Of a stretch of DNA of 64,000 bases, positions 1 to 64,000 are shown piece after piece. Origin of the DNA: a virus (lineage: Duplodnaviria > Heunggongvirae > Uroviricota > Caudoviricetes). The position numbers and the translations under genes were made by a program. Positions within the stretch are counted from its first letter, which is position 1. The number at the start of each line of letters is the position of its first letter. The stretch lies in IMG/VR virus record IMGVR_UViG_3300027887_000330; one strand, 5' to 3'. The notes under the pieces were generated by a model. That model saw nothing but the letters and a program-made list of their open reading frames with translations, searched no databases and was not told the origin of the DNA.

Positions 1-232
1 AATACATAAGAAGGTATAAGGATGACAAGACCTCACTGACAGAAAATGAGAGGATCTCTTTGGGAGCCCATCTCTTAGTAAAAAATATCATTGAATTAGA
101 CATAATAGTCCGGGAGCGAAAGAATAGAGAAGATAAATGGCGGGAAGAGAGAAACAAGCTTTCTAAAGAGATCCCCAGGATGTCGGGTGCAGAGAAAGAG
201 AAGGCAATTAATAGGGTTAAGGAGTTAAAATC

Positions 233-1012
233 ATGGATGCAATCGTCATCTGCGGTGGACAAGGCACAAGAGTCAGAGAAATAACGAAGGACGAAATCCC
301 AAAGATACTGATAAAGGTTAATAGGAAACCCTTCATAGAGCATCTGATAAACACTCTATATTCTCAAGGGGTTCGTAGAATCGTCTTTGCAGCAGGCTTC
401 AGGGGAGAAAAGATCAACGAATACCTAGAGCACAGAGGTGTTGATAGCAGCTGTATCCCCTGGCCCAGGATGTCAGTAGTGATAGAGAAAGAACCATTGG
501 ACACGGGGGGAGCGGTTCTCAATATCTTGAACAAATCTGGACTCGGGATACACAGCAACCCTTTCTTGGTGGTGAATGGGGATAGCCTGATCATTCCGGA
601 GAAGGGGGTTGATTGCTATGAGGAATTATATTATGAAGATACATATGGTCACCCCAGCTGCGCCATGTTTACGTGTAAAGTGGACAACGACGGGAGGTAT
701 GGCAGCTTAATTTTTGACGCGGACGGCTGGATATCTGAATTTAATTCAGCTAGGAAAAAGAAAAATTCATGGATTAATTGTGGGTGGTACATAATGCGGC
801 ATGAATTCTTTGATCATTATAGGAATCCAATTTGTAACAGGGATAAAATACAGATCTATGATGTGGAGCGCATTTCTCTGGAAAGAGAGTTTTTTCCTAA
901 TCATCTGGAACAGGGAGAAGTGATCAAACCAATAGCGATAGATCAAGAACAGTTCCTAGAGATAGGAACGCCGGAGGCGTTAGCAGAGACTAGACAAAAA
1001 TTAAAGAGGTAA
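233..1012 (+). CDS. hddC: Sugar-1-phosphate nucleotidyltransferase, HddC-like (D-glycero-D-manno-heptose 1-phosphate guanylyltransferase)
   Basis: N-terminal GGxGTR-type motif (ICGGQGTRV) typical of NTP_transferase fold. It lies directly upstream of a GHMP kinase and a GmhA isomerase, which is the gene content of the GDP-heptose pathway. Confidence 0.55.
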   Translation: MDAIVICGGQGTRVREITKDEIPKILIKVNRKPFIEHLINTLYSQGVRRIVFAAGFRGEKINEYLEHRGVDSSCIPWPRMSVVIEKEPLDTGGAVLNILNKSGLGIHSNPFLVVNGDSLIIPEKGVDCYEELYYEDTYGHPSCAMFTCKVDNDGRYGSLIFDADGWISEFNSARKKKNSWINCGWYIMRHEFFDHYRNPICNRDKIQIYDVERISLEREFFPNHLEQGEVIKPIAIDQEQFLEIGTPEALAETRQKLKR

Positions 1013-1016
1013 TAAT

Positions 1017-2009
1017 ATGATAGTATCGAGTTGTCCGACCCGCATTAGTTTAGGGTCAGCAGACCATCATCCATTCGCTGAGCGGTTCGGTGGAATAGCA
1101 TTAAATTTCTGTATTGATAAGAAGATATACGTAATAATACGTAAACGCACGAGGCTAGAGAAAGAAAAGTTTCGAATAAGTTATTCTAAGACGGAACTTT
1201 GTAGCAGTGTGGACGACATAACATTAGACCCAGTGCGTGAGGCATTAAAGATGGTGGGACTAGACACTCCACTGGAAATCATTTATGCCTCAGATGTCCC
1301 CGCCCGGCTAGGCCTGGCTACCAGTAGTGCATTCATCCTAGCTCTACTAAAGGGTCTATACTATCTTAGGAATACCTCTGTATCCCCTGAGATACTAGCG
1401 GAGAAAGCCTTCACGTTAGAGAGGGAGCTATTGAAACAGGCAGGGGGATTTCAGGATCATTACATAGGCTGGGGTGGCATTAACTTTCTTAGGGGCTCTC
1501 CTCATAGAGTAACCAGGGAAGCAATAGTCCTAACTCCTGAGCAGATAAGAGAATTTGAAAATCACTTCTTTCTTATTTACACCGGGGACCAGGGGGATTC
1601 AGAGAAGATACTTCCCGAGCAGCTAGAAAAGTTAGCTAGGGGAAAAACCCTGGATGACACAATCAAAATAAAATCCTTGGTGCACGAGATGTATTCTGCC
1701 ATGTTAAAACCTACATTTCATCCCATGGATTTAGCAGTCTACATGAATGAACAGTGGGAGCTTAAAAAGAAACTATCCACTACCATGACTAACCCTGTTA
1801 TAGACCATATCGAGCAAGCAGTTAAGGGGGCGTGCCCCCAATCAGGTATCAGGCTTATAGGAAGCGGTGGACGCGGCTTTATGCTGGTTTTAGTGCCACA
1901 AGAAATGAGAGATAAACTGATAGAGGCTCTACCAGGTTTTAAGACAGCCACCTTTTCGATAGACCAAGAGGGCTGCAGGGTAACAGGACATACATTTTTA
2001 GGAGCATAA
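1017..2009 (+). CDS. hddA: GHMP-family sugar kinase, HddA-like (D-glycero-D-manno-heptose 7-phosphate kinase)
   Basis: GHMP kinase phosphate-binding motif (PARLGLATSSAF). About 330 aa. Flanked by a nucleotidyltransferase and a phosphoheptose isomerase. Confidence 0.55.
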   Translation: MIVSSCPTRISLGSADHHPFAERFGGIALNFCIDKKIYVIIRKRTRLEKEKFRISYSKTELCSSVDDITLDPVREALKMVGLDTPLEIIYASDVPARLGLATSSAFILALLKGLYYLRNTSVSPEILAEKAFTLERELLKQAGGFQDHYIGWGGINFLRGSPHRVTREAIVLTPEQIREFENHFFLIYTGDQGDSEKILPEQLEKLARGKTLDDTIKIKSLVHEMYSAMLKPTFHPMDLAVYMNEQWELKKKLSTTMTNPVIDHIEQAVKGACPQSGIRLIGSGGRGFMLVLVPQEMRDKLIEALPGFKTATFSIDQEGCRVTGHTFLGA

Positions 2010-2012
2010 GAA

Positions 2013-2666
2013 ATGAGCGGTGTTAATATTGGTATAGACCAAATGTTCAGAGAACGGAGAAAGCATATGCGAATTCAGATAAGAGATTGGGTACATGACT
2101 CAATGGTTCTAAAGCAGCAGATATATAACTCAGAGGCTGTGGTCACACAGATAACAGGTGCGGCACAGATCCTAATAGATGCTCTGTGTGTGCACGGACC
2201 CAAGATATTAGTATGCGGAAACGGCGGGAGCAGCTCTGATTCGGCCCATTTTGTTGGAGAGCTTATGAATAGATTCACTCTCCTAAGAGACTACCCACTG
2301 CCTGCTATAGATCTGTCTGCCATGAATAGTACCATAACCGCCATAGCAAATGACTACTCTTTTGAGGAGATCTTTGCAAAACAGGTGAGGGCCCTCGGGA
2401 ATGAAAATGATGTACTCTTTGCGATAAGCACTAGCGGAGCCTCCAGCAACATCATTAGAGCTATAGAGGTGGCGTGGCTCAAAGATATGCATGTCATACT
2501 ACTCACGGGCAATATGAATGATTTCTACAAATGCTACCGTCCGGAAGAGGGTTATGTGCACCAGATAAGGGTTCCCTCAACTGAGACTCCGTTAATACAA
2601 GAGGCACATATAATGATAATTCACTTGCTCTGCAAGCTAATAGATACAGCGCTGGAGGAGGATTAA
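2013..2666 (+). CDS. gmhA: SIS-domain phosphoheptose isomerase (sedoheptulose 7-phosphate isomerase)
   Basis: GNGGSSSDSAHFVGEL matches the GmhA GNGGSxxDAxH signature. Length 217 aa. SIS fold pattern. Confidence 0.7.
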   Translation: MSGVNIGIDQMFRERRKHMRIQIRDWVHDSMVLKQQIYNSEAVVTQITGAAQILIDALCVHGPKILVCGNGGSSSDSAHFVGELMNRFTLLRDYPLPAIDLSAMNSTITAIANDYSFEEIFAKQVRALGNENDVLFAISTSGASSNIIRAIEVAWLKDMHVILLTGNMNDFYKCYRPEEGYVHQIRVPSTETPLIQEAHIMIIHLLCKLIDTALEED

Positions 2667-2675
2667 GGAGAGGAT

Positions 2676-3698
2676 ATGTTTGATAAAATTTTACACATGC
2701 TAGAGGGCAAGAAGAAGCCCTCCTATCAAGACAGACTACAGAGCATACACGAGTTTTTTACCAAGTATGACCTGTACAAAGAGATGTGGCCAAAACAGCC
2801 GGACACCCCACTTTCTATAGTGTGGGCTGTGGGTACCCATTTCCCTGAGATATTTATGCAGCAGCTAGGGTCTTTCATGCAGTTTGATAATATCTTTCAC
2901 CCGGAAGATGACATCATCTTTGTGGCGGACGTCGAGAGAAAAGCAGACATAGTAACTAGCAAGTTTATGACCAAGAGCCTGCAGACACGGGGAGTAATAG
3001 TTAAGAGGCCACACCCTGGGGACGGCCCCGCCCTTAACTGGGACGTAGGTATGGATTATGCAAAACATGATCGGGTTCTCCTGATACGAGACTTAGGGCT
3101 ATTCTTTAATCCGTGGCACATGCTTTCAGAGGCTAGGTCTGTTAATATAGACAAGTCTCTGTACAACTTCAGCACAGTCCTGGGGCCAGTGTGGTCCCGC
3201 TTCTCCGATAGGTGGCTATACCTGGTACACCCAAGATTTGCCCCCAACCCATTTCTATTTTCTCTAGTGCTGAGTAAGGCCGATTACCTGTCAATGAATG
3301 GTTTTGATACAATACTGAGCCGGGGCTTTGATCACACGGGGGAGCTAGATTTCCTATTACGTTGGAATATGAAAGGCTACTCGTATGTTATGAGCGAAGA
3401 GGCACATGTATTCCACCCAGGAATATCAGCTAACTCTCAAGAAGAGCTCAATGAGATGCAATTCCAGTCTTCCATAAACAGGCGATACTTCTTTGATAGA
3501 TACGGAGAAAGCTTTATCAACGGACTCAAGCCTCCATATAAATCAGACATAAATATGATAGAAGTAAATCATGCGCTTACCTATGACCCTCTATCCGAAG
3601 TCATACTGGATGATTTTGACGAACAGCTAGAAGAAGTCAAGGACGCGTTCACCTTTAATAAATGGTACCATGAGAACTTGGTGCAGGAGGTTTTATGA
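2676..3698 (+). CDS. Hypothetical protein
   Basis: 340-aa ORF with good start context (GGAGAGGATATG), coupled to the upstream gene. No recognisable motif. Confidence 0.5.
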   Translation: MFDKILHMLEGKKKPSYQDRLQSIHEFFTKYDLYKEMWPKQPDTPLSIVWAVGTHFPEIFMQQLGSFMQFDNIFHPEDDIIFVADVERKADIVTSKFMTKSLQTRGVIVKRPHPGDGPALNWDVGMDYAKHDRVLLIRDLGLFFNPWHMLSEARSVNIDKSLYNFSTVLGPVWSRFSDRWLYLVHPRFAPNPFLFSLVLSKADYLSMNGFDTILSRGFDHTGELDFLLRWNMKGYSYVMSEEAHVFHPGISANSQEELNEMQFQSSINRRYFFDRYGESFINGLKPPYKSDINMIEVNHALTYDPLSEVILDDFDEQLEEVKDAFTFNKWYHENLVQEVL

Positions 3699-4288
3699 CT
3701 CTCAGAGAGCCTACCCCTGTCCAGAGAGTAGGCGCTGAACAGATCGGAAGATCATTCACGGAGACCAAGGTCTGTAGTAAGTGCGGGGACGAGAAATCCA
3801 TAGACGACTTTAATATACGGGGCAGACGAGGGGCCAGTAAGCTAAGAAATGTATGTAAGAAATGTCAGAAGATTTACGAAGAAAAAATTAAACCTCGAAG
3901 GAGACAGCGTTATCTGGATAATAAGGATGAAATATTACAAAAATGTAAGAACTATAGGCATAAAAACAGGGAAGAGATCTCGCGAAGGCGGGCGTTACGA
4001 AGGGAAGAGTTTAATATAACTGTTCACCTTTATTACAATGGGTGTTGTTTCATATGTGGTGTTACTGATAGCTGTCACGAAATGTACGACTGTCACCACA
4101 TAGACCCTTCTATAAAAGATTGGAATATCTCTAAAGCATACGCCTCTCCGTGGGATACGGTAGTTATTCCAGAACTTGAAAAATGTATTTATCTGTGCTC
4201 TAATTGCCATAGAAAGTTACACGGCCATAGGTTTGATGAACAAATTAAAACAGGCGAGCTAGTCTTAGTGCCTGGGAGGAAAACATAA
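3695..4288 (+). CDS. HNH endonuclease with N-terminal CxxC zinc fingers (probable homing endonuclease)
   Basis: CSKCGD...CKKCQ zinc-ribbon pairs, then DCHHIDP...CSNCHRKLHGH, a classic HNH motif. Confidence 0.65.
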   Translation: MTLREPTPVQRVGAEQIGRSFTETKVCSKCGDEKSIDDFNIRGRRGASKLRNVCKKCQKIYEEKIKPRRRQRYLDNKDEILQKCKNYRHKNREEISRRRALRREEFNITVHLYYNGCCFICGVTDSCHEMYDCHHIDPSIKDWNISKAYASPWDTVVIPELEKCIYLCSNCHRKLHGHRFDEQIKTGELVLVPGRKT

Positions 4289-5301
4289 TGGATATATGTG
4301 GCTATTTAGCCGTTTGTGAACCTATTTCAGGAAGATTGCCAATACAGGAATGTATTGAAGCGCTTTACGATCATTTAGATTCTTTCGTAGTCTATGACTG
4401 CAGCAAATACGATAGGTTAGATCTATCTAAGTATGGAAAGGTTAAGAAACACGTCAGAGGTGTCTTCAATTGTTTTGATAATCCCTTTGGCTCGATGTTT
4501 ACGCAGGCTTTAAACTTAACAGATTCGGAGTATGTTATGTTTATTGATGGGGATGAATTGTTTGAATTTAAGTCTTCTAGTTTGAAAGATATAATTAAAC
4601 GCTATCCTATGCAACCAGGTGTAGGTGTAGCTTTTAGCCTCAAAAATTATTATTGCAGTAGAAATTTTATAATAGATGGTTGCAGCAGTAAAGGAGCCCA
4701 TGTATTTAAAAAAACCCCGGAACTTGCCCATGACTCATTACAGGGCTTCTGGCAGCACCGTAGCCGAATCCGTAGGACCAATAATGACCCGGACGGCTGT
4801 GACGGGGTACGTCTGTGTAATGAGAGTTGTCAGCCCGCCATGCATTATCCTCCGATCCCGCTAGAAGAGGTGGTGGTCCACCATACTTCGCACCTGGACT
4901 TGGCTGGCAAGATGGTGAGAAGTGTATTACAGTACAATCATACCAGCACTCTAGATCTGATGGATTTCTTTCCAGTGGATATGAGGCTGAGGCCAGAGCT
5001 AGTAGAGAAGATCTACAGCTTGCAAGTAAAAGAAATAGAAAATGGGGATGTTAAATTATACGGAAAGCCCGTTCCTATCGTCTACGAGGGGAACAAATAC
5101 GTAGATGCATTTGTCCAACGATATAACATAAAGGAATTCAATCCTACAAAAGTAAAAGACTACGAGAATTGGAAAGACATCGACACTATTGCATGTGACA
5201 CAGATGTAGATGGAGGAAAAGATGGCGAAAGCATCGAACGGGCTGAGGCCGTGGAGCCTGAGCCCAACGTGCATCAAGACATTCAACCAATGTCTTCTTA
5301 A
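4288..5301 (+). CDS. Hypothetical protein, possible GT-A-like glycosyltransferase
   Basis: MFIDGDELFEF resembles a DxD nucleotide-sugar binding motif. Located next to the heptose-nucleotide genes. Weak call. Confidence 0.3.
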   Translation: MDICGYLAVCEPISGRLPIQECIEALYDHLDSFVVYDCSKYDRLDLSKYGKVKKHVRGVFNCFDNPFGSMFTQALNLTDSEYVMFIDGDELFEFKSSSLKDIIKRYPMQPGVGVAFSLKNYYCSRNFIIDGCSSKGAHVFKKTPELAHDSLQGFWQHRSRIRRTNNDPDGCDGVRLCNESCQPAMHYPPIPLEEVVVHHTSHLDLAGKMVRSVLQYNHTSTLDLMDFFPVDMRLRPELVEKIYSLQVKEIENGDVKLYGKPVPIVYEGNKYVDAFVQRYNIKEFNPTKVKDYENWKDIDTIACDTDVDGGKDGESIERAEAVEPEPNVHQDIQPMSS

Positions 5302-6382
5302 GTACTGGTATCAGTATATTAAGAAAGAGAAGGGGATAGAAGATTCTGTGCCCCTTCGTTTTGGTACTACAGTCCACAGCGCCTTAGAAGAACTGGGGCG
5401 AAGACTTCACAGCGGAGAGCCACTGACCGTGGAGCTCTGTGAAGAGGTGGCGCAGATGGTACCAGCGTTTGCAGCTCAGAATCAGATAGATGATGCTGAG
5501 TTAATAAAAGAGGGACAGCAATTTGTCAGGGAGCGTTACTACAAACACAACCCTGAATACAAAGTTGTAAAGACAGAGTTGAGTTTCTTCAAGATGAAAC
5601 TTACTACTGATCAGGGTGTCCCCCTTAATGGGGTTATCGACTTACTAATGCAGATGGACCCCACCACAGCTATTGTGTTAGACTATAAGACCTCACGCAA
5701 GGCGGACACAGTAGCAGAAGCCAAGGTAGATATTCAGCTATCCATGTACGACTACATGATCTCTAAACTCTACCCGCAGTACACCCATATTTGGCTGGTC
5801 CTGGACTTCCTACGAAGCGAGTCTGTTATATCAGACCGAACGATTGAGGAAAGAAAGAACTTTGAGTCATGGCTTAATGGCTTATGGGTGACGATGGGGA
5901 ATATGACAGAGAAGGACGTGGTTGCTTCAGTGAATGAGTACTGTCCTTGGTGTAAGTACAGGCACATGTGCCATGAGTATGAATCGCTTTTAAAAGACGA
6001 CCTAAAGCTAAAGCCCATGATGGTCATCACAGACCCGGCCGAGTTCGCCGCTGAATGGAGATTAGCTAAAGTATTGGAGAGGGCAGCCGAGGGTCGTTTA
6101 CACGAACTCAAGTCTTGGGCAGATAAGAAAGTTGCCATGGAGGGTTTAGTTCAGTTCGAGGATGACAAGTCGATTGTGTCCTGGGGACAAGGGTCTAGAA
6201 AATTCTACGATCCTAACGCCTTGGTAGGACACATTCCGTCAACAGATCTAGCTAGATTAATTTCTTTCAAGAACAAAGATCTTGAAAATTATTCTCACAC
6301 CAGACCGGACCTAAGGCCTTTGATAGAGAGAGCTTCTAGAACAAGTCCTGGGGCCCCACGAATAACTATGCGTAATAAGTAA
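5210..6382 (+). CDS. PD-(D/E)XK nuclease, Cas4/RecB-family with C-terminal Cys cluster
   Basis: VIDLL...VLDYKTS core (D...D/ExK). C-terminal CPWCKYRHMC (CxxCx5C) plus N-terminal Cys, as in Cas4-like Fe-S exonucleases. Confidence 0.6.
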   Translation: MEEKMAKASNGLRPWSLSPTCIKTFNQCLLKYWYQYIKKEKGIEDSVPLRFGTTVHSALEELGRRLHSGEPLTVELCEEVAQMVPAFAAQNQIDDAELIKEGQQFVRERYYKHNPEYKVVKTELSFFKMKLTTDQGVPLNGVIDLLMQMDPTTAIVLDYKTSRKADTVAEAKVDIQLSMYDYMISKLYPQYTHIWLVLDFLRSESVISDRTIEERKNFESWLNGLWVTMGNMTEKDVVASVNEYCPWCKYRHMCHEYESLLKDDLKLKPMMVITDPAEFAAEWRLAKVLERAAEGRLHELKSWADKKVAMEGLVQFEDDKSIVSWGQGSRKFYDPNALVGHIPSTDLARLISFKNKDLENYSHTRPDLRPLIERASRTSPGAPRITMRNK

Positions 6383-6486
6383 TAGTTCACTTTTTGATCA
6401 AAGAAATCACACGGTTATATGACCCAAACCTCTCTGGAATTAGCTAAGCAAGTTAGTTCTAGAGAGGCTTTAATTCAGGAGAGGCT

Positions 6487-8436
6487 TTGAATAGTTATCA
6501 ATCACAAAGCGTTGAAAAGCTAGAAATTCCGTATCGGTTCTTACAGACTAATAATGAAATATGGGAAGCTTTTGTAGAGATACTTAAAGCCCCGTTAAGG
6601 CCTATGGATACAGAGACAACAGGCTTGGACCCACATACGGTCCAGCTGTTGCTCTTACAGATAGGAACGGGCGCTATGAATTATGTCATAGACATGACGG
6701 CTAACAATGCCCTAGCTCGGAAGGATAAAGATGCCCCGATCTGGAAGATGGCTATCGACATATTCACCGACTCAGCAACTAAAATTTTTCACAATGCAGC
6801 CTACGACTTTAAAATAATTAAAGCCCACTTCGATTGTGAAGTTACTAATATTTATGATACAATGATAGCTGAGAGGCTGCTCACCGCCGGTAAGTTCGCG
6901 AAGAAGCACGCGAATCTGGCTGAGTTGGCGACCAAGTATGCAGGAATCTCTGTTCAAGAGATGAACAAATCCATTAGAGCTGGTTTTTATGCTGGTTACG
7001 TGCTAGATAAGTTTTCTGATGACCAGATACTTTATTCTGCCAGGGATATACATGTACTTCTCCCTATTTATTGGGCCCAGATCAGCCAATTAATGGAAGA
7101 AAACCTTATACCTACGGCGGCCCTGGAGTTCTCAGTAGTACCGGTAACAGCCAGTATGGAATATGTTGGAGTTAATTTTGACACTGATAAGTGGGTCCAG
7201 GCCGTAGAGGAATTGGATGTTGAGAGACTACAGAAACGACGAGAAGTAGAAGGGATTTTTAAGAGCAGCGGGCTAGAAAAGCAGAAATCCCTGTTTAATG
7301 ATTTCTGCACAATCTCTATAGATAGTCCAGCCCAGCTATTAAAGGCTTTGAAGCAGTTAGGTATACCCTTGGAGGATTCAACCAACAGTGGTATCTTAGA
7401 GAGGATGATTAACGACTATCCAATCCTGGAGCCATTGCTCAAATACCGGGAGCACCAAAAGCTGGTTACATCCTTTGGAGAAAGTCTTTTAGACAGACTC
7501 AATTCGGTGACAGGCAGACTTCACGGAAGCTTCATGCAGATAGGTGCTGACACTGGTAGATTTAGTGCTCGCGACCCAAACCTGCAGCAGATCCCTAGCG
7601 ACCAGAAGTGTTCTTTGCGAGATTGCTTTATACCTCCAGAAGGTTATGTAGCTTTAGGTGCGGACTATTCTCAGCAAGAACTTAGGGTGTTAGCCTGTAT
7701 CAGTGGGGAACCCAACATGCTCTTAGCCTACTCACAGAATGAAGACTTGCATACTGTGACCACGGCGTTCTTATTTAAACGGGGCGTAGAAGAACTTAAA
7801 GCTCTGTTGAAATCTAGGGACGAGAAACTAAAGGCAAAGAAATTTGATCTCGTTACTGATGAGGAAAAAGAAGCCGTCAGACAAAGAGCTATTGCTAAGT
7901 CCATTAACTTCTTGATAGCTTACGGAGGTACATACAAAAGGCTGGCTTACACGGCCCGTATAACTGAAGACTTTGCTAAGGAAGTTATGGATAATCACGG
8001 CGCGTCTTTCCCACGTCTTAAAAACTTCATTAAGGTAGAGGGGGATCGCACGCTGCGCAACATGTATAGTCAGACCGTGCTGGGGCGCAAGAGATACTAT
8101 ATACTTCCAGACCGCAGCGATCCTGACTACGGTAAAAGAGAAGCAGGATTAAAACGACAGGGAGTTAATCATATTATACAAGGAACCAGCGCTGACATTA
8201 CTAAACAGGCCCTGGTCTACATTGACAAGAGATTTACAGAAAGGTTTGGAAGGCAGAACGCGTATATATGGGCCGTTATACACGATGAAATACAAACTAT
8301 GGTTAAGGCGGAGATAGTCGAAGAGGCCGGTCACCTACTAACAAGTAGTATGGAAGAGGCCTACTATAAATTCATACCACAAGAAGTGTGTCCCATTAAG
8401 GTAGATGCACAGTCGGGCCCGCACTGGGTCCATTAA
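6487..8436 (+). CDS. DNA polymerase I (family A) with 3-5 exonuclease domain
   Basis: Exo I motif DTETTGLD. Motif A LGADYSQQELRVLA. Motif B RQRAIAKSINFLIAYGG. Motif C VIHDEIQ. Confidence 0.9.
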   Translation: MNSYQSQSVEKLEIPYRFLQTNNEIWEAFVEILKAPLRPMDTETTGLDPHTVQLLLLQIGTGAMNYVIDMTANNALARKDKDAPIWKMAIDIFTDSATKIFHNAAYDFKIIKAHFDCEVTNIYDTMIAERLLTAGKFAKKHANLAELATKYAGISVQEMNKSIRAGFYAGYVLDKFSDDQILYSARDIHVLLPIYWAQISQLMEENLIPTAALEFSVVPVTASMEYVGVNFDTDKWVQAVEELDVERLQKRREVEGIFKSSGLEKQKSLFNDFCTISIDSPAQLLKALKQLGIPLEDSTNSGILERMINDYPILEPLLKYREHQKLVTSFGESLLDRLNSVTGRLHGSFMQIGADTGRFSARDPNLQQIPSDQKCSLRDCFIPPEGYVALGADYSQQELRVLACISGEPNMLLAYSQNEDLHTVTTAFLFKRGVEELKALLKSRDEKLKAKKFDLVTDEEKEAVRQRAIAKSINFLIAYGGTYKRLAYTARITEDFAKEVMDNHGASFPRLKNFIKVEGDRTLRNMYSQTVLGRKRYYILPDRSDPDYGKREAGLKRQGVNHIIQGTSADITKQALVYIDKRFTERFGRQNAYIWAVIHDEIQTMVKAEIVEEAGHLLTSSMEEAYYKFIPQEVCPIKVDAQSGPHWVH

Positions 8437-8445
8437 GGAAGCGAA

Positions 8446-9108
8446 ATGTCAGGAAAGTTGGTATTACAGATCTATGAGGACGACGTACCTCTCACCCTAA
8501 TAGGAACTGCTAAAGTAATTATGGGGCTGAAGGACGAACAGATAAGGGAGGTAGCCAATTCTGCAAATGACAGAGCTCACCTCCCTAAGTATTGTAATAA
8601 CAAGGAACATCATCATTATAATGCATGCATAGGTGGAGGCATCTGTTTGGCAAAGAAGTACAAGCGTCTGTTCTCTTTTGTGGACGTGGTATGTACTACT
8701 TGCGATTCGTATGTTATAGTGGATACCTTGAATTATATGTTTAGTGAATACTATGAAGGTAAATACAGAGCTGAATGGAGAAAGACACGTAGGGACAAAC
8801 GCTCTGGCTTCACAGATAAACCGGTAAAGGCTGTTACTAAAAAGCGTGCCAAAAAACAAACCGAGACAGAGCCGATACAGGCTCCAGCCGAACTAAAAAC
8901 AGAGTCAATTACTAAGAAGGACTCCCCTAAAAAGAAAAGGGAGCGGCCACCCAAGCTGTCTATCCAGGCAACTGAAACTGGTCGTGTCTCCGGGATTACT
9001 CCCAATGAGTCCAATAAACCAAAGACATTAACCAAGGCAGTCGTAGAGAGGGGCAAGCCAAGAGTCAAACAGGGGAGACCTAAGAAGAGGACAGCGGAGG
9101 CAGCTTAA
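8446..9108 (+). CDS. Cys/His-rich protein with C-terminal AT-hook-like basic tail (DNA-binding)
   Basis: C-terminus RGKPRVKQGRPKKRT contains GRP AT-hook cores. Lys-rich tail. Confidence 0.4.
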   Translation: MSGKLVLQIYEDDVPLTLIGTAKVIMGLKDEQIREVANSANDRAHLPKYCNNKEHHHYNACIGGGICLAKKYKRLFSFVDVVCTTCDSYVIVDTLNYMFSEYYEGKYRAEWRKTRRDKRSGFTDKPVKAVTKKRAKKQTETEPIQAPAELKTESITKKDSPKKKRERPPKLSIQATETGRVSGITPNESNKPKTLTKAVVERGKPRVKQGRPKKRTAEAA

Positions 9109-10977
9109 ATGACTATGAATGCGTATCAGAAGTTTATTTTTTATCGCACGTACAGCAGATGGATTGCTGAGAAGGGCCGTCGAGAGACCTATAACGAAAC
9201 CGTAGATAGGTATCTAGACTATATATTTTCTAGAGTCCCCAACGCCGACCAGATACCTGATAAGGTGAGGCGGAAAGCAGAGAAGTATATAAAGGGCCTA
9301 AATGTAATGCCCAGTATGCGTGCTCTGTGGAGCGCCGGGGCCAATGCCGATAAGGATAATTCGGTATTTTATAATTGTTCCTTTCTAGTTGTAGATTCTC
9401 TGGAAGCTTTTGGAGAGTCTCTTTATTTGCTGGCGTGCGGTTGTGGCGTAGGTTACAGTGTACAAGCCAAGTATGTAGATGTGCTCCCTGAGATCCCAAA
9501 GCAGCAGAACATGCCTAAATTACAGTTTCTGATTCCAGATGACCGAGAAGGGTGGAAAGCTTCTCTGGACTTCGGGGTTAAGCAATGGTTCAAGGGGCGA
9601 GACGTCGCTTTTGATTACTCCTGTGTAAGGCCCGCTGGCGCGCCTCTGGTAACTTCTGGTGGTTATGCTAGTGGACCAGAGCCATTAAGACGTTGTTTGG
9701 AGTACGCAAGAGATACTATCTTGGGTGCCCAAGGTCGAAAGTTAACTACACTAGAAGTCTCTGACATAATGAATGAGATAGCCTCTGCTATAGTAGTGGG
9801 TGGGGTAAGAAGATCATCTGAGATCGCTCTCACTGATCTACGGGACGTCGACATGAAGACGTCCAAGCATGGTAATTTCCATCCTCGTAGGTTCATGGCT
9901 AATATATCAGCCGTGTACAATAAGAGGCCCGATGTGCTCACATTTGCACAAGAATTCTTTGACATGGCTAAGTCCAAGACTGGCGAGCGCGGAATGTTTA
10001 ATCTCTATGCCGCCAAGCAAAGAGCTCCGCAGCGTAGACGTAAAGGGCCGTTGGCCGGGACCAACCCGTGTGGAGAAATTGTATTAAGAAATATGTCTTT
10101 TTGTAATCTTACTGAGGTTGTTATAAGGCCCGAGGATGATGAAGATTCAGTTAGAGATAAAATAACCACAGCAGTGTGGTTGGGTGCAATGCAGTCCTGC
10201 TTTACCTACTTCCCGCAACTGCGGCCGGAGTGGGCAAAGAATTGTGAGGAAGAGAGGCTGCTAGGGGTATCTTTAACAGGGTGTGCTGACAATCTAGCCC
10301 TACTGCAGCCTGAAGTTCTTAGGATGTGGAAGAAGCACGCTCTCAAAGTATCCAGGCAAGCAGCGGATATACTAGGAATCAACTATGCTGCCGCTGTAAC
10401 TACCATAAAACCTAGCGGAACAGTCAGCCAGATGTGCGATTGTGCTTCTGGTATGCACTCTAGATGGGCTAAATATTACATCCGCAGAGTAAGGATAAGT
10501 TTGCATGATCCACTACTGCAGATGATGAAAGACCAAGGCTTTAAGGTGATCGAAGCTCCGGAGAATAATGACACCTATATACTGGAGTTCCCGATCAAGG
10601 CTCCGGAGGGCTGTAAGACAACGAGGGATGACACAGCCCACGGCCAACTGGAGTGGTACAGATCATTAGTTGAGAACTGGGCAGAACATAATGTCAGTTG
10701 CACTGTCTATGTACGTGATGACGAATGGTTGGATGTCACAAAATATGTCTATGATAATTTTGATCTCATTAATGGTGTATCTTTTTTCCCCTACGAAGAA
10801 CATAGCTACAATATGGCACCATACGAAGAGATCGACGAAGAGACATATAACAAGATGGTCACACAGATGCCTGTGTTAGATTTCAGCCAGCTCACACGCT
10901 ATGAGGATAGAGATATGACAACGGGTCACTACGAAATAGCCTGTGCTGGCAATGCTTGCGAGTTCTCTTTACAGTAA
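9109..10977 (+). CDS. Ribonucleotide reductase large subunit, class II-like (no beta subunit seen in window)
   Basis: Active-site GTNPCGEIVL motif. 622 aa without ATP cone. C-terminal CAGNAC redox tail. Confidence 0.75.
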   Translation: MTMNAYQKFIFYRTYSRWIAEKGRRETYNETVDRYLDYIFSRVPNADQIPDKVRRKAEKYIKGLNVMPSMRALWSAGANADKDNSVFYNCSFLVVDSLEAFGESLYLLACGCGVGYSVQAKYVDVLPEIPKQQNMPKLQFLIPDDREGWKASLDFGVKQWFKGRDVAFDYSCVRPAGAPLVTSGGYASGPEPLRRCLEYARDTILGAQGRKLTTLEVSDIMNEIASAIVVGGVRRSSEIALTDLRDVDMKTSKHGNFHPRRFMANISAVYNKRPDVLTFAQEFFDMAKSKTGERGMFNLYAAKQRAPQRRRKGPLAGTNPCGEIVLRNMSFCNLTEVVIRPEDDEDSVRDKITTAVWLGAMQSCFTYFPQLRPEWAKNCEEERLLGVSLTGCADNLALLQPEVLRMWKKHALKVSRQAADILGINYAAAVTTIKPSGTVSQMCDCASGMHSRWAKYYIRRVRISLHDPLLQMMKDQGFKVIEAPENNDTYILEFPIKAPEGCKTTRDDTAHGQLEWYRSLVENWAEHNVSCTVYVRDDEWLDVTKYVYDNFDLINGVSFFPYEEHSYNMAPYEEIDEETYNKMVTQMPVLDFSQLTRYEDRDMTTGHYEIACAGNACEFSLQ

Positions 10978-11154
10978 TATGGGAGATGTGATACACATAG
11001 AGGATTGGTTTGAGCGTAAGGTAAATGACTATGCTCAACGCTACCGAAAGTGTATGGGCACGTGTATAGAAAAAGAAATGAAAGAGGAGCTGCGGGCGTT
11101 AGGTATGAAGCTCGCTGATTATAAAACCTTTGTCATGAGACGGGAGGATAAAAA

Positions 11155-11898
11155 ATGATAGCAATAAAGTATGGGTGGATCAAGGATAGCCCTGACGCCC
11201 GAGACAGATTGTACAATAAACCGAGGGGGCTCAGGAGGCCTAAGAAGCAGGACCTGAGACCCGCGTGTTCTCCCATTGAGAACCAGACCACTCTAGGCTC
11301 TTGTACAGCTAACGCGGCTGTAGGGACCACGGAGTTTCTGGAGATCAAGGATAAGGTCCAGTTTATAGACTTTAGCAGACTCTACGTTTACTATAACGAA
11401 CGTGTAATGGACGGGACCGTCAACGAGGATGCTGGATCTCAACTCAGAACAGCAGCGAAGGCTATGGCCAAGTGGGGCGTGTGCAACGAAAAGAGCTGGC
11501 CCTACAATGTAGATAAATTTACTATAAAACCACCGGCCAAATGTTACACAGAGGGAGCAAAGCATAAGATAACATCCTACAGACGCTTAGGTACCCTGGA
11601 TGATATTCTTGATTGCCTAGCCGAAGGTTACCCAGTTATGTTCGGCTTTGATGTTTACTCTTGCTTGAACGAAGTGGGCGCGGACGGCCTACTAAGAATG
11701 CCCACAGAGGATGATGAATATGAAGGCGGCCACGCAGTTGTCTTTGTTGGGTATGACATGGCCAAGAAACTTCTCATAGTTAGAAACTCATGGGGAGTAG
11801 AATGGGGTGATAAGGGTTACTTCTATATGCCTTTCGACTACGTGCTTAAAGGCTTAGCTAGTGATTTCTGGACCATCAGAAAAGGAGAAAACATGTAA
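11155..11898 (+). CDS. Papain-like cysteine peptidase (C1 family)
   Basis: QTTLGSCTANAA (Gln/Cys oxyanion region), GGHAVVFVGYD (His) and VRNSWGVEWGDKGYFYM (Asn/Trp), all canonical C1 motifs. Confidence 0.75.
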   Translation: MIAIKYGWIKDSPDARDRLYNKPRGLRRPKKQDLRPACSPIENQTTLGSCTANAAVGTTEFLEIKDKVQFIDFSRLYVYYNERVMDGTVNEDAGSQLRTAAKAMAKWGVCNEKSWPYNVDKFTIKPPAKCYTEGAKHKITSYRRLGTLDDILDCLAEGYPVMFGFDVYSCLNEVGADGLLRMPTEDDEYEGGHAVVFVGYDMAKKLLIVRNSWGVEWGDKGYFYMPFDYVLKGLASDFWTIRKGENM

Positions 11899-12122
11899 TG
11901 CTGAGCCCACGACTTTATAAATTGTACTGGCCTTATACGTGCCCACATTGTGGGCACAAAGGCCTAGTCCGAGAGAAAGACTGGAGATGCAAGAATTTTG
12001 ACTGCAGAAAAGACGTTGTGCCCGACGAGTATGAAAGTTTGGAAGACCAAGAGGCAAGGTGGCGGGAAGAAGGTTCGAAGGGGAGGGAAAAGGAAAGACT
12101 ATGGCAAAGTTTGAACGAGTAG
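11898..12122 (+). CDS. Small zinc-ribbon protein
   Basis: CPHCGH...CKNFDC pairs. 74 aa. Confidence 0.4.
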   Translation: MLSPRLYKLYWPYTCPHCGHKGLVREKDWRCKNFDCRKDVVPDEYESLEDQEARWREEGSKGREKERLWQSLNE

Positions 12123-12787
12123 AAACAGCGGCGGGATATGAAGACTTAAATAGCGATAATGTCCATATTAGTCTAGATAGAAGAAGGATATTTCTTAATA
12201 TCAGGACACGATTTGATTATCTTTACACATATTTGAAAGAGCAGTGGTGCGAGGCTCCGTTTAGGTCTTTGCCCTTTCCAGTGCAAGCAGTCACCCCGGA
12301 TTACTTTATACTCCAGAACTCTTGGAATATTGAAGAGAATTCTAGAGATAAAATCATGGACGCGGGGTGGGAGGTAGAGACTGCTTATACAAAAGAGAAG
12401 GAAGATAACACCTGTTATCAAGAGATAAGTGGTGGCCCTTATTACAAAGCGGGCGCTCCTGTAAAAACTTATATCTCTGAGCAGTATGCAGGTCTTAAAT
12501 CTGTGGCAGTAGGGTCTTCAATCGAAGAGGATGCCTTTTTATACTACCGTCAATATCCCCACTCCTTATGGATTCCGTTGCCCGTTATTGGTGGCGGGGT
12601 CAATCAGGCTATTCGGGTGTATGAGAGATTTGAAGACAAAAAGATAAATGATTACAGAGAATTTCTACAAATAAGGGGGGTATATAAGGGTAACACCGTT
12701 ACTATGTCCCTAGAAGATTTATTAACGGAAAAATTGAAGCCCAGACTATATTATTTTCCAGTATGTCCTGCAGCGTGGAGGGATTAA
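12101..12787 (+). CDS. Hypothetical protein (start set at MAKFERV)
   Basis: ORF with AAGGAAAG RBS before the ATG at 12101. The N-terminal MAKFERV and its DNA are shared with the thyX start region. Confidence 0.45.
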   Translation: MAKFERVETAAGYEDLNSDNVHISLDRRRIFLNIRTRFDYLYTYLKEQWCEAPFRSLPFPVQAVTPDYFILQNSWNIEENSRDKIMDAGWEVETAYTKEKEDNTCYQEISGGPYYKAGAPVKTYISEQYAGLKSVAVGSSIEEDAFLYYRQYPHSLWIPLPVIGGGVNQAIRVYERFEDKKINDYREFLQIRGVYKGNTVTMSLEDLLTEKLKPRLYYFPVCPAAWRD

Positions 12788-12933
12788 AGTGTCCAAAGAC
12801 CAAGACATAACTGGTATAGATATAAATGTCAATGGAAATGTAAGCTATACCTATGGCTACGACACTTATTTTATGAAGCCCGTTGGGATTGCTGAAGATG
12901 GAGAAACAATATTAGTGGAGTTAGTTAAAGAAG

Positions 12934-13260
12934 ATGAACAAGAAGCAAAATCAAAATGAAGTTGTGCTTACATTGAGAAACGTAAAGGCGGGGGTTAAGT
13001 TCTGGATAGGCCGTCCAATCCCCCAACCTCCTGGTTTATATGGTGCTAAGACCTATGCTCTCGGGGTGCAACAACAGTCGGATGCGCCTATTGTCATAAC
13101 TTTACCTAGGGAATTGAACAGACAAACAGTAGTAAGGCTAGTTAATCCGGGGTTTAAGATTTTTGAATGGCGCAGCACGATGAGCAAAGATACTATTTTA
13201 TGGGTCGCTGACCCCAGGATAGACTGGGCCTATCTGCCGCATGAGAGAGATAATGGGTGA
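12934..13260 (+). CDS. Hypothetical protein
   Basis: 108-aa ORF in the plus-strand block. No motif. Confidence 0.4.
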   Translation: MNKKQNQNEVVLTLRNVKAGVKFWIGRPIPQPPGLYGAKTYALGVQQQSDAPIVITLPRELNRQTVVRLVNPGFKIFEWRSTMSKDTILWVADPRIDWAYLPHERDNG

Positions 13261-13459
13261 ATGGATGGAAGCCTATATAGAAGGCAAGGACGCTGAGCCA
13301 AACTATCTTGGTGACGGGAAATCCTCTTTGAGGAAGTGCTCTGGTCTGATGGATAGGAAAGGTAAGTGTGGAAATACTTTTAGGTCTATAGGTAGAATAT
13401 TTTGTGATGAATGCAGGCGTTATTATGACTCGGGGGAGTGGAAAAAGGAGAACAAATAA
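13241..13459 (+). CDS. Small Cys-rich protein
   Basis: CSGLMDRKGKCGN...CDEC cysteine pairs. 72 aa. Confidence 0.35.
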   Translation: MREIMGEWMEAYIEGKDAEPNYLGDGKSSLRKCSGLMDRKGKCGNTFRSIGRIFCDECRRYYDSGEWKKENK

Positions 13460-13695
13460 TGGAATGGATAGTTATTTTTCTGGGTGTATTTTGTATTTAT
13501 TTGTTTAGCAGATGCAGGGAACTAGAAACTAAAATAGACGATGTAAACAAATACAGGGAAGACTGGGTTGACAACAACTTGAGGGCTCTGTATACTCAAC
13601 TGTATAATCATACGCACGATACAGCAACAGGCTATGTGGACAGAATGAGTGTAATGGACCGGCCTAAAGAGGAGGAGCCAGGTGGCAAGGTTTGA
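13438..13695 (+). CDS. Small membrane protein
   Basis: N-terminal hydrophobic helix IMEWIVIFLGVFCIYLF. 85 aa. Confidence 0.4.
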   Translation: MEKGEQIMEWIVIFLGVFCIYLFSRCRELETKIDDVNKYREDWVDNNLRALYTQLYNHTHDTATGYVDRMSVMDRPKEEEPGGKV

Positions 13696-14587
13696 ACGAG
13701 TAAAGGACAAGTGGAAAGACTTACGTAAGGATTTGTATGGTAATGTAGAGCCCGAGGTTACACTAGAGGCTATTACAATGCCCATAAAGATGGGCCTGGA
13801 CTACCCTCGGGGACCCCTTGATGCAGTCCACCAACAGATAATAAATAAGGATGTTGTTACAACGCCCTGTATTAAGGGATTTAATTTTGACTTTCAAGAG
13901 ATAGAAAAACTACCTGCATTAGCGGCGGGGGTAAGCTATGGAACCAAAGACAAACTGGAAAATGATTCCGATAAAGCTATTCAGCTCAATAAGAAGCTTA
14001 TTAAGATGGGTCACCTTACACCGCTTGAGTCGATCCAAATTAATTTTGGAATATCCGGAATTTCGAAGGCTTGTGGAGCACAGATCTCGCGGCACCGCAT
14101 CGGGCAAGGGCACACGAGTGTGAGTCGTAGATACAAGGAAGCTGAACCTTACTTTGTGTATCCTGCGCTGGGTTCTATTGATGATGAATCTGAAGCTTTA
14201 CAGATGCTGAAAAATTTAGAGGCTGCCTATGACGAGGCATTTGCTGACTACTCTCGCTTCAGGGATATACACAACTCCAGTGGTTATAAACACGTCATGA
14301 AGAAAGAAGATGCCCGCCTGGTCCTGCCTATATCCTATGCTACGGAACGAACGTGGTGGGTAAATGTCAGAGCACTTAGAGACTTTTTTCGTCTCCGTCT
14401 GGCTGCGGACGCGGAATGGGAGATACGAAGGTTGGCTTGGATGATGTATGATATAGTAGTCGGATTATTACCTAGTTTATTTGAGGATTTAACCAATGAA
14501 CCTAAGACAACTGTTGCTCGCAGTAATGACGATGATACTTTTCATCGGGGGATGCTCAGCCTCCTATCAGGACATCAGACGGTGTAA
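13682..14587 (+). CDS. thyX: Flavin-dependent thymidylate synthase ThyX
   Basis: ThyX signature RHRIGQGHTSVSRRY (RHRx7S...RY). GTG start preceded by GGAGGAG. Confidence 0.8.
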   Translation: MARFERVKDKWKDLRKDLYGNVEPEVTLEAITMPIKMGLDYPRGPLDAVHQQIINKDVVTTPCIKGFNFDFQEIEKLPALAAGVSYGTKDKLENDSDKAIQLNKKLIKMGHLTPLESIQINFGISGISKACGAQISRHRIGQGHTSVSRRYKEAEPYFVYPALGSIDDESEALQMLKNLEAAYDEAFADYSRFRDIHNSSGYKHVMKKEDARLVLPISYATERTWWVNVRALRDFFRLRLAADAEWEIRRLAWMMYDIVVGLLPSLFEDLTNEPKTTVARSNDDDTFHRGMLSLLSGHQTV

Positions 14588-14684
14588 TGATATAGTAGAT
14601 ATGGATCGACTGGAGCATCCGGAGTGGAACAGAACATACACGGGGTGTATGTATCAAGCATTTATTCCTTTTTAGGAGGGAAAG

Positions 14685-14852
14685 ATGTCAAAACTAAAGC
14701 CATGTCCTATGTGCAGCCCTGACGGGTGGCTGGACGAGGAGGGTAAGCCCGTGAGGGCCGTTAGAAGTAAACACCATTGTGAGTTTTGCGGAAGTACCGG
14801 AAAGCTCCTGGTGATAAAAGAAGATTTAGAGAACGAAGGGGAGGAAGAGTAA
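14685..14852 (+). CDS. Small zinc-ribbon protein (below track cutoff)
   Basis: ATG preceded by AGGAGGG. CPMC...CEFC pairs. Stop overlaps the next start (TAATG). Confidence 0.4.
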   Translation: MSKLKPCPMCSPDGWLDEEGKPVRAVRSKHHCEFCGSTGKLLVIKEDLENEGEEE

Positions 14853-15346
14853 TGAGCGAATTATGGGATGCAAGCGGAGCGGTAAAGGACACCGCAGAAG
14901 ATCTATTAGGAAAACATCACCCAGAGATAGCTACAGCATCATTTGGGTATGTATTTAAGGACAAGGCCGCGGCCGCAGAGATTGAGGCTGGGATTGTGGC
15001 GATGGCTAAAAAAGTCCCGCCTATTTACAAGCTGTTAACCAAGGATGACTTGGACTTTGTAATTGTTATAGCCAAGGACATGTTCGATGAACTAGAGCCC
15101 GAGGAGCAGGAAGCTCACCTGGACTCGGCGCTGTGCTCTTGTTCAGCAAAGCTGGATGAACACGGAGATTTCAAAGTTGATGCGGCCGGGAATCCCATCT
15201 ATTGTCTCAGGGCGTTTGACTTACAAGGACACTCCGAGGTATTAGCACGCTATGGTATAGACACCTTTGCTGAAGTGGGTGCCAGAATAAAGGCCGCTAT
15301 GGCTAAGGATAAAGACGACGAAGGGGCGGACATAGTAGAAGACTAA
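14852..15346 (+). CDS. Hypothetical acidic protein
   Basis: Start MSELWDA is coupled to the upstream small ORF. No motif. Confidence 0.45.
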   Translation: MSELWDASGAVKDTAEDLLGKHHPEIATASFGYVFKDKAAAAEIEAGIVAMAKKVPPIYKLLTKDDLDFVIVIAKDMFDELEPEEQEAHLDSALCSCSAKLDEHGDFKVDAAGNPIYCLRAFDLQGHSEVLARYGIDTFAEVGARIKAAMAKDKDDEGADIVED

Positions 15347-15358
15347 TAGGAAAGGCTT

Positions 15359-16003
15359 ATGAGTATTTTTCTCATGGAAGAAGAAAAACAATTAGAGAAA
15401 CTTAAACAAGAAGCAATAGGGTGTTATGAGTGTTCGTTTGGGCACTCATGCACCCAAAAAGTTTTTGGTGAGGGGCCTTTAGGCGGCTCTATTATGAGTA
15501 TATCTGAAGCCCCGGGCGCAGAAGAGGATGCTTCTGGAAGACCCTACATGGGTAAGGCTGGGCGTTTCTGGGAGGGGATGCTTAGGTCGGTAGGGATGGA
15601 ACGGTCAAATCTATATATCTGTAATGCCTTAAAATGCAGACCTCCCAATAATAAGATAGAAGGATTGGTAGAGCTAGATGCTTGTAAGCATTTTTTAATC
15701 AAGCAAGTAGCTATTATACAACCAAGATTAATCTTGGTGTTTGGAAAACCAGCGGCTTACGCCCTGGGGATATTGGCTCAGGCAGATTATGGGAAACCAG
15801 TAAAGACAAGATTAGGCATACAAAAGGAACCCTACAAATATGTGGGACTGGACGGGGTCCAAAGGACGGCAAGGATTATGTGGACGTATCATCCCTCTTA
15901 TTTACAGAATAAGCCGGATGGGAGAAATTACTGTTTCCAAGCTTATAAGCAGTTGTGTGATGCGAAGAAGCTTCTGGAGGCAGATTTACCGTGGGATGGA
16001 TAA
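15359..16003 (+). CDS. Uracil-DNA glycosylase, family 4 (Fe-S type)
   Basis: GEGP...SEAPGAEED...GRPYMGKAGRF motif A. HPSYL motif B. Four Cys (CYEC...C, C...C) for a 4Fe-4S cluster. Confidence 0.8.
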   Translation: MSIFLMEEEKQLEKLKQEAIGCYECSFGHSCTQKVFGEGPLGGSIMSISEAPGAEEDASGRPYMGKAGRFWEGMLRSVGMERSNLYICNALKCRPPNNKIEGLVELDACKHFLIKQVAIIQPRLILVFGKPAAYALGILAQADYGKPVKTRLGIQKEPYKYVGLDGVQRTARIMWTYHPSYLQNKPDGRNYCFQAYKQLCDAKKLLEADLPWDG

Positions 16004-16719
16004 CAGACAAAATCGAGAGCGGAAAGCCGATAACGGCTAAGAGTCTATATAATAAATTTGGTTTCAGACACGTTATAGGAGTTCACATATATGCACGGAG
16101 GGCCATAGCTGGTCCTATCTGTGTGGCTGCGGTCACTATAAGGCCTAATCATAAGTTTGATTTAAAAGATGTCAGCCAACTAAGCATGACAGACTGCTAC
16201 AAGTTGAATGATGCTATACGAAGGAAGGCTGACCTGCTTAATCTAGGGTGGGCTTCTGTTGATAGTATAAATAAGCTAGGCATACATGAAGCCATAATGT
16301 CAGCTATTAGGTCTGCCTTGATCGGGGTCTCGGAGTTTGACCCACCTAGTCTTTTATTCATTGATGGCTTCCAGATGGAACCGATGATCAATGGGCTTAG
16401 AGACTCCCAAACTCCGGTTATTGTAGTTAAAAAAGGAAAGGAACAAGTAGATGTCATAGCGGCAGCCAGTGTTGTCAGTAGGGTCGCTAGGGATAGTCTT
16501 ATGTCTTGGATGCACAAAGAATACCCCGAGTATGAGTGGGAACAAAATGAGGGCTTTGCTACACCAAGACACATACAGTTAATAAAGGAACACGGGATAA
16601 GCATTTACCATAGAGATTTGAGTAATGTAAAAGCATTAAAGGATTTCAGGGCTTTTCCCAATGAGCGGTGGAGGAAACAATATGAAGATAGTTATTTTGG
16701 CGAACGAGATTGGGGATAA
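15991..16719 (+). CDS. RNase HII homolog with degenerate catalytic residues (predicted inactive or repurposed)
   Basis: Clear RNase HII pattern (IAAASVVSRVARDSLM, FIDG, GFATPRHIQLIKEHGISIYHR). The DEVGRG catalytic box reads HIYARRA and the KGD box reads KKGKEQ. Confidence 0.65.
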   Translation: MGWITDKIESGKPITAKSLYNKFGFRHVIGVHIYARRAIAGPICVAAVTIRPNHKFDLKDVSQLSMTDCYKLNDAIRRKADLLNLGWASVDSINKLGIHEAIMSAIRSALIGVSEFDPPSLLFIDGFQMEPMINGLRDSQTPVIVVKKGKEQVDVIAAASVVSRVARDSLMSWMHKEYPEYEWEQNEGFATPRHIQLIKEHGISIYHRDLSNVKALKDFRAFPNERWRKQYEDSYFGERDWG

Positions 16720-17692
16720 ATTATGGCCCCTGACTAACGCCAAAAATCCCAAGGCCTTACTAGCCTTGTATAGTGAAAACTCTATGTTAGTTGAGACTAT
16801 TAGTCGTTGTCTACCTCTGTGTGTAAACAAGGGAAAAGATATCTACATAGTATCTACGGCTGAATCCAAGAAAGTAATCAGAGAACAAAAAATCCATCAG
16901 AAATTTGGTATACCCTTAAAGAATATAATAGACCTGTCCCCTAACACGGACGAACCAGCACTGATCATAGGAGAGATGGTTGAGGTATTTAGCCACCTGC
17001 CTGATGAAGAGTTAGTGTGTTTCGTTCCGTCGGACCAGTTTTATTGGCCAGAGGAGGGCTTTGTCTTTCATTTGAATAACACAGCTAAGGGAGCTGAGAC
17101 TAATCCTGATCACATCATGTTTATGTCTATGCTTCCTGGGATGCCTGCTGGTAGTATGAATTACATTAATGTAGACTGGAAAAAAGATAGCACCGTAGGT
17201 ACAGTCTTTGATGCCCCCACGGAGAGCGGTACAAATACACTAAGCACCACTATGGTTTCTATCCTAGACTATCGCAGAGTATTGGATCCTGGTACAGCAG
17301 AGGAACTGGTACTTAAAAAGTGGCTATGGGATCTCAAAACCTGGGTATCTTATTTAAAGAATTTTAGGAAACATATCACGGGGGCTACTGATTTCTATGA
17401 AGAACTCTTGCCAAAACTTATACTAAAAGATGTGCTAAAGGCAACTATAGCTAACAAGGTAGTATGGTCAGTGTTAGATAATTGGGCAGCCCTAAAATAT
17501 CTTACTTATGATGCTGGTCTGTTTCCTGTTAAAGAAGACCCGAAGGTGCATACCATAGACGCTTCGGGTAATCTCGTTAAGAGAATCAGTGATAAAGAAA
17601 TAATACTTATAGGAGTTGAAGACTTGATTGTAGTAGAAACAGAAGACAAGCTATTGATCGCTACACCGGGGGGAGCGTATGAGCATCTATAA
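16661..17692 (+). CDS. Mannose-1-phosphate guanylyltransferase-like nucleotidyltransferase domain protein with degenerate G-loop
   Basis: KIVILANEIGDKLWPLTNAKNPKALLAL aligns to ManC [24 protein letters not shown]. C-terminal DLIVVETEDKLLIA matches the ManC DLVVVQTKDAVLIA. No cupin/PMI domain. Confidence 0.5.
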   Translation: MSGGGNNMKIVILANEIGDKLWPLTNAKNPKALLALYSENSMLVETISRCLPLCVNKGKDIYIVSTAESKKVIREQKIHQKFGIPLKNIIDLSPNTDEPALIIGEMVEVFSHLPDEELVCFVPSDQFYWPEEGFVFHLNNTAKGAETNPDHIMFMSMLPGMPAGSMNYINVDWKKDSTVGTVFDAPTESGTNTLSTTMVSILDYRRVLDPGTAEELVLKKWLWDLKTWVSYLKNFRKHITGATDFYEELLPKLILKDVLKATIANKVVWSVLDNWAALKYLTYDAGLFPVKEDPKVHTIDASGNLVKRISDKEIILIGVEDLIVVETEDKLLIATPGGAYEHL

Positions 17693-18344
17693 GCCCGAGT
17701 CCCGGGTAGCTTTTGACATTGATGGAATAGTATTAGATACTGCCACAGCTATATGGCGGGCGGTCACAAGTCATTATGACATACCAGCCTCGATAGAGTC
17801 GTGGAAAGAATATTACATAGAGAAACAGCTTGGTATTCCTCAGCAGGACCTGAGACCAGTTTATGAACCAGTGATGGCCAAGACAGATCTGCCTCTGTTG
17901 AAGGGTGCGGCCAGGGCCTTAAAAGCCTTTCATGAGGCTACTCAAGAGCCTATTTTATTCATCACTGCACGGAGACCCCAATTTGTAGCCAGTGCTGCGG
18001 CTTCTATACGAAGAGAACTTCCTGATATAGAACTAGAAATCATAGCAGCCTCGGAGTCAGCCGCTAGGCTAGGTGATAATAAAGGGCATGATAAGACTGA
18101 GTATCTAAAAAATCATGGTATTGAATTTTTTATTGATGACCACCCGCATTCATGGCAGAAATATGTTGACGCTGGGATAGTGGTTGGTACAATTGACTGG
18201 CCATGGACCAGGGAACTTGCCAAATCTATGAATAGGAAACGATTCATCATGTTCAAAGACTGGAAAGAAATCGGTGAGTTCTTATCCACGGGCCTGGCCG
18301 CAAAAAAGCTTTTTCAGGAACTAAGGGAGTTGCCTACATTATGA
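17679..18344 (+). CDS. HAD-superfamily hydrolase (possible sugar-phosphate or nucleotide phosphatase)
   Basis: N-terminal FDIDGIVLDT is HAD motif I (DxDG). About 220 aa. Confidence 0.5.
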   Translation: MSIYKPESRVAFDIDGIVLDTATAIWRAVTSHYDIPASIESWKEYYIEKQLGIPQQDLRPVYEPVMAKTDLPLLKGAARALKAFHEATQEPILFITARRPQFVASAAASIRRELPDIELEIIAASESAARLGDNKGHDKTEYLKNHGIEFFIDDHPHSWQKYVDAGIVVGTIDWPWTRELAKSMNRKRFIMFKDWKEIGEFLSTGLAAKKLFQELRELPTL

Positions 18345-18928
18345 ATAAGCAAGTATATAGACTAGCCTTCATGGGTAAAATGGGAGCAGGGAAATCAACG
18401 ATAGCTTTAGAAGCTCTGGGCCAGTTCGTAGCAAAATATACGACGGAGGATTCCATAGGCTACTTTATAAAGTTCGCTAACCCACTACACCAATGTGCCC
18501 TGGCGTTTCACCGCAGGGAGAAGCCCCGCACCTTTCTACAGAGATTAGGCGACTTGGGTCGAAGAGAATTTGGTGATGATGTGTTTGAGAAAATCTTTGA
18601 AGAAAACGTAGAAGGATTAATAACTAAGAAGGTTCCAGAGCTGGAGCAAAATAATATCCTTTTAATGACCGATGATTTAAGATTCATGGGTGAATATAAT
18701 CTAGTTAAAAGACTTGGATTCACTGTCGTAGCTGTTGAAGCCGATGAAGAGATACGTAAACAGCGCATCGGTCCTGCTTTTACTAATGTAAAGCATAGAT
18801 CAGAGATGGAGATGGAACAAATTACTCCAGACTTTGTCATAGATAACAATGAAGACGATCCCCACATGCTAGCCGTGAATTCTCAGCTAAGACAGATATT
18901 CAATGAACATAAATTAATAGGAGACTAG
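18341..18928 (+). CDS. P-loop NTPase, probable (deoxy)nucleoside monophosphate kinase
   Basis: Walker A FMGKMGAGKST. 195 aa. Nucleotide-metabolism neighbourhood. Confidence 0.5.
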   Translation: MNKQVYRLAFMGKMGAGKSTIALEALGQFVAKYTTEDSIGYFIKFANPLHQCALAFHRREKPRTFLQRLGDLGRREFGDDVFEKIFEENVEGLITKKVPELEQNNILLMTDDLRFMGEYNLVKRLGFTVVAVEADEEIRKQRIGPAFTNVKHRSEMEMEQITPDFVIDNNEDDPHMLAVNSQLRQIFNEHKLIGD

Positions 18929-18929
18929 G

Positions 18930-19367
18930 ATGGCTCAACTGCTAGATATACTAGAGTTTAAACCAGACAATTTCTTGGTAGCCCCGAAGGAAGAATGGCG
19001 TATAATGAGTATAGGATCTTCCAAGAAGGCTGGAACACAGCCAAGGTACTGTGCTGCTAATTGTGAGGATTACCTAAAGGATAAAGATCAGAAGTGCGGC
19101 CGATTTTATGAGTGTACCAAGCTCGTTTTTGATATGCACAAGATAGATAACGGAGAGTCTATGATCCTGATAATGTTTGCCACTGAGACAGACCCTCCTT
19201 ACGATGGTTTGGCCTGGTGGGTAAGCGAGGCTCAGCTAGTAGAAACAATGGGCAGGTTACCGAATGGACACATAGACATAGAATTAGGAAAGAAGATAGT
19301 AAGTGCGATGCTAAAGGAATTTCACGCTCTTACCAATCCCCCTAGCGAGGGCATCTTAATAACTTAG
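18930..19367 (+). CDS. Hypothetical protein
   Basis: 145-aa ORF coupled to the upstream gene. Confidence 0.45.
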   Translation: MAQLLDILEFKPDNFLVAPKEEWRIMSIGSSKKAGTQPRYCAANCEDYLKDKDQKCGRFYECTKLVFDMHKIDNGESMILIMFATETDPPYDGLAWWVSEAQLVETMGRLPNGHIDIELGKKIVSAMLKEFHALTNPPSEGILIT

Positions 19368-19490
19368 GAGGTTATCTTATGTTGACTAGGAAATATATGT
19401 TACCAATAGTCAGGCATTGTTGCTCTGGCAATTGACTTAGAGTCCTGGGTATGACTCACCAAAAACTACCCAACATCAAAACAACAGGAG

Positions 19491-20468
19491 TTGTATAGAA
19501 TGGCAGAAAGCAAAGATCCCAGAACGCCCAAGATGAAATCAGTAGTCAAGGCGATCTGTGAAAACTTCGAAGAGAAAAAGATTCAAAGTAGGAAAGGCCA
19601 GGGCGGCAAGTCTTTTAACTACGTTAAGGCACAAGAGTATATAGTTAAATTGAATGACGTATTTGGTGTAGCTTGGAGTATTGAAACTATCAGCCATAGC
19701 TTCGCTAATAATAACATAGTTATGTGGGTGAGAATTACTTACCCTAACCCTGACAACCCGGACCAGTTGTTCCATAAGGACGGTTGGGGCAGTCACCCGA
19801 TTGCTGGGGACCCAGGGAATGCATTCAAATCAGTTTATTCAAAGGCATTCACTAAGGCAGCCTCTATGATAGGGGCCGGACTACACCTGTGGGGAGTAGA
19901 CGCTGACGAAGACGACGCCCCTGTATGGGATCAAATGGGGACCCCTCCAGCAGCGGCAGTTCCTACCGGAGTAACTGGTCTACCACCAGTTCCTAGTCCT
20001 CAGGGGACTGCAGGAAGCCCTCTTCCTCCACCGCCCCCTCATACTGGAACGGGCGTACCACTAGCCCCGCCACCACAGGTTACAGGGCACCCTTTGCCTC
20101 CACCTCCGCAGTTCTCTAATAGCGGAGCGGGCGTAAACCCAGGAGCGGCTTATATACCACCATTACCACCCCCTCCTATCCCAACGGGGAATCCAGGAGC
20201 AGTGGATACAACTCAGGCAGTCGGCATAACTAGCGGGCCAGATACACCTGCTTCTGCCGCGATAGGAATACCCAGTTCTGGAAGACCGGGCGGCATAGAA
20301 GATTTTCAGGTTAATGGGATATTAGGAGCGGCTGTAACCAGAGCTATGGATCCACTCCAATTGGTCGCTAGTATTCTAGGTCAAACTGGAATAACAGATA
20401 TAGGACAATTGACTGCTGAGCAAGCTCAACGAGTTTTAGATGCCGTTAGGCAGATGCCTCCGCAGTAA
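19491..20468 (+). CDS. Rad52/Sak-like single-strand annealing protein with Pro-rich C-terminal tail
   Basis: N-terminal domain pattern KLNDVFGVAWSIE...VRITY resembles the Rad52/Rad22 family. C-terminal 150 aa is a P/G-rich low-complexity tail. Confidence 0.4.
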   Translation: MYRMAESKDPRTPKMKSVVKAICENFEEKKIQSRKGQGGKSFNYVKAQEYIVKLNDVFGVAWSIETISHSFANNNIVMWVRITYPNPDNPDQLFHKDGWGSHPIAGDPGNAFKSVYSKAFTKAASMIGAGLHLWGVDADEDDAPVWDQMGTPPAAAVPTGVTGLPPVPSPQGTAGSPLPPPPPHTGTGVPLAPPPQVTGHPLPPPPQFSNSGAGVNPGAAYIPPLPPPPIPTGNPGAVDTTQAVGITSGPDTPASAAIGIPSSGRPGGIEDFQVNGILGAAVTRAMDPLQLVASILGQTGITDIGQLTAEQAQRVLDAVRQMPPQ

Positions 20469-20479
20469 GGTAGGTATAA

Positions 20480-22510
20480 ATGTTGGATTATAAAAAGATT
20501 AAGCTAGACGATTACAATTTGGAGATCGAGGTTGGGGTAGTTCCTAACAGCTCAACCTCTGATTTCCTTTCTAATCTGAGGGTAGGCAACACTATCGCTA
20601 AGAGCGACTATGAAGAGTTTTTGTTGTCTAGTTTAGTTCGAAATTTCCCTGGCTTGGTAAAACGCCTTGGCTCTATAGCCGATGACCAAGAAAAGAATGT
20701 GATACGACTGCGACTACTGGAAGCTATCTATCATTTAAATTCCAAGCTGCAACCCGGTCATGTAATCATACACGACCAGAGATTGTTACACAGAATGGAT
20801 TCAATACGCGGCGGTGGCCCCTCGGAACCCGTGCTTACAATGAATCCGGGTTGGTTAGATTCCAATAAAGGAGACTTACAAGTGTTTGCTGCCCCTGTAC
20901 AGGAGCTGATTAACAACATATGGGAAGAGCTTAAGTCTGATAGGTCTAAAGACTATACCTTAATGAAGGTGAACGTACTAGAAATGGAACTGCCTATTTT
21001 AGTTCTGTCTAGTACTAAAGTTGATCTGGACGACTTGATCGTGGATTTTTTATTCAAGAAGTGCGATGGTAACTTATTTTTGGCTAAGCACGATCTGAGA
21101 TTATGGATTGGCTATGTACTTGCTGTATCTATACCTCATATAGAGAAAATTATTTATGCCCTGGCCAAATCTAATTACATGAATGCTTACACTGAGAATG
21201 TAATTTATACTCAGATGTACATGTCTGTATTAAAGATTAATCCAGAGTTAAATTGGGAGATCATAGACTGGGACTCATTTCAGAACCAAGAGACCAGCCA
21301 GAAGGAACCAGAAGAGACACGTATACGGCGTATAACTTCCAAGACTCCTCTAACTAGAGAGAAGATTAGGACTTCGCGAGAGGAGGCGGAAGAAGAGAAG
21401 CCAAAGTTTAGGGACGTTCCGTATGAAAAAGTTTTAGGGTTACCCGCTGAGGTAAAGACCAGGATTATAGGGCAGGACCAGGCTGTTGACTCAGTATGTG
21501 AGTCCATAGCTGTAGCTAGAGTGGGCCTCCGGGGAGATAAAAAACCCGTAGGAACGTTCTTGTTTGCCGGAAAAACTGGTGTTGGTAAGACCGAGTTGGC
21601 TAAAGTATTGGCTGATGTCTTAACAGACCATGAGCCCATACGGATAGATTGTTCTGAGTATCAGCAAGCTCACGAGATCTCCAAGATCTTTGGGGCTCCC
21701 CCAGGCTACATAGGATTCGAAGACGATGGCAAGCACCCTAATCAGGGGACTCCACCGGCAACGGTAGCTTCTAAACTGAAGGAAAAACCATTTAGTGTCG
21801 TACTTTTTGACGAAATAGAAAAAGCTGACCCTGCTATTAACAATGTCCTTCTACAAATTATGGACGAGGGGCATGTAACCAGCGGGCGCGGGGAAGTAGT
21901 ATCATTCAACAACGCTGTTGTGATACTTACTTCTAACATCGGTACAGCTGAGGCTGAGGAGGCTTGTTTAAAGGAAGACTTGGGCTTCGTGATAAACGAA
22001 ATTGATAAGTGCTCCCTAGCCGAGGAAACAATTAAGTCATCCATACGAGAAAGGTTTAAACCAGAGTTTCGTAATAGGCTGACGGAGACGATCATATTTA
22101 ATTCTCTAGAGAAGGATACCTGTAAAGGAATAGTAGACGTATTGCTGAGAAAGACCAAGGAGAACCTGGAAAAGGCCCAGCATATATCTATGAAGTGGGA
22201 CGATGCAGTTAGAGATTTTGTACTGAGTGAAGGTTTTAGCGAGGACTTCGGAGCCCGTGAGATGGAACGAGTAATTCAAAAGCAAATAGAATTGCCTCTG
22301 GCTAGGCATATACTAGAAAATAAATACATGACTGCTAAGAAGGCAGAGATGCCAGCCGGGTCTACAATACATCTTAGTATAAAAGCCGGTGAGTTAACAT
22401 TTAAAATTAAGGATGATACTAATGAAAAAACTGATATTCGGAGAGCAAGACTTTCTAGTACAGATGTCACCCCTGGAAGGAAGTCCAGATCGGGTAATAA
22501 TCAGACATAA
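20480..22510 (+). CDS. ClpA/ClpB-like AAA+ ATPase (D2-type module with unknown 300-aa N-terminal domain)
   Basis: GQDQAVDSVCESIA...FLFAGKTGVGKTELAKVLA (Walker A). VVLFDEIEKA (Walker B). sensor/SRH VVILTSNIG. ClpB_D2-small-like C-terminus. Confidence 0.75.
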   Translation: MLDYKKIKLDDYNLEIEVGVVPNSSTSDFLSNLRVGNTIAKSDYEEFLLSSLVRNFPGLVKRLGSIADDQEKNVIRLRLLEAIYHLNSKLQPGHVIIHDQRLLHRMDSIRGGGPSEPVLTMNPGWLDSNKGDLQVFAAPVQELINNIWEELKSDRSKDYTLMKVNVLEMELPILVLSSTKVDLDDLIVDFLFKKCDGNLFLAKHDLRLWIGYVLAVSIPHIEKIIYALAKSNYMNAYTENVIYTQMYMSVLKINPELNWEIIDWDSFQNQETSQKEPEETRIRRITSKTPLTREKIRTSREEAEEEKPKFRDVPYEKVLGLPAEVKTRIIGQDQAVDSVCESIAVARVGLRGDKKPVGTFLFAGKTGVGKTELAKVLADVLTDHEPIRIDCSEYQQAHEISKIFGAPPGYIGFEDDGKHPNQGTPPATVASKLKEKPFSVVLFDEIEKADPAINNVLLQIMDEGHVTSGRGEVVSFNNAVVILTSNIGTAEAEEACLKEDLGFVINEIDKCSLAEETIKSSIRERFKPEFRNRLTETIIFNSLEKDTCKGIVDVLLRKTKENLEKAQHISMKWDDAVRDFVLSEGFSEDFGAREMERVIQKQIELPLARHILENKYMTAKKAEMPAGSTIHLSIKAGELTFKIKDDTNEKTDIRRARLSSTDVTPGRKSRSGNNQT

Positions 22511-22618
22511 TGCTACTAAGCTCTCCTCTATAGCAGACACACAGGTGGAAGCCTGGCGGGAGATGTTTGATATATTAACTAAGCATTATGGTATGAAGGT
22601 AATAAAAAGAGGCCTCTA

Positions 22619-23158
22619 ATGAAGTGGAGTGACCGCGAGCTGGGACATTTAAGAATGATTTTAGAGAGATATCAATCTCATTCTGTTCATGACATGTCCC
22701 AGCTTGCACATAAAACAATTAAGAGGAGATCCGCTAACGCTATAAGCCACAAGCTTCGAGAGTTAATTGCGGAGCAGGAATTCAAGGACGATCATATAGA
22801 AGTAAATGGAGTTGTATATCCTGCACAAGTAATTTCTGGATACGTAGTAATGACACTGCCGGACGGGATCATGTACCCGGCTCATATATTTGTATGGGAG
22901 AGTGAGTTTGGGCCGGTCCCCGTGGGCTATCACATCCATCATATAAACGGTAAGAGCTATGACAATAGGCTAAAAAACTTACAGCTGATGTCAGCCCCTG
23001 ACCATATTCGACTCCATACTTCAGGCCAACCCTCGGAAACTGCCATGTTATTTTGGTTCTTACAAGAACATAATATGTGGAGTAACTATCTGGATTACCG
23101 TAAGCAGATAATTGAATCAGACTGGTGTAATAAACCAAGGGAAGAAGGAACTGAATAA
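22619..23158 (+). CDS. HNH homing endonuclease
   Basis: GYHIHHINGKSYDNRLKNLQLMSAPDHIRLH HNH motif. Confidence 0.7.
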   Translation: MKWSDRELGHLRMILERYQSHSVHDMSQLAHKTIKRRSANAISHKLRELIAEQEFKDDHIEVNGVVYPAQVISGYVVMTLPDGIMYPAHIFVWESEFGPVPVGYHIHHINGKSYDNRLKNLQLMSAPDHIRLHTSGQPSETAMLFWFLQEHNMWSNYLDYRKQIIESDWCNKPREEGTE

Positions 23159-23568
23159 TGGAATGCTTAAACTGTCCGCACTGCGGACAACTATTAACGA
23201 CTGTTGAGACTCCGGTATTTTCGAAGTGGGGGGGAGTAGAACTGAACATATGTTTAAATGATTTTTGTGATTATTTTGCACGTTCATGGAAAATGCTATC
23301 TGAACAGTCTGGCTCGTGGTTAGGTTATCGTTATTTTCATGGAGAAAATGGCCAAGAAGGACCGATAGCAGTGGCCTCCGTGGACACTTTTAAAGACTCT
23401 ACTATTACTGAAGAAGAAAAGAAATCACGCCAGCAACGTGCCTATAATCGTGAGAAAGAATTTAGAAATTTATTAGAGGCTATCTCCTCCGCAGAGGAAA
23501 AAAAAGACTTACAATTGTCTGAGTGGCTTCAAGAGCTTAGGAAATTAAAATATCCTAATAAAACCTAA
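23158..23568 (+). CDS. Zinc-ribbon protein
   Basis: CLNCPHCG...CLNDFC pairs. Last gene of the plus block. Confidence 0.45.
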   Translation: MECLNCPHCGQLLTTVETPVFSKWGGVELNICLNDFCDYFARSWKMLSEQSGSWLGYRYFHGENGQEGPIAVASVDTFKDSTITEEEKKSRQQRAYNREKEFRNLLEAISSAEEKKDLQLSEWLQELRKLKYPNKT

Positions 23569-24490
23569 GGTTTTTCTTACGTTTTAAACCTAATTTAAAA
23601 GCTCTCATCTGTATACCAGACCAGTTACGGCCAGGGAGCTTTTTCATTAGGTCCTCCCTCAACATGATATCATAATTTTTTCTAAGGAGGTCGTCTTCGT
23701 GTGGCCTCCAAATACAATTATGAATAGGTTCAGGGTTGTCTATAATTTCCTTTGCTTTGGAGTGTTTTCTATCCATATATAAATTTGATCCTTCATAGAT
23801 ATATCTTAGGAAGTGCCACGCATCCCTACCAGAGTAAGTAACACACCATGAGGTCCCTGATTGAGTCACATTATAGTTATTTGCCCATACCTGTGAAAAA
23901 CATTGGTGTACGAAGGTAATCATTTGCTTATTTCCCGTTATATTTGCCTCCGGCCTATTGTGGTTTCTACCTCCCATTCTTACACACCCGTCACCGTCAA
24001 ACAGCCCCCTGATAAAGTGTCTAGTAAGTTCCGGAGGCAAGACCGGCGGGTTTACAACTTTGGATTTTTTTGGAATTATATTATAGGATGAAAGGCTTCG
24101 TAGCAATTCTGTATTATAGATACACAGCCCTTTTTGTGCCTTAGTATTTTTATACCCTCGTTTGTAACTAATAGGCGAGTCTGGGGAAGCTAGATTACGG
24201 ATTTTTATTAGTATGTCTTCGTCAGATTCCTGTAACCACAGGTTAATAGCTCGGTGATTTATACACCCATCAGCAGACCACATCCCTAATATATACGCTT
24301 TTTCTTCTGAATCAATCTTAGAGAAATCCAAGACTACTTTTCTAGGGACTCTTTTCTGCAAGCTATGTCGACTTATTTTATTTCGAATTGCTATAATGTC
24401 CCGTCTTGGTAGTAGTTTACATAAATCAGGGCCTTCCATATTTGGATAGTTATCTTCTAAAATTTTGAGCTCCTCTTTTGACCAACGCAT
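23555..24490 (-). CDS. LAGLIDADG homing endonuclease (double-motif)
   Basis: YILGMWSADGCI and FIRGLFDGDGCV, two LAGLIDADG blocks. Confidence 0.8.
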   Translation of the reverse strand: MRWSKEELKILEDNYPNMEGPDLCKLLPRRDIIAIRNKISRHSLQKRVPRKVVLDFSKIDSEEKAYILGMWSADGCINHRAINLWLQESDEDILIKIRNLASPDSPISYKRGYKNTKAQKGLCIYNTELLRSLSSYNIIPKKSKVVNPPVLPPELTRHFIRGLFDGDGCVRMGGRNHNRPEANITGNKQMITFVHQCFSQVWANNYNVTQSGTSWCVTYSGRDAWHFLRYIYEGSNLYMDRKHSKAKEIIDNPEPIHNCIWRPHEDDLLRKNYDIMLREDLMKKLPGRNWSGIQMRAFKLGLKRKKNLRFY

Positions 24491-24571
24491 TTAATACCCT
24501 CTTGCTATTTTTCTACCTACTTATACGAGTTAGTAAGTTAAAAGGATTGCAAATAAAAAACCTTAGGTATA

Positions 24572-24600
24572 GGGGAGCCCCGAAGGGCTCCCCTTTTTGT
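24572..24600. terminator. Strong GC hairpin plus T-tract (intrinsic terminator-like, plus-oriented)
   Basis: GGGGAGCCC-CGAA-GGGCTCCCC followed by TTTTTGTTT on the plus strand. Sits 1 nt from the stop of the minus-strand gene 24601..25278. Confidence 0.5.
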
Positions 24601-25278
24601 TTAATGGGCCGCAGCCCGTCTCATGTCTACCAGCTCGTCGAAAAGCCTGGTAGTGGTGGTGTCCACGAGGGTGTCAACCTTGTTCTTGTAGAACTCAAAC
24701 ACGTCTTCATGCATGAATCTGTTGGTGTCCCTGCGGGCAGTGGCCTCTGTCCGATACTTGGTGGCTATTGCCCTAGACTTGTCTTGACCAATAGGTTTAG
24801 CTTGCCGGTTATAGGCATTCAACTCAAGAAAAGAAGACTGTAGGTCAGCCATAGCCCTGGGTTTGTCCAGAATGAGGTCCTTGAGAGTCGAGTCCTCTTG
24901 GATGTAGTCTTTCCTCAATTCCACCAGATCATTCTGTTCCTTCTGCTGGGCTCTCCGCAAAGACTCTACCATTTCTTTGGCTTGATTAGCCTTAGCAAGA
25001 GCTTCCTCCCCCACCTGTCGGTGTCTGAGGGCATCTTCTACGCTAGTCGCCTCTGTAAAAGCAGCCGCGGCTCCCTGAGCTATTCTGAGGTTTTCATCCA
25101 GAGAGACCTGTTCTTTGACAATCTTCTCTTCCAGGCTGTGAATGATCTTGAATCTCTCATTGCTGGCGGCTGTAAGTTTATCGGTTAGAACGCGCCGATT
25201 CCAGATAGCTGCATCGTATCTCATATCGGTCATGAAAAATCTGAGTTTGAACTTAACCCAGTCCATTGCTTTAGACAT
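24601..25278 (-). CDS. Coiled-coil protein, weakly PspA/IM30-like
   Basis: 225 aa, all-helical, charged heptad-rich, PspA-like length. Weak similarity only. Confidence 0.3.
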   Translation of the reverse strand: MSKAMDWVKFKLRFFMTDMRYDAAIWNRRVLTDKLTAASNERFKIIHSLEEKIVKEQVSLDENLRIAQGAAAAFTEATSVEDALRHRQVGEEALAKANQAKEMVESLRRAQQKEQNDLVELRKDYIQEDSTLKDLILDKPRAMADLQSSFLELNAYNRQAKPIGQDKSRAIATKYRTEATARRDTNRFMHEDVFEFYKNKVDTLVDTTTTRLFDELVDMRRAAAH

Positions 25279-25295
25279 AGTGTCAACTCCTTTGG

Positions 25296-25712
25296 CTAGT
25301 TCACCAGTTCTTCTGCTATTCGCGGTGATACAAATATTCGGTGTTCTACACTGCCATTCCAGACGACATTGTAGTTCTCCTCCTTTAGACGCCGGACTAT
25401 AGTGTTACCTGCCCGAAGGCTCCCGGCTTCCGAATTGCCCAGGAACCCTATGTAAAGTCCCGACTTACCCTCGCTCATCCCCTCTTCATCTTGGATATGC
25501 CAAAATAACCCGTAGATCTTATTGGACTCGTTCATTGCTGAGCCTACCTCATAAGAGGCGCAGGTTGTACAGCAACAGTCTCCGGTTAGCATGACAAAGT
25601 CTTTCTCCAGTGGGGCTAAGGAAGCTTTAAGATTCTCCAAAAAGTATAAAACCTCTTCTCGAAAGTTCCATCTCTCCAGACTATAAGTATTTTCTTCTGC
25701 TAATTGAGCCAT
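25296..25712 (-). CDS. Acidic protein related to the central domain of the MFYR paralog family (lacks the conserved N-terminus)
   Basis: GLYIGFLGNSEAGS parallels YLTIGFPTVS and FYLCIGFPHIG in array members. Directly abuts the array. Confidence 0.5.
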   Translation of the reverse strand: MAQLAEENTYSLERWNFREEVLYFLENLKASLAPLEKDFVMLTGDCCCTTCASYEVGSAMNESNKIYGLFWHIQDEEGMSEGKSGLYIGFLGNSEAGSLRAGNTIVRRLKEENYNVVWNGSVEHRIFVSPRIAEELVN

Positions 25713-25719
25713 GTATTTC

Positions 25720-26070
25720 CTATCCGTATGAGTACGAAAACACCCAGCCGGGACTTGTTGAGGGCGTTATGTTGTATTTCCTTAGTGTTGCAAGAAGAGA
25801 AGTATTCCACTCTATTTTCTTGAGTTGATTATCTTCAACGAACTGCACGAAGTCTTCGTCTGAGTAACGGGCTATTAAGATTACCAGAGCCGGTTCATTC
25901 TCATCGTGTATAAAATGAGGGCTCTCTTCGTTTCCCCAGGAATAGGTATCGTAAAGTGCATCTCTTTGATCCTCTGAGAGACAGTGTAGATCCTCTTTTG
26001 TTAGTCGATACCCCCATCCAATGTATGAACTAGAACTCGAATTGGTTACAAATTTAGATCGGTAAATCAT
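25720..26070 (-). CDS. MFYR-family paralog 1 (start at MIYRSKFVTNSSSSS)
   Basis: Conserved N-terminus and C-terminal SPGWVF motif. The track ORF extends 8 codons upstream. Confidence 0.6.
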   Translation of the reverse strand: MIYRSKFVTNSSSSSYIGWGYRLTKEDLHCLSEDQRDALYDTYSWGNEESPHFIHDENEPALVILIARYSDEDFVQFVEDNQLKKIEWNTSLLATLRKYNITPSTSPGWVFSYSYG

Positions 26071-26414
26071 GATGCGTGGTGTGTGAAGAACCATCCAGGA
26101 CTCAGACCTTCAGTGTCTAAGCCTAGGTTTTTACATTGCTCCTGTATTGCTTCTGCCCATTCAGGTTTTACTGAGTCCCCGAATGTGTTGATGCAGATGG
26201 TTCCGTAGTAGTCGTCCAAGTCTTGGTAGGACTCTGAGATGTAAACTAGGTAGTTGTCATCGTCTGAGCAGCCTTCTACTATCTTGTCTCCGTCGTAGAG
26301 TTTGTCAAAGAAGTCATCTGGCTTCTCTCTTAGTCTATTCTCAGGGATAACTATACCCCAAGCTACGAATGAAGTGGTGCTCGAATTGGTTATAAATTTG
26401 CTGCGGTAGAACAT
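26067..26414 (-). CDS. MFYR-family paralog 2 (start MFYRSKFITNSSTTSF)
   Basis: Start ATG overlaps the stop of the upstream paralog (TGATG). C-terminal SPGWFF. Confidence 0.6.
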   Translation of the reverse strand: MFYRSKFITNSSTTSFVAWGIVIPENRLREKPDDFFDKLYDGDKIVEGCSDDDNYLVYISESYQDLDDYYGTICINTFGDSVKPEWAEAIQEQCKNLGLDTEGLSPGWFFTHHAS

Positions 26415-26728
26415 CAGCCGTCGTACCATCCGTCTTCGATGTAACCTATGGTATCATCCACATTGTTCCTCTTGGCCCATGCTTCCAGGGCTTTGTACTT
26501 TTCCTGCAGTTCATTGGCGGGGCCAAAGACTATCATTCCTTCTTTGTCTATGCTCACCGTCGGAAAGCCAATAGTGAGATACACCACGTCTCCGGGTGTC
26601 CAGTATTCCTGTATTCCTTCTGGTAGCCCCTCTTCAATTTTATCAAATGTTCCTCGGTGAACCTCTATTCCAAACGCTACCAAAGATGTGCTGCTTGAAT
26701 TCGTTACGAATAATTTCCTGTAAAACAT
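26414..26728 (-). CDS. MFYR-family paralog 3 (MFYRKLFVTNSSSTSL)
   Basis: Conserved N-terminus. C-terminal EDGWYDG. Confidence 0.6.
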   Translation of the reverse strand: MFYRKLFVTNSSSTSLVAFGIEVHRGTFDKIEEGLPEGIQEYWTPGDVVYLTIGFPTVSIDKEGMIVFGPANELQEKYKALEAWAKRNNVDDTIGYIEDGWYDG

Positions 26729-27180
26729 TAGCTATACCAGTTGTCCTCCACTATCTGTATTTGTTCGTCAAGGCCCACTCCCACAATTATGTCCATGAGC
26801 TCTTGGTAACCATCCACCAACGCTTGGTCATCATGTATGAAAGTAACGCCCGTTTCTGTTATGCCTATGTGAGGAAAACCTATACACAGGTAAAACCGAT
26901 CCCCGTCGGGGGGAAGTTCCATGTAGACTGTCCCTGTAGGAAGCACAGCCTCCAGGAATTCATAGTCCATATCGTTTTCTTCCAGATACTTTCCAGGGTC
27001 TCCCAGAAAAGCATCGGAATCCACGTTGGGCCAACTATTAATTATTTCCAAAGCCTTAGCAGTATTCTTTTCTACATAATAGGTGCAGATGTCTACCATC
27101 GTTCCCCGGTCCAGTTCTATTCCAAAGGCTATGAACGAGCTCGAACTTGAGTTTGTTACAAATTTTTGTCGGTAAAACAA
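26728..27180 (-). CDS. MFYR-family paralog 4 (MFYRQKFVTNSSSSSF)
   Basis: Conserved N-terminus. C-terminal EDNWYS. Strongly acidic. Confidence 0.6.
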   Translation of the reverse strand: MFYRQKFVTNSSSSSFIAFGIELDRGTMVDICTYYVEKNTAKALEIINSWPNVDSDAFLGDPGKYLEENDMDYEFLEAVLPTGTVYMELPPDGDRFYLCIGFPHIGITETGVTFIHDDQALVDGYQELMDIIVGVGLDEQIQIVEDNWYS

Positions 27181-27435
27181 TTACCACTCCTTGTTTTCTA
27201 CCATCCTAACAATTTCCTCTACAGGAAGCTGCTTGTGGTCTTTGTAATCCTGTATTGCTCCCTCAATTTCATTTGTTATCCTGACGAGATCTGGTGTCAA
27301 GTGCTGTCCGTCATCATCCTCGTAGTTAGCGGCACAACGTATAAGGCGGCGGGCTTCTTTCAAGGATTTCAGGGCATCCAGTATCACGTAGGAACTTGAA
27401 CTTGAGTTCGTTATATGTTTTGGTCGATAAAGCAT
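27181..27435 (-). CDS. MFYR-family paralog 5 (start MLYRPKHITNSSSSSY)
   Basis: Internal Met gives the conserved N-terminus. The track ORF has a 17-codon upstream extension. Confidence 0.5.
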   Translation of the reverse strand: MLYRPKHITNSSSSSYVILDALKSLKEARRLIRCAANYEDDDGQHLTPDLVRITNEIEGAIQDYKDHKQLPVEEIVRMVENKEW

Positions 27436-27436
27436 C

Positions 27437-27784
27437 TTAATGTCCTGAGTTATAGAATCCCCAAGCAGGGCTGTCGTCCATGTCAAAGCCGTACTTGGTA
27501 ACTGCTTTCTTTAACTCTGTTAAAGCCGCCACTTCGTCAATTTCTTTGTGCCCAATAGGTTGCCAAATCCCATACTCGAACGCAGGTAACTCTGACGCCT
27601 TGATATAAAACAAAGCGGAGCCCTCATCCATGTATGTCCTGGCTATACCCACAGGGCCATCTTCATATATATCTGCTTCTGCTAGTTCATCATACCTTTT
27701 AGGATCATTCGCTCGGGCGTAAACTCCGTAGGCTATGAAACAAGTCGATGAGCTGTTCGTCACAAACTTTGCTCGGTAATACAT
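27437..27784 (-). CDS. MFYR-family paralog 6 (MYYRAKFVTNSSSTCF)
   Basis: Conserved N-terminus. C-terminal SPAWGF. Confidence 0.6.
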   Translation of the reverse strand: MYYRAKFVTNSSSTCFIAYGVYARANDPKRYDELAEADIYEDGPVGIARTYMDEGSALFYIKASELPAFEYGIWQPIGHKEIDEVAALTELKKAVTKYGFDMDDSPAWGFYNSGH

Positions 27785-28215
27785 TAAGTCCTCACATCAA
27801 TCGCTACTCTCCAAGCGGGTTCAGCTGTGCTGTCCCCATAAGCAGTAGCGGTAATTCCGTACTCCAGACAGAAGAGTTTTATTTTGTGCATCCACTCTTC
27901 TTCTTTTGCCTTGCTTTCTTGTAGGTGATCTATAGGGAGATCATCTACGCTGCCCTCTAGGGACCAATATGAATTATTGATATAGGCCATGCCGCTTTGG
28001 CAGTCAGGATCTATGTATAATCCTATGTCTCCCTTTAAGGTCTCTGCCCAGTCCCATAGTATTTGAGACTGATCTTCCCACGTAGCTTTGGTGAGCTCTT
28101 CCGGCGGGATTATTTTTTCTAGTATATTATTAGCTGAGTCTTCATCAAAATTAATTCCAAAGAAAATGAAACTCGTTGAAGAAGAGTTCGTTACGAACTT
28201 TTGTCTGTAAAACAA
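27784..28215 (-). CDS. MFYR-family paralog 7 (MFYRQKFVTNSSSTSF)
   Basis: Conserved N-terminus. C-terminal EPAWRVAI. Confidence 0.6.
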   Translation of the reverse strand: MFYRQKFVTNSSSTSFIFFGINFDEDSANNILEKIIPPEELTKATWEDQSQILWDWAETLKGDIGLYIDPDCQSGMAYINNSYWSLEGSVDDLPIDHLQESKAKEEEWMHKIKLFCLEYGITATAYGDSTAEPAWRVAIDVRT

Positions 28216-28605
28216 TTAGCGCTCCACGTGTATGGCTATCTGCCACGATGGCGTATGATAGGGGAGACCTTGGTTGTCACAAAGCTCCTTGATTGCCTGA
28301 TTCCATTCTTTATTCTTATCACGAGAAAATAATTTAAGTAAAATCTGGACCGGAAGAGCTTCGACTCCGCTTTCATCGAGGCCAATGTAGCTTTCTTTGG
28401 CATAAACCATAGCTCTTTCGACTTCCCAGCAATGATGTAGTCCCGCTGTAGACTCTTTATCACAGTCAAGCCTATAGGCTAGGTCTTGTAAAGACTCTCC
28501 TCCAGAGAATGATTCTCGCTCTACATCTTTTGTTCTGAATTCTATCCCATAAAAGATGAAACTCGTTGATGAACTGTTAGTTACAAATTTAGTCCTTAGG
28601 AACAT
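28216..28605 (-). CDS. MFYR-family paralog 8 (MFLRTKFVTNSSSTSF)
   Basis: Conserved N-terminus. C-terminal TPSWQIAI. Confidence 0.6.
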   Translation of the reverse strand: MFLRTKFVTNSSSTSFIFYGIEFRTKDVERESFSGGESLQDLAYRLDCDKESTAGLHHCWEVERAMVYAKESYIGLDESGVEALPVQILLKLFSRDKNKEWNQAIKELCDNQGLPYHTPSWQIAIHVER

Positions 28606-28855
28606 CCAGTTTGCCTTCTTCCATGCATGTTTTCAATTCTTGTTCGTCCGTAATGGCCCGCCCCCCGGCGGTAGTAAACACATACCCACATTCACATGCG
28701 ATGTGACTTATGTATGCGTCATTCAGAAAAGTCTCCAGATCTCCATATTCTATTTCTCCGTCTTCGTCGAAGCTGATGGTCTCAGCCTCCTCCACACCTT
28801 TATAGAGCTTATAAAACTCGTCGCTACCACACCTGGGGCACTCATAAATGCTCAT
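28589..28855 (-). CDS. Small zinc-ribbon protein
   Basis: CPRCGS...CECGY pairs. 88 aa. Confidence 0.4.
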   Translation of the reverse strand: MSIYECPRCGSDEFYKLYKGVEEAETISFDEDGEIEYGDLETFLNDAYISHIACECGYVFTTAGGRAITDEQELKTCMEEGKLDVPKD

Positions 28856-29123
28856 TCAGCAACCCCATGCTTTCCATGTCATCTAGCTCGGCGGCTATAC
28901 CGTCGAGGTCATCCCCGAAATACTCTCGGGCTATCTGCATCATCTCTGCCCTTATGGGCCGTTCCTCGGGTGCTTTTTCTCCCATGCCACAACAGGGACA
29001 ACCCTCCCCGTTTAGGAAGGCTGTCCCGTATGATCCCAACTCGTGTAGGCTACTGAGATCCCAGGATTCCCCACACTTTTGACAATAGATGTCCATCATT
29101 CTCCTTGTCCAATTGCCGCTCAC
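28842..29123 (-). CDS. Small Cys-rich zinc-binding protein
   Basis: CQKCGE...CPCCGMGE. 93 aa. Confidence 0.4.
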   Translation of the reverse strand: MSGNWTRRMMDIYCQKCGESWDLSSLHELGSYGTAFLNGEGCPCCGMGEKAPEERPIRAEMMQIAREYFGDDLDGIAAELDDMESMGLLNEHL

Positions 29124-29314
29124 GCCGCCCTCCCAATAACCTTATGGTTTATAGGAAATCTGCGGCAATTTTTTCCAGAGACAACATCATATTCCCACTG
29201 ATAGCCGCATACCGGGCAGTCATACAGATAGGCAGTAGGCCCATAACCCGCTGTCCTCCAAAATTTGAGTTCGCCCGCTGACCCACAATAAAAGCACTCG
29301 TTTTTTTTATCCAT
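29120..29314 (-). CDS. Small zinc-ribbon protein
   Basis: CFYCGS...CPVCGY. 64 aa. Confidence 0.4.
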   Translation of the reverse strand: MDKKNECFYCGSAGELKFWRTAGYGPTAYLYDCPVCGYQWEYDVVSGKNCRRFPINHKVIGRAA

Positions 29315-29322
29315 TCTACCCC

Positions 29323-31302
29323 CTATAACGTAGCGTTGATGGCGTCCATGAGATCACCCTCGGACCAGATCAACACCTTATTGTCCTTGGCAAAAGTCAG
29401 TTTCTTGGGACCGGCTTCCTTGCCAGCTAAAAGTATGTTAACTTTAGCACTCAAGGAACCCACGCATTTTCCTCCGTACTGAGCTATAAGAGCTTTGAGA
29501 TCCTCGCGCGGGGTGCTGTGATTTCCTGTGACTACAAACACCTTTCCTTTCAGCTTGTCGCTGGTTACGGTAACCGAAGCGACTTCGTCAAACGTCATCA
29601 GGTGTAGCAGCCCGTTTACCAAGTTCCTGTTTACTTGCTGGCTGAAGAATTGTTTTGTGTTCTCTGCAATAGCCGTTCCAATACCGTCCAAAGATAAGAT
29701 GTCTTTAGTATCGGCGTCCATGACAGCTTCCATAGTCTTGAACTTCTCTGCGAATTGTTTTGAGACACTGCGCCCTACCAGAGGAATACCTAACGAATAG
29801 ATGAACCTATCCAGAGTAGTGGCCCTGGCTTTCTGTATGGCCGCTATGATCTTTGCTGCCAGCTTGTCCCCCATCCTCTCCAACCCTGCAAAATGCAAAG
29901 GCATAAGAGTAAACAGATCGTAGGGGCTTTGAATTATTTTCTTATTAACCAGCTGTTCGACGACCTTCTCGCCCAGCCCCTCTATGTTTAGGGCGTCCCG
30001 GCAGACGAAGTGTTTGATGCTCTCAGCCAGTTGTGCTATACATGTTTTATTGGTACAGCGTAAGGCGGCCTCTCCTGTAATCCTGACGGCTTTGCTTCCA
30101 CAGGCAGGGCAAGTATCAGGTATTATGAAAGGACCGTCAGTTTTCTTCTCAGAGACTTTAACGACCTCTGGGATAACATCCCCCGCCCGTTGGATTATAA
30201 CCTTGTCACCGACGTTGATGTTCTTGGCGTTCAACATGTCTTGGTTATGCAGCGTGGCCCTGGATATGGTGGCTTGTCCCACTTTCACCGGCACTAACTC
30301 GGCCACAGGAGTCAGAGTCCCTGTTCTGCCTACCTGCACTGTGATGCTCTTGACTGTTGTCTCTGCCTGTTCAGCCTTGAATTTGAGAGCGATGGCCCAC
30401 CGAGGTGCTCGGGAGGTGAAGCCCAGCTTCTCCTGTTCATCTGTTCGGTTTACTTTTATGACAGCTCCGTCTATATCATACGGGAACTTGGACCTGTCTT
30501 CCTCTATTTTCTTTACTTGGTCTACCAAACCATCCACAGACTTAACATGAAAGGTGACCGAAGACGGAATGTGCAGACTGTCAAGAAAGAGTTGCTTCGC
30601 CGTTTGACTATCTAAATCTCTCCCCTCTGCTAGTAACTCGTACCCGAAGAAGCGAAGTCTTCTCTTGGCCGCCTTTTGAGGGTCGAGATTTCTTACCCCT
30701 CCCGCTGCGGCATTACGAGGGTTGACATAGGTATCTTCTCCCTCAGCCTCTCGCTCTGCATTGATGGCTAAAAGGTCTTTTTTGTAAATAACAACTTCTC
30801 CGCGTACACGGAAGAACAGATTAGAGTCAAACTTACCTCCCACATCAAGAGGGATACCCCTGATTGTCCGTATGTTGTGGGTGACGTCTTCCCCAGTTTC
30901 CTTGTCGCCCCGCGTAGCAGCCAGCACAAACTTGTTAGCGTCATAAACCAGCTCTATCGCTAGTCCGTCGAGCTTAGGCTGCACCACAAAATCAGAAGAT
31001 CCAGTCTTCTTCGCCCACTTCCGCAGTTCGTCTAGGCTGAATACATTATCCAAGGACAGCATGGGGACGGCGTGCTTAACCTTCGTGAAGCTGCTTAGGG
31101 GGGCGGAACCCACGCGCTGGGTGGGGCTAGTGGAGACGATCAGATCAGGATAAGCCTTCTCCAGGTCCTGCAACTCCTTCATCTTCTCGTCGTATTCTTG
31201 GTCTGATATGGTAGGAGAGTCCAACGCGTGGTACTGATAATTGGCGTTGTCAATCTCCCCGCTGAGTTCCTTAATCCTCTTTTCAGCTTGCTCTTTTGTC
31301 AT
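29323..31302 (-). CDS. ligA: NAD-dependent DNA ligase LigA
   Basis: Adenylation motif KLDGLAIELVY (KxDG). OB domain. Cys4 zinc finger CPACGS...C..C. HhH region. C-terminal BRCT (VFVVTGNHSTPREDLKALIAQYGGK). 659 aa. Confidence 0.9.
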   Translation of the reverse strand: MTKEQAEKRIKELSGEIDNANYQYHALDSPTISDQEYDEKMKELQDLEKAYPDLIVSTSPTQRVGSAPLSSFTKVKHAVPMLSLDNVFSLDELRKWAKKTGSSDFVVQPKLDGLAIELVYDANKFVLAATRGDKETGEDVTHNIRTIRGIPLDVGGKFDSNLFFRVRGEVVIYKKDLLAINAEREAEGEDTYVNPRNAAAGGVRNLDPQKAAKRRLRFFGYELLAEGRDLDSQTAKQLFLDSLHIPSSVTFHVKSVDGLVDQVKKIEEDRSKFPYDIDGAVIKVNRTDEQEKLGFTSRAPRWAIALKFKAEQAETTVKSITVQVGRTGTLTPVAELVPVKVGQATISRATLHNQDMLNAKNINVGDKVIIQRAGDVIPEVVKVSEKKTDGPFIIPDTCPACGSKAVRITGEAALRCTNKTCIAQLAESIKHFVCRDALNIEGLGEKVVEQLVNKKIIQSPYDLFTLMPLHFAGLERMGDKLAAKIIAAIQKARATTLDRFIYSLGIPLVGRSVSKQFAEKFKTMEAVMDADTKDILSLDGIGTAIAENTKQFFSQQVNRNLVNGLLHLMTFDEVASVTVTSDKLKGKVFVVTGNHSTPREDLKALIAQYGGKCVGSLSAKVNILLAGKEAGPKKLTFAKDNKVLIWSEGDLMDAINATL

Positions 31303-31519
31303 GTTATCCTCTTGGGGTTGCTGCGGTAGAAGGAAAGACTGTGGTTGCGACTTCGATCTTTCCTTCTATAGGTGTCTTAAAGGGAGAGATGTCGTTCACA
31401 GCTATCCACAATTCTTCCAGCACTCCATTTTGTTTAAAATATTCTTCTGCCTTTTTCATGGCACCTGTTTCGATATCCAATCCCGTGATTCGAACACTCA
31501 CTTTCATTTGCTATTCTCC

Positions 31520-31810
31520 TTATCCATCCATGTAGTCGTCTACTGATCCCTTTATGTCCCAGCAGTAATTGCAGTCCCGGCAGGAGGCAGAGACGGGGGC
31601 GTCCTCAAATTCTTCACTGTCATCTCCGTATTCAAAATCAAAATAGTAAAGGGGCTCATTAGCCACTTGCTGCCAGTATCTATACTGCAGAAAATCTTTT
31701 CCAAAGGTAATCTCTTGGCTTCCACACTCGGGGCAGACTAATTTCATTTCATTGGCCCCGGTGGGATGATTCTTTCCCCTAGAGTGAATTGTTCTGGGAT
31801 CAGGGAACAT
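31520..31810 (-). CDS. Small zinc-ribbon protein
   Basis: CPECGS...CRDCNYC. 96 aa. Confidence 0.4.
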   Translation of the reverse strand: MFPDPRTIHSRGKNHPTGANEMKLVCPECGSQEITFGKDFLQYRYWQQVANEPLYYFDFEYGDDSEEFEDAPVSASCRDCNYCWDIKGSVDDYMDG

Positions 31811-32396
31811 CTATATCTCTCGTGCCAGGGATACACAGGCCACACAACGGGATGGTTCTCGTACCTCTTGTCTATCTCAATAATCATCCACAGGCCGCTT
31901 TTCATTTGGGCCCAGTAGAGTCCTTCTTCTGTGTTTTCAATGTCTATGGCCATAATACTACGGCCCTAATGATTTTAGAGCCCTCCTTGTATTTGTCCTC
32001 GTCATCCGGATGTATCGGATATTCATCTTCAGTGTTAAAGAGGCAAGGGGATATATCCCACAGACGTTTAAACCCGTTGCCTTCTTCATCCCGTGAGACA
32101 TACACGGGTAAATTATCATCCAGGTTTTCAATTTGTTCCTTCAAATCCTTTATCAATAAAGGTTCTGGCATTATCCACTGCTCCTTAAGTTAGGATTAAA
32201 ATAACAATAAGATCCGGGTTGTCTTTCTAGGAACAAGCGGTCCGCCTCTTCTACGGTTTCTACGGAACAGGTGCACCCGAATAACACTATCTCCTTATCT
32301 ACGTGGCATCTAGCCAACTCTATGCCTTCGGGAGTCGGGTAGTGTTCTGTTCCTCTGGCTCTGTACACTTTCACTAATTCAGTCATTGGTTGTTTC

Positions 32397-32873
32397 CTAT
32401 CTGAGAAGCCAGTCAAATACCTCTGGGTCCTCATGGTATATCTGCATGAATGGTTTGTCCCTCATATCCTTAATTTTCTCTATGAGGTATCTACCTTTCT
32501 TCTGTTCTATCACTTTTTGTAGGGCTGTGTCAAGGATTAATTTCCATCTTTCTCGGTAGGCAAGTATCTTTAGGTAAGCGTTTGAAGAAATCTGCTCTCG
32601 TAACCACCGCAGGTAACCGTTGGAGGCCAGGGCCAAGAAGATCTGTTCGGCATCAATATCTTCGTCTTTGGCGATCATTATGGTGTGGAACTTGTCATCA
32701 TTCTCCACGGCATTAGTGACGAACTTAAACCGTAGGCCGAAGGCATCAACATCAACCACGCCGAAAATAGGTTCAGCAATATACATGCCTAGCTGAAAGG
32801 CTACGAGTTCCTGTCTGACATGTTTGATAAGCTCTTCGAGCCTGTCGCGTGTTATCTTACTGGGATCTGACAT
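32397..32873 (-). CDS. Hypothetical protein
   Basis: 158-aa ORF in a gene-dense operon. No motif. Confidence 0.45.
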   Translation of the reverse strand: MSDPSKITRDRLEELIKHVRQELVAFQLGMYIAEPIFGVVDVDAFGLRFKFVTNAVENDDKFHTIMIAKDEDIDAEQIFLALASNGYLRWLREQISSNAYLKILAYRERWKLILDTALQKVIEQKKGRYLIEKIKDMRDKPFMQIYHEDPEVFDWLLR

Positions 32874-33136
32874 TTCTCGTCGTCCTCGCCTAGCATGTTA
32901 TGTTCTTTTAGCCACGCTATGGCTTCAGTCTCGGTTGCACCTAAACTAAAATCACAACTGCTACAAACCCAGTCCCATGTATCAATTGTTTCGGAGTCAA
33001 CTACATCCCCGAAAGCAAAGTACTCCACACCGTCCACGCAATCTACCTCTCCGGTCCACATAGATTCACGCACGTCTTGCATTATATGCATCGAGGTGTT
33101 GCCACATTCAGGACAAACAAAATTAATTTTTCTCAT
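32852..33136 (-). CDS. Small zinc-ribbon protein
   Basis: CPECGN...CSSCDF. 94 aa. Confidence 0.4.
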   Translation of the reverse strand: MRKINFVCPECGNTSMHIMQDVRESMWTGEVDCVDGVEYFAFGDVVDSETIDTWDWVCSSCDFSLGATETEAIAWLKEHNMLGEDDEKCQIPVR

Positions 33137-33338
33137 GTCTTAGTTGGTAGGCTTTCTTGACAGTCTCCGGGGACTTCGTCCCTATCTTTCTTTCCTGTCT
33201 AAGCCTAGTCATTTTCCTTTCTATGGACGCTTTAGAGTGTTTAGGGAACATAAGATCAAGCTCTTGTATGGGCTTATCATAATTCTCTATCAATTTTTGT
33301 GTTTCACTCAGTGTCCACGCCTTTCGCCTTGGTGTCAT
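33123..33338 (-). CDS. Hypothetical basic protein (start MTPRRKAW)
   Basis: ATG at 33338 preceded by GGAGG, which is also the 3-prime arm of the upstream terminator hairpin. Confidence 0.45.
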   Translation of the reverse strand: MTPRRKAWTLSETQKLIENYDKPIQELDLMFPKHSKASIERKMTRLRQERKIGTKSPETVKKAYQLRHEKN

Positions 33339-33341
33339 AAT

Positions 33342-33381
33342 AAAAAAACCTCCTAGCATTTTTGGTATCAATGCCAGGAGG
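33342..33381 (-). terminator. Intrinsic terminator (minus strand) after gene 33403..33678
   Basis: CCTCCTAGCA...TGCCAGGAGG 9/10-bp stem followed on the minus strand by UUUUUUUA. Confidence 0.6.
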
Positions 33382-33388
33382 TTAGTTA

Positions 33389-33400
33389 TTAGGATGGGAT
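33389..33400 (-). promoter_or_regulatory. Recurrent promoter-like motif copy 1 (TTAGGATGGGAT)
   Basis: 51-62 nt upstream of the ATG at 33338, immediately after the upstream stop and terminator. Confidence 0.35.
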
Positions 33401-33402
33401 CG

Positions 33403-33678
33403 TTAGTTGTCTACCTGAAGAACTTTTCCTTTTTTCAGGGCTTCCCGGTAGCTTAGAAAGTAATATTCAAACTCACCCTCCAAGAATTCATTTCCAAGAG
33501 CAGCATAGAAATTCGCGGCCGCTTTGTCGCCCCTTGAGAAAGCCTGGGTCACTTTTGTTTCAAAGAACTTGTCAATAGCAACAAACAACTCGTTGTCCTG
33601 TCTTTTTGCTACCTCTTCTTGGATGGAGGCTTTCATACGGGAGTTGTATTCTTGTTCTGTCTCTAACCTTGTAGTCAT
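33403..33678 (-). CDS. Hypothetical protein
   Basis: 91-aa ORF followed by a terminator. Confidence 0.45.
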   Translation of the reverse strand: MTTRLETEQEYNSRMKASIQEEVAKRQDNELFVAIDKFFETKVTQAFSRGDKAAANFYAALGNEFLEGEFEYYFLSYREALKKGKVLQVDN

Positions 33679-33705
33679 TATTGCCTCATCAGCAGTTAGA
33701 TGTGA

Positions 33706-34026
33706 TCACTCTTGCTCCACAACGATAGTGATCCTGGAACCCCGGGGAATTTTGATGGTTTTAGTAGCTCTGGTCTTCTTTCGCTCGGTCTTTATGGCGT
33801 CGGTGTAGCGGTTGGAGAGTTCTACTAAGCTGCCTACTATACTATTGATAGCTACATAGCCACTTTCACCCAACTTTTCTTTGAGGAGTTTCTCCCGGCG
33901 TTGCCGCGTGACTACTTTTCCTTGTGGAGTTCTTAGTCCGAGACCTCTGGCGATGTCTTTCATCACCTCGTTCTTGACGGATGCCGGGTCTACGACACCT
34001 TCAGGAAACTTTGTTGAGAGTTTCAT
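33706..34026 (-). CDS. Hypothetical basic protein (possibly nucleic-acid binding)
   Basis: Lys/Arg-rich 106 aa. No firm motif. Confidence 0.35.
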   Translation of the reverse strand: MKLSTKFPEGVVDPASVKNEVMKDIARGLGLRTPQGKVVTRQRREKLLKEKLGESGYVAINSIVGSLVELSNRYTDAIKTERKKTRATKTIKIPRGSRITIVVEQE

Positions 34027-34051
34027 TTTTTTCCTTTCTACTATTCATCAG

Positions 34052-34390
34052 TCAACCGCGCTCAAACTTACGTGTCTTTTCTTCCTTGGGCTTAAGTTCC
34101 TTACGCAGGTATTTGAGGGCCTTTTCAGGCATCATGGAGGGCATACAAGTGTAGACATCGAGTGATATGTAGTCATGTTCTGGACTATAATGAGCGCTCA
34201 TGTGCGATTCTGCGAGCATCACGATAGCTGTTGCACCCTGTGGCTCGAATTGGTGTCCCATATAATCGAGCACCTTACAGCCTGCAATCTTAGCCGTGTC
34301 TAACAACAGAGCTACCAAATCATACTCGTTGCTTATCCTCTCCGGATCGCAACCATACCAGTCTAGTAGTAGGTGTGTCCCCTTTTCCAT
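34052..34390 (-). CDS. speD: Pyruvoyl-dependent S-adenosylmethionine decarboxylase proenzyme (SpeD/SpeH type; the pyruvoyl arginine decarboxylase relative is not excluded)
   Basis: HLLLDWYGCD...LAESHMSAHYSPEHDYISLDVYTC matches the class 1 AdoMetDC core, including the ES self-cleavage site. Confidence 0.75.
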   Translation of the reverse strand: MEKGTHLLLDWYGCDPERISNEYDLVALLLDTAKIAGCKVLDYMGHQFEPQGATAIVMLAESHMSAHYSPEHDYISLDVYTCMPSMMPEKALKYLRKELKPKEEKTRKFERG

Positions 34391-34443
34391 CTCATGTTGC
34401 CCTCCTTTACATAGATGTTTAAAATTACAACTGGTTAGTTATT

Positions 34444-34481
34444 GTGGTCAGAAATCTTCCAATGATCCTGACCACTTTTTT
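34444..34481. terminator. Plus-oriented hairpin plus T6 within a 220-nt noncoding gap
   Basis: GTGGTCAG-16 nt loop-CTGACCAC then TTTTTTGTTG. Confidence 0.4.
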
Positions 34482-34611
34482 GTTGTCTCTTCGTCCTCAA
34501 CCAAGCGGGGATCCATCTCTTCCATTATCGCGGCCACGTATTGAGCATAAGGATCTGGATTGATCTTCATAGAATCATAGAGGTCGTGCCACATGTCGTG
34601 GTAGTCAAGGT

Positions 34612-35184
34612 TCATGGACATAAGGTTAAGTCCCTTAGCAATTCTAGGAGCCTATCGAAATGAGCTGCTACAGCATCCCCTGAATCAACGTGCTCCACCC
34701 ACATTTGTCTGAGTAAAGATACTGAAGCATTGGTTCGCTCTACGATGGATCTTTTGTGAAAATCCAGTTTAGATTTCTTTGGTTGGGATGGAGGCGGCCA
34801 TATGATCCTTTCGAAGGCCAATTCTGGGTTTATCTGCAACACAGCCTTATAGATGAGCGTGAAGATGATGTTTTCAGAGTAACAGCTGATGTGATTGCCA
34901 CCCCTCAAGGCCTTAAGGAGAACCTCAGCCTTTGGTATGGTATTGGTAATTACGTATCCCATCCACATAGGTCTGTTAGCAACATCCGGGCTCCCGCTGC
35001 ATCCATCTATGACGTAAGATTGGACCAGCTCGGTAGCCTCGCTTGGTGTGAGAGCCTTGATCGGAATATTGATGTCTATTATCTCTACAGGTTCATTTGC
35101 ATGTATTCGACCACTAGAGAAAGCCTCTCTCATCATCTCTTTCAAAGCTCTTCCGACTGGCTCATAATTTACTTTCCCGATCAC
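34612..35184 (-). CDS. Hypothetical protein
   Basis: 190-aa ORF. No motif. Confidence 0.45.
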   Translation of the reverse strand: MIGKVNYEPVGRALKEMMREAFSSGRIHANEPVEIIDINIPIKALTPSEATELVQSYVIDGCSGSPDVANRPMWMGYVITNTIPKAEVLLKALRGGNHISCYSENIIFTLIYKAVLQINPELAFERIIWPPPSQPKKSKLDFHKRSIVERTNASVSLLRQMWVEHVDSGDAVAAHFDRLLELLRDLTLCP

Positions 35185-35945
35185 GCCGCGTTCCTTATCA
35201 TGCGATACTCAGTGATTTCGTCCTTGGCCTTGTTCAGCAAGGACTCCAAAGCGCCGTGCTTTTCACCAGAGCCCAACAGTGAGTTCTTTTTCAGCAGCTG
35301 TGTAACAGCGCCGTGGAAGCCGCCCAGGTTGTCCTCGTAGCGTGCTACGTTGTCTTCATTTTCTTTTTGGAAGAACAGCTTATGGAAAGCACTGAACCTA
35401 GCGCCCGGTATTACATCCTGCTCTATTGCCCGGAAGGTGAGAGCCTCAGCGTCGGATCTTTTGAGTGGGTAGTTCTTCAAAGAACCTTGCCATTTCTCAA
35501 AACCCAAAAGCTTAACTTCCATCTCCTTGACAGCATCATTGGACAAAGCTTGGAGCTCCTCCTGGTTAAGGCCGCCGGTGTGCTTTCTGAATCGTATAAA
35601 ATCCCCGGAGAACGCCAGGTTATCACACACAAATACTCGTGTTCCGGCTGTGATACCTACTTTGAGTGTCTTGTTGATCGAATTTCGGAAACCGATCATC
35701 CATGCGAGATCACCAGTGGCATGGTCTAAGGTAAAGGCCCCGAACATTTTTCCACCGTCTTGTGAAAGAGAGAAATCCTGGTTTACGATCCTGTGTCCGG
35801 CTTCTCTCACAGATCCGGACAGCGTATTTATTAGCTGCCCGTGCCCTATTACTCCCCACGTTTTGGTTCTGTCCGGTGTCTCCACCGCTAGAACCTGTTC
35901 CAGAGTAGCTCTCCTGGTGTCTACGTGAGCTGCCAATCCTTGCAT
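35181..35945 (-). CDS. Hypothetical protein
   Basis: 254-aa ORF coupled to its neighbours. Confidence 0.45.
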   Translation of the reverse strand: MQGLAAHVDTRRATLEQVLAVETPDRTKTWGVIGHGQLINTLSGSVREAGHRIVNQDFSLSQDGGKMFGAFTLDHATGDLAWMIGFRNSINKTLKVGITAGTRVFVCDNLAFSGDFIRFRKHTGGLNQEELQALSNDAVKEMEVKLLGFEKWQGSLKNYPLKRSDAEALTFRAIEQDVIPGARFSAFHKLFFQKENEDNVARYEDNLGGFHGAVTQLLKKNSLLGSGEKHGALESLLNKAKDEITEYRMIRNAA

Positions 35946-36229
35946 CAGTCCTCCTCGGCGTCTGCCTGGCTAAGCGAACGCGCTTCTGCGGTTATTTCAT
36001 CAATATCTATTTCTTCATCTTGCCACTCTGCGTCTACAACTCCGCTCTCGTCTAACAAATTAACGACCACCACCGCGGGTAAATAGTCTAGGCAGATGTG
36101 AACTGACAGCGAGATGTTTGGCATTTCCACGTGAGAGAAAGACATATTTATACAGTCATCGTCTGTCAGCGTCACACCATTGGAGCCGTAATCCAAATCC
36201 CAGCCCGCAATACGTAATTCAGATAACAC
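35945..36229 (-). CDS. Small strongly acidic protein
   Basis: 94 aa, D/E-rich. Confidence 0.4.
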   Translation of the reverse strand: MLSELRIAGWDLDYGSNGVTLTDDDCINMSFSHVEMPNISLSVHICLDYLPAVVVVNLLDESGVVDAEWQDEEIDIDEITAEARSLSQADAEED

Positions 36230-36585
36230 TATTTTCCTCCTCGCTTTGAGGCCTTTAGGGGGTTAACCATCTTCTCTACCTCTTCGATGATCTCGCGGGC
36301 AGCCATGGGACAAGCATGAACAGCCCATCTCCTGAAGGGGTAGCGGTAGACAGAGCACAGATCTCCGTCTATTTTTCGACAAGGAACTTTTGTTCCTATC
36401 TTTTTCTCTTTGTCTTTTGGATCAGGAGCGTAAGACATATCGGCTGTCTTACACTGCTCCACAACAGGGCCTCTCTCGTCCAAGTTAGCCATAACCACAC
36501 TCCCTTTTGGTAAGGGGGCGGCCATAGCCACCCCAATATGATTACCCATTGGTCGGATACCAATGCCCACATTTAGGACACTCAA
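36229..36585 (-). CDS. Hypothetical protein (true start probably internal)
   Basis: Overlaps the end of a small zinc-ribbon ORF. Internal Mets are at residues 13, 21 and 32. Confidence 0.4.
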   Translation of the reverse strand: MSVLNVGIGIRPMGNHIGVAMAAPLPKGSVVMANLDERGPVVEQCKTADMSYAPDPKDKEKKIGTKVPCRKIDGDLCSVYRYPFRRWAVHACPMAAREIIEEVEKMVNPLKASKRGGK

Positions 36586-36715
36586 ACTTAAAATCTATCC
36601 TGGTGTCATCGAGGTCATAGTCAAAGGTGCGGTCCATCTTTTCTCCACACTCTGGGCATTTTGGTTTGTATCCCCCCATTACAGAATAGGTTCCGTCAAT
36701 TACTCCCTGAGTCAT
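36542..36715 (-). CDS. Small zinc-ribbon protein (57 aa, below track cutoff)
   Basis: MTQGVIDG...CPECGEK...CPKCGHW. Confidence 0.35.
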   Translation of the reverse strand: MTQGVIDGTYSVMGGYKPKCPECGEKMDRTFDYDLDDTRIDFKFECPKCGHWYPTNG

Positions 36716-36730
36716 TAATCAACCTCTCCC

Positions 36731-37258
36731 TTAGTGGTGATTCATGGTGACTACACCACCAACACCTTTCTTTTCCAGTATGTTCACACTACCTGAGTGA
36801 TAGTCCATCGCGGAGGCGTAGGACCCTGAGTCGTCAGCATACTCAATGTGGACAATACGATAGCCGCGTTTTACGGCACCCAGTAATTTAGAATATGCTC
36901 TGATCCTCTGCTTTGTGTAGTAGCTAAAGCCGTGTTTTTCTCCTCGATCTTTAATAAGCCACTTCACCTCTTCTAAGATGCTGGCCCGGAGGCCGGGGAT
37001 ACTAAATTCCTCTAACCGTTCTTTGAAGTGGGGAGAGTTCGAGGCCTCCAGTTTGGCCATGGCTTCTTTGTCTTCTTGTTCTGTCCGGAGGAAATCCCTC
37101 AGTAAATTAAGGCTGTCTATTTTGAACCCGTCATCAGCAAAGATAGGTGTTAGGCCGATCTCGTCAAAGAATTCGTGGCTGATGTTTTGATTCTGTGGGA
37201 TAAAGAAATAGTAGCCTGAGCTTGAGGAATTGGTTACAAATTTAGGTCTGTAGAACAT
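36731..37258 (-). CDS. MFYR-family paralog 9 (start MFYRPKFVTNSSSSGY)
   Basis: Internal Met restores the conserved N-terminus. The same 45-nt DNA block sits at the start. Confidence 0.55.
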   Translation of the reverse strand: MFYRPKFVTNSSSSGYYFFIPQNQNISHEFFDEIGLTPIFADDGFKIDSLNLLRDFLRTEQEDKEAMAKLEASNSPHFKERLEEFSIPGLRASILEEVKWLIKDRGEKHGFSYYTKQRIRAYSKLLGAVKRGYRIVHIEYADDSGSYASAMDYHSGSVNILEKKGVGGVVTMNHH

Positions 37259-37268
37259 CACTTTATCC

Positions 37269-37592
37269 TTAACACTGGAATGAATACCAGCCAGAACTGT
37301 CTGTGCCGTATTCGATTTCATCTTCAGCGAAGTGACCTAAATATTCTATATCGTAGAAAATGGCACAACCCTTTCCAATTTTATCTCTCACTACAGCCTG
37401 TGCTCCTTCGTCCATATAATCGTCCAGCTCCTCTGCGGTTCCTCCAGTAAATATGGACTCTCCACAATGAGGGCATCTGAGATTACCGGGACTGTAATTC
37501 TTCATCTCCGTGGGGTAATTTTCAGGGTCTTTCTCCCATATTATCATACAGGAGGAGGAGGAGTTTGTCACAAATTTAGGTCTGTAATGCAT
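37269..37592 (-). CDS. MFYR-family paralog 10 (MHYRPKFVTNSSSSCM)
   Basis: Conserved N-terminus. C-terminal SSGWYSF. Contains CPHCGE. Confidence 0.55.
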   Translation of the reverse strand: MHYRPKFVTNSSSSCMIIWEKDPENYPTEMKNYSPGNLRCPHCGESIFTGGTAEELDDYMDEGAQAVVRDKIGKGCAIFYDIEYLGHFAEDEIEYGTDSSGWYSFQC

Positions 37593-37787
37593 GTTACTCC
37601 CCTATCATAGCTAAAATTTCTTCCGCGATCTCTTTCTTTCCCACAAGAACCCACTCCGCGATTCTTTTATGCTCACGACTGGTGTAGAGATCCATGCCGC
37701 CCAATTCTAAGTCTCGGGCGGCAAGGCATAGTTCCCTAACCCTGTCAAGCACTACTACGTTCGTGTGATCAGGGCTCAGGACCATGG

Positions 37788-38126
37788 TTAATCTCTCACG
37801 AACTGGCTTCGGTTCTCGAAGTGGTCAAACTCCCGCACCTGGTCAATGTAGTAGGTGCCCGCGGGCAGGGTGATGGTATTGTGCTCCTCGTGGGAGATGG
37901 TGCACGGCTCAGTGAGTTCGAAAACTATCATGTTGTTGCTGGCCTGCTTCGGAACAAACTTCACAATCTTGCCACGGATCACGTGGGAATGTCCTGTGGT
38001 TTCCCCTTGTGCAACAACCAGCTCTCCGACATCCTGTTTGTCCCTCTTCATCGCTTCTTCGCGCTGCCAATGCGGTAATTCGCTTACCGGCTTAATTAGT
38101 ACGTCGCCTTGTTGAAAATAATTCAC
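37788..38126 (-). CDS. Hypothetical protein
   Basis: 112-aa ORF. Confidence 0.4.
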   Translation of the reverse strand: MNYFQQGDVLIKPVSELPHWQREEAMKRDKQDVGELVVAQGETTGHSHVIRGKIVKFVPKQASNNMIVFELTEPCTISHEEHNTITLPAGTYYIDQVREFDHFENRSQFVRD

Positions 38127-38138
38127 TGCTTTGTCTCC

Positions 38139-39272
38139 TTAGGTCAATATAATAGGGACAGCATTGGTACCATTTCTGTATTCCAAAGCTGCCGCTACGG
38201 TAGTGGTCCTTGGTTCCACGCCCTCGATGTGCCAGGTTCCAGTGGACGGGTTTAACATTTTCAGATAGGGCCGATTTCGGTTAGCATCAATCGCCAGATT
38301 GACTAACTCATACTTGCCGTCGTCGCTCTTGTCTAGGAGGGTGGCCCCTAATTCTGCAAGTACCCTCTCAATTCCTATCTTTCTGACTAGCTCGCGCCGG
38401 ATCTCAGCGTTTCTAGTTTTTGTGATCATTTCGGCCTTCAGCTTTTCGGCTGGGGTAACAACGACCTGCTTCGATACCCGAACGTCATTCATGCAGTAGA
38501 TGCCCGACTTCAGTTTAGGAAAGTAAATTGCCGGGCCGTCCTCGCGGTGTAGGAAGTTCCTGCTGTCTATGTGTAGAACAGGTTTTTCCACCAGGATCAG
38601 CTTGTTGTTTATGAACAGGATCGAATACAAGTTCAAGGCTATTGTCTCACAGGCCTTGATGTATTTCAAAGTTGTCTTGGCGTCCTCGACATAGTACTTG
38701 CCAAGGGCATAGACCTTCGGGTAGTTCGCTACCCTAAGGGGCAGAACCGATCTGGAGTAGTAATTACGGGTTCTCCAGTCGGTTACGATAGGGGATTTCT
38801 TGTTCAGGTTGTACATCTTCCCAGAGATGGTCTTGGCCTGATTGACTAGTCTATTCACCCGTCCTATATAAAGCTGGGTGATGACCCCGATGTCGAGGAA
38901 AGTATCAAGGAGCTCTTGTGGCGGCTTTGGCTCCGCCCAGTAACCGAATAGGCCTGAGTGTAGAAGACTGTTGACAGTGGAAAGTTTGTTAGTAACTCCC
39001 CAATGAGCCTTATAATAGCTGGACATTTGTTCAGCTAGTGTAGCCTCTCCTACCTTTGCTGGCTCAAGGTCTTTGGTTTTGAGCTCCGAAAGCCATAGTA
39101 ATTTAGGCTTCTTGGGAACTACAGCGATGTCTGCCACAACCGTGCGAACAGCTTTAAACACATCCGATTCGCTGTCCGTCTTATCCCCGATCAGCCGCCC
39201 CTTGAAAAATAAGGCTTGATCCTGAATTTCCTTCATCAATACTTTGTCTTTAGGGTCTAATTTTACATCCAT
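38139..39272 (-). CDS. Hypothetical protein coupled to the radical SAM gene
   Basis: 377 aa. Start overlaps the stop of the radical SAM gene. Confidence 0.5.
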   Translation of the reverse strand: MDVKLDPKDKVLMKEIQDQALFFKGRLIGDKTDSESDVFKAVRTVVADIAVVPKKPKLLWLSELKTKDLEPAKVGEATLAEQMSSYYKAHWGVTNKLSTVNSLLHSGLFGYWAEPKPPQELLDTFLDIGVITQLYIGRVNRLVNQAKTISGKMYNLNKKSPIVTDWRTRNYYSRSVLPLRVANYPKVYALGKYYVEDAKTTLKYIKACETIALNLYSILFINNKLILVEKPVLHIDSRNFLHREDGPAIYFPKLKSGIYCMNDVRVSKQVVVTPAEKLKAEMITKTRNAEIRRELVRKIGIERVLAELGATLLDKSDDGKYELVNLAIDANRNRPYLKMLNPSTGTWHIEGVEPRTTTVAAALEYRNGTNAVPIILT

Positions 39273-40312
39273 TAAATCGTTCGCTCCGTTTTTTCACATG
39301 GGTTTATGCCAGGCAACACATGACAACTATGACATAGGTCGTTAACATCACAGCCTGGGCACGCCGTGGTCACTTTTTCTCGGTAAGGTTGGAGTTTCTC
39401 TTTCCATATCTCCTCAAAAGAGTGGTCATGTAAACTAAACTTGTCTTTGAGATTGAAAGAGCAGGGAGATACGGTGAGATCCTCCCCAACAAACACGCTG
39501 AAGCAACCACTGTCACAAGGTCCGAGTGTATATCTCGGAAGGTCTTGGCGGGGCACAATGGACATAAGGGAGGGTGAAAAGCAACTATCAATTCCTACGC
39601 TTACCTTTCCCTTATAATTCCTCAGGGATTTTACAAACCTGAGTTTCTGGTCTCGATGGGGATGCTGTTCCCAGCTCCCCCGCCCGATGGGTTTGTGCAT
39701 CAAACAGATACACGAATACAGAGGGTATTTCCCGCCGAACAAACCCTCTCCCTGTGCTGCTATGTCTAGTTCGTGGCCCCACTCATCAATGTGTGCCTTG
39801 TCTAAAACGACATGGATAGCGGGCTCTATCCCTGCCTCTAGCAGCCGTTCAACCTCCTTTAACGCCGTCCGTCTGTTGTGCATCGAAATTGCTACAGCTC
39901 CAGCATAGCGTTTGGTAGCCTCTAGTATCTCGTCTGTCATGTCTACGCCATTTGAAGTGTAGCTGGGCGGTATTCCTTTGTCATGAGCGATCCTCAGGAT
40001 CTCGATGAATTCGGGGTGGTGCTGCGGGCTGCCGCCCCCAATTGCAACTTGAAGAACGTGAGGACTCATAGCGTCTAATACTGCCGCGAAATCCGACGGA
40101 CTCATGTGGTGACTCTTACTAGGGTCGCTCTCCCTGTAACAATACTCACAGTTAAGAGGACAATAGTCAGTAATATGAATGTCCGCTAGCTCCGGACCGT
40201 GCAGAGAAAATTTTGGATCTGAATAACCGGGTTTTTCCTTCCTTAAGAACTCTCCTGTTTCCACATCGAAAAAAACCACATAAGTTCCGTAATCAATGAC
40301 TTTGATTGGCAT
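39272..40312 (-). CDS. Radical SAM enzyme with C-terminal SPASM-like auxiliary Fe-S domain
   Basis: CPLNCEYC (CxxxCxxC) near the N-terminus. C-terminal CFSVFVGEDLTVSPC then CPGCDVNDLCHSC then C fits the SPASM pattern. Confidence 0.7.
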   Translation of the reverse strand: MPIKVIDYGTYVVFFDVETGEFLRKEKPGYSDPKFSLHGPELADIHITDYCPLNCEYCYRESDPSKSHHMSPSDFAAVLDAMSPHVLQVAIGGGSPQHHPEFIEILRIAHDKGIPPSYTSNGVDMTDEILEATKRYAGAVAISMHNRRTALKEVERLLEAGIEPAIHVVLDKAHIDEWGHELDIAAQGEGLFGGKYPLYSCICLMHKPIGRGSWEQHPHRDQKLRFVKSLRNYKGKVSVGIDSCFSPSLMSIVPRQDLPRYTLGPCDSGCFSVFVGEDLTVSPCSFNLKDKFSLHDHSFEEIWKEKLQPYREKVTTACPGCDVNDLCHSCHVLPGINPCEKTERTI

Positions 40313-40509
40313 TCAACCTCCTTAAGTGGACTCCTCTTCTTGCTCTACCAGCTCACCTTCCAAGGAGTTTATCTCCCCGGATAGCCAGTCCATTGCTTGG
40401 TGGAGTGTCTGGAAGCCTTTATCATAGTATTTTCCCAAGATAGCTTCGTCGTCTTGGAATTCCTTGATAGCGGCCTCTATGTTCAGTCTTTCCAGGGAAG
40501 ATTTAGGCA

Positions 40510-41073
40510 TTAGTCCTCCTCGTCAAATTCCTCTGTGAAGTCCTCGTCGAGCCTGACCTCTCCGGGAGTCACTATCAGAGTCATGTGCTCAATAGAAAGG
40601 TTCTCTATAGTGATGTTGACCACCTGGGTGGGCCGTGGCTCGAAAGGTTTTAAGGCTGTGGCCCCCAGCACAAAACGGCCGGGATCGTCGCCTTCCACGT
40701 CATAATCTGGGCTTAGACCCCCAGCCGCTGCCTTAGGGGGGCTGTCAGTCTTGGCCTCATCCGGAGACATGGCCTTCTGGTTTGTCTTCGTGTAAGTTGC
40801 CGCGTTGGTCCCTGAGACATGATACAAAGTTGCCTCTGTATTAGATCCGTTAGGAAGTTTCACATCAATTGTGGTTGTTGTGTACTTGAATCCGTATTGT
40901 GGGGCCATGTTAACCACATTGGTCCGTAGAAAGTCTGCCACGTCTCTGTTCCGGACCCAGTCTCCTCTCTGTTTAAGAGAATTGGCTATGTCTACAGAGG
41001 TAAACATCTTTCCTCTCTGCATCCATTGCCCTGCTTCTACTCTAATCTTGCTTGCATCTGCTGGTGAACACAT
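40510..41073 (-). CDS. Hypothetical protein with acidic C-terminal tail
   Basis: 187 aa. Confidence 0.4.
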   Translation of the reverse strand: MCSPADASKIRVEAGQWMQRGKMFTSVDIANSLKQRGDWVRNRDVADFLRTNVVNMAPQYGFKYTTTTIDVKLPNGSNTEATLYHVSGTNAATYTKTNQKAMSPDEAKTDSPPKAAAGGLSPDYDVEGDDPGRFVLGATALKPFEPRPTQVVNITIENLSIEHMTLIVTPGEVRLDEDFTEEFDEED

Positions 41074-41077
41074 TATG

Positions 41078-41593
41078 TTATACCGCTCCTTGGCGCTTTC
41101 GATGTATTGCGTTGTATTCTTCTTCTTGTCTACGCCGTTCCGCGTAGTGTTCTTCTGCTCTTCGTCTGGACCTAATTAGAACTCTTTCTTTCAAGTCTGT
41201 GATATCCTCTGCGGGCCAGGATATTAATCCCGCTTCTCGTAGAGTATCACAAAAGAAATTAAGACCAGACTGAGAATCTATGTGGTAGTTATTCACAAAA
41301 CCATTTTTGGCCCACTCTTCTGGGGGCGGACAACCACAATGTCCAGCGACCCTCACATCTTTTATTCCCCTAGGGTGCTTGTATAGGATCTTTGCAACGT
41401 CTAAGGGAACGGGGCCATTGACTACCCAGTAATACCAGGCTCTCCAAAATTCAAAGTCTCCAGCTATGCCGGTTAACTGGGCTGGAACCTCATTCCTTAA
41501 AGGCGTTCCGTGTTCTACTATAAGAACTCCAGCCTTATACAATTCGTCGAGAATATTAATATCACAGTCGGGTTTTCCTGCTAAATTTTCCAA
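41078..41593 (-). CDS. Hypothetical protein
   Basis: 171 aa. Confidence 0.4.
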   Translation of the reverse strand: MENLAGKPDCDINILDELYKAGVLIVEHGTPLRNEVPAQLTGIAGDFEFWRAWYYWVVNGPVPLDVAKILYKHPRGIKDVRVAGHCGCPPPEEWAKNGFVNNYHIDSQSGLNFFCDTLREAGLISWPAEDITDLKERVLIRSRRRAEEHYAERRRQEEEYNAIHRKRQGAV

Positions 41594-41594
41594 A

Positions 41595-42095
41595 TCAATT
41601 TTCCTTTACCCTCTCCCAAGAAGCGATCTTCATGTCACTGTTATCTACACTGAAGGCCGAGTTTATTTCTACCCCTCTACTCCAGCCGGGAAGGTCCCCG
41701 TTTCCTCCGCTGAGGTGCTCAAGAGTTTTTGAAACCTCAAGATACTTTTGCTTATCTCTCTTAGCTAATTTTCCTAGGAGTAGCCGTATCTCATGGTTAA
41801 CTTGTCCGCGAGATATTGTCATTGGATACAGGTGTCTTTCTCTCCTGTGTATCAGGGAGCGATCAAACTTATATCCTCTGTGAGTTCCCTCCCAATAGAT
41901 CTCCATGAGATAACAACCTATAGCGGAGAGTGGCTCGCTGTGGGTTTTAAATCTTTCCATCTGCGGATGAGTGCCATAGGATAGTTTGTATGGCGGGCCA
42001 GCTATTAATATCCTTTGTGCATGTAGAGCTTCCCGCCACAATCCCAATAGGCCCATCCTGTCAAGAAGTTCCGGATGAATGGACCAAAGTCTCAT
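41595..42095 (-). CDS. Possible pyrimidine-dimer DNA glycosylase (T4 endonuclease V/DenV-like)
   Basis: N-terminal MRLWSIHPELLDRMGLLGLWREALHAQ resembles the Pyr_excise family N-terminus. Weak. Confidence 0.35.
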   Translation of the reverse strand: MRLWSIHPELLDRMGLLGLWREALHAQRILIAGPPYKLSYGTHPQMERFKTHSEPLSAIGCYLMEIYWEGTHRGYKFDRSLIHRRERHLYPMTISRGQVNHEIRLLLGKLAKRDKQKYLEVSKTLEHLSGGNGDLPGWSRGVEINSAFSVDNSDMKIASWERVKEN

Positions 42096-42502
42096 TATGC
42101 TGCCTTTTTCTTGCCCCTCTTCTTGGCTCCTGTAGCTTCTACCGCGGGGGTTGGGGGTTCCGGCTCAACCACAGCCACAACCACTGGTTCTGCAACTGCT
42201 TCTGCTTCACCTTCACCCTCTGCTGAGGGCCAGTTGGGGAGCTCTGTAATCTCTGTGATGCCTCGGACTGTCCAACGATGCTTGCAGCCTTCAGCTTGAC
42301 AGATAGCTCTCACCCCAATAAGATCTCCGTATTCTGGTTCCTGTTCTGGGCCGATCTTTCCGTCTTCGTCCTGTCTCCACACTCGGTATTCTTCGGATAC
42401 TTCTAGTAATTTGATATCTTTGCTCTTACACTTAGGGCAAATGATATCCGTTCGGATGTTATGTCTGGCCATATATTCTGGCTCTCCTTTAGTAGTTGTC
42501 AT
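42095..42502 (-). CDS. Zinc-ribbon protein with Ala/Gly/Glu-rich C-terminal tail
   Basis: CPKCKS...CQAEGC. 135 aa. Confidence 0.4.
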   Translation of the reverse strand: MTTTKGEPEYMARHNIRTDIICPKCKSKDIKLLEVSEEYRVWRQDEDGKIGPEQEPEYGDLIGVRAICQAEGCKHRWTVRGITEITELPNWPSAEGEGEAEAVAEPVVVAVVEPEPPTPAVEATGAKKRGKKKAA

Positions 42503-42739
42503 CGTAGGGAGGGCGCATATTTACAATATCTATAGGATGCTCTCCCGTTTCTTCTCCCCACTGAGATCTTGGGGCAAGTCGTTGTCCTGCCCAGTTGTAG
42601 TCGGCCCCACATATATCACATGTATTTGTGAAGCCATAACATGCTAATTGCTCTCCACAGCACTCAATGACTGTAGGTTCTTTAACCAATTTGCCGTCTT
42701 CTCCCACATAACTCTGGCCTCTTTGTATCACTCTTGACA

Positions 42740-44143
42740 TTACTCTTCCAGTTCTATGAGGTATGTTACTGTGCATTGCTCCAATTTGTAGACAATGAAT
42801 TCGTCGTTGTATAGGCTGCCCAGTCGTGCGAGGGCAGAAATACTGTGGTAACCTGACGGGGCACCCTGTGTTTTGGAGGAGCCCACCTCATAGGTTTTAC
42901 CCATAGCGAATTTACATCTCAAAAGGAACGTGTTTTTGAATGTGTTTCTCCTACCAGACCATCCCCCTACGCTGTAGTTTAATGACTTAGTAGATGAATT
43001 AGCGCCATAGATACCATTCCCAAACATTCTCCCGGTGACGTGCCCGGCAGAAACCGGAGGTATAATGAGGCCGCCCAGCATGATGCTGAGTAAATTAGCG
43101 TTCTGAGATCCGTGAAAGAATTCTTGTGTGTTTCCATATTTGGCTTCGGCCTTTTCGTACCTTTCCCGCTCCTTCCCAATCTTTATTATGTAGGCGTTCT
43201 TTACTTTCCACCTATCCAGATGGGCGTGTTTCTTTGTTCCGTTAACCGTATCCACCAAGTCTTTGTAGACTTTTGTTTTCTTGTCTATAGGCTCTATGTC
43301 AGTTTCGAATCCGCTGAACTGCTTAGAGGCATTGGTATTGGTAGTCATACCCATCTTTACGGACGCCTCTAGCTGGTCTAGCAAGTCATATTCTTCAGCG
43401 AGTTTAACATCGGTTATGATCCAGTCGTCTCTCGTTATTTTTCTTCCAAACTGATGGGGGATCTTACTGTAATAGAAGTTATTACTCATCCGGGTGATTT
43501 CTTTGTCCGGATCTATCTGGCCATCCTCAGACATCATATCCTTCAGATCATTCAGCGCCCGTCGAGCGTCATTAACCGTGTTAATGGTTACTGGCCCCAG
43601 CGCGGTCTCAAGTCCGTTTGCGGTAAGCGTGATGCTGGAGAGTGACGTAACTTTATGTATGTTTTCTTGTGCGAACTGCTCGATCAGCCGCTGGACATCT
43701 GGGTCAAATCTAGACGCTTCGTTAATTATCTCCTTGGCAGAAAGTTGAGTTGCTACGTCTTTAGTTGCCTTGCCCCTTACGTTAGGGGAACCTACTGTAG
43801 GACTAACCAACTCTACTAACTCATAATTCTCTCGGCGTGAAGACCCATCTTCTTCTTTTATGTTCTTTCCCTTGAGCTTCTTCTTAACTATGGAATCAAA
43901 TTCACTCTCCGCATTATAGAGAGCAGGCCATGGCCCGCGCTCGTCATAGACGCTGCTGGTATTTATTCTCCCATAGTGTGTAAAAAGTCTGTAATTCCCT
44001 GAGGCCGGGTCATGCTGTATCTCTATGGAGTAGAACTTATTATTATTCCCCTCGATATTTCCACAGCATAAAACCGTATGCTTAATTGTTTCTGTATAAG
44101 GACCGGGGCTGTCATCATACAGTTTCGTTGCTTTTACTGCCAT
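42740..44143 (-). CDS. Poly(ADP-ribose) polymerase homolog (WGR domain, helical domain and PARP catalytic domain)
   Basis: N-terminal WGR-like FYSIEIQHDPASGNYRLFTHYGRIN. Catalytic FHGSQNANLLSIMLGGLIIPP...VTGRMFGNGIYGANSSTKSLNY...YNDEFIVY aligns with the PARP1 H-G-S, G-I-Y and YNEYIVY blocks, giving an apparently intact H-Y-E triad. Confidence 0.8.
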   Translation of the reverse strand: MAVKATKLYDDSPGPYTETIKHTVLCCGNIEGNNNKFYSIEIQHDPASGNYRLFTHYGRINTSSVYDERGPWPALYNAESEFDSIVKKKLKGKNIKEEDGSSRRENYELVELVSPTVGSPNVRGKATKDVATQLSAKEIINEASRFDPDVQRLIEQFAQENIHKVTSLSSITLTANGLETALGPVTINTVNDARRALNDLKDMMSEDGQIDPDKEITRMSNNFYYSKIPHQFGRKITRDDWIITDVKLAEEYDLLDQLEASVKMGMTTNTNASKQFSGFETDIEPIDKKTKVYKDLVDTVNGTKKHAHLDRWKVKNAYIIKIGKERERYEKAEAKYGNTQEFFHGSQNANLLSIMLGGLIIPPVSAGHVTGRMFGNGIYGANSSTKSLNYSVGGWSGRRNTFKNTFLLRCKFAMGKTYEVGSSKTQGAPSGYHSISALARLGSLYNDEFIVYKLEQCTVTYLIELEE

Positions 44144-44409
44144 TTGTTACCAGTTCCAAGCCCTGTGTTGTTCTAGTTGCTCATTCATATCCATAGAGAG
44201 GTCGTAAACCTCTTCTATTCTCTGCATGTTTGACATCCTGAATTCTTTAGCCTTTTCCCGAGGATCTATACCCTTTTCTACCTCAACTGGGTAATCGTCA
44301 TAGTCATAGGTGTCACACACTATGATAAGGTGTGAATATTTACCTGCTCTTACTGCTTCCTCAAACCACCGTTTTATGTCTTCATATGAAGCTGCCACTG
44401 TGTTCCCTT

Positions 44410-44438
44410 AAAAGAAAAGGGGGCCCCGTAGGGCCCCC
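44410..44438 (-). terminator. Intrinsic terminator after the SPFH gene
   Basis: GGGGGCCC-CGTA-GGGCCCCC followed on the minus strand by UUUUCUUUU. Confidence 0.65.
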
Positions 44439-44445
44439 TGTTTCG

Positions 44446-45714
44446 TCACTTAGACTTGGGTTCCGGAGTCATTCCTATGTCGAAGCCCAACGCCTTCATG
44501 CTCATAAGCTGTAACATCTGTTGCGAGCTCATGAATTCCTTGTCAGTGTCACCACCGGCACCCATGATAGTGCGTGGCACTAGGCGCGTCTTGAAAGCTT
44601 CAGCCCAGGCGAGCTGTGTTTCTTTCCAGGCGTCGATCTTCATGGCCTGATAGTTATCTGCTTTCATCTTCAACTCGCGGGCCTTAGATTCACCCTCCGC
44701 TATCAAAATAGCAGCGAGTTTAGTCTGCTCGGCGGACTGTTTATCGAGTTCAGCTACCTTCAGCTTTTGGGCCGCGTCAATTTCCGCAACCTCTTTCTTC
44801 TGGTTAGCTAGAACAACAGCCCTTGCCTTCTTGGTTTCCTCTTCCCACTTTGCCTGGATTGCGTTGGCTTCCCCCTTGGCCTTTTCGGTCAGCTTATTCT
44901 GCTCAGCCTTCTGAGCTTCGGCGCGGGCGGTTTCCACGGACATGATCGCTTCTTGCTGCTTGTCGATCTGTTCGGCTACCTTGGGGCTATACTTAAACTT
45001 TTTCACTTCAAAGTTTGAGAGCGTAATCCCCGTGCCCTCCAATGGGTTGAACATATGCTGTGGTTTCCCGTCTTTGTCTCTCTTAATAACCTTTACGTAG
45101 CGGGAAACTTTTTCGCCAGTAATCGGGTCGTCCACTTTTTGCCATTCTTCAGAGGTAGCAAACATCCCCTTCTGGATCTGATCATACGACCACGTAATGA
45201 AGTCTGGTCTCTTCTCAGAATAGCTCTGCCGTGCTGACATTAAGTTAGCTGACATGCTCAACGAGTTTCGTAATGTAGGTAAGACAAGCTTTGTCATAAC
45301 TTCGTCAGGACTCGTGTAGCCTTTGTCGCTGATTAACTTCATCGCATCTTTATCAGAGGAAGGAAAGATTACTCGACAAGTCCCAGAGATCCAGCACAAT
45401 GAGCCGTCATTGAATCTCACCTCGATGGAGTTATCCTTGTTGACGTCGTCCTTGTGGTCCTTATCATCTGTGAAGAAGAATGTTTTTTCCTTGGGCCAGT
45501 TCCATACGTGGCCTATAGGAAACCACAAGCCGGGCCTCATATGTGCGTCAACTGTCCCGGTAAACCACTGCTGGCTGATCTGGTAGTAACCGGCGGGCAC
45601 CACGTTGTAGATCCCACCTATGATTGTGAGTCCTGATACTAGGACAACGATCCCTATTACCGCCCACTTAATTGCTCTCCACGGAAGCTTGGGAAGCCTA
45701 ATTTCCTCGTCCAT
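44446..45714 (-). CDS. SPFH/band-7 (stomatin/HflK-like) membrane protein with long coiled-coil
   Basis: N-terminal TM helix, SPFH-like core, then an Ala/Glu/Lys-rich coiled coil (AIQAKWEEETKKARAVVLANQKKEVAEIDAAQ...). Confidence 0.65.
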   Translation of the reverse strand: MDEEIRLPKLPWRAIKWAVIGIVVLVSGLTIIGGIYNVVPAGYYQISQQWFTGTVDAHMRPGLWFPIGHVWNWPKEKTFFFTDDKDHKDDVNKDNSIEVRFNDGSLCWISGTCRVIFPSSDKDAMKLISDKGYTSPDEVMTKLVLPTLRNSLSMSANLMSARQSYSEKRPDFITWSYDQIQKGMFATSEEWQKVDDPITGEKVSRYVKVIKRDKDGKPQHMFNPLEGTGITLSNFEVKKFKYSPKVAEQIDKQQEAIMSVETARAEAQKAEQNKLTEKAKGEANAIQAKWEEETKKARAVVLANQKKEVAEIDAAQKLKVAELDKQSAEQTKLAAILIAEGESKARELKMKADNYQAMKIDAWKETQLAWAEAFKTRLVPRTIMGAGGDTDKEFMSSQQMLQLMSMKALGFDIGMTPEPKSK

Positions 45715-45818
45715 TGTTTGCCTCTCTATACAAAATTGCTATGACCAAGTGATGGATCACCTTGGTTTGGAGGATTATAGCTATGGTAGCTACAATCGCG
45801 GTTATGAGTGTTACCATC

Positions 45819-46202
45819 TTATTCCAGCTCCCTACTACTTCGTAGGGGTGCTGACCCCAACCTCCGTATTTGTACCGGGTCCATCTCTACTCGGGCCCTA
45901 GGTATGTCATAAACCAAGGTTCCTGTATCCAAATCCACATCGGCCGTAGCCAAGCCCTCCTCGGTCGCCCGGGTCAGTATAGTCTCAGCTTCTGGCAGCG
46001 GTATCTCCAATGCAAATGCCAGGTCTGCTACCGTGATACGACCCTTCGTATTCTTGGCGACATTTATTGCTTCTTTAAGCATCCTAACTTCATCCACGTT
46101 TGTTTTTGCCGTTAGGCTGGTAGTTATCTTTTTGACAATCCAGTAGCCCAGGAATAGGGCCGCTAGTAACAGCGCGATCCTCAGGATGATGATTTCGGCC
46201 AT
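45819..46202 (-). CDS. Membrane-anchored protein with winged-helix-like domain
   Basis: N-terminal TM (IIILRIALLLAALFLGYWIV), then ITVADLAFALEIPLPEAETILTRATEEGLA, a wHTH-like segment. Confidence 0.35.
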   Translation of the reverse strand: MAEIIILRIALLLAALFLGYWIVKKITTSLTAKTNVDEVRMLKEAINVAKNTKGRITVADLAFALEIPLPEAETILTRATEEGLATADVDLDTGTLVYDIPRARVEMDPVQIRRLGSAPLRSSRELE

Positions 46203-46643
46203 TTAAAACTCTCCGATCACCTCTATATTATCTCTATCTGGATCGTGACAGACGGGACAAAGACTCTGGTCACACCGGTTAGGCGTATAGAAATAGGTCC
46301 CGTCATTAGGACAGTAGCAATAGAAGGTGGCCACCTCTAGGCCGCTCTTCATATGCTTGAACATCTCGATCTGCTTTAGGCGCTTCTCAGCAGCGGGTTT
46401 ACTATTATAGCATCCCATTCTTTTGCCACCCTCGCTGAATACGCACCACTGTTTACCGACCTTCTTGATATAAGCCGTATCTTTTAGTAGATCAAACCCA
46501 CTTACGTCAAGGTTTTCTTCTTCGACGAATTGTTCCCACGTTTTCTCAGCCATCTTAATTCTTCTTTTATCTCCTCCACAAAGTCGTGCCCGCAGTATTC
46601 GCATACGTCTGAGCCCAGGTGGTCTTGGGACCTTTCGAACCAC
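46203..46643 (-). CDS. Hypothetical Cys-containing protein
   Basis: 146 aa. CYCPNDG...CPVCHD. Confidence 0.4.
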   Translation of the reverse strand: MVRKVPRPPGLRRMRILRARLCGGDKRRIKMAEKTWEQFVEEENLDVSGFDLLKDTAYIKKVGKQWCVFSEGGKRMGCYNSKPAAEKRLKQIEMFKHMKSGLEVATFYCYCPNDGTYFYTPNRCDQSLCPVCHDPDRDNIEVIGEF

Positions 46644-46969
46644 GCCTCCTCTAGGTTTAAGTCTGACAAATTATCTTCAGTCCAGGAGACCTCAAACCTG
46701 TATACCCCGTCGCCATTCGCTTTTATCCACCCTTTGCCCTTGCAATTAGTGCAGTCGCTGCCGTCAGCCATTCCCTCTCCGCTACCGCTGCACACTCCAC
46801 ACGTATAACCGCAATCCTCATGCAGGATTCTCAGGGTATGCCTATAGTAGAATTCACCTAGTTCATAGACTCCAAAGGGCTTCCACCCATCCTTATACTC
46901 CAGTTGCAGGTCTTCAGGCATCTTTTTGCACCATCCCTCTTTGGTATAGCCAGTTGAATAGATCCGCAT
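46502..46969 (-). CDS. DnaJ-type CxxCxGxG zinc-finger protein
   Basis: CGVCSGSG and CTNCKGKG repeats plus CEYCGH. Confidence 0.4.
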   Translation of the reverse strand: MRIYSTGYTKEGWCKKMPEDLQLEYKDGWKPFGVYELGEFYYRHTLRILHEDCGYTCGVCSGSGEGMADGSDCTNCKGKGWIKANGDGVYRFEVSWTEDNLSDLNLEEAWFERSQDHLGSDVCEYCGHDFVEEIKEELRWLRKRGNNSSKKKTLT

Positions 46970-47228
46970 GGTCCTTTATGTCGGAGTCTAGCAGTTCCAA
47001 ACACCTAGAACAGACCCAGTAAGGCTCAGAAAAATCAGGTTCGTGAACCTCGCGCGGGCCCCAGTCAGCCTCGACAGCGATAGCCTTTACAAAATTTCCG
47101 CTCTCGTCGTCTTCCCAGCTTGTTATTTCAAGGTTGGTCACCTCGTTTGCTACTGGGCAGGACTCTTCTTCTATTACAGCTGTTTCTTTTCCGCAACTAG
47201 GGCAGGTGAAATTGATTGTATAAAACAT
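46914..47228 (-). CDS. Small zinc-ribbon protein
   Basis: CPSCGK...CSRC. 104 aa. Confidence 0.4.
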   Translation of the reverse strand: MFYTINFTCPSCGKETAVIEEESCPVANEVTNLEITSWEDDESGNFVKAIAVEADWGPREVHEPDFSEPYWVCSRCLELLDSDIKDHADLFNWLYQRGMVQKDA

Positions 47229-47230
47229 AA

Positions 47231-48322
47231 CTACTCCTGTGATAATTTCTTTGCTCGCGAGACTACCATTTTAGTTACAGCGTGCAGAAATTCTTTCTTG
47301 GTTTCGTCATCCAACAGGTTAGTATCAAAGAAGTCTCCGAACACAGCGGTAGCCCCAGCCATCCAATCATGACCCCCACCATTAGGAGCCTTAAAAACTT
47401 GTCTAGCTAGGTCGCTAGCTTTTATGTCTCCTTTGCCCCTTACTCTGATCTTGCCGGTAAGAGTGTTATCCACGATGGCGCACGTGATTACTACCCGCAC
47501 GTCCTTCCAACGCCGCCACAATTCAGCTATGAAAGACAGCGCCCCCTCTTGTTCCGCCGTTATATAGCCCAGATTAATTACAAGTAATGAGCCTTCTTTC
47601 ACAACGCCTAACCCATCTTTAGACCCATCCCTATGTGCAACAGCCATAAGATCAAAGTAATAACTATTGAGTTCGAAGTCCTGGATATTGTTAAAGACTT
47701 GCTGGCCGTAATATTTCTTTAGGTACTCAAAAGCTTTTAGGTCTCGTGGGGTTACAGAAGCGCTTAGGAGGTTGCTGGTATCTGTCATTAAGCCTAGCAA
47801 TAAAGCTGTGGCCACGTTTTGATCCGCTTTGTCTTCTACATTAAACGCAACTTCCAGTTGTTGTAGATATTCAGAGACGATAGTACAGGTTGAGCCTACT
47901 GGCTCCAGGTGGGCGCTGAAGCCCAGTGGTTTGTCCTTGTCGATGTGGTGGTCTATCGTCCAGTCTGGTTTGAGATCCGAGTCAGCTTTATACCGAAAAT
48001 TACCGGAGTGTTCATTAACATCTACAAAGATAGTGATGTCTTCTTCTTTTAAGTTATTGACACCCTTCAGATATTCCTGAGCATTCTCCAGGTCTATGTT
48101 TAGGACGTTAGCCATCACTTTGTTTTGGGGTCTAGAAAATCCCTGGCCAAATAGAAGAACAGATTTTTCATACTTATCCTCTATTAGTTTTTGCATTCCC
48201 AGGGCAGCACCCATAGCGTCAGGATCAGGAAAATCATGGATAAAAATTAGTATCCGCCCCTCCCTGCTCCTGACTAGTTTATCGAACTCGTCTATCTTTT
48301 CTTGGTTCATTCCAATCTCCAC
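47231..48322 (-). CDS. DHH/DHHA1 phosphoesterase (NrnA-like nanoRNase/pAp phosphatase, or RecJ-like)
   Basis: Motif I IHDFPDPDAMGAA. DHH (TIDHHIDKD). DHHA1 GGGH (NGGGHDWMAGA). Confidence 0.75.
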   Translation of the reverse strand: MEIGMNQEKIDEFDKLVRSREGRILIFIHDFPDPDAMGAALGMQKLIEDKYEKSVLLFGQGFSRPQNKVMANVLNIDLENAQEYLKGVNNLKEEDITIFVDVNEHSGNFRYKADSDLKPDWTIDHHIDKDKPLGFSAHLEPVGSTCTIVSEYLQQLEVAFNVEDKADQNVATALLLGLMTDTSNLLSASVTPRDLKAFEYLKKYYGQQVFNNIQDFELNSYYFDLMAVAHRDGSKDGLGVVKEGSLLVINLGYITAEQEGALSFIAELWRRWKDVRVVITCAIVDNTLTGKIRVRGKGDIKASDLARQVFKAPNGGGHDWMAGATAVFGDFFDTNLLDDETKKEFLHAVTKMVVSRAKKLSQE

Positions 48323-48450
48323 ACTCGATTAGTGGGACTGTGTGTATTATTCTTTCCAGGGAGTTGACCTTCATCCACATCTCATCCAGCTTCTTGGTTG
48401 AATATCCAGTCACCTTAGAAGAGTTATCTTCTAATTTCAATAGGAGTTGG

Positions 48451-49176
48451 TTAGTTAGCCTTACGTTCCATATTAGTAGGAATATCACTAGGAGGGTTAA
48501 GAATAGCCCTAACCACCATCTCGGGTTTGTCTGGAATTCTTTTAAGAAGTTCATCTATCTCATCCCTGAGTACTAATAGTTCGGGACGTATACCGGCTAA
48601 TAAAGCCGTGACCGTACTCCCAATTAAGGTAGCACTCCTACCTACAGTTATTATGCAGGGTTTGTAGTAGGCTCGGACGCAGTAATTCCTTCCTGCCACC
48701 CAGCCCTCAACGTCAAAGTCTTTTCCTAGTTCTTTTCCAACAATGGCTTCCACCATCTTACGGGCCGCGAGGGTATCCTCTGTTGACACGGCTGTCGCTT
48801 TGAGGTGATCCGAAAGTTTGTTGATGTCCTCAAAGCTGACCGGGACCTTGGGGAGGTCTATGTAGTCCACAATAAGAGGATCTGGTTTTACTTTGATTGG
48901 TTTAAAGTCTATGTGAATATCAAAACCTACGCGTATCGTTTTGTCATTCAGGAAGATGAAGCCATCCGGTGGGTAATCGAACTCTTTACAGGCTCTTTCC
49001 CACTCTTCTCCATAGGGCCAAGTCACAAAGAACATGCCCATGCCGCCCACTTTTAGTGGTACGAGATCTCCTATTTCCACTTGTAGTTGTTGCACCAAGC
49101 GGTAAGGAATCCCCACATAACCTAGGGGAATGTTTGGAGAGGCAATTACCTTTACCTCTTTATGTAGGATCATCAT
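48451..49176 (-). CDS. Hypothetical protein (start MMILHKE)
   Basis: GGAG RBS before ATGATG at 49171-49176. The promoter-like motif lies 26-41 nt upstream. Confidence 0.45.
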   Translation of the reverse strand: MMILHKEVKVIASPNIPLGYVGIPYRLVQQLQVEIGDLVPLKVGGMGMFFVTWPYGEEWERACKEFDYPPDGFIFLNDKTIRVGFDIHIDFKPIKVKPDPLIVDYIDLPKVPVSFEDINKLSDHLKATAVSTEDTLAARKMVEAIVGKELGKDFDVEGWVAGRNYCVRAYYKPCIITVGRSATLIGSTVTALLAGIRPELLVLRDEIDELLKRIPDKPEMVVRAILNPPSDIPTNMERKAN

Positions 49177-49201
49177 AATTTTTTTCTGCTCCAAAGGAGA
49201 G

Positions 49202-49217
49202 TTAGGGATGGGATTAA
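49202..49217 (-). promoter_or_regulatory. Recurrent promoter-like motif copy 2 (TTAGGGATGGGATTAA)
   Basis: 26-41 nt upstream of the ATG at 49176. Overlaps the stop of the upstream gene. Confidence 0.35.
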
Positions 49218-49597
49218 CGAAGTTTACCCTCGTGGTCAACCTTGTATATTGCTGACTTGGACCACGCATAAAACCATTCGTCTGTTTCATCCGCTAGTTT
49301 GAATTCGTAAGGTCTGTTCTTTGCCGCCAGCCCCAATGCAATGTCGTCCATCCTTTCATGCATGGCCTTAAGCGATTTAAAAGTATCCGAGAGCTGGTCT
49401 TTGAACTGCCCGTAGTTTTCCCATAGTATGAATACGAGATCAGACCAATCCCCTGATCCGGCTTCGACCTCTTTATATTCCCACCGACCGTCTTTGTATC
49501 TGGTTTTCACTATCACGTAAGTTGGAACCCAGAGGTCTTCGTCTTGTTTTTTCCAGTCAGTCATAGCTATCCTTAGAGCGGGGCCCGAAGGCCCCAC
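49214..49597 (-). CDS. Hypothetical protein
   Basis: 127 aa. Confidence 0.45.
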   Translation of the reverse strand: MGPSGPALRIAMTDWKKQDEDLWVPTYVIVKTRYKDGRWEYKEVEAGSGDWSDLVFILWENYGQFKDQLSDTFKSLKAMHERMDDIALGLAAKNRPYEFKLADETDEWFYAWSKSAIYKVDHEGKLR

Positions 49598-49601
49598 ACA
49601 A

Positions 49602-50048
49602 TTATCTTGCTGCTGATCTAAGCCTGTTATTAGCAGGCAGAGCTAACGGACTCCCAACCTGGATTGGAATTAGCTTTTTTATGCTCAATGAAGCTACCTC
49701 GACTACAGAACAAATAGAGTTTAACTCTTCTTGTCCCAAGTAAGAATCAGCACCGGCCAGATCCTTCTTCTTGTTGGCCTCGACTCTTACTTTCACTGAG
49801 GCCAGGAGCTTATCAACATCCCCGTCTATCGCTTCAAAATAGGCTTCGGGATCGACCTCTCTCAGCTCCTTCATTGTTATGACAGCTTCGGCTTTTTTGG
49901 CCTGGACTGAATCAACCTCGTGTCCTATCATAAACTGCTTGATAGTATCAGCCAATTCTTTCTCTTGTGCCTCTAAAAGCTTCAGGTCATTCCTAACTCT
50001 ATACAATTCATCTATGGCTTTGGTAACCCCCACGGGTATTTTTGCCAT
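49602..50048 (-). CDS. Hypothetical coiled-coil protein
   Basis: 148 aa. Confidence 0.45.
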   Translation of the reverse strand: MAKIPVGVTKAIDELYRVRNDLKLLEAQEKELADTIKQFMIGHEVDSVQAKKAEAVITMKELREVDPEAYFEAIDGDVDKLLASVKVRVEANKKKDLAGADSYLGQEELNSICSVVEVASLSIKKLIPIQVGSPLALPANNRLRSAAR

Positions 50049-50056
50049 ATTACTCC

Positions 50057-50224
50057 TTATATCTTTTTAAGTTCATCTACCGCCATTGATTGCGCTAGAT
50101 CCATAGTTCGGATGGTCTGTTCTACCATCCTGCTTTGATTCGCTACGTAAGCTTCATAAGCATCGACGAATCTTTCGGCTGCGGATACAGCCCTCTCCAA
50201 AATTGATAGTAAACTGCTGTCCAT
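50057..50224 (-). CDS. Small hypothetical protein (55 aa, below track cutoff)
   Basis: GGAGAAATTATG start context. MDSSLLSILERAVSAAERF... Helical. Confidence 0.3.
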   Translation of the reverse strand: MDSSLLSILERAVSAAERFVDAYEAYVANQSRMVEQTIRTMDLAQSMAVDELKKI

Positions 50225-50232
50225 AATTTCTC

Positions 50233-50835
50233 CTAATGCTTTTTGAAAACTACGTCTTTGTCAATTTCATATATGTGCCAACATGCATAACATTCATCAC
50301 AACCTTTATTACAATCAAATCTTGCATGCATGTATCTGTCTTCGCGTCCATCTTCCATCCAAGCGATACGTTTAAATTCTTTCGGTAATGCGTACCCTGG
50401 CCAAGCCGAGGGAAGAATCGTTAAGTTAAACGGGCATTTGTTGATAGGCAATGTGTATCGTTTGGTGAAAGCTAAAAATCTGGTGTTAGGGTAATCGTCA
50501 GCGAGTCTTATCATTTCGTTAAAATACTTCTCGTCAGGTATGTCACCATCTGTATGAAATCTAAAATAGTGCGGCTTTTTCTGATCTAAGAACTCGCGGA
50601 TGTTTCTGAAATACTTGTGTGGCTGTGTTAACCATACTCTCCAGTTATGGAGGCGGGCGTCCCTTACATTGGGATACGCTCTCCATGCCTTGAGAGAATA
50701 ACACAGATTTTCTTCCGCACACGGTACTCCCTTTACGCACGACAAAATCGGCGGGAGAGAGACGTTGGGGATTTTGCCTATCTTTTGATTGCCCTCACTG
50801 ATCACAACCGGATCTCGTGTAGTATAGAGGGTCAT
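50233..50835 (-). CDS. Hypothetical protein with C-terminal Cys cluster
   Basis: CNKGCDECYACWH at the C-terminus. The promoter-like motif is 68-82 nt upstream. Confidence 0.45.
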   Translation of the reverse strand: MTLYTTRDPVVISEGNQKIGKIPNVSLPPILSCVKGVPCAEENLCYSLKAWRAYPNVRDARLHNWRVWLTQPHKYFRNIREFLDQKKPHYFRFHTDGDIPDEKYFNEMIRLADDYPNTRFLAFTKRYTLPINKCPFNLTILPSAWPGYALPKEFKRIAWMEDGREDRYMHARFDCNKGCDECYACWHIYEIDKDVVFKKH

Positions 50836-50902
50836 TTTTCGAAAATTACGCTATTTCGCCTTTTCTGCTATTTGGGGATTTTTTTTCGGAAGCTCCGAAA
50901 AG

Positions 50903-50917
50903 TTTAGGATGGGATTA
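50903..50917 (-). promoter_or_regulatory. Recurrent promoter-like motif copy 3 (TTTAGGATGGGATTA)
   Basis: 68-82 nt upstream of the ATG at 50835. Adjacent palindromes TTTCGGA/TCCGAAA and ATTTCGCGAAAT. Confidence 0.35.
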
Positions 50918-51092
50918 TTCGCGATTTTTCAATATTTCGCGAAATTTGCCAAATTCGTCTAGCACGTCAATCGAGAAATGTGCTGTTTTCACTTGTACGT
51001 GAGCTAAGGTCAAAATCGCTGCAATTAGGTCATCCACCTTTTCATTTAATTTCCCCGTCGTCAGATTAAGCTGACGGACAGGCTCTATTAGT

Positions 51093-51791
51093 CTATATGG
51101 CATCCAGATGCTCCTTGAGCCTCTCGATAAAATCGAGTTGTTTAGGCGTGATTGGCTCCAAATCACGACTTATGCGATCAGCCATACGTAATTGAAATAA
51201 TGACACTTTTTGCCATTCGTCTAAATCGGGGCGCGTGATCCCGGTATTTTTGACGAATCGGGACAGCGCCTTTTCAGACCAATCTGAAGTGTAGTTATAC
51301 ATGTGATTAGAGATTAACTCGACTACCTTGTGCCCTGTCTCAAAAGGCACTTTATACCTTTTCAGCACTTTTTTGGCTATTCGCTCAGACGCGATTTCGT
51401 GCCGGTAAAAGGTAATCCGCTCCACTGCGTTGTCACACCTTTTGTAACACTTCTTTTTCTCTCGTTTACAGTATTGGATGATTCGTTTTTCGGGAAAGTA
51501 CAACCTACAGAGTATATGCCAGCTTCTAACGTCGTATTTACCTGTATCATGCAGCAAACCTGCCCACCGCAGCACTATGTCTGAAGGGGTATTATCACAG
51601 GTCTTTATGCAGTGTGCAAATACGTCGTCCTGGTGAAACTTAGGGTCCTGGTGTATTCCGACACACCTGTCTAATGCTAACAAGTGCCGTTTTAATACTC
51701 CTTCTTTTTGCCATTCTATTATCCTTATGGAAGGCTGTTTAGCTAAAAGATTCTTTTTGAATATCTCTGAAAACTCTGTGAAGTCCTTCAT
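51093..51791 (-). CDS. HD-domain phosphohydrolase
   Basis: KFHQDDVFAHCIK...GLLHDTGKYD is the H...HD...D metal-binding pattern. Confidence 0.5.
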   Translation of the reverse strand: MKDFTEFSEIFKKNLLAKQPSIRIIEWQKEGVLKRHLLALDRCVGIHQDPKFHQDDVFAHCIKTCDNTPSDIVLRWAGLLHDTGKYDVRSWHILCRLYFPEKRIIQYCKREKKKCYKRCDNAVERITFYRHEIASERIAKKVLKRYKVPFETGHKVVELISNHMYNYTSDWSEKALSRFVKNTGITRPDLDEWQKVSLFQLRMADRISRDLEPITPKQLDFIERLKEHLDAI

Positions 51792-52707
51792 TCAACCTGA
51801 GCGTGTTCAGGACTGTGTCACCAGCTAACAGCAATTCCCGATATTGCTGCGTGGATAGGTTGTATTGTTCTTTTATCCTCTTGTTGCTCCATCCTGTAGG
51901 AGTCTTCATTACAAGATCAGACTCCAGGTGGTTTAAATCCAAATCTTCCATGGATAAGCAGTATATATCGTATAAGTCAGGGTGGAGAGCATTCAATCGG
52001 CTCTGCATCTTTCTTAGGTCCGCAGAACCATCAAAATCGTAATTTACTGGAATATCCGGTACATTACTTGAAACTGAATACATACGTAAAAGCTCCAACG
52101 CCCTGATCCACTCTTCAAAAGTTTTTCTGTACCATTTTGCGTAAAATTCAAGGCTTTTTCTGGGGCCTCTTAATACAGCGAATAACTCTTTTCTGTCTTT
52201 TCCAGAAACTTCACTTATGGGACATTCAGAATAGCCGAATTCGCATATTTTACACTTTTTAGAAAGTGGGCTACAGCCTTCTATGCATAAAACGTAATAT
52301 AGATCCGAATGCGCCGCGTCCTTTATGGACTTGACATATTTGTTGATTATTCGCAGGGCCTCCATATACTTCTTCAGACTGAATCTCAGTGGTCTAGGAA
52401 TTACGACCGGCAAATACACATATTTAGAGTATTCCAGAATAGCATTCTGAAATCTTCTGATAATGTGCTTATGCCACTCATTCTGTGGCCACTTATGGGA
52501 GTTTGTGTCCTCCTTTAGTTTATTTTTGATAAATCTCAGTCCTTCTAACAGGGCCTCAGATTCGCTATCGTCTCTATCAAGCTTATTTACGTAGTGCGAG
52601 AAATAATGTCTTTGTATTTTTCGTATAGAAGCTGTAGCTGTTATAAAAGCTTGATATGCGTCTTTGGGCAAGTCAGAATCGCTAAGCTTGAGCTGTTTGT
52701 GTATCAT
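51739..52707 (-). CDS. Hypothetical protein
   Basis: 322 aa. Confidence 0.45.
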   Translation of the reverse strand: MIHKQLKLSDSDLPKDAYQAFITATASIRKIQRHYFSHYVNKLDRDDSESEALLEGLRFIKNKLKEDTNSHKWPQNEWHKHIIRRFQNAILEYSKYVYLPVVIPRPLRFSLKKYMEALRIINKYVKSIKDAAHSDLYYVLCIEGCSPLSKKCKICEFGYSECPISEVSGKDRKELFAVLRGPRKSLEFYAKWYRKTFEEWIRALELLRMYSVSSNVPDIPVNYDFDGSADLRKMQSRLNALHPDLYDIYCLSMEDLDLNHLESDLVMKTPTGWSNKRIKEQYNLSTQQYRELLLAGDTVLNTLRLNEGLHRVFRDIQKESFS

Positions 52708-54121
52708 ATGACTGAAATGCAGCCGCTGGCACCATCTTTACGTCCATCCCTAACCCCTGATAAATGAGATTACGTGTTCTAGCTTGTTTTTGCAGGACAG
52801 GGTTAATATCAAGAGGATCCAACATAAAAGAAGCTTCTTTTCCGTCCACGGGTCTTTGGGCCCGGCCAGAACACTGTTCTAGTAAGACTGAATCCTTGAA
52901 TGGGGTCGCTAACAAGATGAAGTTAATTGGTGGGTAGTCAAATCCCTCATTGAGCAGCTTAGAAGTGGCTATGATCAGTTGTGCTGCTCTAGACTTTATC
53001 TTTTCGGCTGCTAGTGTCCGATTTAGAGTGCTCATGTCTCCGAGCATCATTAAGGGATCTAGCCCTTCCTCTGCACACCTATGTGTAAGCAATTCTACGT
53101 GTTTTCTACGAGCACTTAAGACTAAAATAGTGTTAGCGGGGTTATTATCCCTTCTAACATATTTTATTATGTCTATAAGTATCTCGTTGCGGGCTTTGTG
53201 GTCCACTAAGTCACTTAATAAGGTGCTATAGTTGACTCCAGGTAAGTAAACACCAGTATCAACCATATAAACAGAAGGAATAATGATTATACCCTCTTTT
53301 ACTAGCATAGCCTTATCAGCCAACGTCACGACCGGTCCCATACAATCAAACATCATCTGTGTAAGACCGTCATTTCTATAGGAAGTCGCGGTTAGGCCGA
53401 AAGTGGTTTCAGTGGAAAGCATATGGGTCGCCATGTGCCAACTGGTCGCGGGGGCATGATGAACTTCGTCTACGATAGCCGTTCCAAAGATGTATTTCAG
53501 CTCTTTGAGCTTTTCTCTTCGTCTGTGTAGCGTTTGTACCGTGGCAATAGTTAGAAATTGCCCTAGATGAAATTTGCCTTGTCCTATTACCCCTATTTCT
53601 TTTTTAGGAATCTTAAACAAGTCTGAGGCTGCCTGACGAGTTTGATTAGCTAACTCCTTTGTGTGTGTTATCCACAGAGTTCTTCTTCCTAGCCGCCGCG
53701 CTAGTTCTAAACCAGTAAATGTCTTCCCAGTCCCCGGAGGAGCTTGCATGATGAAGCCGGGCCCTGGATAAACCATAGCCTCTTGAATCATCTTCTCCTG
53801 ATAGGAGCGCAAAACTCCGTGTATCTTTGGGACTGGTACTTTGTCCTTGTGCCTTAGGTCAACAATTTGATAGGGAGACCCGGATTTAGCAACAACTTGG
53901 GCAAGAAACTCCATGTAATACCCTTTAGGCAGCCACAGTTCGTTATGGTCGTAACCATAGGACCTAACTGTGCGGGGTATCCAACTCACGTTACCCTGTC
54001 CAAATTTGAGAGCATTCAGAAACTTTGGGTTAGGGTAGGTTAGTCTCTTGAGCACCATGTCGAAACTTTCCCTGGGGAGCCCAGAGACTCTAACGTAGTC
54101 ATCAATTACTATATTTATCAT
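52682..54121 (-). CDS. Superfamily 2 DExH-box helicase
   Basis: Walker A APPGTGKT. Motif II VDEVHH. Motif III TATSYRNDG. Motif VI QCSGRAQRP. Confidence 0.75.
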   Translation of the reverse strand: MINIVIDDYVRVSGLPRESFDMVLKRLTYPNPKFLNALKFGQGNVSWIPRTVRSYGYDHNELWLPKGYYMEFLAQVVAKSGSPYQIVDLRHKDKVPVPKIHGVLRSYQEKMIQEAMVYPGPGFIMQAPPGTGKTFTGLELARRLGRRTLWITHTKELANQTRQAASDLFKIPKKEIGVIGQGKFHLGQFLTIATVQTLHRRREKLKELKYIFGTAIVDEVHHAPATSWHMATHMLSTETTFGLTATSYRNDGLTQMMFDCMGPVVTLADKAMLVKEGIIIIPSVYMVDTGVYLPGVNYSTLLSDLVDHKARNEILIDIIKYVRRDNNPANTILVLSARRKHVELLTHRCAEEGLDPLMMLGDMSTLNRTLAAEKIKSRAAQLIIATSKLLNEGFDYPPINFILLATPFKDSVLLEQCSGRAQRPVDGKEASFMLDPLDINPVLQKQARTRNLIYQGLGMDVKMVPAAAFQSYDTQTAQA

Positions 54122-54734
54122 TTTTCCAAAAGAGACCTAAGATACTTTACAGCATCTACTGTGTCCTCAAAGCATGCAGCTAAATCCTCTAATGCGCCCC
54201 CTACGGTGGCTGCCGCATCCATCAGATCTTCTTCGCTATCTCCCTCAGGGTCATATTTATACATAAATTCAGCCACCAAGCCTGCTAGTTCTTCGAGGTA
54301 TCCAGTATTAAAAGATGAAAGCTCTGATTCAATTCTATTTGTTAAAGAGGTTATTTCCCCTGGTTTGTCCATCTACACCTCATGGACACTCATGGTTTGG
54401 GTCAGTGCAGGCCGCCCGGCCCGCGGGCAAATGGGGGCATCTAACTTGCACACACTTCTCTGGAAGGTACGCGTTTGGGTCAGATGTCTCTCCCGTTCTC
54501 CCAAATTCTGATCTTTTTGTTTGCCAATCCCAAAAACCTAAATGATACTCTGCGGCCTTTCGCACTTTTAGGTATTTCGGACCTGTGTCTCCTGCCATGA
54601 ACATCCTGTTTGAAAGGATTTGTAATTTCTGACCCTTCTTGGGGTCCTTCCTCTTTGACCACTCTTTAATTTTAATAACTTTAGCCATAAGAGTTCCCTA
54701 AGGGGAAGGGTGGCGGCCCTTCCCCAATGAAAAG

Positions 54735-55400
54735 CTATTTTACGGACTCATATGAAGCCATATAAGTAGCCAGTTCCTTGTCATAGTCAGCAAATTCCAT
54801 TGCTGCCTCTTTAGCCTTGTTGAACTTGTGGTCGGAAACCGTAGCTGTGACCTCTTTGATGAATTCATGGATGAAGTACCAACTCTTATTGAGCACTATT
54901 GAATTCACCGTAGGTCCGCTGATCCCAAACACCGATCCTATGGCGTCGTAATCGGCAAGGTCTTCTTTGGCTAGTCGGCTAACCACGTCTCGTAGGGAAA
55001 GCACCCCTAAAGCATCCATCTTGGGAACAACTTCATTTGCCATGATCTTCGTGTAGGCGGCTCGTTTATGGGTTACCCAACGTAGATTAGCGGGCTGGAT
55101 ATTCCACTTGTTTCCGTCTGACGGAAGAGCAAATCCTTCTCTTGGTTTGAAAGGAGAACCGGCCTGTAATACGGCCAACACCACCCTACCAACCTGTTGA
55201 AATTTACCTTTTCCAAGACCAGCCTGCCCTTCATTCTTGGGCAGAACAGCAATTACTGTTCCATTTATTTTGCTACGGAAAGTAGGGATTGCTTTCCCCG
55301 TGCTAATCCGTATCAGTGCCCCGCTCTTCTTATGTACACGGGTATCAATAGCTGGGGCTTCGACCCAGTCGCTCTGGGACGTTTGTTGAGTTGAACTCAT
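54735..55400 (-). CDS. Hypothetical protein
   Basis: 221 aa. Confidence 0.45.
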   Translation of the reverse strand: MSSTQQTSQSDWVEAPAIDTRVHKKSGALIRISTGKAIPTFRSKINGTVIAVLPKNEGQAGLGKGKFQQVGRVVLAVLQAGSPFKPREGFALPSDGNKWNIQPANLRWVTHKRAAYTKIMANEVVPKMDALGVLSLRDVVSRLAKEDLADYDAIGSVFGISGPTVNSIVLNKSWYFIHEFIKEVTATVSDHKFNKAKEAAMEFADYDKELATYMASYESVK

Positions 55401-55443
55401 TATTACCTCTTTTTGTTATCGTAGAAATTCGGGTTGGGTTAAT

Positions 55444-56004
55444 TTATTGCATTTTCAAGCTAAAGGGATCAAAACGAGCCGTTTTGGCTAGAAAAGCGTC
55501 TTCAACTCCGCTTAAGAAACCAGCATATAGTGAGGATTCATGAATAACTTTGATTAGTCTCACAAATCTGTCCTCCAGCCCTAAGACCAGGGGACTAAGA
55601 GGTTCCGAAAACATCCTGTTGAATATCTCAGAAGAGGCCTCTAAAGCGTATTTCTTTGCTTGTTCATCTATATACGTAGTTATGTAGAAATCTCCAGATC
55701 TCAGGATAGGCTGTCCACCCGCTGGAGCAGGGTTATCCTCGATCAGTTTACCGGAGTCTTTCCAGCCGACTAAATAACCAGCGAACATGCACAGCTCTAC
55801 CCAAGATTGTAAAAACCCAGCTGTGCCGTCGTCTTTAATATCAAATTTCTCTATGATCTCATAGGAATGTTCTTGTGTCTTCTTGTACGCCTGTTTCACT
55901 ACTTCTTCGTCTATCGCAAGGTCATCGGAGCTTTGAAATTCTAGCCATTTTTGAACTGATCTTAATAATTTATTGAATCGCTCCTTATCATCCCATATCT
56001 GCAT
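55444..56004 (-). CDS. Hypothetical protein
   Basis: 186 aa. Confidence 0.45.
   Translation of the reverse strand: MQIWDDKERFNKLLRSVQKWLEFQSSDDLAIDEEVVKQAYKKTQEHSYEIIEKFDIKDDGTAGFLQSWVELCMFAGYLVGWKDSGKLIEDNPAPAGGQPILRSGDFYITTYIDEQAKKYALEASSEIFNRMFSEPLSPLVLGLEDRFVRLIKVIHESSLYAGFLSGVEDAFLAKTARFDPFSLKMQ

Positions 56005-64000: not shown

Follow-up and report, generated by a model that had tools for sequence, protein, structure and literature searches.

Six adjacent reading frames near the start of a 64,000-nucleotide stretch of viral DNA (the window) are best explained as the central part of a glycosylation module that a large uncultured phage encodes. Three of these genes, judged from their sequences, very probably direct the synthesis of a nucleotide-activated heptose (NDP-heptose), and two others, p4 and p6, are identified by sequence and structure comparison as soluble, virus-only GT-A glycosyltransferases, separated from each other by an HNH endonuclease gene. 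We consider it likely that p4 and p6 are both active and use the product of the trio. Our best explanation of the whole, in which the heptose trio, the two transferases and tailoring enzymes serve a non-DNA acceptor, probably a phage or virion protein, is put forward tentatively.

Organization of the locus

An ORF check of positions 233–5301 returned six reading frames, all on the plus strand (Table 1), which are separated by gaps of 4–10 nt or joined by overlapping start and stop codons; promoter and terminator signals show no excess inside the cluster, and the packing is operon-like. The window edge cuts through the cluster; upstream of it are SDRs and a TylF methyltransferase, whose families suggest that the heptose is further modified.

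Table 1. Genes of the glycosylation module and two further genes of the window considered with it
Feature	Position	Strand	Length	Basis
HddC-like nucleotidyltransferase	233–1012	+	259 aa	
HddA/WcbL-like GHMP kinase	1017–2009	+	330 aa	
GmhA isomerase	2013–2666	+	217 aa	
p4, virus-only GT-A (remote GT2) glycosyltransferase	2676–3698	+	340 aa	
Free-standing HNH endonuclease gene	3695–4288	+	197 aa	
p6, GT-A glycosyltransferase	4288–5301	+	337 aa	
ManC-like nucleotidyltransferase, degenerate signature motif	16661–17692	+		Pfam, NCBIfam matches
HAD-superfamily phosphatase, phrog_420 (function unknown)	17679–18344	+		HAD motifs

Three enzymes of heptose activation

An earlier note on this DNA had claimed an hddC, hddA and gmhA gene content, and this is upheld at the level of best matches: the best PDB match of each enzyme is an enzyme of the GDP-heptose pathway, and in NCBIfam the isomerase, kinase and nucleotidyltransferase have GmhA, HddA and HddC/ManC, respectively, as their best models or close to them. 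In particular, the sequence of the isomerase identifies it as GmhA, the sedoheptulose-7-phosphate isomerase, whose catalytic and metal-binding residues it conserves. It matches SIS_2 (E 1.3e-18), scores higher against the NCBIfam phosphoheptose isomerase model (194 bits, E 2e-57) than against DiaA (145 bits), aligns over its full length with Pseudomonas aeruginosa GmhA in the PDB (1x92, 2e-43), and differs from DiaA (HFAASM, TRG and N) in keeping the GmhA residues HFxxE, TSG and the final His.

[quoted passage not shown] It matches GHMP_kinases_N (E 3e-10) and phrog_34407 (E 2e-31), its top NCBIfam model is HddA (82.6 bits), and its four best PDB matches are heptose kinases (2e-26 to 2e-14; among them WcbL of Burkholderia pseudomallei 4usm, 2e-26; 3k85, 4e-22; Campylobacter jejuni 4n3o, 2e-14), with fucokinase about 60 bits lower. 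The GHMP phosphate-binding motif (motif II) is partly divergent (PARLGLATSS vs the consensus PAGSGLGSSS). The nucleotidyltransferase carries a GGQGTR signature at residues 8–13 and matches Pfam NTP_transferase (E 1.4e-14); its closest PDB structure is HddC of Yersinia pseudotuberculosis (6jq8, E 2.5e-18), with GDP-mannose pyrophosphorylases next, and in NCBIfam the mannose-1-phosphate guanylyltransferase model (106 bits) comes slightly before HddC (96.9 bits).

Since all three enzymes score below the NCBIfam equivalog cut-offs (300 bits for HddC, 600 for HddA and 276 for phosphoheptose isomerase), we infer the substrate specificity of the trio from these similarities. Low scores of this kind, the lead of the mannose model, the loss of the isomerase from two relatives and the analogous enzyme classes of phage arabinose pathways (PMC13326640) would also accommodate a trio that makes another activated sugar (GDP-mannose, another NDP-hexose or an NDP-pentose), the heptose labels then reflecting family-level similarity. 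We regard this as improbable, given that the isomerase is of the GmhA type and not the KdsD/API type, that the kinase and the nucleotidyltransferase both find heptose enzymes as their nearest structures, and that chance would hardly lead the independent best matches of three neighbouring genes to a single pathway. For the heptose made by the trio, GDP would be the likely carrier; we favour it because an upstream SDR of 346 aa is GDP-L-fucose-synthase-like (194 bits) and the best models of the nucleotidyltransferase are guanylyltransferases.

The locus resembles the cellular GDP-heptose pathway in having candidates for three of its four enzymes, adjacent and co-oriented, and resembles the GDP-heptose tailoring systems of C. 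jejuni (PMC10680097) in its neighbouring SDRs, one of them GDP-fucose-synthase-like. It differs from the cellular pathway in lacking GmhB, in its scores below the equivalog cut-offs, in being phage-encoded within a replication module and not within a capsule or O-antigen locus, and in its virus-only transferases.

The missing 7-phosphatase

The HAD-superfamily gene of Table 1 had been proposed in the earlier note as a possible gmhB. We find no support for this assignment: similarity to GmhB was undetectable, the Pfam search came back empty, and the only matches, weak ones, are to the class B acid phosphatase AphA (E 0.0017 in NCBIfam and 0.5 in the PDB). The protein has the HAD motifs FDIDGIV, FITAR and FIDDH, and its gene is translationally coupled to the ManC-like nucleotidyltransferase gene and a P-loop kinase-like ORF, 15 kb from the cluster. 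That second nucleotidyltransferase (Pfam NTP_transferase E 4e-8 and ManC_GMP_beta-helix E 4e-6; NCBIfam GMP_PMI 56 bits), in which the degenerate signature motif reads ILANEIGDKLWPLT, has an uncertain tie to the heptose cluster.

A GmhB-like ORF was found neither in the cluster nor in the 5.7 kb preceding it, nor in the loci of the relatives examined; one relative (L005) has a 242-aa ORF of no matching family between its SIS and GT2 genes. The lack of a candidate GmhB in the relatives examined, together with the absence of GmhA from two of them, fits reliance on host enzymes. A published summary (PMC11461863) of the work of Tang et al. on virus-encoded NDP-beta-D-manno-heptose enzymes reports that these are functional and that the phosphatase step is absent from the viral pathways described there. 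The viral enzymes of that account are of the HldE/HldC type (beta; ADP, CDP or UDP), whereas the GHMP kinase and HddC-type enzyme considered here would belong to the alpha/GDP branch.

Two virus-only glycosyltransferases and a probably mobile HNH gene

The earlier note had taken the last ORF of the cluster for a possible transferase and had proposed a search for glycosyltransferase folds in both p4 and p6; p6 proves to be a glycosyltransferase, and both proteins have a single GT-A Rossmann-like alpha/beta/alpha domain with an acidic DxD-type motif, less canonical in p4. In p6 the motif is D87-x-D89, with D87, D89 and E90 (FIDGDELF) invariant after a beta-strand, and the C-terminal 37 residues are acidic and predicted to be disordered. 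In p4 an invariant D139 follows the strand at 133–138, a GFD...GELD...RW pattern resembles the GT2 catalytic-base region, and the link of its profile to GT2 proteins is remote (E 1e-6 to 1e-4). Neither protein has a Pfam match at E≤0.01 or passes the PF00535 gathering threshold, and PF00535 is found in only two of 38 relatives of p6.

The top structural match of p6 is the peptide glycosyltransferase SunS, and its sole PDB profile match is the flagellin glycosyltransferase GmaR (E 0.18, not significant), which are weak hints of a protein acceptor; the best structural matches of p4 include the polysaccharide polymerases K4CP and GlfT2 and the cellulose and hyaluronan synthases. No membrane-spanning or strongly hydrophobic segment was found in p4 or p6. 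Apparently these are proteins of a restricted distribution: a pattern-seeded scan of 185,579 reference prokaryote genomes did not find p4, about 11 strong clusters represent it among 1.84 billion proteins, and tblastn with p4 and p6 gave no match in 50,697 deposited phage records.

The gene between them matches phrog_2255 ('HNH endonuclease', E 1.4e-24) and, weakly, a Pfam AI2M-like HNH family; its C-terminus has CxxC pairs and an HNH motif, C(S/A)NCHRKLH, and it overlaps p4 with its start codon and p6 with its stop codon. At the p4/p6 junction such a gene occurs in the window and in L005, occurs twice in L001 and is absent from L013 and a 210-kb relative, a sporadic presence as expected for a mobile element. 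We therefore regard it as a probable mobile insertion, with homing cleavage putative. This retains the mobile character given to the gene in the earlier note and shifts its position: since p4 is also GT-A, the insertion separates two transferase genes and not the sugar cluster from its transferase.

Relatives and genomic neighbourhood

The module is conserved, down to 45% identity, in a clade of large metagenomic phages whose contigs range from 72 kb to 545 kb or more, and the match lists of p4 and p6 are linked by at least 17 contigs of shared size. Kinase, p4 and p6 occur together in the relatives, accompanied by the nucleotidyltransferase wherever the locus extends far enough upstream and usually by GmhA, and the loci hold as many as about six GT domains besides sulfotransferases and O-methyltransferases; a CTP_transf_like ORF was seen in the 545-kb relative only. 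All relatives examined have the module embedded among genes of replication and nucleotide metabolism, with RNase HII upstream and PD-(D/E)XK, PolA, RNR and ThyX downstream. The window itself encodes ThyX and UDG, with a dNMP-kinase-like ORF and a HAD nearby, and no structural genes were found in its 64 kb.

Phage heptose clusters are not new at the level of annotation. In tblastn the kinase matches genes that bear the annotation 'D,D-heptose 7-phosphate kinase' in two phages, Cr30 of Caulobacter (KF301602) and SynMITS9220M01 of Synechococcus (MT408532), both of which have annotated heptose clusters of predicted function, where the kinase and a phosphoheptose isomerase adjoin a GT2-type glycosyltransferase and SDR epimerases; SynMITS9220M01 additionally has nucleotidyltransferases and a methyltransferase. 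The present module differs from both in its kinase (only 27–33% identity), its phage lineage and its genomic neighbourhood.

The acceptor of the sugar

By analogy with the capsid and tail-tube glycans described for mycobacteriophages by Freeman et al. 2023 (cited in PMC12619734) and the autonomous glycosylation of giant viruses (PMC4691112), we suggest a phage or virion protein as a possible acceptor, the foremost of those considered. Virion-glycosylation systems likewise combine viral GT-A, sugar-nucleotide and methyltransferase genes, which act there in the cytoplasm on structural proteins; the phage studied here has its structural genes outside the window, which therefore offers no candidate glycoprotein.

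Alternatively, though this seems to us rather unlikely, GDP-heptose and the transferases may act on the envelope of the host, changing its LPS, capsule, S-layer glycan or some other polymer, so that superinfection is blocked or progeny do not re-adsorb to infected cells and debris. In cells, homologues of the trio do work in the synthesis of capsule, O-antigen and S-layer glycans (PMC10680097; PDB entries for WcbL and HddC), and the cyanophage analogue has been termed a set of 'heptose-related lipopolysaccharide synthesis' genes (PMC7378029). The polymerase-like structural matches of p4 point in the same direction, whereas its absence from the prokaryote genomes scanned and its few protein clusters are not what one would expect had the phage recently acquired such enzymes from envelope pathways of its host. 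Non-structural and presumably early neighbours would suit superinfection exclusion; yet p4 and p6 are without membrane-spanning segments, and no flippase, polymerase, ligase or GtrA/B-type gene was found in this locus or in those of the relatives. Known seroconversion systems are, moreover, prophage-borne, whereas the 64-kb window showed neither an integrase nor any other gene for lysogeny. An acceptor other than protein, host glycan or DNA is less likely still.

Phage DNA had also been named as an acceptor in the earlier note. Here p4 and/or p6 would place heptose on a modified base (a 5-hydroxymethyl- or 5-hydroxy-pyrimidine) and thereby block host nucleases. As in the T4 alpha/beta-GT, MT-5mYOX-GT and arabinosyl-hmC/hoC clusters, sugar activation and glycosyltransferases (including GT-A) stand among replication genes, T4 a-gt and b-gt lying in a comparable region. 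Phage GT-A DNA glycosyltransferases exist, and the arabinosyl pathways share isomerase, kinase, HAD and nucleotidyltransferase classes with the present locus (PMC13326640), near which the dNMP-kinase-like ORF and HAD also lie. Heptose itself can go onto DNA, as in the reconstituted heptosyl-5hmC of 'contig 53' (an MT-5mYOX-GT cluster), and E. coli carrying a metagenomic phage cluster formed mono- and di-heptosyl-5mC derivatives (bioRxiv 10.1101/2023.12.21.572611). That published system takes a different heptose route, through a HAD-APH fusion, a cytidylyltransferase and a GT-B enzyme.

We nevertheless consider DNA an improbable acceptor, since the window ORFs scanned include no enzyme for base hydroxymethylation and the DNA strongly avoids hexamer palindromes, in contrast to the known DNA-glycosylation clusters. 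A Pfam scan of approximately 45 ORFs of the window returned no ThyA-family hydroxymethylase or hydroxylase, TET/JBP or C5-methyltransferase; the upstream 5.7 kb has none of these among its precomputed Pfam labels, and ThyX and UDG point to ordinary thymine. As an indirect test, resting on the expectation that DNA broadly shielded from type II restriction is under little selection against palindromic sites, hexamer palindromes in the window gave a median O/E of 0.82 vs 1.00 (MWU p 2e-11, six absent), with O/E <0.5 for 13 of 63 palindromic hexamers vs 14 of 4032 non-palindromes. The same analysis of the glucosyl-hmC phage T4 as a control showed far less depletion (p 0.02), and at equal length the 20 lowest hexamers include one palindrome in T4 and ten in the first 50 kb of the window; motif-specific or partial modification would be compatible with such avoidance. 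Additionally, the highest-ranking fold matches of p4 and p6 include no proteins resembling T4 beta-GT or JGT (TarP ranks 8th for p6 and 32nd for p4), and the GT domains, sulfotransferases and O-methyltransferases of the relatives exceed the needs of any known DNA glycan. The charge of p4 and p6 (pI about 5.1–5.5) is a weak argument, given that T4 alpha-GT is also mildly acidic (pI 6.1).

A proposed pathway

[quoted passage not shown] The upstream SDRs and TylF-type methyltransferase may then turn GDP-heptose into a modified form, e.g. one that is 6-deoxygenated and/or O-methylated. Within the infected cell's cytoplasm, p4 and p6 would transfer the sugar or sugars to a non-DNA acceptor, most likely a phage, and probably a virion, protein, with precursors of host envelope glycans as the next candidates.

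The probable heptose pathway genes

The six ORFs that the earlier note had named are all present on the + strand, and its reading of the first three as a GDP-heptose pathway proves essentially right, their best PDB matches being HddC, the heptose kinase WcbL and GmhA. For the nucleotidyltransferase (NTP_transferase E 1.4e-14) the top NCBIfam models are mannose-1-P guanylyltransferase (106 bits) and HddC (96.9 bits), and the top PDB match is Yersinia pseudotuberculosis HddC (2.5e-18), with GDP-mannose pyrophosphorylases next. The top NCBIfam model of the GHMP kinase is HddA, and its top four PDB matches are all heptose kinases, including Burkholderia WcbL (2e-26), Bacteroides 3k85 and Campylobacter 4n3o, with fucokinase about 60 bits below them. 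The isomerase matches phosphoheptose isomerase (NCBIfam E 2e-57) and P. aeruginosa GmhA (2e-43), and retains HFxxE, TSG and the terminal His, positions that differ in DiaA, a non-catalytic GmhA paralogue. Since all three scores fall under the NCBIfam equivalog cut-offs, we infer substrate specificity; nevertheless, that three adjacent genes each match one pathway is strong evidence at the sequence level for an NDP-heptose product, most likely GDP-heptose, and the cluster is predicted to belong to the alpha/GDP-type heptose branch. PHROGs holds families for all three proteins, annotated as of unknown function.

Features of the window and of the sequence adjoining it
Feature	Position	Strand	Basis or remark
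TylF-type methyltransferase, three SDR epimerase/dehydratase-type genes, DUF5662, RNase HII	upstream of position 1 (in L002 and L003)		
HddC-like nucleotidyltransferase	233-1012	+	NTP_transferase, GGQGTR
HddA-like GHMP kinase	1017-2009	+	NCBIfam and PDB matches
GmhA-type SIS isomerase	2013-2666	+	NCBIfam and PDB matches
p4 glycosyltransferase	2676-3698	+	AlphaFold model, remote GT2 profile link
HNH endonuclease	3695-4288	+	phrog_2255
p6 glycosyltransferase	4288-5301	+	AlphaFold model, D87-x-D89-E90
Hairpin	6429-6467	+	17-bp stem, weak T tail; between PD-(D/E)XK exonuclease and PolA genes
ThyX	13682-14587	+	~70-aa N-terminal extension ahead of Thy1 domain
Three overlapping ORFs: ManC-like nucleotidyltransferase, HAD phosphatase, P-loop kinase-like	16661-18928	+	degenerate nucleotidyltransferase signature ILANEIGDKLWPLT; HAD at 17679-18344
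Homing-endonuclease-like gene	22619-23158	+	HNH_3
Homing-endonuclease-like gene	23555-24490	-	LAGLIDADG_3
MFYR paralogues	25720-28605 and 36731-37592	-	~10 small tandem genes
PARP-like protein, 467 aa	42740-44143	-	WGR, PARP regulatory, PARP catalytic domains (Pfam E 2.5e-11, 4.7e-12, 2.3e-22)
Homing-endonuclease-like gene	54735-55400	-	weak HNH_3
Six tRNA genes	59651-62391	-	Ser-TGA, Leu-GAG, Pro-TGG, Leu-TAA, Leu-CAA, Leu-TAG
TROVE/Ro60-like protein, 480 aa	60793-62235	-	vWA domain

Nothing supports the proposal that the HAD protein supplies the GmhB step. It carries HAD motifs and no similarity to GmhB, its weak matches are to class B acid phosphatase AphA only (NCBIfam E 0.0017; PDB E 0.5), its PHROG has no assigned function, and its gene lies 15 kb from the cluster, translationally coupled to two others. 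It could conceivably act as a sugar phosphatase, and the three overlapping ORFs may form a second sugar- or nucleotide-activation module, in which the ManC-like nucleotidyltransferase may be inactive. Since no GmhB candidate was seen in the cluster or in any relative's locus examined, the simplest inference is that the 7-phosphatase step comes from host GmhB; a report on viral beta-heptose enzymes likewise describes the phosphatase as missing from viruses (PMC11461863).

Neighbours within the six-ORF block are separated by 4–10 nt or overlap, the HNH ATG sharing ATGA with the p4 stop and the HNH stop sharing TAATG with the p6 ATG. Given this packing, and since consensus promoter and terminator matches within the block show no excess over shuffled sequence, its genes look co-transcribed. 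The first strong hairpin lies 3' of the downstream exonuclease gene, and might serve in regulation or processing at the end of a glycosylation/exonuclease transcription unit.

Two virus-only glycosyltransferases and a probably mobile HNH gene

Where one possible transferase had been proposed, p6, the block appears to encode two: p6 is indeed a glycosyltransferase, and so is p4. The GT fold expected of them is borne out by confident GT-A models built by AlphaFold from family alignments (pTM 0.83 and 0.82), although PDB profile searches returned no significant match for either (for p6 only GmaR, E 0.18) and a BFVD fold search gave generic GT-A matches only. Neither protein matches any model in Pfam, NCBIfam or PHROG; both are acidic and lack hydrophobic segments, and both families are small and metagenome-only (at 90% identity, 36 clusters for p4 and 38 for p6). 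In p6, D87-x-D89-E90 is invariant, and two relatives have a precomputed PF00535 match. An exhaustive search of 1.84 billion representatives with the p4 profile gave 25 matches at E<=1e-3 and 11 at E<=1e-10; given so few matches, and since the ten weak outliers that were scanned all prove to be genuine GT2 proteins, p4 is best regarded as a remote, very isolated GT2 offshoot.

No p4 relative was found in 185,579 prokaryotic species, one genome each, in a pattern-seeded search that very divergent relatives could escape. Against 50,697 phage records, neither a DNA near-identity search with positions 1-6500 nor tblastn with p4 and p6 gave a match, nor did a single-sequence scan of IMG/VR with p4; alignment-based scans of viral and metagenome collections found only two to three loci apiece. 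The locus context of relatives comes mainly from exact-protein look-ups.

The HNH gene (phrog_2255, E 1.4e-24) had been taken for an insertion separating the pathway genes from the one transferase. Its sporadic, mobile-like occurrence at one site stands, and that site lies between the two transferase genes. It is absent from the p4/p6 junction of the 210-kb relative and of contig L013, whose junction alignment lacks an ORF of about 590 bp; contig L005 has a single HNH gene there (26% identity to the window copy), and the 545-kb relative has two copies, one closely like the C-terminal half of the window copy. Such sporadic occupation supports a mobile homing endonuclease. Three further homing-endonuclease-like genes lie in the window, and the 545-kb relative has two LAGLIDADG-like ORFs, judged by sequence only, within its glycosyltransferase cluster; the lineage appears rich in mobile endonucleases.

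Extent and conservation of the cluster

The cluster extends beyond the bounds first given to it, for the window edge cuts it: two contigs, L002 and L003, match the window without a difference across the compared stretch (window position = L002 position minus 5713) and carry SDR and TylF-type methyltransferase genes further upstream. One of these SDRs is GDP-L-fucose-synthase-like (194 bits), a family that acts on GDP-4-keto-6-deoxy sugars; this likeness supports GDP as the sugar carrier and suggests additional modification of the heptose, which might yield a 6-deoxy or O-methyl sugar, for instance. Such tailoring of heptose is seen in Campylobacter capsule pathways (PMC10680097).

As far out as relatives of 45% identity (contigs of 72, 83, 154 and 210 kb and one of 545 kb or more), the core is flanked by RNase HII and by PD-(D/E)XK exonuclease/PolA/RNR/ThyX. 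It consists of the nucleotidyltransferase, in every locus reaching far enough upstream, the GHMP kinase, usually GmhA, and then p4 and p6; the absence of GmhA from two relatives fits a host already making heptose-7-P. Distant relatives gain a third Pfam GT2, a GT2–GT1 fusion of about 800 aa, more methyltransferases, and sulfotransferases. The Pfam GT2 adjoining p4 in relatives was considered as the p6 homologue and rejected, being a third glycosyltransferase, with the true p6 homologue further downstream. In the 545-kb IMG/VR contig (L001), the p4 homologue is immediately preceded by a 183-aa cytidylyltransferase-like (HxGH) ORF at 6128-6679. This ORF is similar to the kind of nucleotidyltransferase found in beta-heptose (HldC) or CDP-glycerol pathways, a hint that a second nucleotide-sugar route may operate in some relatives.

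No structural gene is recognisable across positions 1-64000, and since 64 kb lack them the window is a fragment of a large phage, probably one much larger than its 78.7 kb contig. Its replication, repair and accessory genes encode PolA, class II RNR, ThyX, UDG, RNase HII, NAD-dependent ligase, Rad52-like, helicase, DHH, denV-like glycosylase, ClpB-like AAA, papain-like peptidase, radical SAM, SPFH, HD, GP88, PARP-like and Ro60-like proteins. The eukaryote-like poly(ADP-ribose) polymerase architecture of the PARP-like protein is unusual for a phage. Leucine isoacceptors account for four of the six tRNAs, and the tRNA genes flank that of the Ro60-like protein. In L013 (19765-20629) gene calling gives ThyX as a pair of ORFs, one of 199 aa and one of 98 aa.

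What is glycosylated

Our best guess, by analogy with mycobacteriophage and giant-virus glycosylation, is that the acceptor would be a phage protein, probably of the virion. Mycobacteriophage capsid and tail-tube proteins are reported to be glycosylated (cited in PMC12619734), and giant viruses have autonomous glycosylation (PMC4691112). The nearest structural neighbour of p6 is SunS, and both SunS and GmaR, the latter at a non-significant E of 0.18, glycosylate polypeptides; these matches are weak hints of a protein acceptor, and the rich tailoring toolkit of the relatives also fits one. We tentatively suggest that large phages of one clade, from sediment and freshwater, make a heptose glycan of their own with virus-only GT-A enzymes and attach it to virion proteins; the glycan may be deoxygenated and O-methylated and, in certain members of the clade, also sulfated. 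The Ser-rich MFYR paralogues, which the earlier note offered as acceptors, begin M(F/Y)YRxKFVTNSSS(S/T)SF and continue into a hydrophobic segment; Pfam gives no match to them, and they have only five homologue clusters, unannotated, among 5.8 billion proteins.

It is rather unlikely that the heptose is destined for host surface glycans, even though the cellular homologues of the three enzymes serve such glycans and the counterpart genes of a cyanophage have been read as host-surface (LPS) related: the cluster comes without components for membrane association or export, lysogeny genes were not seen, and p4 and p6 are virus-only.

DNA is an improbable acceptor. The position of the cluster in a replication region does resemble that of a-gt and b-gt among the replication genes of T4, and phage GT-A DNA glycosyltransferases and heptosyl-5hmC have already been demonstrated; however, a scan of about 45 ORFs turned up no enzyme that could make an acceptor base, genes for ThyX and a UDG are present, and hexamer palindromes are strongly depleted in the window (median O/E 0.82 vs 1.00, MWU p 2e-11). 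An O/E below 0.5 is seen for 13/63 palindromes vs 14/4032 non-palindromes, GTAC has an O/E of 0.59, and ATCGAT, CGATCG, CGTACG, CTCGAG, GCCGGC and GGCGCC are absent from the whole window. For T4, the sole control (50 kb), the same statistic gives p 0.02, with 1 of the 20 lowest hexamers palindromic, against p 5e-6 and 10 of 20 at equal window length. Restriction sites being thus selected against, the DNA is by implication largely exposed to restriction, and the host population exerts heavy type II restriction on the phage; motif-specific DNA modification may exist alongside this avoidance. The net charge of p4 and p6 was down-weighted as an argument against DNA binding because T4 alpha-GT, the control, has a pI of 6.1. 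Less likely than the virion-protein reading is the variant in which the enzymes place heptose on DNA by a route without a known acceptor-base enzyme.

Relation to known systems and significance

To our knowledge, phage sugar-nucleotide pathways with glycosyltransferases are widespread, and their target is almost never assigned. Phage heptose clusters of the present kind are already known at the level of annotation: in Caulobacter phage Cr30, annotated heptose kinase and isomerase genes adjoin GT2 and epimerases, as here, and cyanophage SynMITS9220M01 has a larger version of that cluster, described, without experiment, as host-acquired LPS-related genes (PMC7378029). Functional viral enzymes have been reported for the beta-heptose (ADP/CDP/UDP) branch (PMC11461863), whereas the window cluster is apparently of the alpha/GDP type. 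As predicted from its genes, it comes with two unannotated virus-only glycosyltransferase families and is conserved across a clade of large phages from the environment.

Existing ideas are not overturned by the cluster; the locking of heptose genes to two virus-only transferase families across a clade offers a compact, testable five-protein system. Were the virion the target, the glycan shielding shown to date in mycobacteriophages would be extended to large environmental phages and to a chemistry based on heptose. The phages would then have a 'glycocalyx' that could be likened to the fibril or capsid glycans of giant viruses, and theirs would be the first viral system for protein glycosylation to depend on GDP-heptose; if the target is DNA, a new hypermodification route would be added. 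Either target would bear on phage–host recognition, on immune recognition of therapeutic phages and on the sourcing of new heptosyltransferases.

Follow-up and report, generated by a model that had tools for sequence, protein, structure and literature searches.

The protein encoded by nucleotides 15991–16719 of the window (the whole 64,000-nucleotide stretch of viral DNA analyzed here) is homologous to ribonuclease HII (RNase HII) along its whole length, but is very probably not a working RNase H. Three of the four catalytic carboxylates of the family have been replaced, and the same losses characterize a monophyletic clade of phage-encoded proteins that is maintained by purifying selection and is tied to a uracil-DNA glycosylase (UDG). 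We call these proteins pseudo-RNase HII. The gene and its surroundings comprise the following elements.

14786..15346, + strand: PF18894 putative phage metallopeptidase, a conserved gene upstream of UDG in the same module.
15359..16003, + strand: family-4 UDG with intact motifs, the conserved overlapping partner upstream.
15976..15980, + strand: Shine-Dalgarno-like GGAGG, 10 nucleotides 5′ of the pseudo-RNase HII GTG, as read from the sequence.
15991..16003, + strand: 13-nucleotide overlap of the UDG 3′ end with the pseudo-RNase HII start.
15991..16719, + strand: pseudo-RNase HII open reading frame (ORF), 242 amino acids, GTG start, stop codon included.
16682..17692, + strand: ManC-like nucleotidyltransferase, a conserved downstream neighbor that overlaps the pseudo-RNase HII 3′ end.

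The relatives of the window protein carry an ATG at the position of its GTG start codon. The probable start of the ManC-like gene is the ATG at 16682, while the mechanically called ORF begins at 16661. The gene thus lies between UDG and sugar-nucleotide genes, where the initial annotation had placed it.

The homology to RNase HII, which the initial annotation had also proposed, is supported by three measures, all well beyond chance: the window protein matches Pfam PF01351 with an E-value of 1.4e-17 (64.7 bits against a cut-off of 25.8), its phmmer matches to RNase HII chains in the PDB have E-values of 6e-21 to 7e-17, and the top Foldseek match is Thermotoga maritima RNase H2 (3o3f, E=1.5e-17). 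The AF2 model of the protein has a pLDDT of 89 and a pTM of 0.86. The protein falls below the cut-off of all nine NCBIfam RNase HII equivalog models, the best being NF000595 with 127.9 bits against 167, and the BFVD viral structure library contains no full-length match to it. All sequence strings on which the earlier assignment was built are present, namely HIYARRA (residues 32–38), FIDG (123–126), KKGKEQ (147–152), EGFAT (187) and IAAASVVSRVARDSLM.

The catalytic carboxylates of T. maritima RNase H2 are D18, E19, D107 and D124, and mutating the equivalents of D18, E19 or D107 leads to a loss of activity (PMC3025331). A HMMER alignment of the window protein to this enzyme maps D18 to H32, E19 to I33 and D124 to K150, so that D107, which corresponds to D125, is the only one of the four to be kept. 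In an alignment with 169 canonical RNase HII homologs, these columns are occupied by D (169/169), E (169/169), D (169/169), and D or E (165 and 4, respectively). The proposed loss of three of the four DEDD residues is thus confirmed by both comparisons. The altered motifs map as follows.

16084..16104, + strand: HIYARRA, residues 32–38, the former DE(V/A)GRG box, with D replaced by H32, E by I33 and GRG by ARR.
16168..16176, + strand: DVS, residues 60–62, the former DSK motif, in which the phosphate-contacting lysine (T. maritima K47) is gone.
16363..16365, + strand: D125 (T. maritima D107), the sole catalytic carboxylate kept; D or E clade-wide.
16432..16452, + strand: KGKEQVD, residues 148–154, the former KGD box (D replaced by K150) and the clade-specific acidic residue D154.
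16555–16557, + strand: F189, at the position of the junction tyrosine, within the C-terminal helical domain.

The residues that read the substrate have fared little better. In the T. maritima enzyme, the GRG loop senses the 2′-OH, Y163 recognizes the RNA-DNA junction (the Y163F change markedly lowers activity), phosphate is contacted by K138 and by the DSK lysine K47, and R22 is the minor-groove arginine (PMC3025331). The loop reads ARR in the window protein, with A35 in its first position, and its third position (residue 37) is R, K, N, T, Q, S or yet another residue in the clade, whereas 168 of the 169 canonical homologs have a glycine there. DSK, whose three residues show little or no variation in canonical enzymes, is DVS in the window protein and varies clade-wide. 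The junction tyrosine, present in 169/169 canonical sequences, is F in nine members of the clade, Y in six, and another residue elsewhere. The R22 equivalent is not conserved across the wider clade, and the K138 equivalent is kept as K/R164 in 17 of 18 sequences. The binding of RNA/DNA hybrids or of single ribonucleotides (rNMPs), which the initial annotation took to be retained, is therefore not borne out, as the equivalents of GRG, Y163, K47 and R22 are lost or unconstrained; the retention of K/R164 together with the C-terminal helical domain is compatible with generic duplex binding at most.

The window protein shares these properties with a small and well-delimited family. Eighteen related sequences, which fall into ~12 clusters at 50% identity and all derive from phage-like contigs of metagenomes, are monophyletic in a neighbor-joining tree, and their ORFs are intact and full-length down to ~33% identity, with one common pattern of losses. 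When 1.84 billion representatives were searched exhaustively with a profile, only 11 had E<1e-30, all of them lacking the catalytic residues, and a sharp fall to ordinary RNase HII followed. Searches for further members yielded one distant partial match in IMG/VR and one extra short locus in JGI metagenome contigs, while GTDB species genomes contained only ordinary cellular RNase HII (best-segment identity ≤44%, mostly from Bacteroidota) and gave no prophage or host assignment. The relatives belong to a lineage of large (~150–210 kb) uncultured phages. No cultured relatives were found among phage records, to which the phage PolA is ≤29% identical and in which pseudo-RNase HII finds only ≤34% matches to ordinary RNase HII.

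The ratio of nonsynonymous to synonymous substitutions is ~0.08–0.24 where it can be estimated, with dS saturated and dN of 0.21–0.29 in the close group. For individual pairs, ω is 0.077 (window versus locus L007) and 0.24 (L005 versus L007), and that of the UDG gene is 0.052 (window versus L007). The loci with identical proteins (L002/L003 and L005/L006) are also identical in their DNA and hence allow no synonymous-only test. The family thus combines intact ORFs, divergent relatives, purifying selection and consistently missing catalytic residues, and the proposal that the window protein is a pseudo-enzyme is strongly supported by the loss of three DEDD residues throughout a monophyletic clade under such selection. 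As selection has kept the gene throughout the phage lineage despite the lost residues, it represents a repurposed non-enzyme and not a broken gene. Identical substitutions in independent metagenomic relatives exclude a sequencing error or a wrong start codon. We also considered an alternative start, a frameshift or a sequencing error that would restore the DE pair and the missing D, and rejected this possibility because the alignment to canonical enzymes is unbroken from residue 19 through the motif, the start is common to the relatives, and the losses recur in all 18 independent sequences.

The two halves of the protein have evolved differently. The identity of the catalytic domain is 0.30 within the clade versus 0.39 among canonical enzymes, and that of the C-terminal domain is 0.50 versus 0.53. 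Three regions are relevant here.

16372..16419, + strand: residues 128–143, containing an insertion of 8 residues (P.PNGLRDS.TP) that is specific to the clade and separates strand 4 from the former KGD loop, adjoining the former active site.
16450..16614, + strand: C-terminal helical domain, residues 154–208, conserved at the canonical level and containing R167, G188, H194, H207 and R208.
16615..16716, + strand: C-terminal tail (DLSNVKALKDF.AFPN...), residues 209–242, clade-specific, with moderate to low model confidence.

In active RNase HII, the C-terminal helical domain cradles the uncleaved strand of the duplex, and in the alignment with canonical homologs R167, H194, H207 and R208 of this domain are kept in the clade. 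The clade has conserved additions of its own: W3, the insertion, an acidic residue at position 154 (D or E, conserved only in the clade and located at the start of a long helix), and the tail, which is conserved inside the clade and only ~10% identical to canonical enzymes. The median isoelectric point is 8.4 in the clade versus 9.1 in canonical enzymes, and some members are near-neutral or acidic (5.9–7.1). As an indicator of DNA binding, the isoelectric point is uninformative overall; the low values of those members and the unconserved R22 equivalent count against such binding.

The strongest contextual clue, overlooked in the initial annotation, is the conserved pairing with UDG. The two genes overlap in 8 of 9 contexts; the overlap is kept in close relatives and amounts to 26–32 nucleotides in distant ones. 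Short gene overlaps of this kind are typical of translational coupling. Down to 34% identity, the gene order is metallopeptidase, UDG, pseudo-RNase HII (overlapping), nucleotidyltransferase and, further along, Rad52-like and ClpB-like genes. The UDG itself is apparently intact, as judged by its sequence: it scores 135.5 bits against TIGR00758 (cut-off 125.3), and its alignment to T. maritima TM0511 (1l9g/1vk2) reveals SEAPGAEED, GRPYMGKAG, CNALKCRPPNN and HPSYL as well as the cysteines, i.e. motif A of family 4 ((G/S)E(A/G)PG..E(D)), the CRPPNN segment, motif B (HPS) and the four Fe-S cysteines. Enzymes of this family are subject to product inhibition. The most basal member of the clade, P0075, has a different neighborhood with neither UDG nor the nucleotidyltransferase alongside, so neither pairing is universal. 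The nucleotidyltransferase was rejected as the true conserved partner, being kept in the main lineage and absent beside P0075. Where a phage operon is tightly packed, gene overlap says little about physical interaction, and none of four long RNase HII homologs is a natural fusion to UDG, although one carries a UPF0102/NERD domain.

Combining these findings, we tentatively propose, with rather less than even confidence, that pseudo-RNase HII is a non-catalytic, double-stranded DNA (dsDNA)-binding accessory of the phage uracil-repair and replication module that arose from one ancient inactivation of RNase HII. A single event, plausibly affecting a phage-borne RNase HII, would have founded the clade and left a folded RNase HII-type protein for which two-metal hydrolysis of RNA should no longer be possible. 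The catalytic half has been remodeled: DE, GRG, DSK and KGD have disappeared, an insertion borders the former active site, and the protein has gained a helix at its N-terminus and a tail at its C-terminus. With its conserved C-terminal helical domain, the protein may bind dsDNA without cutting it. The protein would most likely be co-produced with the family-4 UDG and cooperate with it; it might, for instance, hold DNA at the abasic sites generated by UDG or pass such DNA on. In a more specific version, which we regard as improbable though worth stating, UDG and the dead RNase HII would together make up a dedicated module of two proteins, the latter reading or clamping the abasic sugar that UDG leaves in duplex DNA without cutting there. 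Uracil excision would thereby be linked to the phage replisome, or abasic sites would be protected from host nucleases, and the module would constitute an undescribed class of repair accessory, in which a ribonucleotide-excision-repair enzyme has been recruited to base-excision repair.

The preserved fold could instead serve as a pure protein-protein adaptor that makes no contact with nucleic acid and docks onto the sliding clamp, SSB, the phage polymerase or the host RNA polymerase. The RNA polymerase-bound E. coli RNase HII of the TC-RER complex (7uwe) is among the top structural matches, the N-terminal helix and C-terminal tail peculiar to the clade are conserved, and archaeal RNase HII, also among the Foldseek matches (3p83), binds PCNA via its C-terminus. 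However, conservation at the canonical level falls on the substrate-binding C-terminal domain and not just on the new termini, the tail as read by eye contains no clamp-binding or PIP consensus, and no partner has been identified; we thus consider an adaptor role unlikely.

A decoy or shield, by which a non-cutting binder of the ribonucleotides or RNA primers embedded in phage DNA would block host RNase HII or sense such sites, appears still less plausible. Catalytically dead RNase H2 mutants do bind their substrate, the D107N variant having been crystallized on a duplex with a single rNMP (PMC3025331), and both the fold and the C-terminal domain are retained in the clade. On the other hand, the elements that read the ribonucleotide are gone or unconstrained (GRG has become [AG]R followed by a variable residue, the DSK lysine is lost, and Tyr is replaced by Phe in the subgroup of the window protein), and the gene is fixed in a replication and repair operon, not among early anti-host genes. 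Furthermore, the steric-gate glutamate is still present in the PolA of the phage (DYSQQELR), and heavy incorporation of rNMPs or an rNMP-rich genome is therefore not indicated. A PADLOC search for defense and anti-defense systems gave no match for pseudo-RNase HII or its neighbors. The blocking of host RNase HII at ribonucleotides in phage DNA, put forward in the initial annotation, thus finds no positive evidence.

Similarly low is the likelihood that the protein is a new enzyme, with a different active site built on the old fold (from, e.g., D/E125, E151 and D/E154) and directed at another nucleic-acid lesion or a nucleotide. Positions 125 and 154 are acidic in 18/18 sequences each, 154 being variable in canonical enzymes, and the conserved insertion flanks the old site; moreover, RNase H1, Tn5 transposase and Argonaute carry their fourth carboxylate in helix E (PMC3025331), at the start of which D/E154 is located. 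Nevertheless, the strand-1 aspartate, a ligand of both metals and the most important carboxylate of the fold (PMC3025331), has no conserved acidic substitute, with position 32 being H, Y, S, A or G and position 33 being I, L or V. In addition, H32, K150 and E151 vary across the clade, and D154 may merely be a helix cap. Finally, a decaying pseudogene, frameshift or sequencing artifact of a normal rnhB gene has nothing in its favor but the missing residues themselves and is refuted by the clade-wide conservation of one loss pattern in the intact full-length ORFs of no fewer than 18 independent sequences, which diverge to ~33% identity, by a dN/dS well below 1, by the conserved start with its Shine-Dalgarno sequence, and by the confident AF2 model.

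To our knowledge, RNase HII has been regarded as a housekeeping enzyme that is catalytic in every case. A literature search found no paper on catalytically dead RNase HII in phages, and a review from 2026 that covers RNase HII and ribonucleotide excision repair never uses the words ‘phage’, ‘pseudo’ or ‘non-catalytic’. A selected, monophyletic and dead family tied to UDG in large uncultured phages indicates that the RNase HII fold can be put to a non-hydrolytic use, and this 242-residue protein is a concrete and easily expressed subject for finding out what that use is. Automatic pipelines name the proteins of the clade ‘ribonuclease HII’ (JGI names), a label that probably misstates their function. 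A naturally inactive binder of the RNase H2 type might, in addition, be of use as a nucleic-acid probe, provided that it turns out to recognize a specific structure.

Compared to bacterial RNase HII (T. maritima 3O3F/3O3G and E. coli 7UWE), pseudo-RNase HII has the same fold along its whole length (~30% identity, TM 0.69–0.86) and shares G30, AGP (40–42), D125, AA (158–159), R167, YPEY, G188, H194 and H207-R208. It differs in lacking D18, E19, D124, GRG, the DSK lysine and the junction tyrosine, and in possessing the N-terminal helix with W3, the 8-residue insertion, D/E154 and a tail of ~30 residues. Another, independent degenerate homolog, P0140, also has substituted catalytic positions (D-K-N-N at DEDD) but, unlike the window clade, keeps the strand-1 Asp, a DSK-like SSK, the Tyr and the canonical length, and the tree places it outside the phage clade. 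A phage-borne canonical RNase HII, P0054 (contig L009), is among the best canonical matches to the clade profile (E=6e-30). Like the clade, it is located in a phage replication module (PolA, a gene of ~200 amino acids, RNR) and carries the signature YP.YDWNKN.GY.T...HIEA.KKYG, whereas its DE, DSK and KGD are kept and UDG is not adjacent. A different system offers a functional parallel: the PolA of N4-like phages contains a conserved but inactive family-4 UDG domain, for which a non-catalytic role in processivity has been proposed (PMC10201439). There, too, a dead DNA-repair fold is kept inside the phage replication apparatus, although that fold is a different one and is fused to the polymerase, while pseudo-RNase HII is free-standing beside an apparently active UDG.

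Pseudo-RNase HII is encoded by a reading frame that overlaps both neighbours: its first 13 nt coincide with the end of the upstream gene, whose stop codon is at 16001-16003, and its 3′ end overlaps with the next gene, the likely start of which is the ATG at 16682. Relatives carry ATG where this gene has GTG.

15976-15980: GGAGG, 10 nt upstream of the GTG start
15991-16719, plus strand: pseudo-RNase HII ORF, 242 aa, GTG start

The RNase HII homology proposed in the initial annotation, all of whose quoted strings are present in the protein (HIYARRA at 32-38, FIDG at 123-126, KKGKEQ at 147-152 and EGFAT at 187), is borne out by Pfam PF01351 (E = 1.4e-17, 64.7 bits against a cut-off of 25.8) and by solved RNase HII structures (E = 6e-21 to 7e-17). 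A confident AlphaFold2 model built from a 42-sequence alignment (mean pLDDT 89.1, pTM 0.86) shows a predicted RNase HII-like fold, whose top PDB match is T. maritima RNase H2 on its substrate (3o3f, E = 1.5e-17); the other best matches are S. aureus RNase HII and E. coli RNase HII in a transcription-coupled repair complex. None of the nine NCBIfam RNase HII equivalog models is matched above its cut-off (best score 127.9 versus 167), the protein's sole match in PHROGs is a family of unknown function, and BFVD holds no counterpart.

The active site of T. maritima RNase H2 consists of D18, E19, D107 and D124, and mutation of the equivalents of D18, E19 or D107 abolishes activity (PMC3025331). The GRG loop, together with Y163, reads the 2′-OH at the RNA-DNA junction, and the Y163F substitution impairs activity severely; phosphate contacts come from K47, K122 and K138, and R22 enters the minor groove (PMC3025331). 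We mapped these residues onto pseudo-RNase HII using a HMMER alignment and examined their conservation in an alignment of the 192 proteins retrieved, 169 of which are canonical homologues.

Correspondence of T. maritima RNase H2 residues to pseudo-RNase HII, with the state in the 169 canonical homologues (pseudo-RNase HII numbering)
D18: H32; D32 invariant
E19: I33; E33 invariant
G21-R22-G23: A35-R36-R37; G37 in 168/169
D-S-K47: D60-V61-S62; D60 and K62 invariant, S61 in 167/169
D107: D125 (kept); D125 invariant
K122: K148
D124: K150; D in 165, E in 4
K138: R164; K164 invariant
Y163: F189; Y189 invariant

Three of the four catalytic acidic residues have thus been replaced, as had been read from the sequence at the outset, and in this alignment the loss in fact reaches every element that confers ribonucleotide specificity. 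Such a protein cannot coordinate the catalytic metal pair as canonical enzymes do, and it is very probably not an RNase H.

The same losses are found in a family of related sequences. A word-based search returned eight close relatives, all metagenomic and 61-74% identical, after which no hits appear until about 36% identity, the level at which ordinary RNase HII starts. When a profile was searched exhaustively against 1.84 billion cluster representatives, only 11 matched at E < 1e-30, and the score fell sharply from 176 to 121 bits at the canonical enzymes. The distant members P0045-P0053 (33-44% identical) likewise lack DE, DSK and KGD, and P0075, another distant homologue, displays the same pattern. 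In a neighbour-joining tree, drawn without support values, this small set of 18 sequences forms one clade with P0075 at its base, so that a single old inactivation is the simplest history. Because P0054, among the best-scoring canonical relatives, has an intact active site and its gene belongs to a phage-like module for replication (PolA - small gene - RNR ... RNase HII), the ancestor of the clade was plausibly an active phage RNase HII. The 219-aa protein P0140, encoded outside the window, has D-K-N-N at the DEDD positions and keeps SSK and GY; it falls outside the phage clade and degenerated independently, which suggests that catalysis has been lost more than once in the RNase HII family.

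The clade was not found in 185,579 species-representative genomes and is nearly absent from IMG/VR. Cellular RNase HII sequences nearest to its conserved C-domain patterns (L013-L060, from a pattern-biased scan) are mostly from Bacteroidota (Bacteroidales, Flavobacteriales), which may point to where the gene came from or to the phylum of the host. A 2026 RNase HII review describes no catalytically dead phage RNase HII family, and our literature search, in which journal coverage was incomplete and a null result is absence of evidence only, found none.

Codon alignments of the window gene and four orthologues gave dN values of 0.21-0.29 among members of the close group and, against the distant orthologue L005, of 0.52-0.59. 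As dS was saturated in most pairs, ω could be computed for window versus L007 (0.077) and L005 versus L007 (0.24); the UDG gene has ω = 0.052 in the window-L007 pair. Selection maintains pseudo-RNase HII in a DNA-metabolism operon. A pseudogene or artefact is excluded by these ω values and by the 18-sequence clade sharing the same losses. Constraint is distributed unevenly along the protein.

Identity by domain
C-terminal helical domain (154-208): within clade 0.50; among canonical 0.53; clade versus canonical 0.42
Catalytic domain (28-153): within clade 0.30; among canonical 0.39; clade versus canonical 0.23

Conserved gains specific to the clade are W3 and Y20, both within an N-terminal helical extension; W87, P118/S120 and W183; an 8-residue insertion (P.PNGLRDS.TP) adjoining the old active site; an acidic position, D/E154, where the long helix begins; and L210, K214, L216 and F222 in the tail. 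Uneven constraint combined with such gains is the signature of a repurposed, not a decaying, protein, and we take pseudo-RNase HII to be one on these grounds. The conservation of the new termini in the clade would also suit a pure protein adaptor, which is possible. A new active site formed by D/E125 and D/E154 is conceivable, but no conserved acidic residue takes the place of the strand-1 aspartate, and H32, K150 and E151 are variable among clade members. Both the loss of GRG, Tyr and DSK and the intact steric gate (DYSQQELR) of the phage polymerase make the ribonucleotide decoy or shield envisaged in the initial annotation less likely.

The window belongs to the region for replication and nucleotide metabolism in an uncultured phage that has no cultured relative; its PolA shares no more than 29% identity with any phage record. 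This PolA has a 3′-5′ exonuclease domain and lacks the 5′-3′ exonuclease domain; a PD-(D/E)XK nuclease, a class II RNR and ThyX are also encoded. Pseudo-RNase HII lies, as initially described, between a UDG and a sugar-nucleotide gene: a PF18894 metallopeptidase and a family-4 UDG upstream, and a ManC-like nucleotidyltransferase downstream. Other genes with their coordinates are as follows.

233-2666, plus: nucleotidyltransferase, GHMP kinase and SIS isomerase, a set that looks like a heptose-type pathway
16682-18344, plus: second sugar-nucleotide-type set, ManC-like nucleotidyltransferase and 221-aa protein (phrog_420, unknown function), beside a dNMP kinase
19491-20468, plus: Rad52/Rad22-like annealing protein, its C-terminal half long, proline-rich and of low complexity (PPPP repeats)
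20480-22510, plus: ClpB-like AAA+ ATPase
3695-4288, plus; 22619-23158, plus; 23555-24490, minus: homing-endonuclease-type genes in the replication module (two HNH, one LAGLIDADG)
29323-31302, minus; 39272-40312, minus; 47231-48322, minus; 11155-11898, plus: cargo, comprising an NAD-dependent DNA ligase with a BRCT domain, a radical SAM protein, a DHH/DHHA1 phosphoesterase and a papain-family (C1) cysteine peptidase
42740-44143, minus: 467-aa protein with WGR, PARP regulatory and PARP catalytic domains (Pfam 2.5e-11, 4.7e-12, 2.3e-22)
60793-62235, minus: TROVE (Ro60-like) and VWA protein
59651-59851, 60491-60751 and 62305-62391, minus: tRNAs on either side of the TROVE gene (four Leu, one Ser, one Pro)

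Each of the two sugar-nucleotide-type sets may serve DNA hypermodification or modification of the host surface. The PARP protein has a full eukaryote-style architecture and no PADLOC hit. Since the usual partners of Ro60 orthologues are tRNA-like Y RNAs, the tRNAs flanking the TROVE gene may have a Y-RNA-like gene in their midst or next to them; Rfam at the gathering threshold reports tRNAs only. The ClpB-like gene adjoins Rad52 in all related contigs. An HNH_3 gene follows it at the same site in related contigs. The PADLOC candidate-defence matches of the ClpB-like protein (PDC-M37B, E = 5e-30; DolB, E = 1e-27) are probably due to the shared AAA+ domain. Genes for AdoMet decarboxylase and pyruvoyl arginine decarboxylase are present on related contigs as well.

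Three contigs of 72, 149 and 210 kb, whose pseudo-RNase HII orthologues are 63%, 44% and 34% identical, respectively, preserve the gene order metallopeptidase - UDG - pseudo-RNase HII (overlapping) - nucleotidyltransferase ... Rad52 - ClpB-like. The overlapping UDG/pseudo-RNase HII pair occurs in every informative main-lineage context (the window, L001, L002/L003, L005/L006, L007, L008, the P0049 contig and L011). Only the basal P0075 departs from this: its neighbourhood is unrelated, and it lies just downstream of a called gene with a 14,423-residue product (L012 1-3592, logan:SRR31558128_568, 102 kb), with a 796-aa protein that has no Pfam hit coming next. The window UDG passes the TIGR00758 cut-off and, aligned to T. 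maritima TM0511, has motif A, the CRPPNN segment, HPS and all four cysteines, and so looks functional.

As the C-domain, which cradles the duplex, and the K138 equivalent show canonical levels of conservation and the ribose-reading elements are unconstrained, pseudo-RNase HII most likely still docks on double-stranded nucleic acid without ribonucleotide specificity. We infer from the conserved overlapping gene arrangement that it would be produced together with UDG and work in the same process. Family-4 UDGs bind their own abasic product tightly (product inhibition). Pseudo-RNase HII could bind at, or hand over, this abasic product, or it could tether the glycosylase to the replisome. Such a DNA-binding, UDG-accessory role, drawn from conservation and context, is a tentative proposal. 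The inactive UDG domain in the PolA of N4-like phages (PMC10201439) is a published precedent for a phage replication apparatus that retains a dead repair fold.

Follow-up and report, generated by a model that had tools for sequence, protein, structure and literature searches.

Small phage proteins with a shared N-terminal tail and their genomic linkage to a radical SAM/SPASM enzyme

Characterised SPASM/twitch enzymes of the radical SAM superfamily are mostly peptide or protein modifiers. Among them, the radical SAM/SPASM enzyme AtsB/anSME modifies Ser or Cys in an unstructured, near-N-terminal motif of the full-length sulfatase, which stays intact, without leader cleavage or export. The phage T4 internal proteins (IPI-III) are small and divergent, and carry a common N-terminal capsid targeting sequence. 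KpAvs2, Avap1 (radical SAM), and Avap2 (reported as DUF6375-like) form an anti-phage operon; the substrate of Avap1 is not known, with no viperin-type (pVip) products and no NTP pocket in AF2 (Bechon et al. 2024, PMC11564622). FxSxx-COOH peptides and FxsB-type radical SAM/SPASM enzymes are found in VMAP ternary conflict systems (Kaur et al. 2020, PMC7159879). Here, we report a viral window (the whole stretch of DNA analysed, 64,000 nucleotides; IMG/VR record IMGVR_UViG_3300027887_000330) in which the same 16-residue tail opens 10 proteins, together with the radical SAM enzyme (rSAM) of that window.

Family members and enzyme in the window

Eight consecutive minus-strand genes (25720-28605) each encode a small acidic protein with a shared N-terminus (ORF list, alignment); the preliminary description had reported these paralogs, and the near-invariant N-termini are as quoted there. 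Their N-terminal pattern was M-[FILY]-[YL]-R-x-[KL]-[FH]-[VI]-T-N-S-S, without variation at M1, R4, T9, N10, S11, and S12 across the eight proteins, and a near-C-terminal Trp was invariant in a 31-sequence alignment. The genes are packed as tightly as described (junctions of 0, −1, +1, 0, −1, −1, and −4 nt). By comparison with homologs, translation truly begins at the motif Met or a TTG, so the array proteins are 84-150 aa long, not 101-150 aa as first given. Two further members at 36731-37592 bring the window total to 10, all tagged; with a DUF6891 gene, these make up the 11 members counted earlier. That gene (25296..25712), previously listed as one related gene beside the array, encodes an unrelated protein (Pfam E 2.7e-12) without the tail motif and was rejected as a family member (hhalign probability 0.4% against the family).

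All members lie on the minus strand and were identified by HMM search. Member 1 (28216..28605, 129 aa; E 1.8e-35) starts MFLRTKFVTNSSSTSF and ends TPSWQIAIHVER. Member 2 (27784..28215, 143 aa, TTG start) reads (M)FYRQKFVTNSSSTSF... EPAWRVAIDVRT and is identical to P0001 of a public collection, while member 3 (27437..27784, 115 aa; E 2.6e-27), reading MYYRAKFVTNSSSTCF... SPAWGFYNSGH, has orthologs P0025 and P0027. Member 4 (27181..27435; E 5e-6) is short at 84 aa, keeping the tail with a divergent remainder (MLYRPKHITNSSSSSYV... NKEW end). Member 5 (26728..27180, 150 aa, TTG start; (M)FYRQKFVTNSSSSSF... EDNWYS) has orthologs P0015, P0021, and P0026, and member 6 (26414..26728, 104 aa; MFYRKLFVTNSSSTSL... 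GYIEDGWYDG) is, among the listed members, nearest to the wide-family consensus. The array closes with member 7 (26067..26414, 115 aa; MFYRSKFITNSSTTSF... SPGWFFTHHAS) and member 8 (25720..26070, 116 aa; MIYRSKFVTNSSSSSY... SPGWVFSYSYG), the latter identical to P0003 and with orthologs P0005 and P0009-11. Member 9 (37269..37592, 107 aa; MHYRPKFVTNSSSSCM..., CxxC insert, SSGWYSFQC end; E 6.9e-8) lies 1.7 kb downstream of the rSAM gene and has orthologs in five related loci; member 10 (36731..37258, 175 aa; MFYRPKFVTNSSSSGYYFF...; E 1.5e-7) has orthologs in six.

The rSAM gene (39272..40312, minus strand) encodes 346 aa (Pfam Radical_SAM E 1.5e-15), with C51-x3-C55-x2-C58, a CPGCDVNDLCHSC motif, a CxxCx5CxxC motif, and a conserved N-terminal extension of ~45 aa. 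Its auxiliary-cluster cysteines C244, C266, C284, and C330 were invariant in 97 orthologs. No NCBIfam equivalog model matched at cutoff; sub-threshold matches were MftC, NirJ2, WgkB, AlbA, and PqqE, and PDB sequence matches were SkfB, PqqE, CteB, and BtrN. Pfam SPASM scored above cutoff in a Proteus ortholog and TIGR04085 in a Vibrio ortholog, and by sequence the enzyme is a member of the SPASM/twitch class. A leader-binding domain of the RRE/PqqD type was not recognised in it. Among cultured Enterobacteriaceae phages, 142 records contain a relative at 25% identity, with the best matches in genomes of ~175-179 kb, such as Straboviridae phage Margaery; in Margaery, the one genome examined, no tagged gene lies within 5 kb of the relative.

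The tail and the domain behind it

The family comprises ~800 clusters. As the preliminary description had it, the family is unrecognised: no Pfam or NCBIfam model matched, PHROGs gave a weak match only, and no solved fold matched its domain. From residue 1, the wide-family consensus is M-K-I-R-x-G-F-V-S-N-S-S-S-S-S-F, compared with M-F-Y-R-x-K-F-V-T-N-S-S-S-T-S-F in the window. Across 397 members, R4 (99%), F7 (97%), S11 (100%), S12 (99%), and F16 (93%) were conserved; because the logo was built around the [ST]N[ST][ST] motif, N10 is invariant by construction. The tail starts at residue 1 in every case and is far better conserved than the fold, mean column identity over the whole protein being ~21%. 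Conserved Cys, Lys-Trp, and C/SxPxR motifs are all missing from it, and it thus fits no known SPASM chemistry.

AF2 modelled member 1 with a pLDDT of 78.8 (residues 1-11 below 50) and member 6, from a 146-sequence alignment, with 87.1 (residues 1-10 below 50, remainder above 90). Residues 1-10 are thus predicted to be a flexible extension preceding a confidently modelled alpha/beta domain, one predicted domain to which both the N- and the C-terminal strand belong as beta strands. The models support the earlier suggestion that the N-terminus acts as a shared tag, not as fold core; the partners then proposed for it fared less well (see below).

Contrary to the preliminary description, similarity extends beyond the termini: the array proteins align along their entire length as one fold, with fast evolution outside the tail. 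The acidity stands, with a median net charge of −9 and 93% of members negative (n = 397). A supposed 45-nt DNA block shared by the gene starts proved to be protein-driven similarity only; the first 60 nt of the array genes had a mean identity of 60% (range, 43-73%), 61% of codon pairs for identical residues differed, and serines used both TCN and AGY. In other phages, each paralog is represented by a separate group of orthologs, and ortholog dN/dS was 0.085 in the tail and 0.12 in the rest, not the value of ~1 that the preliminary description had named for neutral recent duplication. Rather than recent duplicates, the paralogs are old genes maintained by purifying selection; the family is unannotated, intact, and under selection, and the array is its expansion in a phage.

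Linkage in viral and cellular loci

Of the viral loci collected by rSAM alone (n = 37), 29 carried one or more members within 10 kb of rSAM, with a median gap of 277 bp and 18 within 500 bp; of the eight loci without a detectable member, two (L042 and L044) end just past rSAM. Conversely, an rSAM ortholog lay within 10 kb in 50 of 78 family-seeded viral loci and was absent from that distance in 28. Among the exceptions in these two sets, several are second arrays or contigs that are cut short. Of 48 loci from cellular genomes and MAGs, 33 likewise had rSAM within 10 kb of members, often abutting. Nearly all members (501/503) share the strand of rSAM, each rSAM having 1-20 of them per locus, and whether they lie upstream or downstream of it varies between loci; the adjacency is not frozen synteny. 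Same-strand ORF clustering recovered rSAM in 45 loci, the tail family in 27, and the next family in 9, with no other gene family widely common to linked loci; no leader protease and no exporter/transporter was conserved nearby in related loci. Tag variants track rSAM variants: D6/T9 is confined to Cx8Cx6C enzymes (14/14) and K6/T9 to the window clade. In the window, the array lies 10.7 kb from rSAM; of the 10 members, only 9 and 10 are near it (1.7 kb).

The tail is portable. Clostridia carry it as a fusion on BspA-type LRR proteins, the longest of 1834 aa, and on one TIR protein, each encoded directly after an rSAM gene. In bacteria, on chromosomes and plasmids, the tail gene and rSAM share a conserved four-gene operon with an Avs2-like SMEK-nuclease/NACHT protein of 883-947 aa (PADLOC Avs2 E 2e-23; Pfam SMEK_N, NACHT), a STAND gene absent from the phage window. 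This arrangement recalls the KpAvs2 operon, which likewise combines an N-terminal nuclease and Avs2-like STAND NTPase with a radical SAM protein and one or more small proteins as accessories. KpAvs2 is longer (at least 1352 aa), Avap2 is DUF6375-like whereas the bacterial tagged protein has no Pfam match on record, and Avap1 was compared with the window rSAM by description. FxsB-type modules are also similar in that a short conserved motif on an otherwise variable precursor is the predicted target of an rSAM/SPASM enzyme within STAND/AP-ATPase conflict systems (PMC7159879); their FxSxx motif, however, is C-terminal and peptidase-released, whereas the tail is N-terminal and without a peptidase, the families differ, and no phage arrays are described for them.

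Possible roles of the tail-enzyme pair

Because a common tail opens 10 proteins of a family that usually adjoins rSAM, the tail is most likely the handle of that enzyme, that is, the site recognised and modified by the product of 39272-40312. We favor, as the probable explanation, a protein-maturation system of one rSAM and many diversified tagged substrates, a reading that draws on genomic association and enzyme class. A single enzyme would serve all 10 paralogs, as one RiPP maturase serves many precursors, except that the substrates would be folded proteins. The extended tail would be bound by rSAM, and a 5'-deoxyadenosyl radical would take hydrogen from one residue of the tail; the reaction could be anSME-type Ser oxidation at S11/S12, a cyclophane-type crosslink from F7 to S9/N10, or epimerisation. 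A common activity might then come from the modified tail and differing target specificity from the diversified acidic domains. We infer tail modification, chemistry, and biological role from family, conservation, predicted disorder, and linkage.

Such a system would share its enzyme class with AtsB/anSME, but its motif (R-x-x-F-V-[ST]-N-S-S-S at residue 1) differs from C/S-x-P/A-x-R, and the candidate substrates are acidic 100-150 aa proteins in arrays rather than sulfatases. It resembles RiPP systems (AlbA/SboA, SkfB/SkfA, PqqE/PqqA, MftC/MftA, StrB/StrA, WgkB), whose SPASM maturases are the best sequence matches of the window rSAM, in that the enzyme gene adjoins candidate substrate genes and a conserved recognition segment precedes a hypervariable remainder; the up to ~20 candidate substrate genes per rSAM recall the one-enzyme/many-precursor prochlorosins. 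Unlike in RiPP precursors, with their short core peptide, the variable part is a confidently modelled domain and the conserved part is Ser-rich, at the extreme N-terminus, and without conserved Cys; nor do a conserved protease, transporter, or RRE domain accompany the pair, and fusions to large LRR and TIR proteins are a further difference.

The same linkage data would fit a tail that docks the paralogs on rSAM as regulatory or specificity subunits (in bacteria, possibly on the STAND NTPase complex instead), with variable domains recruiting the actual rSAM substrates; co-inheritance and tag-enzyme co-variation would also be expected if the proteins bind rSAM unmodified. Many paralogs with variable surfaces per enzyme suit target recruitment, and Avap2 physically binds Avs2 in the KpAvs2 operon (PMC11564622). 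We consider this docking possible but unlikely, since a Ser-rich, predicted-disordered stretch with such extreme conservation at the exact N-terminus looks less like a stable interface than like a peptide that is recognised or modified, and the peptide bound by characterised SPASM enzymes is the peptide acted on. That the proteins are DNA-mimic or anti-defence factors was suggested earlier from their acidity, which they share with the small, phage-encoded Ocr and ArdA; the charge, the small size, the multi-copy arrays in phage non-structural regions, and the fast evolution outside the tail agree with this. Stand-alone factors of this kind, with a structural N-terminus and incidental rSAM proximity, are nonetheless improbable given the two-way, same-strand, adjacency-level linkage in phages, bacteria, and plasmids, a tail predicted to lie outside the fold, and searches in which neither sequence nor fold matched Ocr, ArdA, or further mimics, which have no counterpart of the rSAM-linked tail.

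Two further readings came with partners that the preliminary description proposed, namely the capsid, the ClpB-like ATPase, and the GDP-heptose genes; rSAM recurs in related loci, whereas none of these does. A capsid-targeting or propeptide tag cut by the prohead protease after GIE would recall T4 IPI-III, likewise divergent small proteins of a phage with a conserved peptide at the N-terminus, and a ClpB-like AAA protein that could use the tail as degron or handle is encoded at 20480-22510; we hold either to be very unlikely, because the tail occurs beside rSAM on bacterial chromosomes and plasmids (STAND-nuclease operons) and on LRR/TIR proteins, is unlinked to head, protease, or ClpB-like genes, and has a G20 conserved in just 42% of the 397 members. 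Glycosylation at N10-S11-S12, formally an essentially invariant N-x-S/T sequon in the motif-anchored logo, by way of the sugar-nucleotide genes that the preliminary description placed elsewhere in the window (N- or O-linked) is highly doubtful: neither a glycosyltransferase nor any sugar-pathway gene is common to the related loci, whose conserved partner gene encodes a radical SAM enzyme, and bacterial operons keep the tail without such sugar genes. Debris of recent tandem duplication or gene conversion without protein selection, for which tandem layout and alike N-termini might speak, has next to no probability in view of the scrambled synonymous sites in the tail, the separate ortholog groups, and the low dN/dS.

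Under the maturation reading, the pair would be an unannotated enzyme-substrate system that is found in bacterial anti-phage operons too. Since the pair occurs in Avs2-like operons and on LRR/TIR proteins, a role in phage-host conflict is most likely, and the tagged proteins of phages are plausibly anti-defence or host-takeover factors.

Tagged proteins and their array

The ORF list of the window contains eight successive minus-strand ORFs at 25720-28605 with the common N-terminus M-[FILY]-[YL]-R-x-[KL]-[FH]-[VI]-T-N-S-S-[ST]-[ST]-[SC]. In an alignment of these paralogs M1, R4, T9, N10, S11 and S12 are invariant, in agreement with the preliminary description of eight small paralogs with a nearly identical N-terminus. 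Conservation had there been assigned to the two ends; the termini are indeed conserved, but the eight proteins are homologous over their whole length, with a common strand at 'LVYI', a helix before the C-terminus and a near-terminal Trp. Homologs place the start codon at the motif Met or at a TTG, so the array proteins are 84-150 aa long, and the successive gene junctions measure 0, -1, +1, 0, -1, -1 and -4 nt. A family HMM run against all six frames of the window recovered the eight array members and two divergent ones (37269-37592 and 36731-37258). The gene at 25296-25712 (minus strand), previously counted as a related ninth member, is unrelated: the motif is absent, the product matches DUF6891 (Pfam PF21831, 47.4 bits versus a gathering cutoff of 27; E = 2.7e-12), and profile comparison with hhalign gave a probability of 0.4%. 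A DUF6891 gene also lies 3' of the array in the related contigs L176 and L177 and is probably the cut-off last gene of contig L180 too.

A 45-nt DNA block reported as common to the gene starts is a by-product of protein conservation, because, over codons 1-20 of the paralogs, 61% of identical-residue codon pairs differ in codon (serines alternate between TCN and AGY) and mean nucleotide identity there is 0.60. Other metagenomic phages carry separate orthologs of every paralog, among them a 104-aa type ending '...GYIEDGWYDG', a 117-aa type ending '...PCWVFSHKYS' and a 129-140-aa type ending '...PSWQIAIHVER'. Nei-Gojobori dN/dS against the related phage contig L180 was 0.085 for the conserved N-terminal tail and 0.12 for the remainder (dS near saturation), far from the value of about 1 that had been proposed as the mark of recent duplication; as judged from these sequences, the array paralogs are not recent duplicates. 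A promoter scan of 24500-41000 returned no more matches than the shuffled expectation.

A HMMER scan of 1.84 billion cluster representatives gave 2159 proteins at E ≤1e-3, a few of which may be Ser-rich false positives, and 77 at ≤1e-10. One such case, the 2246-aa P0136, has five stretches matching the N-terminal motif and could be a genuine repeat protein or a false match caused by its Ser-rich sequence; in the 115-aa P0033 the tail is present twice, probably because a truncated member became joined to the beginning of the gene that follows. With either of two sub-family profiles about 800 clusters (90% identity) were found, and a profile search returned 810 clusters, all named 'hypothetical' and none with Pfam domains. 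The wider family (about 105-125 aa) follows the pattern 'MKIRxGFVSNSSSSSF...YIG.S...IKDDETGxQFK...KC.T.EEAWYDG'. The logo of the 397 unique members of the fetched loci, registered on a [ST]N[ST][ST] anchor that fixes N10 by construction, reads (in percent) M91 K87 I57 R99 x G87 F97 V91 S84/T15 N S100 S99 S83 S75 S94 F93. The motif always begins at residue 1. Members have a median length of 124 aa and a median net charge of -9, and 93% of them are negative.

Scans of the window paralogs and distant members with Pfam, NCBIfam and PHROGs gave no significant match, the distant members showing a recurrent weak N-terminal match to phrog_7397, a PHROG without known function. PADLOC holds no model for the tagged protein, a PDB sequence-profile search with the family gave chance matches only, and the motif string was found in no paper of the library searched. 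Searches of the region or its members against GenBank phages (blastn/tblastn) returned nothing, the BLAST low-complexity filter masking the Ser run. The proteins thus form a large family, defined here, that is unannotated in Pfam and NCBIfam and weakly matches one PHROG. In the 381-kb phage contig L001, two IS605 OrfB/TnpB (Cas12f-like) genes (8740-9699 and 14858-15961) interrupt an array of about 19 members from the opposite strand.

AlphaFold2 models were obtained for a 129-aa paralog (31-sequence alignment; pLDDT, 78.8) and a 104-aa paralog (146-sequence alignment; pLDDT, 87.1). Residues 1-10/11 have pLDDT <50 in both, and the domain, at ≥90 in the 104-aa model, begins at residue 12-13 or so. 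Its first element is a long beta strand; helices and a hairpin come next, and a strand closes it at the C-terminus. The most conserved segment is therefore a tail predicted to be flexible and to lie outside the fold, and a folded domain of about 90-130 aa is predicted for the variable part.

Neighbors of the array include LigA, a helicase, a PARP-like protein and homing endonucleases. The genes for the NAD-dependent DNA ligase (29323-31302, minus strand; E. coli LigA 2owo, E = 1.9e-155), a SPFH/Band 7 protein (44446-45714, minus strand), a DHH/DHHA1 (RecJ-like) phosphoesterase (47231-48322, minus strand) and a ResIII/DEAD helicase (52682-54121, minus strand) indicate that the array belongs to a region of replication and host-takeover functions and not to a structural region. 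The PARP-like protein (42740-44143, minus strand; Pfam WGR E = 2e-22, PARP regulatory 5e-12, PARP catalytic 2.5e-11) has a eukaryote-like architecture that is unusual for a phage. Directly upstream of the array, three small overlapping genes (28589-29314, minus strand; 88, 93 and 64 aa) had no Pfam match; their products are probably zinc-ribbon-like, since each has paired CxxC motifs. The strand-switch region at 20480-24490 carries a ClpB-like AAA protein (AAA_2 and ClpB_D2-small), an HNH endonuclease (22619-23158, plus strand) and a LAGLIDADG-type endonuclease (23555-24490, minus strand); the cumulative GC skew of the window turns there, at about 23.5 kb, and at 24571-24594 there is a strong GC-rich hairpin with a T-run after it.

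A radical SAM/SPASM enzyme linked to the family

The window encodes a radical SAM protein of 346 aa at 39272-40312 (minus strand; Pfam Radical_SAM E = 1.5e-15) with the Cys triad C51-x3-C55-x2-C58, each Cys of which is conserved in 98-100% of 97 orthologs. The additional cysteines of SPASM/twitch enzymes are also present: C244, C266, C284 and C330 are invariant in the same orthologs, and C318/C321/C327/C339 occur in 44-67% of them, including the window enzyme, where 'CPGCDVNDLCHSC' forms a SPASM-type CxxCx5CxxC motif. Pfam SPASM did not match the window enzyme itself at E 1e-3; the Proteus ortholog matches that model (22.5 versus a cutoff of 21.5) and the Vibrio ortholog matches TIGR04085 (34.4 versus a cutoff of 27). 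The best subthreshold NCBIfam matches (MftC, NirJ2, WgkB, ScmE, PqqE, AlbA and PapB) are mostly SPASM-class peptide or cofactor maturases, and PDB sequence matches were SkfB, PqqE and CteB, with BtrN for the C-terminal part. Because all curated equivalog models scored below cutoff, the enzyme family is uncharacterized.

The enzymes of the window and of other array-bearing loci are orthologous over their full length (26-69% identity). Triad spacing varies inside this one orthologous group, being Cx3Cx2C or, in many orthologs, Cx6-23Cx2C or (in Clostridia) Cx8Cx6C. Variable-spacing triads, which are unusual for radical SAM enzymes, were seen for example in L015, L016 and L147 among the orthologs of loci L009-L165. 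Tail and enzyme variants also go together: the Cx8Cx6C enzymes are found exclusively with the 'RTDFVTNSS' tag variant (14/14), and the window clade of the enzyme occurs with the K6/T9 variant only.

The homologs that were looked up on long contigs had a radical SAM gene (334-353 aa) inside or adjoining the arrays every time. When the enzyme was used as seed, at least one tagged member lay within 10 kb in 29 of 37 IMG/VR loci (median gap, 277 bp; 18 within 500 bp), and two of the eight memberless loci end just past the enzyme. When the family was used as seed, the enzyme lay within 10 kb in 50 of 78 IMG/VR loci, several of the others being truncated contigs or second arrays with the enzyme elsewhere on the contig. 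By a rough estimate, random placement of one enzyme gene on contigs of about 125 kb would leave 10 kb or less between enzyme and member in about 16% of cases, compared with the 64% observed. Among cellular genomes and MAGs the enzyme is present in 33 of 48 loci, often abutting, many of these 'cellular' matches being MAG contigs that are possibly misbinned phage. Members sit on the enzyme strand in 501 of 503 cases; whether they lie upstream or downstream of the enzyme differs between loci, and each enzyme is accompanied by 1 to about 20 of them. Clustering of same-strand ORFs found the enzyme in 45 loci, the tagged family in 27 (by blastp; more by HMM) and the next family in 9, so that no family besides these two is widely shared. 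By these counts, the putative substrate genes are genomically coupled to the putative maturase, as in a maturation system. Some loci, a minority, have only one of the two partners inside the fetched flanks, and in this window the array lies 10.7 kb from the enzyme.

The DUF6745 gene (38139-39272, minus strand; 377 aa) is probably translationally coupled to the enzyme gene, since its start overlaps the enzyme's stop at the common coordinate 39272; in the same clustering it was not conserved beside the enzyme in other loci.

The arrays occur on large phage contigs (100-460 kb). In cultured phages, tblastn with the enzyme hit 142 Enterobacteriaceae phage records at 25% identity; the best matches come from genomes of about 175-179 kb. 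The relative has a Cx8Cx2C triad and is annotated just as 'radical SAM protein'; in Citrobacter phage Margaery (Straboviridae; L178) it is encoded at 91124-92275. In Margaery, the one genome examined, a tagged gene was absent within 5 kb of the enzyme relative and from the first 50 kb, and the cultured Enterobacteriaceae phages were therefore not counted as carriers of the module.

Bacterial operons and comparison with known systems

In bacteria, a conserved four-gene operon encodes a SMEK-nuclease/NACHT protein of 883-947 aa, a 125-136-aa protein, and then a tagged protein of 133-140 aa and the enzyme. It was found in Proteus mirabilis, Vibrio atypicus, "Candidatus Oscillochloris fontis," Sulfuricurvum, and Verrucomicrobia and Acidobacteriota MAGs, as well as on Agrobacterium, Rhizobium and Rhodobacter plasmids. 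The large protein has a SMEK_N nuclease domain and matches Avs2 in PADLOC (E = 2e-23). RefSeq names the Agrobacterium genes 'SMEK domain-containing protein', 'hypothetical protein' and 'radical SAM protein'. The additional small gene, between the STAND gene and the tagged gene (L171, 9640-10017; L174, 8510-8920; L181, about 5250-5602), has no Pfam match for its product and is missing from the Agrobacterium plasmid gene table. The Proteus operon is surrounded by a methyltransferase, a HATPase_c protein and transposases, and its DNA had no match in E. coli complete genomes. In Clostridia, proteins of 77-1834 aa encoded immediately after the enzyme begin with the tail MKIRTDFVTNSSSSSF; among them are BspA-type LRR proteins and one TIR-domain protein. 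Directly after the radical SAM gene, one MAG (L165, 1186-3414) has the tail fused to a 743-aa TIR_2 protein with a C-terminal hydrophobic segment, and another (L142, 7629-15502) has two tandem tailed BspA-LRR proteins of 777 and 1834 aa.

Published accounts of radical SAM/SPASM proteins in jumbo phage, anti-defense, STAND and RiPP settings yielded analogous systems only. Radical SAM/SPASM modification of C-terminal FxSxx peptides has been predicted in STAND-containing conflict systems (Kaur et al. 2020, PMC7159879). A Klebsiella Avs2 operon was shown to require two accessory proteins: Avap1, a radical SAM protein of unknown substrate that gave no viperin-type products and has no NTP pocket in its AF2 model, and the DUF6375-like Avap2, a binding partner of Avs2 (Bechon et al. 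2024, PMC11564622). The bacterial four-gene operon resembles this KpAvs2-Avap1-Avap2 system in having a SMEK_N nuclease, an Avs2-like NTPase and a radical SAM protein; a DUF6375 match is on record for neither of its small proteins. The 125-136-aa protein might be the counterpart of Avap2. If the operons are related, the present findings suggest a protein tail as the target of Avap1-type enzymes. The window has no STAND gene, and its locus is thus not a KpAvs2-type operon.

Classical RiPP systems differ in that the variable part of the tagged proteins is a predicted folded domain, not a short core peptide, and no protease or transporter/exporter family recurred in the loci by same-strand ORF clustering. 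No PqqD/RRE match was found in the enzyme with Pfam or NCBIfam, a weak test given that sequence-based RRE detection is insensitive. Mechanistically, the nearest precedent is the kind of protein maturation carried out by anaerobic sulfatase maturases. An actual maturase/sulfatase pair was rejected: the tail reads R-x-x-F-V-[ST]-N-S-S-S, as opposed to the required C/S-x-P/A-x-R, Pfam found no sulfatase domain in the window paralogs, and no anSME model was among the NCBIfam matches above cutoff.

A proposed tag-directed maturation system

The pairing is best explained as one of enzyme and substrates, in which the tail is the putative site of recognition and modification. This reading is supported by a maturase-class enzyme, a super-conserved, predicted disordered tail at residue 1, one enzyme for many diversified paralogs, and specific linkage in both directions that spans phages, bacteria and plasmids. 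Candidate chemistries on the tail would be Ser oxidation, a Phe-to-Ser/Asn crosslink or epimerization; the tail matches no known SPASM target motif and has no conserved Cys. The main rival is that the tagged proteins are non-substrate adaptors of the enzyme, a model that fits the same genomic data. The preliminary description had also suggested a shared tag as one reading of the N-terminus; this was right in spirit, with linkage pointing to the radical SAM/SPASM enzyme as partner in place of those proposed. In particular, a T4-type capsid-targeting tag on internal proteins, with a prohead-protease site at 'GIE', does not fit: LRR and TIR proteins bear the tag too, as do proteins of bacterial chromosomes and plasmids, conservation of 'GIE' is lacking (G20, 42%), and head genes are not co-conserved in the loci. 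No homology or fold match to DNA-mimic anti-restriction proteins of the Ocr/ArdA type was found, and the tagged proteins, acidic as they are, were not assigned to that class. Pyruvoyl-type self-cleavage at Ser-Ser, a phosphate-binding loop formed by the Ser run and an N-degron were considered and dropped.

From genomic context, the STAND-nuclease operons and the TIR/LRR fusions point to a role in phage-host conflict, and the acidic, fast-diversifying arrays in a nonstructural region of large phages suggest anti-defense or host-takeover factors. It is rather unlikely, in our estimate, that phages captured the tag and maturase pair of a bacterial Avs2-like (NLR-related) immune operon and expanded the tagged part to as many as about 20 diversified acidic proteins that, once modified, would be decoys or inhibitors of STAND sensors or other host defenses. 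Were it so, this would be the first phage-encoded radical SAM protein-maturation system with multiple folded substrates, and the Avap1-like accessory of Avs2 operons would modify the N-terminal tail of its partner protein.

We rate the system as probable radical SAM/SPASM maturation with unusual substrates and an unusual distribution. It supplies a concrete substrate hypothesis for an uncharacterized radical SAM/SPASM enzyme, with a 16-residue tail and natural substrate panels. SPASM enzymes do not usually have folded substrates with the motif at residue 1, and new radical chemistry on a Ser/Asn/Phe-rich sequence may be revealed by them. Since it is found in Avs2-like operons, on TIR/LRR proteins and in phage arrays, the pair may be a currency common to phages and hosts in their conflict, and the dependence of some Avs2 systems on a radical SAM accessory of unknown function (PMC11564622) could be explained by it.

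Follow-up and report, generated by a model that had tools for sequence, protein, structure and literature searches.

The locus described here raises the question of why a series of small viral proteins that differ in the rest of their sequence begin with the same peptide, and of what this peptide has to do with a radical SAM/SPASM enzyme encoded nearby. The locus lies in a stretch of 64,000 nucleotides (hereafter the window) from a large phage of the Caudoviricetes (IMG/VR record IMGVR_UViG_3300027887_000330). Ten paralogs of 84–175 aa are encoded there, and their bodies are dissimilar apart from the shared N-terminal tag. The family is covered by none of the four HMM libraries scanned (Pfam, NCBIfam, PHROGs and PADLOC); about 2,600 clusters at 50% identity match its profile, and the members checked in RefSeq are labelled ‘hypothetical’. 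In what follows, the family is made recognizable by its strictly N-terminal 16-residue tag and a conserved radical SAM/SPASM partner is assigned to it.

Organization of the locus

The features of the locus are collected in Table 1. Paralogs 9 and 10 share the N-terminus M-x-Y-R-P-K-F-V-T-N-S-S-S-S, and the eight further tagged paralogs form a tandem array on the same minus strand (28605..25720), 8.1 kb away from them. The enzyme gene shares this strand and ends 1,680 bp upstream of paralog 10. Coordinates and strand thus confirm what the first-pass annotation had reported, namely two same-tag copies 8 kb from the array and 1.7 kb from a radical SAM gene.

The interval between the enzyme gene and paralog 10 (37594..39272, minus strand) is filled by three tightly packed co-directional genes (a DUF6745 gene, a phrog_27831 gene and a gene for a 63-aa protein), which are kept in the closest relatives only; they are context and no part of the tag–enzyme pair. 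In the region from the enzyme gene to paralogs 9 and 10, a search for promoters and terminators gave no site above chance. No STAND gene is present in the window, where the longest open reading frame (676 aa) encodes a ClpB-like protein. The open reading frame of paralog 9 extends 5′ as far as an ATG at 37321, a start that would cause overlap with paralog 10; since three orthologs (P0031, P0033 and P0034) have the tag methionine exactly as their first residue, the latter is taken as the true start. Orthologs of paralog 10 were also found (P0006, P0022, P0027, P0032 and P0036).

Table 1. Position of the tagged genes, the enzyme gene and the intervening genes in the window
Feature	Position (strand)	Length	Sequence features	Basis
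Radical SAM enzyme with SPASM-type C-terminal domain	39272..40312 (-)	346 aa		Pfam PF04055, Cys pattern, AlphaFold2, Foldseek
DUF6745 gene	38139-39272 (-)			
phrog_27831 gene	37788-38126 (-)			
63-aa gene	37594-37785 (-)	63 aa		
Tagged paralog 10	37592..37269 (-)	107 aa	begins MHYRPKFVTNSSSSCM; CxxC insert	ORF; family HMM E=3e-22
N-terminal tag, paralog 10	37545..37592 (-)	16 residues		ten-paralog alignment; free synonymous variation
Tagged paralog 9	37258..36731 (-)	175 aa	begins MFYRPKFVTNSSSSGY	ORF; family HMM E=3e-22
N-terminal tag, paralog 9	37211..37258 (-)	16 residues		ten-paralog alignment; free synonymous variation
Tagged paralog 1 (array)	28216..28605 (-)	129 aa	MFLRTKFVTNSSSTSF	
Tagged paralog 2 (array)	27784..28215 (-)	143 aa	TTG start	
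Tagged paralog 3 (array)	27437..27784 (-)	115 aa		
Tagged paralog 4 (array)	27181..27435 (-)	84 aa	MLYRPKHITNSSSSSY	
Tagged paralog 5 (array)	26728..27180 (-)	150 aa	TTG start	
Tagged paralog 6 (array)	26414..26728 (-)	104 aa		
Tagged paralog 7 (array)	26067..26414 (-)	115 aa		
Tagged paralog 8 (array)	25720..26070 (-)	116 aa		

The N-terminal tag

The tag consensus is M-x-x-R-x-x-F-V-[T/S]-N-S-S-S-x-S-F, with M1, R4, T9, N10, S11 and S12 invariant in the ten-paralog alignment; no cysteine is conserved in the tagged proteins of this alignment. In the six-frame translation of the window, the pattern [FYH][VI][ST]N[ST][ST][ST] is matched 10 times, whereas 200 shuffles gave 0.035 matches on average and never more than 1. 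Its position is equally constrained, tag position 1 being the start codon in 303 of 304 members, and F7 and [S/T]9 are each conserved at ~99% (93–99% overall for F7-V8-[S/T]9). The first-pass annotation had seen a conserved DNA block at the gene starts. This part of its account did not hold, as the serine and arginine codons vary freely across the ten paralog starts; conservation is therefore that of a peptide, and a DNA or RNA element is ruled out.

The tag occurs in subtypes that follow the enzyme clade: x-Y-R-x-K-F-V-T in the clade of the window, K-I-R-x-G-F-V-S in other viral fragments and K-I-[KR]-x-D-F-V-T in cellular members. When the phage and cellular partner families were compared profile to profile, the match (97.8% probability) was confined to the first 37 columns, so that, at the level of sequence, the tag is the only segment that they have in common. 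Untagged paralogs also occur beside tagged ones, as in Cellulophaga (MKLSYDFYKS......LLLI in the untagged paralog versus MKIRYDFVTNSSSTSFVIIS in the tagged one). In the AlphaFold2 model of paralog 1 (pLDDT 84), an alpha/beta domain is confidently folded from residue 13 onwards, tag residues 1–10 average a pLDDT of 48 and residues 6–11 fall below 50; the tag is thus predicted to be a flexible segment.

In flavodoxin-like folds, phosphate is bound by Ser/Thr-rich loops located behind an N-terminal strand. The motif could accordingly be read as a loop of this kind, rich in Ser, which follows strand 1 and binds phosphate or another ligand, with the enzyme making the bound ligand or cofactor and the gene linkage being metabolic. 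Such a function would suit the confident alpha/beta domain of the family model, but the motif precedes the first modelled strand and is modelled with low confidence. Furthermore, the similarity between phage and cellular partners stops at the tag and does not reach the body, which leaves no conserved pocket for a common ligand, and tag-less paralogs are found beside the tagged ones. Altogether, a ligand loop is quite improbable.

The radical SAM/SPASM enzyme

The radical SAM superfamily is marked by a CxxxCxxC cluster motif within a partial TIM barrel. The assignment of the window enzyme to it relies on Pfam PF04055 (Radical_SAM; E=1.5e-15, 58.2 bits versus a cut-off of 29.5) and on its cysteines, which are C51/C55/C58, C244, C266, C284, C318-x2-C321-x5-C327-x2-C330 and C339. 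The C51-x3-C55-x2-C58 motif is invariant in six close orthologs and conserved at 92–100% across 25 sequences. A C-terminal domain whose cysteines, including CX2CX5CX3C, bind auxiliary Fe–S clusters, one in twitch and two in SPASM enzymes, defines the SPASM/twitch class. Across 25 diverse orthologs, conservation is 100% for C244, C266, C284 and C330; it drops to 72% for C321 and C327 and to about 40% for C318 and C339. The window enzyme has the full auxiliary set, in the form CX2CX5CX2C. This motif and the flanking cysteines parallel the Aux I and Aux II ligands of anSME (PDB 4K36).

With the SPASM HMM (TIGR04085), whose curated cut-off is 27 bits, the window enzyme reaches 18.3 bits, and it has no match to Pfam SPASM; one ortholog (L162) scores 32.5 bits with the SPASM model, above the cut-off, and PF13186 is on record for four homologs (P0197, P0198, P0201 and P0202). 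The AlphaFold2 model of the enzyme (pLDDT 93.7) finds its best Foldseek matches in SuiB (3.6e-14), SkfB, PqqE and CteB (TM 0.57–0.71 normalized to the query, E 1e-11 to 4e-14), and anSMEcpe is also matched (2e-8). The best NCBIfam matches are MftC, NirJ2, WgkB, PqqE and AlbA. A radical SAM core followed by a SPASM-type auxiliary-cluster domain is thus supported, and the enzyme class proposed in the first-pass annotation is borne out both by the cysteine pattern and by the nearest folds, which are peptide maturases.

Association of tag and enzyme in phages

In all seven phage loci reached via family members (L001–L006 and L009), the enzyme gene adjoins or sits within tagged arrays, with about 17 tagged members upstream of the enzyme and 2 downstream in one of them (L003). 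Conversely, in three phage loci selected by the enzyme (L007, L011 and L222), tagged members lie 4–400 bp off. A scan of IMG/VR with the tag pattern covered 120 viral fragments of 1–15 kb each (about 1 Mb). An enzyme homolog (E<1e-15) is encoded in 33 of them; in 33/33 the nearest tagged member is on the strand of the enzyme gene, and in 29 it lies downstream. The gap between the two has a median of about 280 bp. The 17 aligned full-length enzymes from these fragments are 23–31% identical to the window enzyme. About two thirds of the tag-selected fragments are without the enzyme, and these are uninformative rather than contrary because the fragments measure only 1–15 kb and genomes carry several arrays. 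The first-pass annotation had proposed to look in related phages for the paralog family without the radical SAM gene, and no such counter-example appeared in loci with enough context.

A third conserved component (protease, recognition-element protein or transporter) was sought beside the phage pairs and none co-occurs; ClpP adjoins the pair in three relatives only. In GenBank phages, the locus has no nucleotide match, and a tblastn search with two family members gave no match either, a weak negative given that the low-complexity filter may mask the tag.

The observations that count against the enzyme–substrate reading include the SPASM score of the window enzyme given above. In the window, moreover, the eight-gene array and the enzyme gene are 10.7 kb apart, and a radical SAM gene of T4-like Pseudotevenvirus phages (25% identity) has no tagged neighbour within 8 kb. 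Because tagged genes are absent within that distance, the Pseudotevenvirus radical SAM genes are placed outside the system.

Association in bacteria and archaea

The pair is not restricted to phages. Among enzyme-selected loci in GTDB, a tagged protein is encoded immediately upstream of the enzyme in 77 of the 78 evaluable cases (bacteria and archaea), and the same holds for 3/3 metagenomic cellular loci. The cellular tagged proteins measure 124–165 aa, mostly 130–140, and the gap to the enzyme gene is 0–4 bp in nearly all cases, start and stop overlapping or lying 4 bp apart. No HExxH peptidase or other protease conserved beside the pair was found. The tag–enzyme association is one of the tightest gene-neighbourhood links to be met with, and it extends over bacteria and archaea as well as divergent phages.

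The cellular pair is part of a four-gene cassette made of an Avs2-like STAND NTPase, an untagged paralog devoid of the NSSS segment, the tagged protein and the enzyme. The genes follow this order in L211, L152 and L221, while L138 displays the order tagged protein, enzyme and 1306-aa Avs2-like protein; PADLOC Avs2 matches and SMEK_N were found in the cellular relatives. Further examples are the cassette on pAt of Agrobacterium tumefaciens Ach5 (WP_038496262, WP_038496259, WP_051489734 and WP_038496256) and that of Vibrio atypicus. The pair is thereby tied to Avs2-like STAND operons across many phyla of bacteria and in some archaea.

This distribution bears on the idea that the tag is a phage localization signal, its proximity to the enzyme reflecting merely the shared ancestry of a variable region. 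In T4 internal-protein loci, small proteins that diverge from one another but share a conserved N-terminal peptide are encoded in tandem, and the tagged array resembles these loci. However, the cellular loci, with the pair in 77/78, have no virion context, and the association persists through rearrangement and at 23–38% enzyme identity. Moreover, the capsid-targeting sequence of T4 internal proteins ends in a prohead-protease site, whereas the tag has no Glu-type cleavage motif. A localization signal is thus highly improbable.

A candidate enzyme–substrate system

The reading preferred here, with a probability of roughly 0.6, is that the enzyme and the tagged proteins constitute a two-component enzyme–substrate system in which the tag is modified and the matured tag is needed for activity. 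Because the pair recurs in Avs2-like operons of bacteria and some archaea, the tag is most likely the recognition and modification site of the enzyme. The enzyme would recognize the exposed N-terminal tag of each newly made paralog, and a 5′-deoxyadenosyl radical would take a hydrogen from within the tag, the candidate sites being the invariant F7-x-[S/T]9 and N10-S11-S12. The resulting covalent change may be a cross-link or an oxidation, the electron being accepted by at least one auxiliary Fe–S cluster. A single enzyme would serve many substrates (ten in the window and about twenty in a relative), and biological activity would reside in the variable folded body of each paralog, with the matured tag required for it. 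The pair is thus a candidate enzyme–substrate system, probably with new chemistry on whole proteins.

Gene adjacency alone fits a binding partner as well as a substrate. The tag might be a docking peptide, with interchangeable tagged adaptors or regulators binding the enzyme by strand addition and directing or gating its action on another substrate, for instance a nucleotide, a small molecule or a further protein. A precedent exists in the KpAvs2 operon, which comprises the STAND NTPase Avs2, the radical SAM protein Avap1 and the small protein Avap2 and where Avap2 exerts its function by binding to Avs2 (Béchon et al. 2024, Nat Commun 15:9860, PMC11564622); viperin-type radical SAM enzymes, too, match the enzyme core. 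Yet viperins match the core only, whereas over the full length the closest folds belong to SPASM/twitch enzymes that modify peptides, and for Avap1 Béchon et al. (2024, PMC11564622) found neither viperin-type nucleotide products nor an NTP pocket. Besides, ten to twenty divergent subunits per enzyme would be unusual for a stoichiometric partner, and the invariant tag residues, small polar ones (N-S-S) and a Phe, fall within a stretch of predicted flexibility. Docking is therefore regarded as rather unlikely.

Under the enzyme–substrate reading, the phage copies most plausibly act in defence or counter-defence, since the cellular pair belongs to Avs2-like STAND operons; the presence of this maturase in large phages, alongside as many as about twenty candidate substrates, points the same way. 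A more elaborate proposal, speculative and as a whole unlikely, is that of an immune module in which the radical-SAM-matured N-terminus of a small protein, together with the untagged paralog, controls or arms the short Avs2-like STAND NTPase, the phage arrays countering it or attacking competing phages. The maturase would have been acquired by large phages, in which the tagged proteins would have multiplied into fast-diversifying arrays of ten to twenty copies that mimic or inhibit the host systems or are directed against rival phages. If true, this would be the first radical-SAM modification shared across a defence/counter-defence pair and the motif F-x-S/T-N-S-S at an N-terminus would be the site of a chemistry new at the protein level.

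Comparison with known systems

The RiPP maturases SuiB, SkfB, PqqE and CteB are the closest solved folds and, like the pair, combine a conserved recognition sequence with variable substrates. In contrast to them, the window enzyme has no RRE or PqqD-like domain or partner, and about 45 residues (a beta hairpin) precede its cluster motif; in contrast to RiPP systems, the partners are folded proteins of 84–175 aa, with no leader protease or exporter. Of the RiPP leader logic invoked in the first-pass annotation, the enzyme class and the tight link to the tagged family stand, whereas these latter features do not fit it.

Similar to the pair in this respect are anSME/AtsB with sulfatases and QhpD with QhpC, which are likewise SPASM enzymes without a recognition-element domain that mature whole proteins. 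The tag is Ser-rich, and anSME oxidizes the Cβ of a Ser (PMC10114670), but the anSME motif (C/S)-x-(P/A)-x-R is missing in the tag consensus. The pair further differs from anSME by a site at the extreme N-terminus, many substrates per enzyme and an identity of about 17%.

FxSxx peptides and radical SAM/SPASM modules occur in conflict systems linked to STAND/AP-ATPases (Kaur et al. 2020, PMC7159879), and FxsB-type enzymes make three-residue cyclophanes on FxSxx-COOH peptides. The tag holds F7-V8-[S/T]9-N10-S11, in which the cyclophane motif aromatic-x-X3 is present as a motif alone. FxsB substrates have the motif at a free peptide C-terminus, while in the tag it occupies residues 7–11 of folded proteins; in contrast to FxsB modules, no HExxH peptidase co-occurs with the pair, and the FxsB, XyeB and GrrM families are not among the best 25 NCBIfam matches of the enzyme. 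The triceptide resemblance may thus serve as a lead only.

The closest described system is KpAvs2–Avap1–Avap2, whose gene make-up is shared by the cellular relatives of the window pair; the STAND NTPase gene is missing in the window and present in these relatives. Avap1 and Avap2 were compared as partial sequences, taken from the plasmid table of a preprint. Over its N-terminal 133 residues, the N-terminal hairpin among them, Avap1 can be aligned with the enzyme profile (35.5 bits). Avap2 begins MKIWNGYGSEHSMNLVLIG, without the NSSS tag, and its partial sequence has no HMM or profile–profile similarity to the tagged family, so that it was rejected as a member. Avap1 is the only Avs2-linked radical SAM protein to have been studied by experiment, and that its accessory partner displays no detectable similarity to the tagged family counts against the substrate model. 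As to DUF6375, the tagged proteins have no Pfam match to it in HMM scans or precomputed records, the link of Avap2 to this domain resting on HHpred, which is more sensitive than these scans. Phage copies, arrays and an enzyme–substrate proposal, as put forward here for the tag–enzyme pair, are absent from the account of Béchon et al., who leave open why Avs2 needs a radical SAM accessory (PMC11564622). Maturation of a tagged small protein offers a hypothesis for why some Avs2 systems need one.

A peptide tag shared by divergent paralogs

Ten otherwise dissimilar paralogs in the window carry the same N-terminal 16-residue peptide or 'tag' (consensus M-x-x-R-x-x-F-V-[T/S]-N-S-S-S-x-S-F). Eight form a head-to-tail array that emerged from listing ORFs and scanning all six frames for the motif, with TTG as first tag codon in two of them. 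The other two, paralogs 9 and 10, are present where the first-pass annotation placed them, near a radical SAM gene with a SPASM-type C-terminal domain, hereafter 'the enzyme'. All follow the minus-strand gene orientation that prevails from ~24.5 kb onward; both orientation and GC skew flip near that point, at a homing endonuclease gene. Paralog 10 begins MHYRPKFVTNSSSSCM, while a longer ORF sharing the end of paralog 9 has MFYRPKFVTNSSSSGY from codon 22; since three paralog 9 orthologs on other contigs (P0031, P0033 and P0034) start exactly at the tag methionine, the shorter frame is the true gene, which places the tag at the N-terminus of both paralogs. The motif occurs 10 times in the window versus 0.035 expected from shuffles, and M1, R4, T9, N10, S11 and S12 are invariant in the ten-paralog alignment, where overall identity is only 22-36%. 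Because Ser and Arg codons differ among the ten start regions, the conserved unit is the peptide and not a DNA block, contrary to what was first proposed.

Coordinates of tagged genes, the enzyme and neighbouring features
Feature	Locus	Coordinates	Strand	Remarks
Paralog 10	window	37592..37269	minus	107-aa ORF
Paralog 9	window	37258..36731	minus	175 aa
Eight further tagged members	window	28605..25720	minus	paralogs 1-8
129-aa paralog	window	28605..28216	minus	modelled
Enzyme	window	40312..39272	minus	346 aa
CxxC zinc-ribbon-like proteins	window	28589-29314	minus	three, small; upstream of array
DUF6891 protein	window	25296-25712	minus	after array
Homing endonuclease	window	23555-24490	minus	LAGLIDADG-type
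DUF6745 protein	window	38139-39272	minus	377 aa; overlaps enzyme stop codon (ATGA)
AdoMet decarboxylase homolog	window	34052-34390	minus	PF02675, E=2e-31
PARP-like protein	window	42740-44143	minus	WGR, PARP regulatory and PARP catalytic domains
TROVE (Ro60-like)-VWA fusion	window	60793-62235	minus	in a phage
Tag-less paralogs	L009	9356-9736; 10906-11244		within phage array of tagged genes
ClpP-like protease	L006	889-1521		upstream of enzyme
TnpB (OrfB_IS605)	L003	8740-9699; 14858-15961	opposite to array	two genes
Four-gene cassette	L211	4554-9002		starts/stops overlap
Four-gene cassette	L152	4511-9041		starts/stops overlap
Four-gene cassette	L221	2583-7035		A. tumefaciens Ach5 pAt; starts/stops overlap

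The window members tested match no Pfam, NCBIfam or PADLOC model, and their sole PHROG match is marginal (phrog_7397, paralog 10, E=0.0057). A word-indexed search returned just 37 metagenomic relatives; a complete profile-based search, covering 1.84 billion representatives, returned 2,632 proteins at E≤1e-3, and among the best 150 nearly all align from residue 1. The consensus of this wider family is MKIRxGFVSNSSSSSF, and of 304 members found on viral fragments, 303 have a start codon as first tag codon. In the AlphaFold2 model of a 129-aa paralog (pLDDT 84, pTM 0.77), the fold begins at residue 13, and residues 1-11 are the most conserved yet the least confident (mean pLDDT 48 over residues 1-10, <50 at residues 6-11). 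In a comparison with BFVD, the model's fold resembles, at borderline E-values of about 1e-3 to 0.3, uncharacterised proteins from Pithovirus, Klosneuvirus, Clandestinovirus, Bacillus phage Moonbeam and Sinorhizobium phage phiM12; the family might extend to giant viruses.

Several variants were seen. One of the two tag-less paralogs in L009 begins MLTIWGIE..., right at the first strand. Four predicted proteins (P0081, P0099, P0115 and P0163) contain two tags, the inner one still following Met-Lys; they may be fused neighbouring genes, or the gene caller may have read through a stop codon, perhaps a sign of recoded stop codons in large phages. At the other end, the last residue is Trp in most cellular tagged proteins (...DGW-COOH; alignment A6); phage paralogs retain Trp 2-8 residues from the end. 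A subgroup of the cellular proteins (L138 and L154) has no terminal Trp while keeping tag and enzyme.

Association of tag and enzyme in phages

The enzyme gene lies 1,680 bp upstream of paralog 10, in line with the ~1.7 kb noted initially, with three co-directional, tightly spaced genes in between and no terminator-like signal above chance between it and paralogs 9/10. The proposed synteny check in related phages gave a consistent answer: every locus fetched via family members (L001-L006 and L009) has an enzyme ortholog close to members. Gene order is identical to the window in L001 and L002; in L003 (a 381-kb contig) the enzyme has ~17 members upstream and 2 downstream; members flank it on both sides in L004/L005, one overlapping its stop; the order in L006 is member, ClpP, 95-aa gene, enzyme; and a distant enzyme precedes at least 11 members in L009 (312 kb). 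Conversely, phage loci fetched via the enzyme (L007, L011 at 36% identity, and L222) have members 4-400 bp away. No tagged gene occurs within 8 kb of a radical SAM gene (25% identity) found in T4-like phages.

A scan for the tag DNA pattern selected 120 fragments of IMG/VR contigs (1-15 kb each, 1.0 Mb in total). An enzyme homolog was found at E<1e-15 in 33, the other two thirds having none within the fragment; the 17 full-length homologs that were aligned share 23-31% identity with the enzyme of the window. Enzyme and nearest member lie on one strand in 33/33 cases (median gap ~280 bp), with the member downstream in 29. Clustering of all neighbours in these fragments revealed no other recurrent gene beside the pair.

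Other neighbours vary. In three related phage contigs, the enzyme is directly preceded by a ClpP-like protease gene and then a short gene (64-65 aa for P0190 and P0193, 95 aa for L006), an arrangement absent from the window and cellular cassettes; ClpP could represent an optional processing step. Two TnpB genes break into and flank the array of ~20 genes in L003. Among relatives, only the two closest (L001 and L002) share the window's DUF6745 gene; the AdoMet decarboxylase homolog, sharing one gene block with the enzyme, is conserved in all close relatives, and the PARP-like protein is kept in related contigs.

The pair in Bacteria and Archaea

Cellular genomes commonly encode enzyme homologs with 31-38% identity; 317 loci in the GTDB species set are spread across Bacteroidota, Alpha-/Gamma-/Delta-proteobacteria, Firmicutes, Planctomycetes, Acidobacteria, Cyanobacteria, Chloroflexi and Micrarchaeota. 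Among the best 80 of these loci, 78 have readable upstream sequence, and in 77 a tagged protein is encoded directly upstream on the same strand, nearly always with a gap of 0-4 bp; the sole exception has a member 2.5 kb downstream. These proteins have 124-165 aa (mostly 130-140) and start MKI[KR]xDFV[TS]NSSSTSF. Three enzyme-chosen metagenomic loci, one from a Thorarchaeota MAG, show the same arrangement.

The usual cellular cassette consists of four overlapping genes for an Avs2-like protein, an untagged paralog, the tagged protein and the enzyme, labelled in RefSeq 'SMEK domain-containing', 'hypothetical', 'hypothetical' and 'radical SAM'. The large protein (approximately 880 aa) combines a SMEK/REase-type N-terminus with an Avs2-like STAND NTPase core, its alignment to Avs2 models ending at ~position 660-710 of ~1,500. 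The untagged paralog misses the NSSS segment (in Cellulophaga, MKLSYDFYKS......LLLI versus MKIRYDFVTNSSSTSFVIIS in the tagged protein). Other defence genes, e.g. Septu-like PDC-M62 and GmrSD, often lie beside the cassettes. Profile-profile comparison relates cellular and phage tagged families with 97.8% probability over the first 37 columns only; judged by these profiles, the tag is a module common to otherwise unrelated or unrecognisably diverged bodies.

Nature of the enzyme

The enzyme matches Pfam Radical_SAM (E=1.5e-15), and its best NCBIfam matches, every one far under the family cut-off, are the SPASM-group peptide/cofactor maturases MftC, NirJ2, WgkB, PqqE and AlbA. With the SPASM domain model it scores 18.3 bits (cut-off 27), one bacterial ortholog reaching 32.5, and PF13186 is present in several homologs. 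Six orthologs (57-87% identity) keep 12 cysteines. Over 25 orthologs with identity down to 23%, C51/C55/C58 are 92-100% conserved, C244, C266, C284 and C330 occur in 25/25, 72% share C321 and C327, and ~40% have C318 and C339, a pattern compatible with a single auxiliary cluster throughout the family and an additional one in the window's clade. The solved folds nearest to the AlphaFold2 model (pLDDT 93.7) are SuiB, SkfB, PqqE and CteB; EpeE and anSME are also matched, and viperins in the core only. As only ~45 residues precede the cluster motif, the recognition-element domain is absent. The initial wording in terms of RiPP leaders is not supported.

Functional interpretation

The two gene families are very probably functional partners. 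The enzyme would recognise the tag and modify it, one enzyme serving many substrates; the probability of covalent modification is put at about 0.6, whereas any one specific chemistry is improbable. In substance, the interpretation suggested at first is supported: enzyme and partners are linked, and a modification is probable. The many-substrates reading is the most economical because the association is near-obligate at operon level across domains of life despite 23-38% enzyme identity, because the tag is strictly N-terminal, conserved as a peptide and predicted flexible, because a natural 'tag-deleted' paralog exists, because the enzyme groups with peptide-/protein-modifying SPASM/twitch enzymes, and because each enzyme has ten to twenty partners. 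By analogy with the cellular context, one may speculate that phage arrays act in anti-defence mimicry, inter-phage conflict or host takeover. The system would represent a new form of protein maturation by radical SAM/SPASM enzymes, unexpectedly tied to Avs2-like immunity.

Comparison with known systems

Full-text searches of the literature did not turn up any account of the tag, the family or the phage arrays. As to chemistry, the F7-x-[S/T]9 of the tag is similar to the cyclophane motif (aromatic-x-X3) of FxsB-type triceptide systems, which also occur with STAND proteins (PMC7159879), and anSME, which oxidises Ser Cβ, offers another precedent (PMC10114670). Of the systems described so far, the KpAvs2 operon comes nearest; there, the radical SAM protein Avap1 is required against phage T2 but not SECphi18, has no NTP pocket and yields no viperin-type products, and KpAvs2 is bound by a small protein, Avap2, for which no deletion could be obtained; such accessory genes accompany ~5% of Avs2 homologs (PMC11564622). 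Comparison used the first 133-134 residues of each protein, translated from the preprint's plasmid table: partial Avap1 aligns with the enzyme profile (35.5 bits), whereas no similarity to the tagged family could be detected for partial Avap2 (MKIWNGYGSEHSMNLVLIG...). On this basis the KpAvs2 operon is an analogue and perhaps a distant sister of the tag–enzyme pair, without being demonstrably identical to it.
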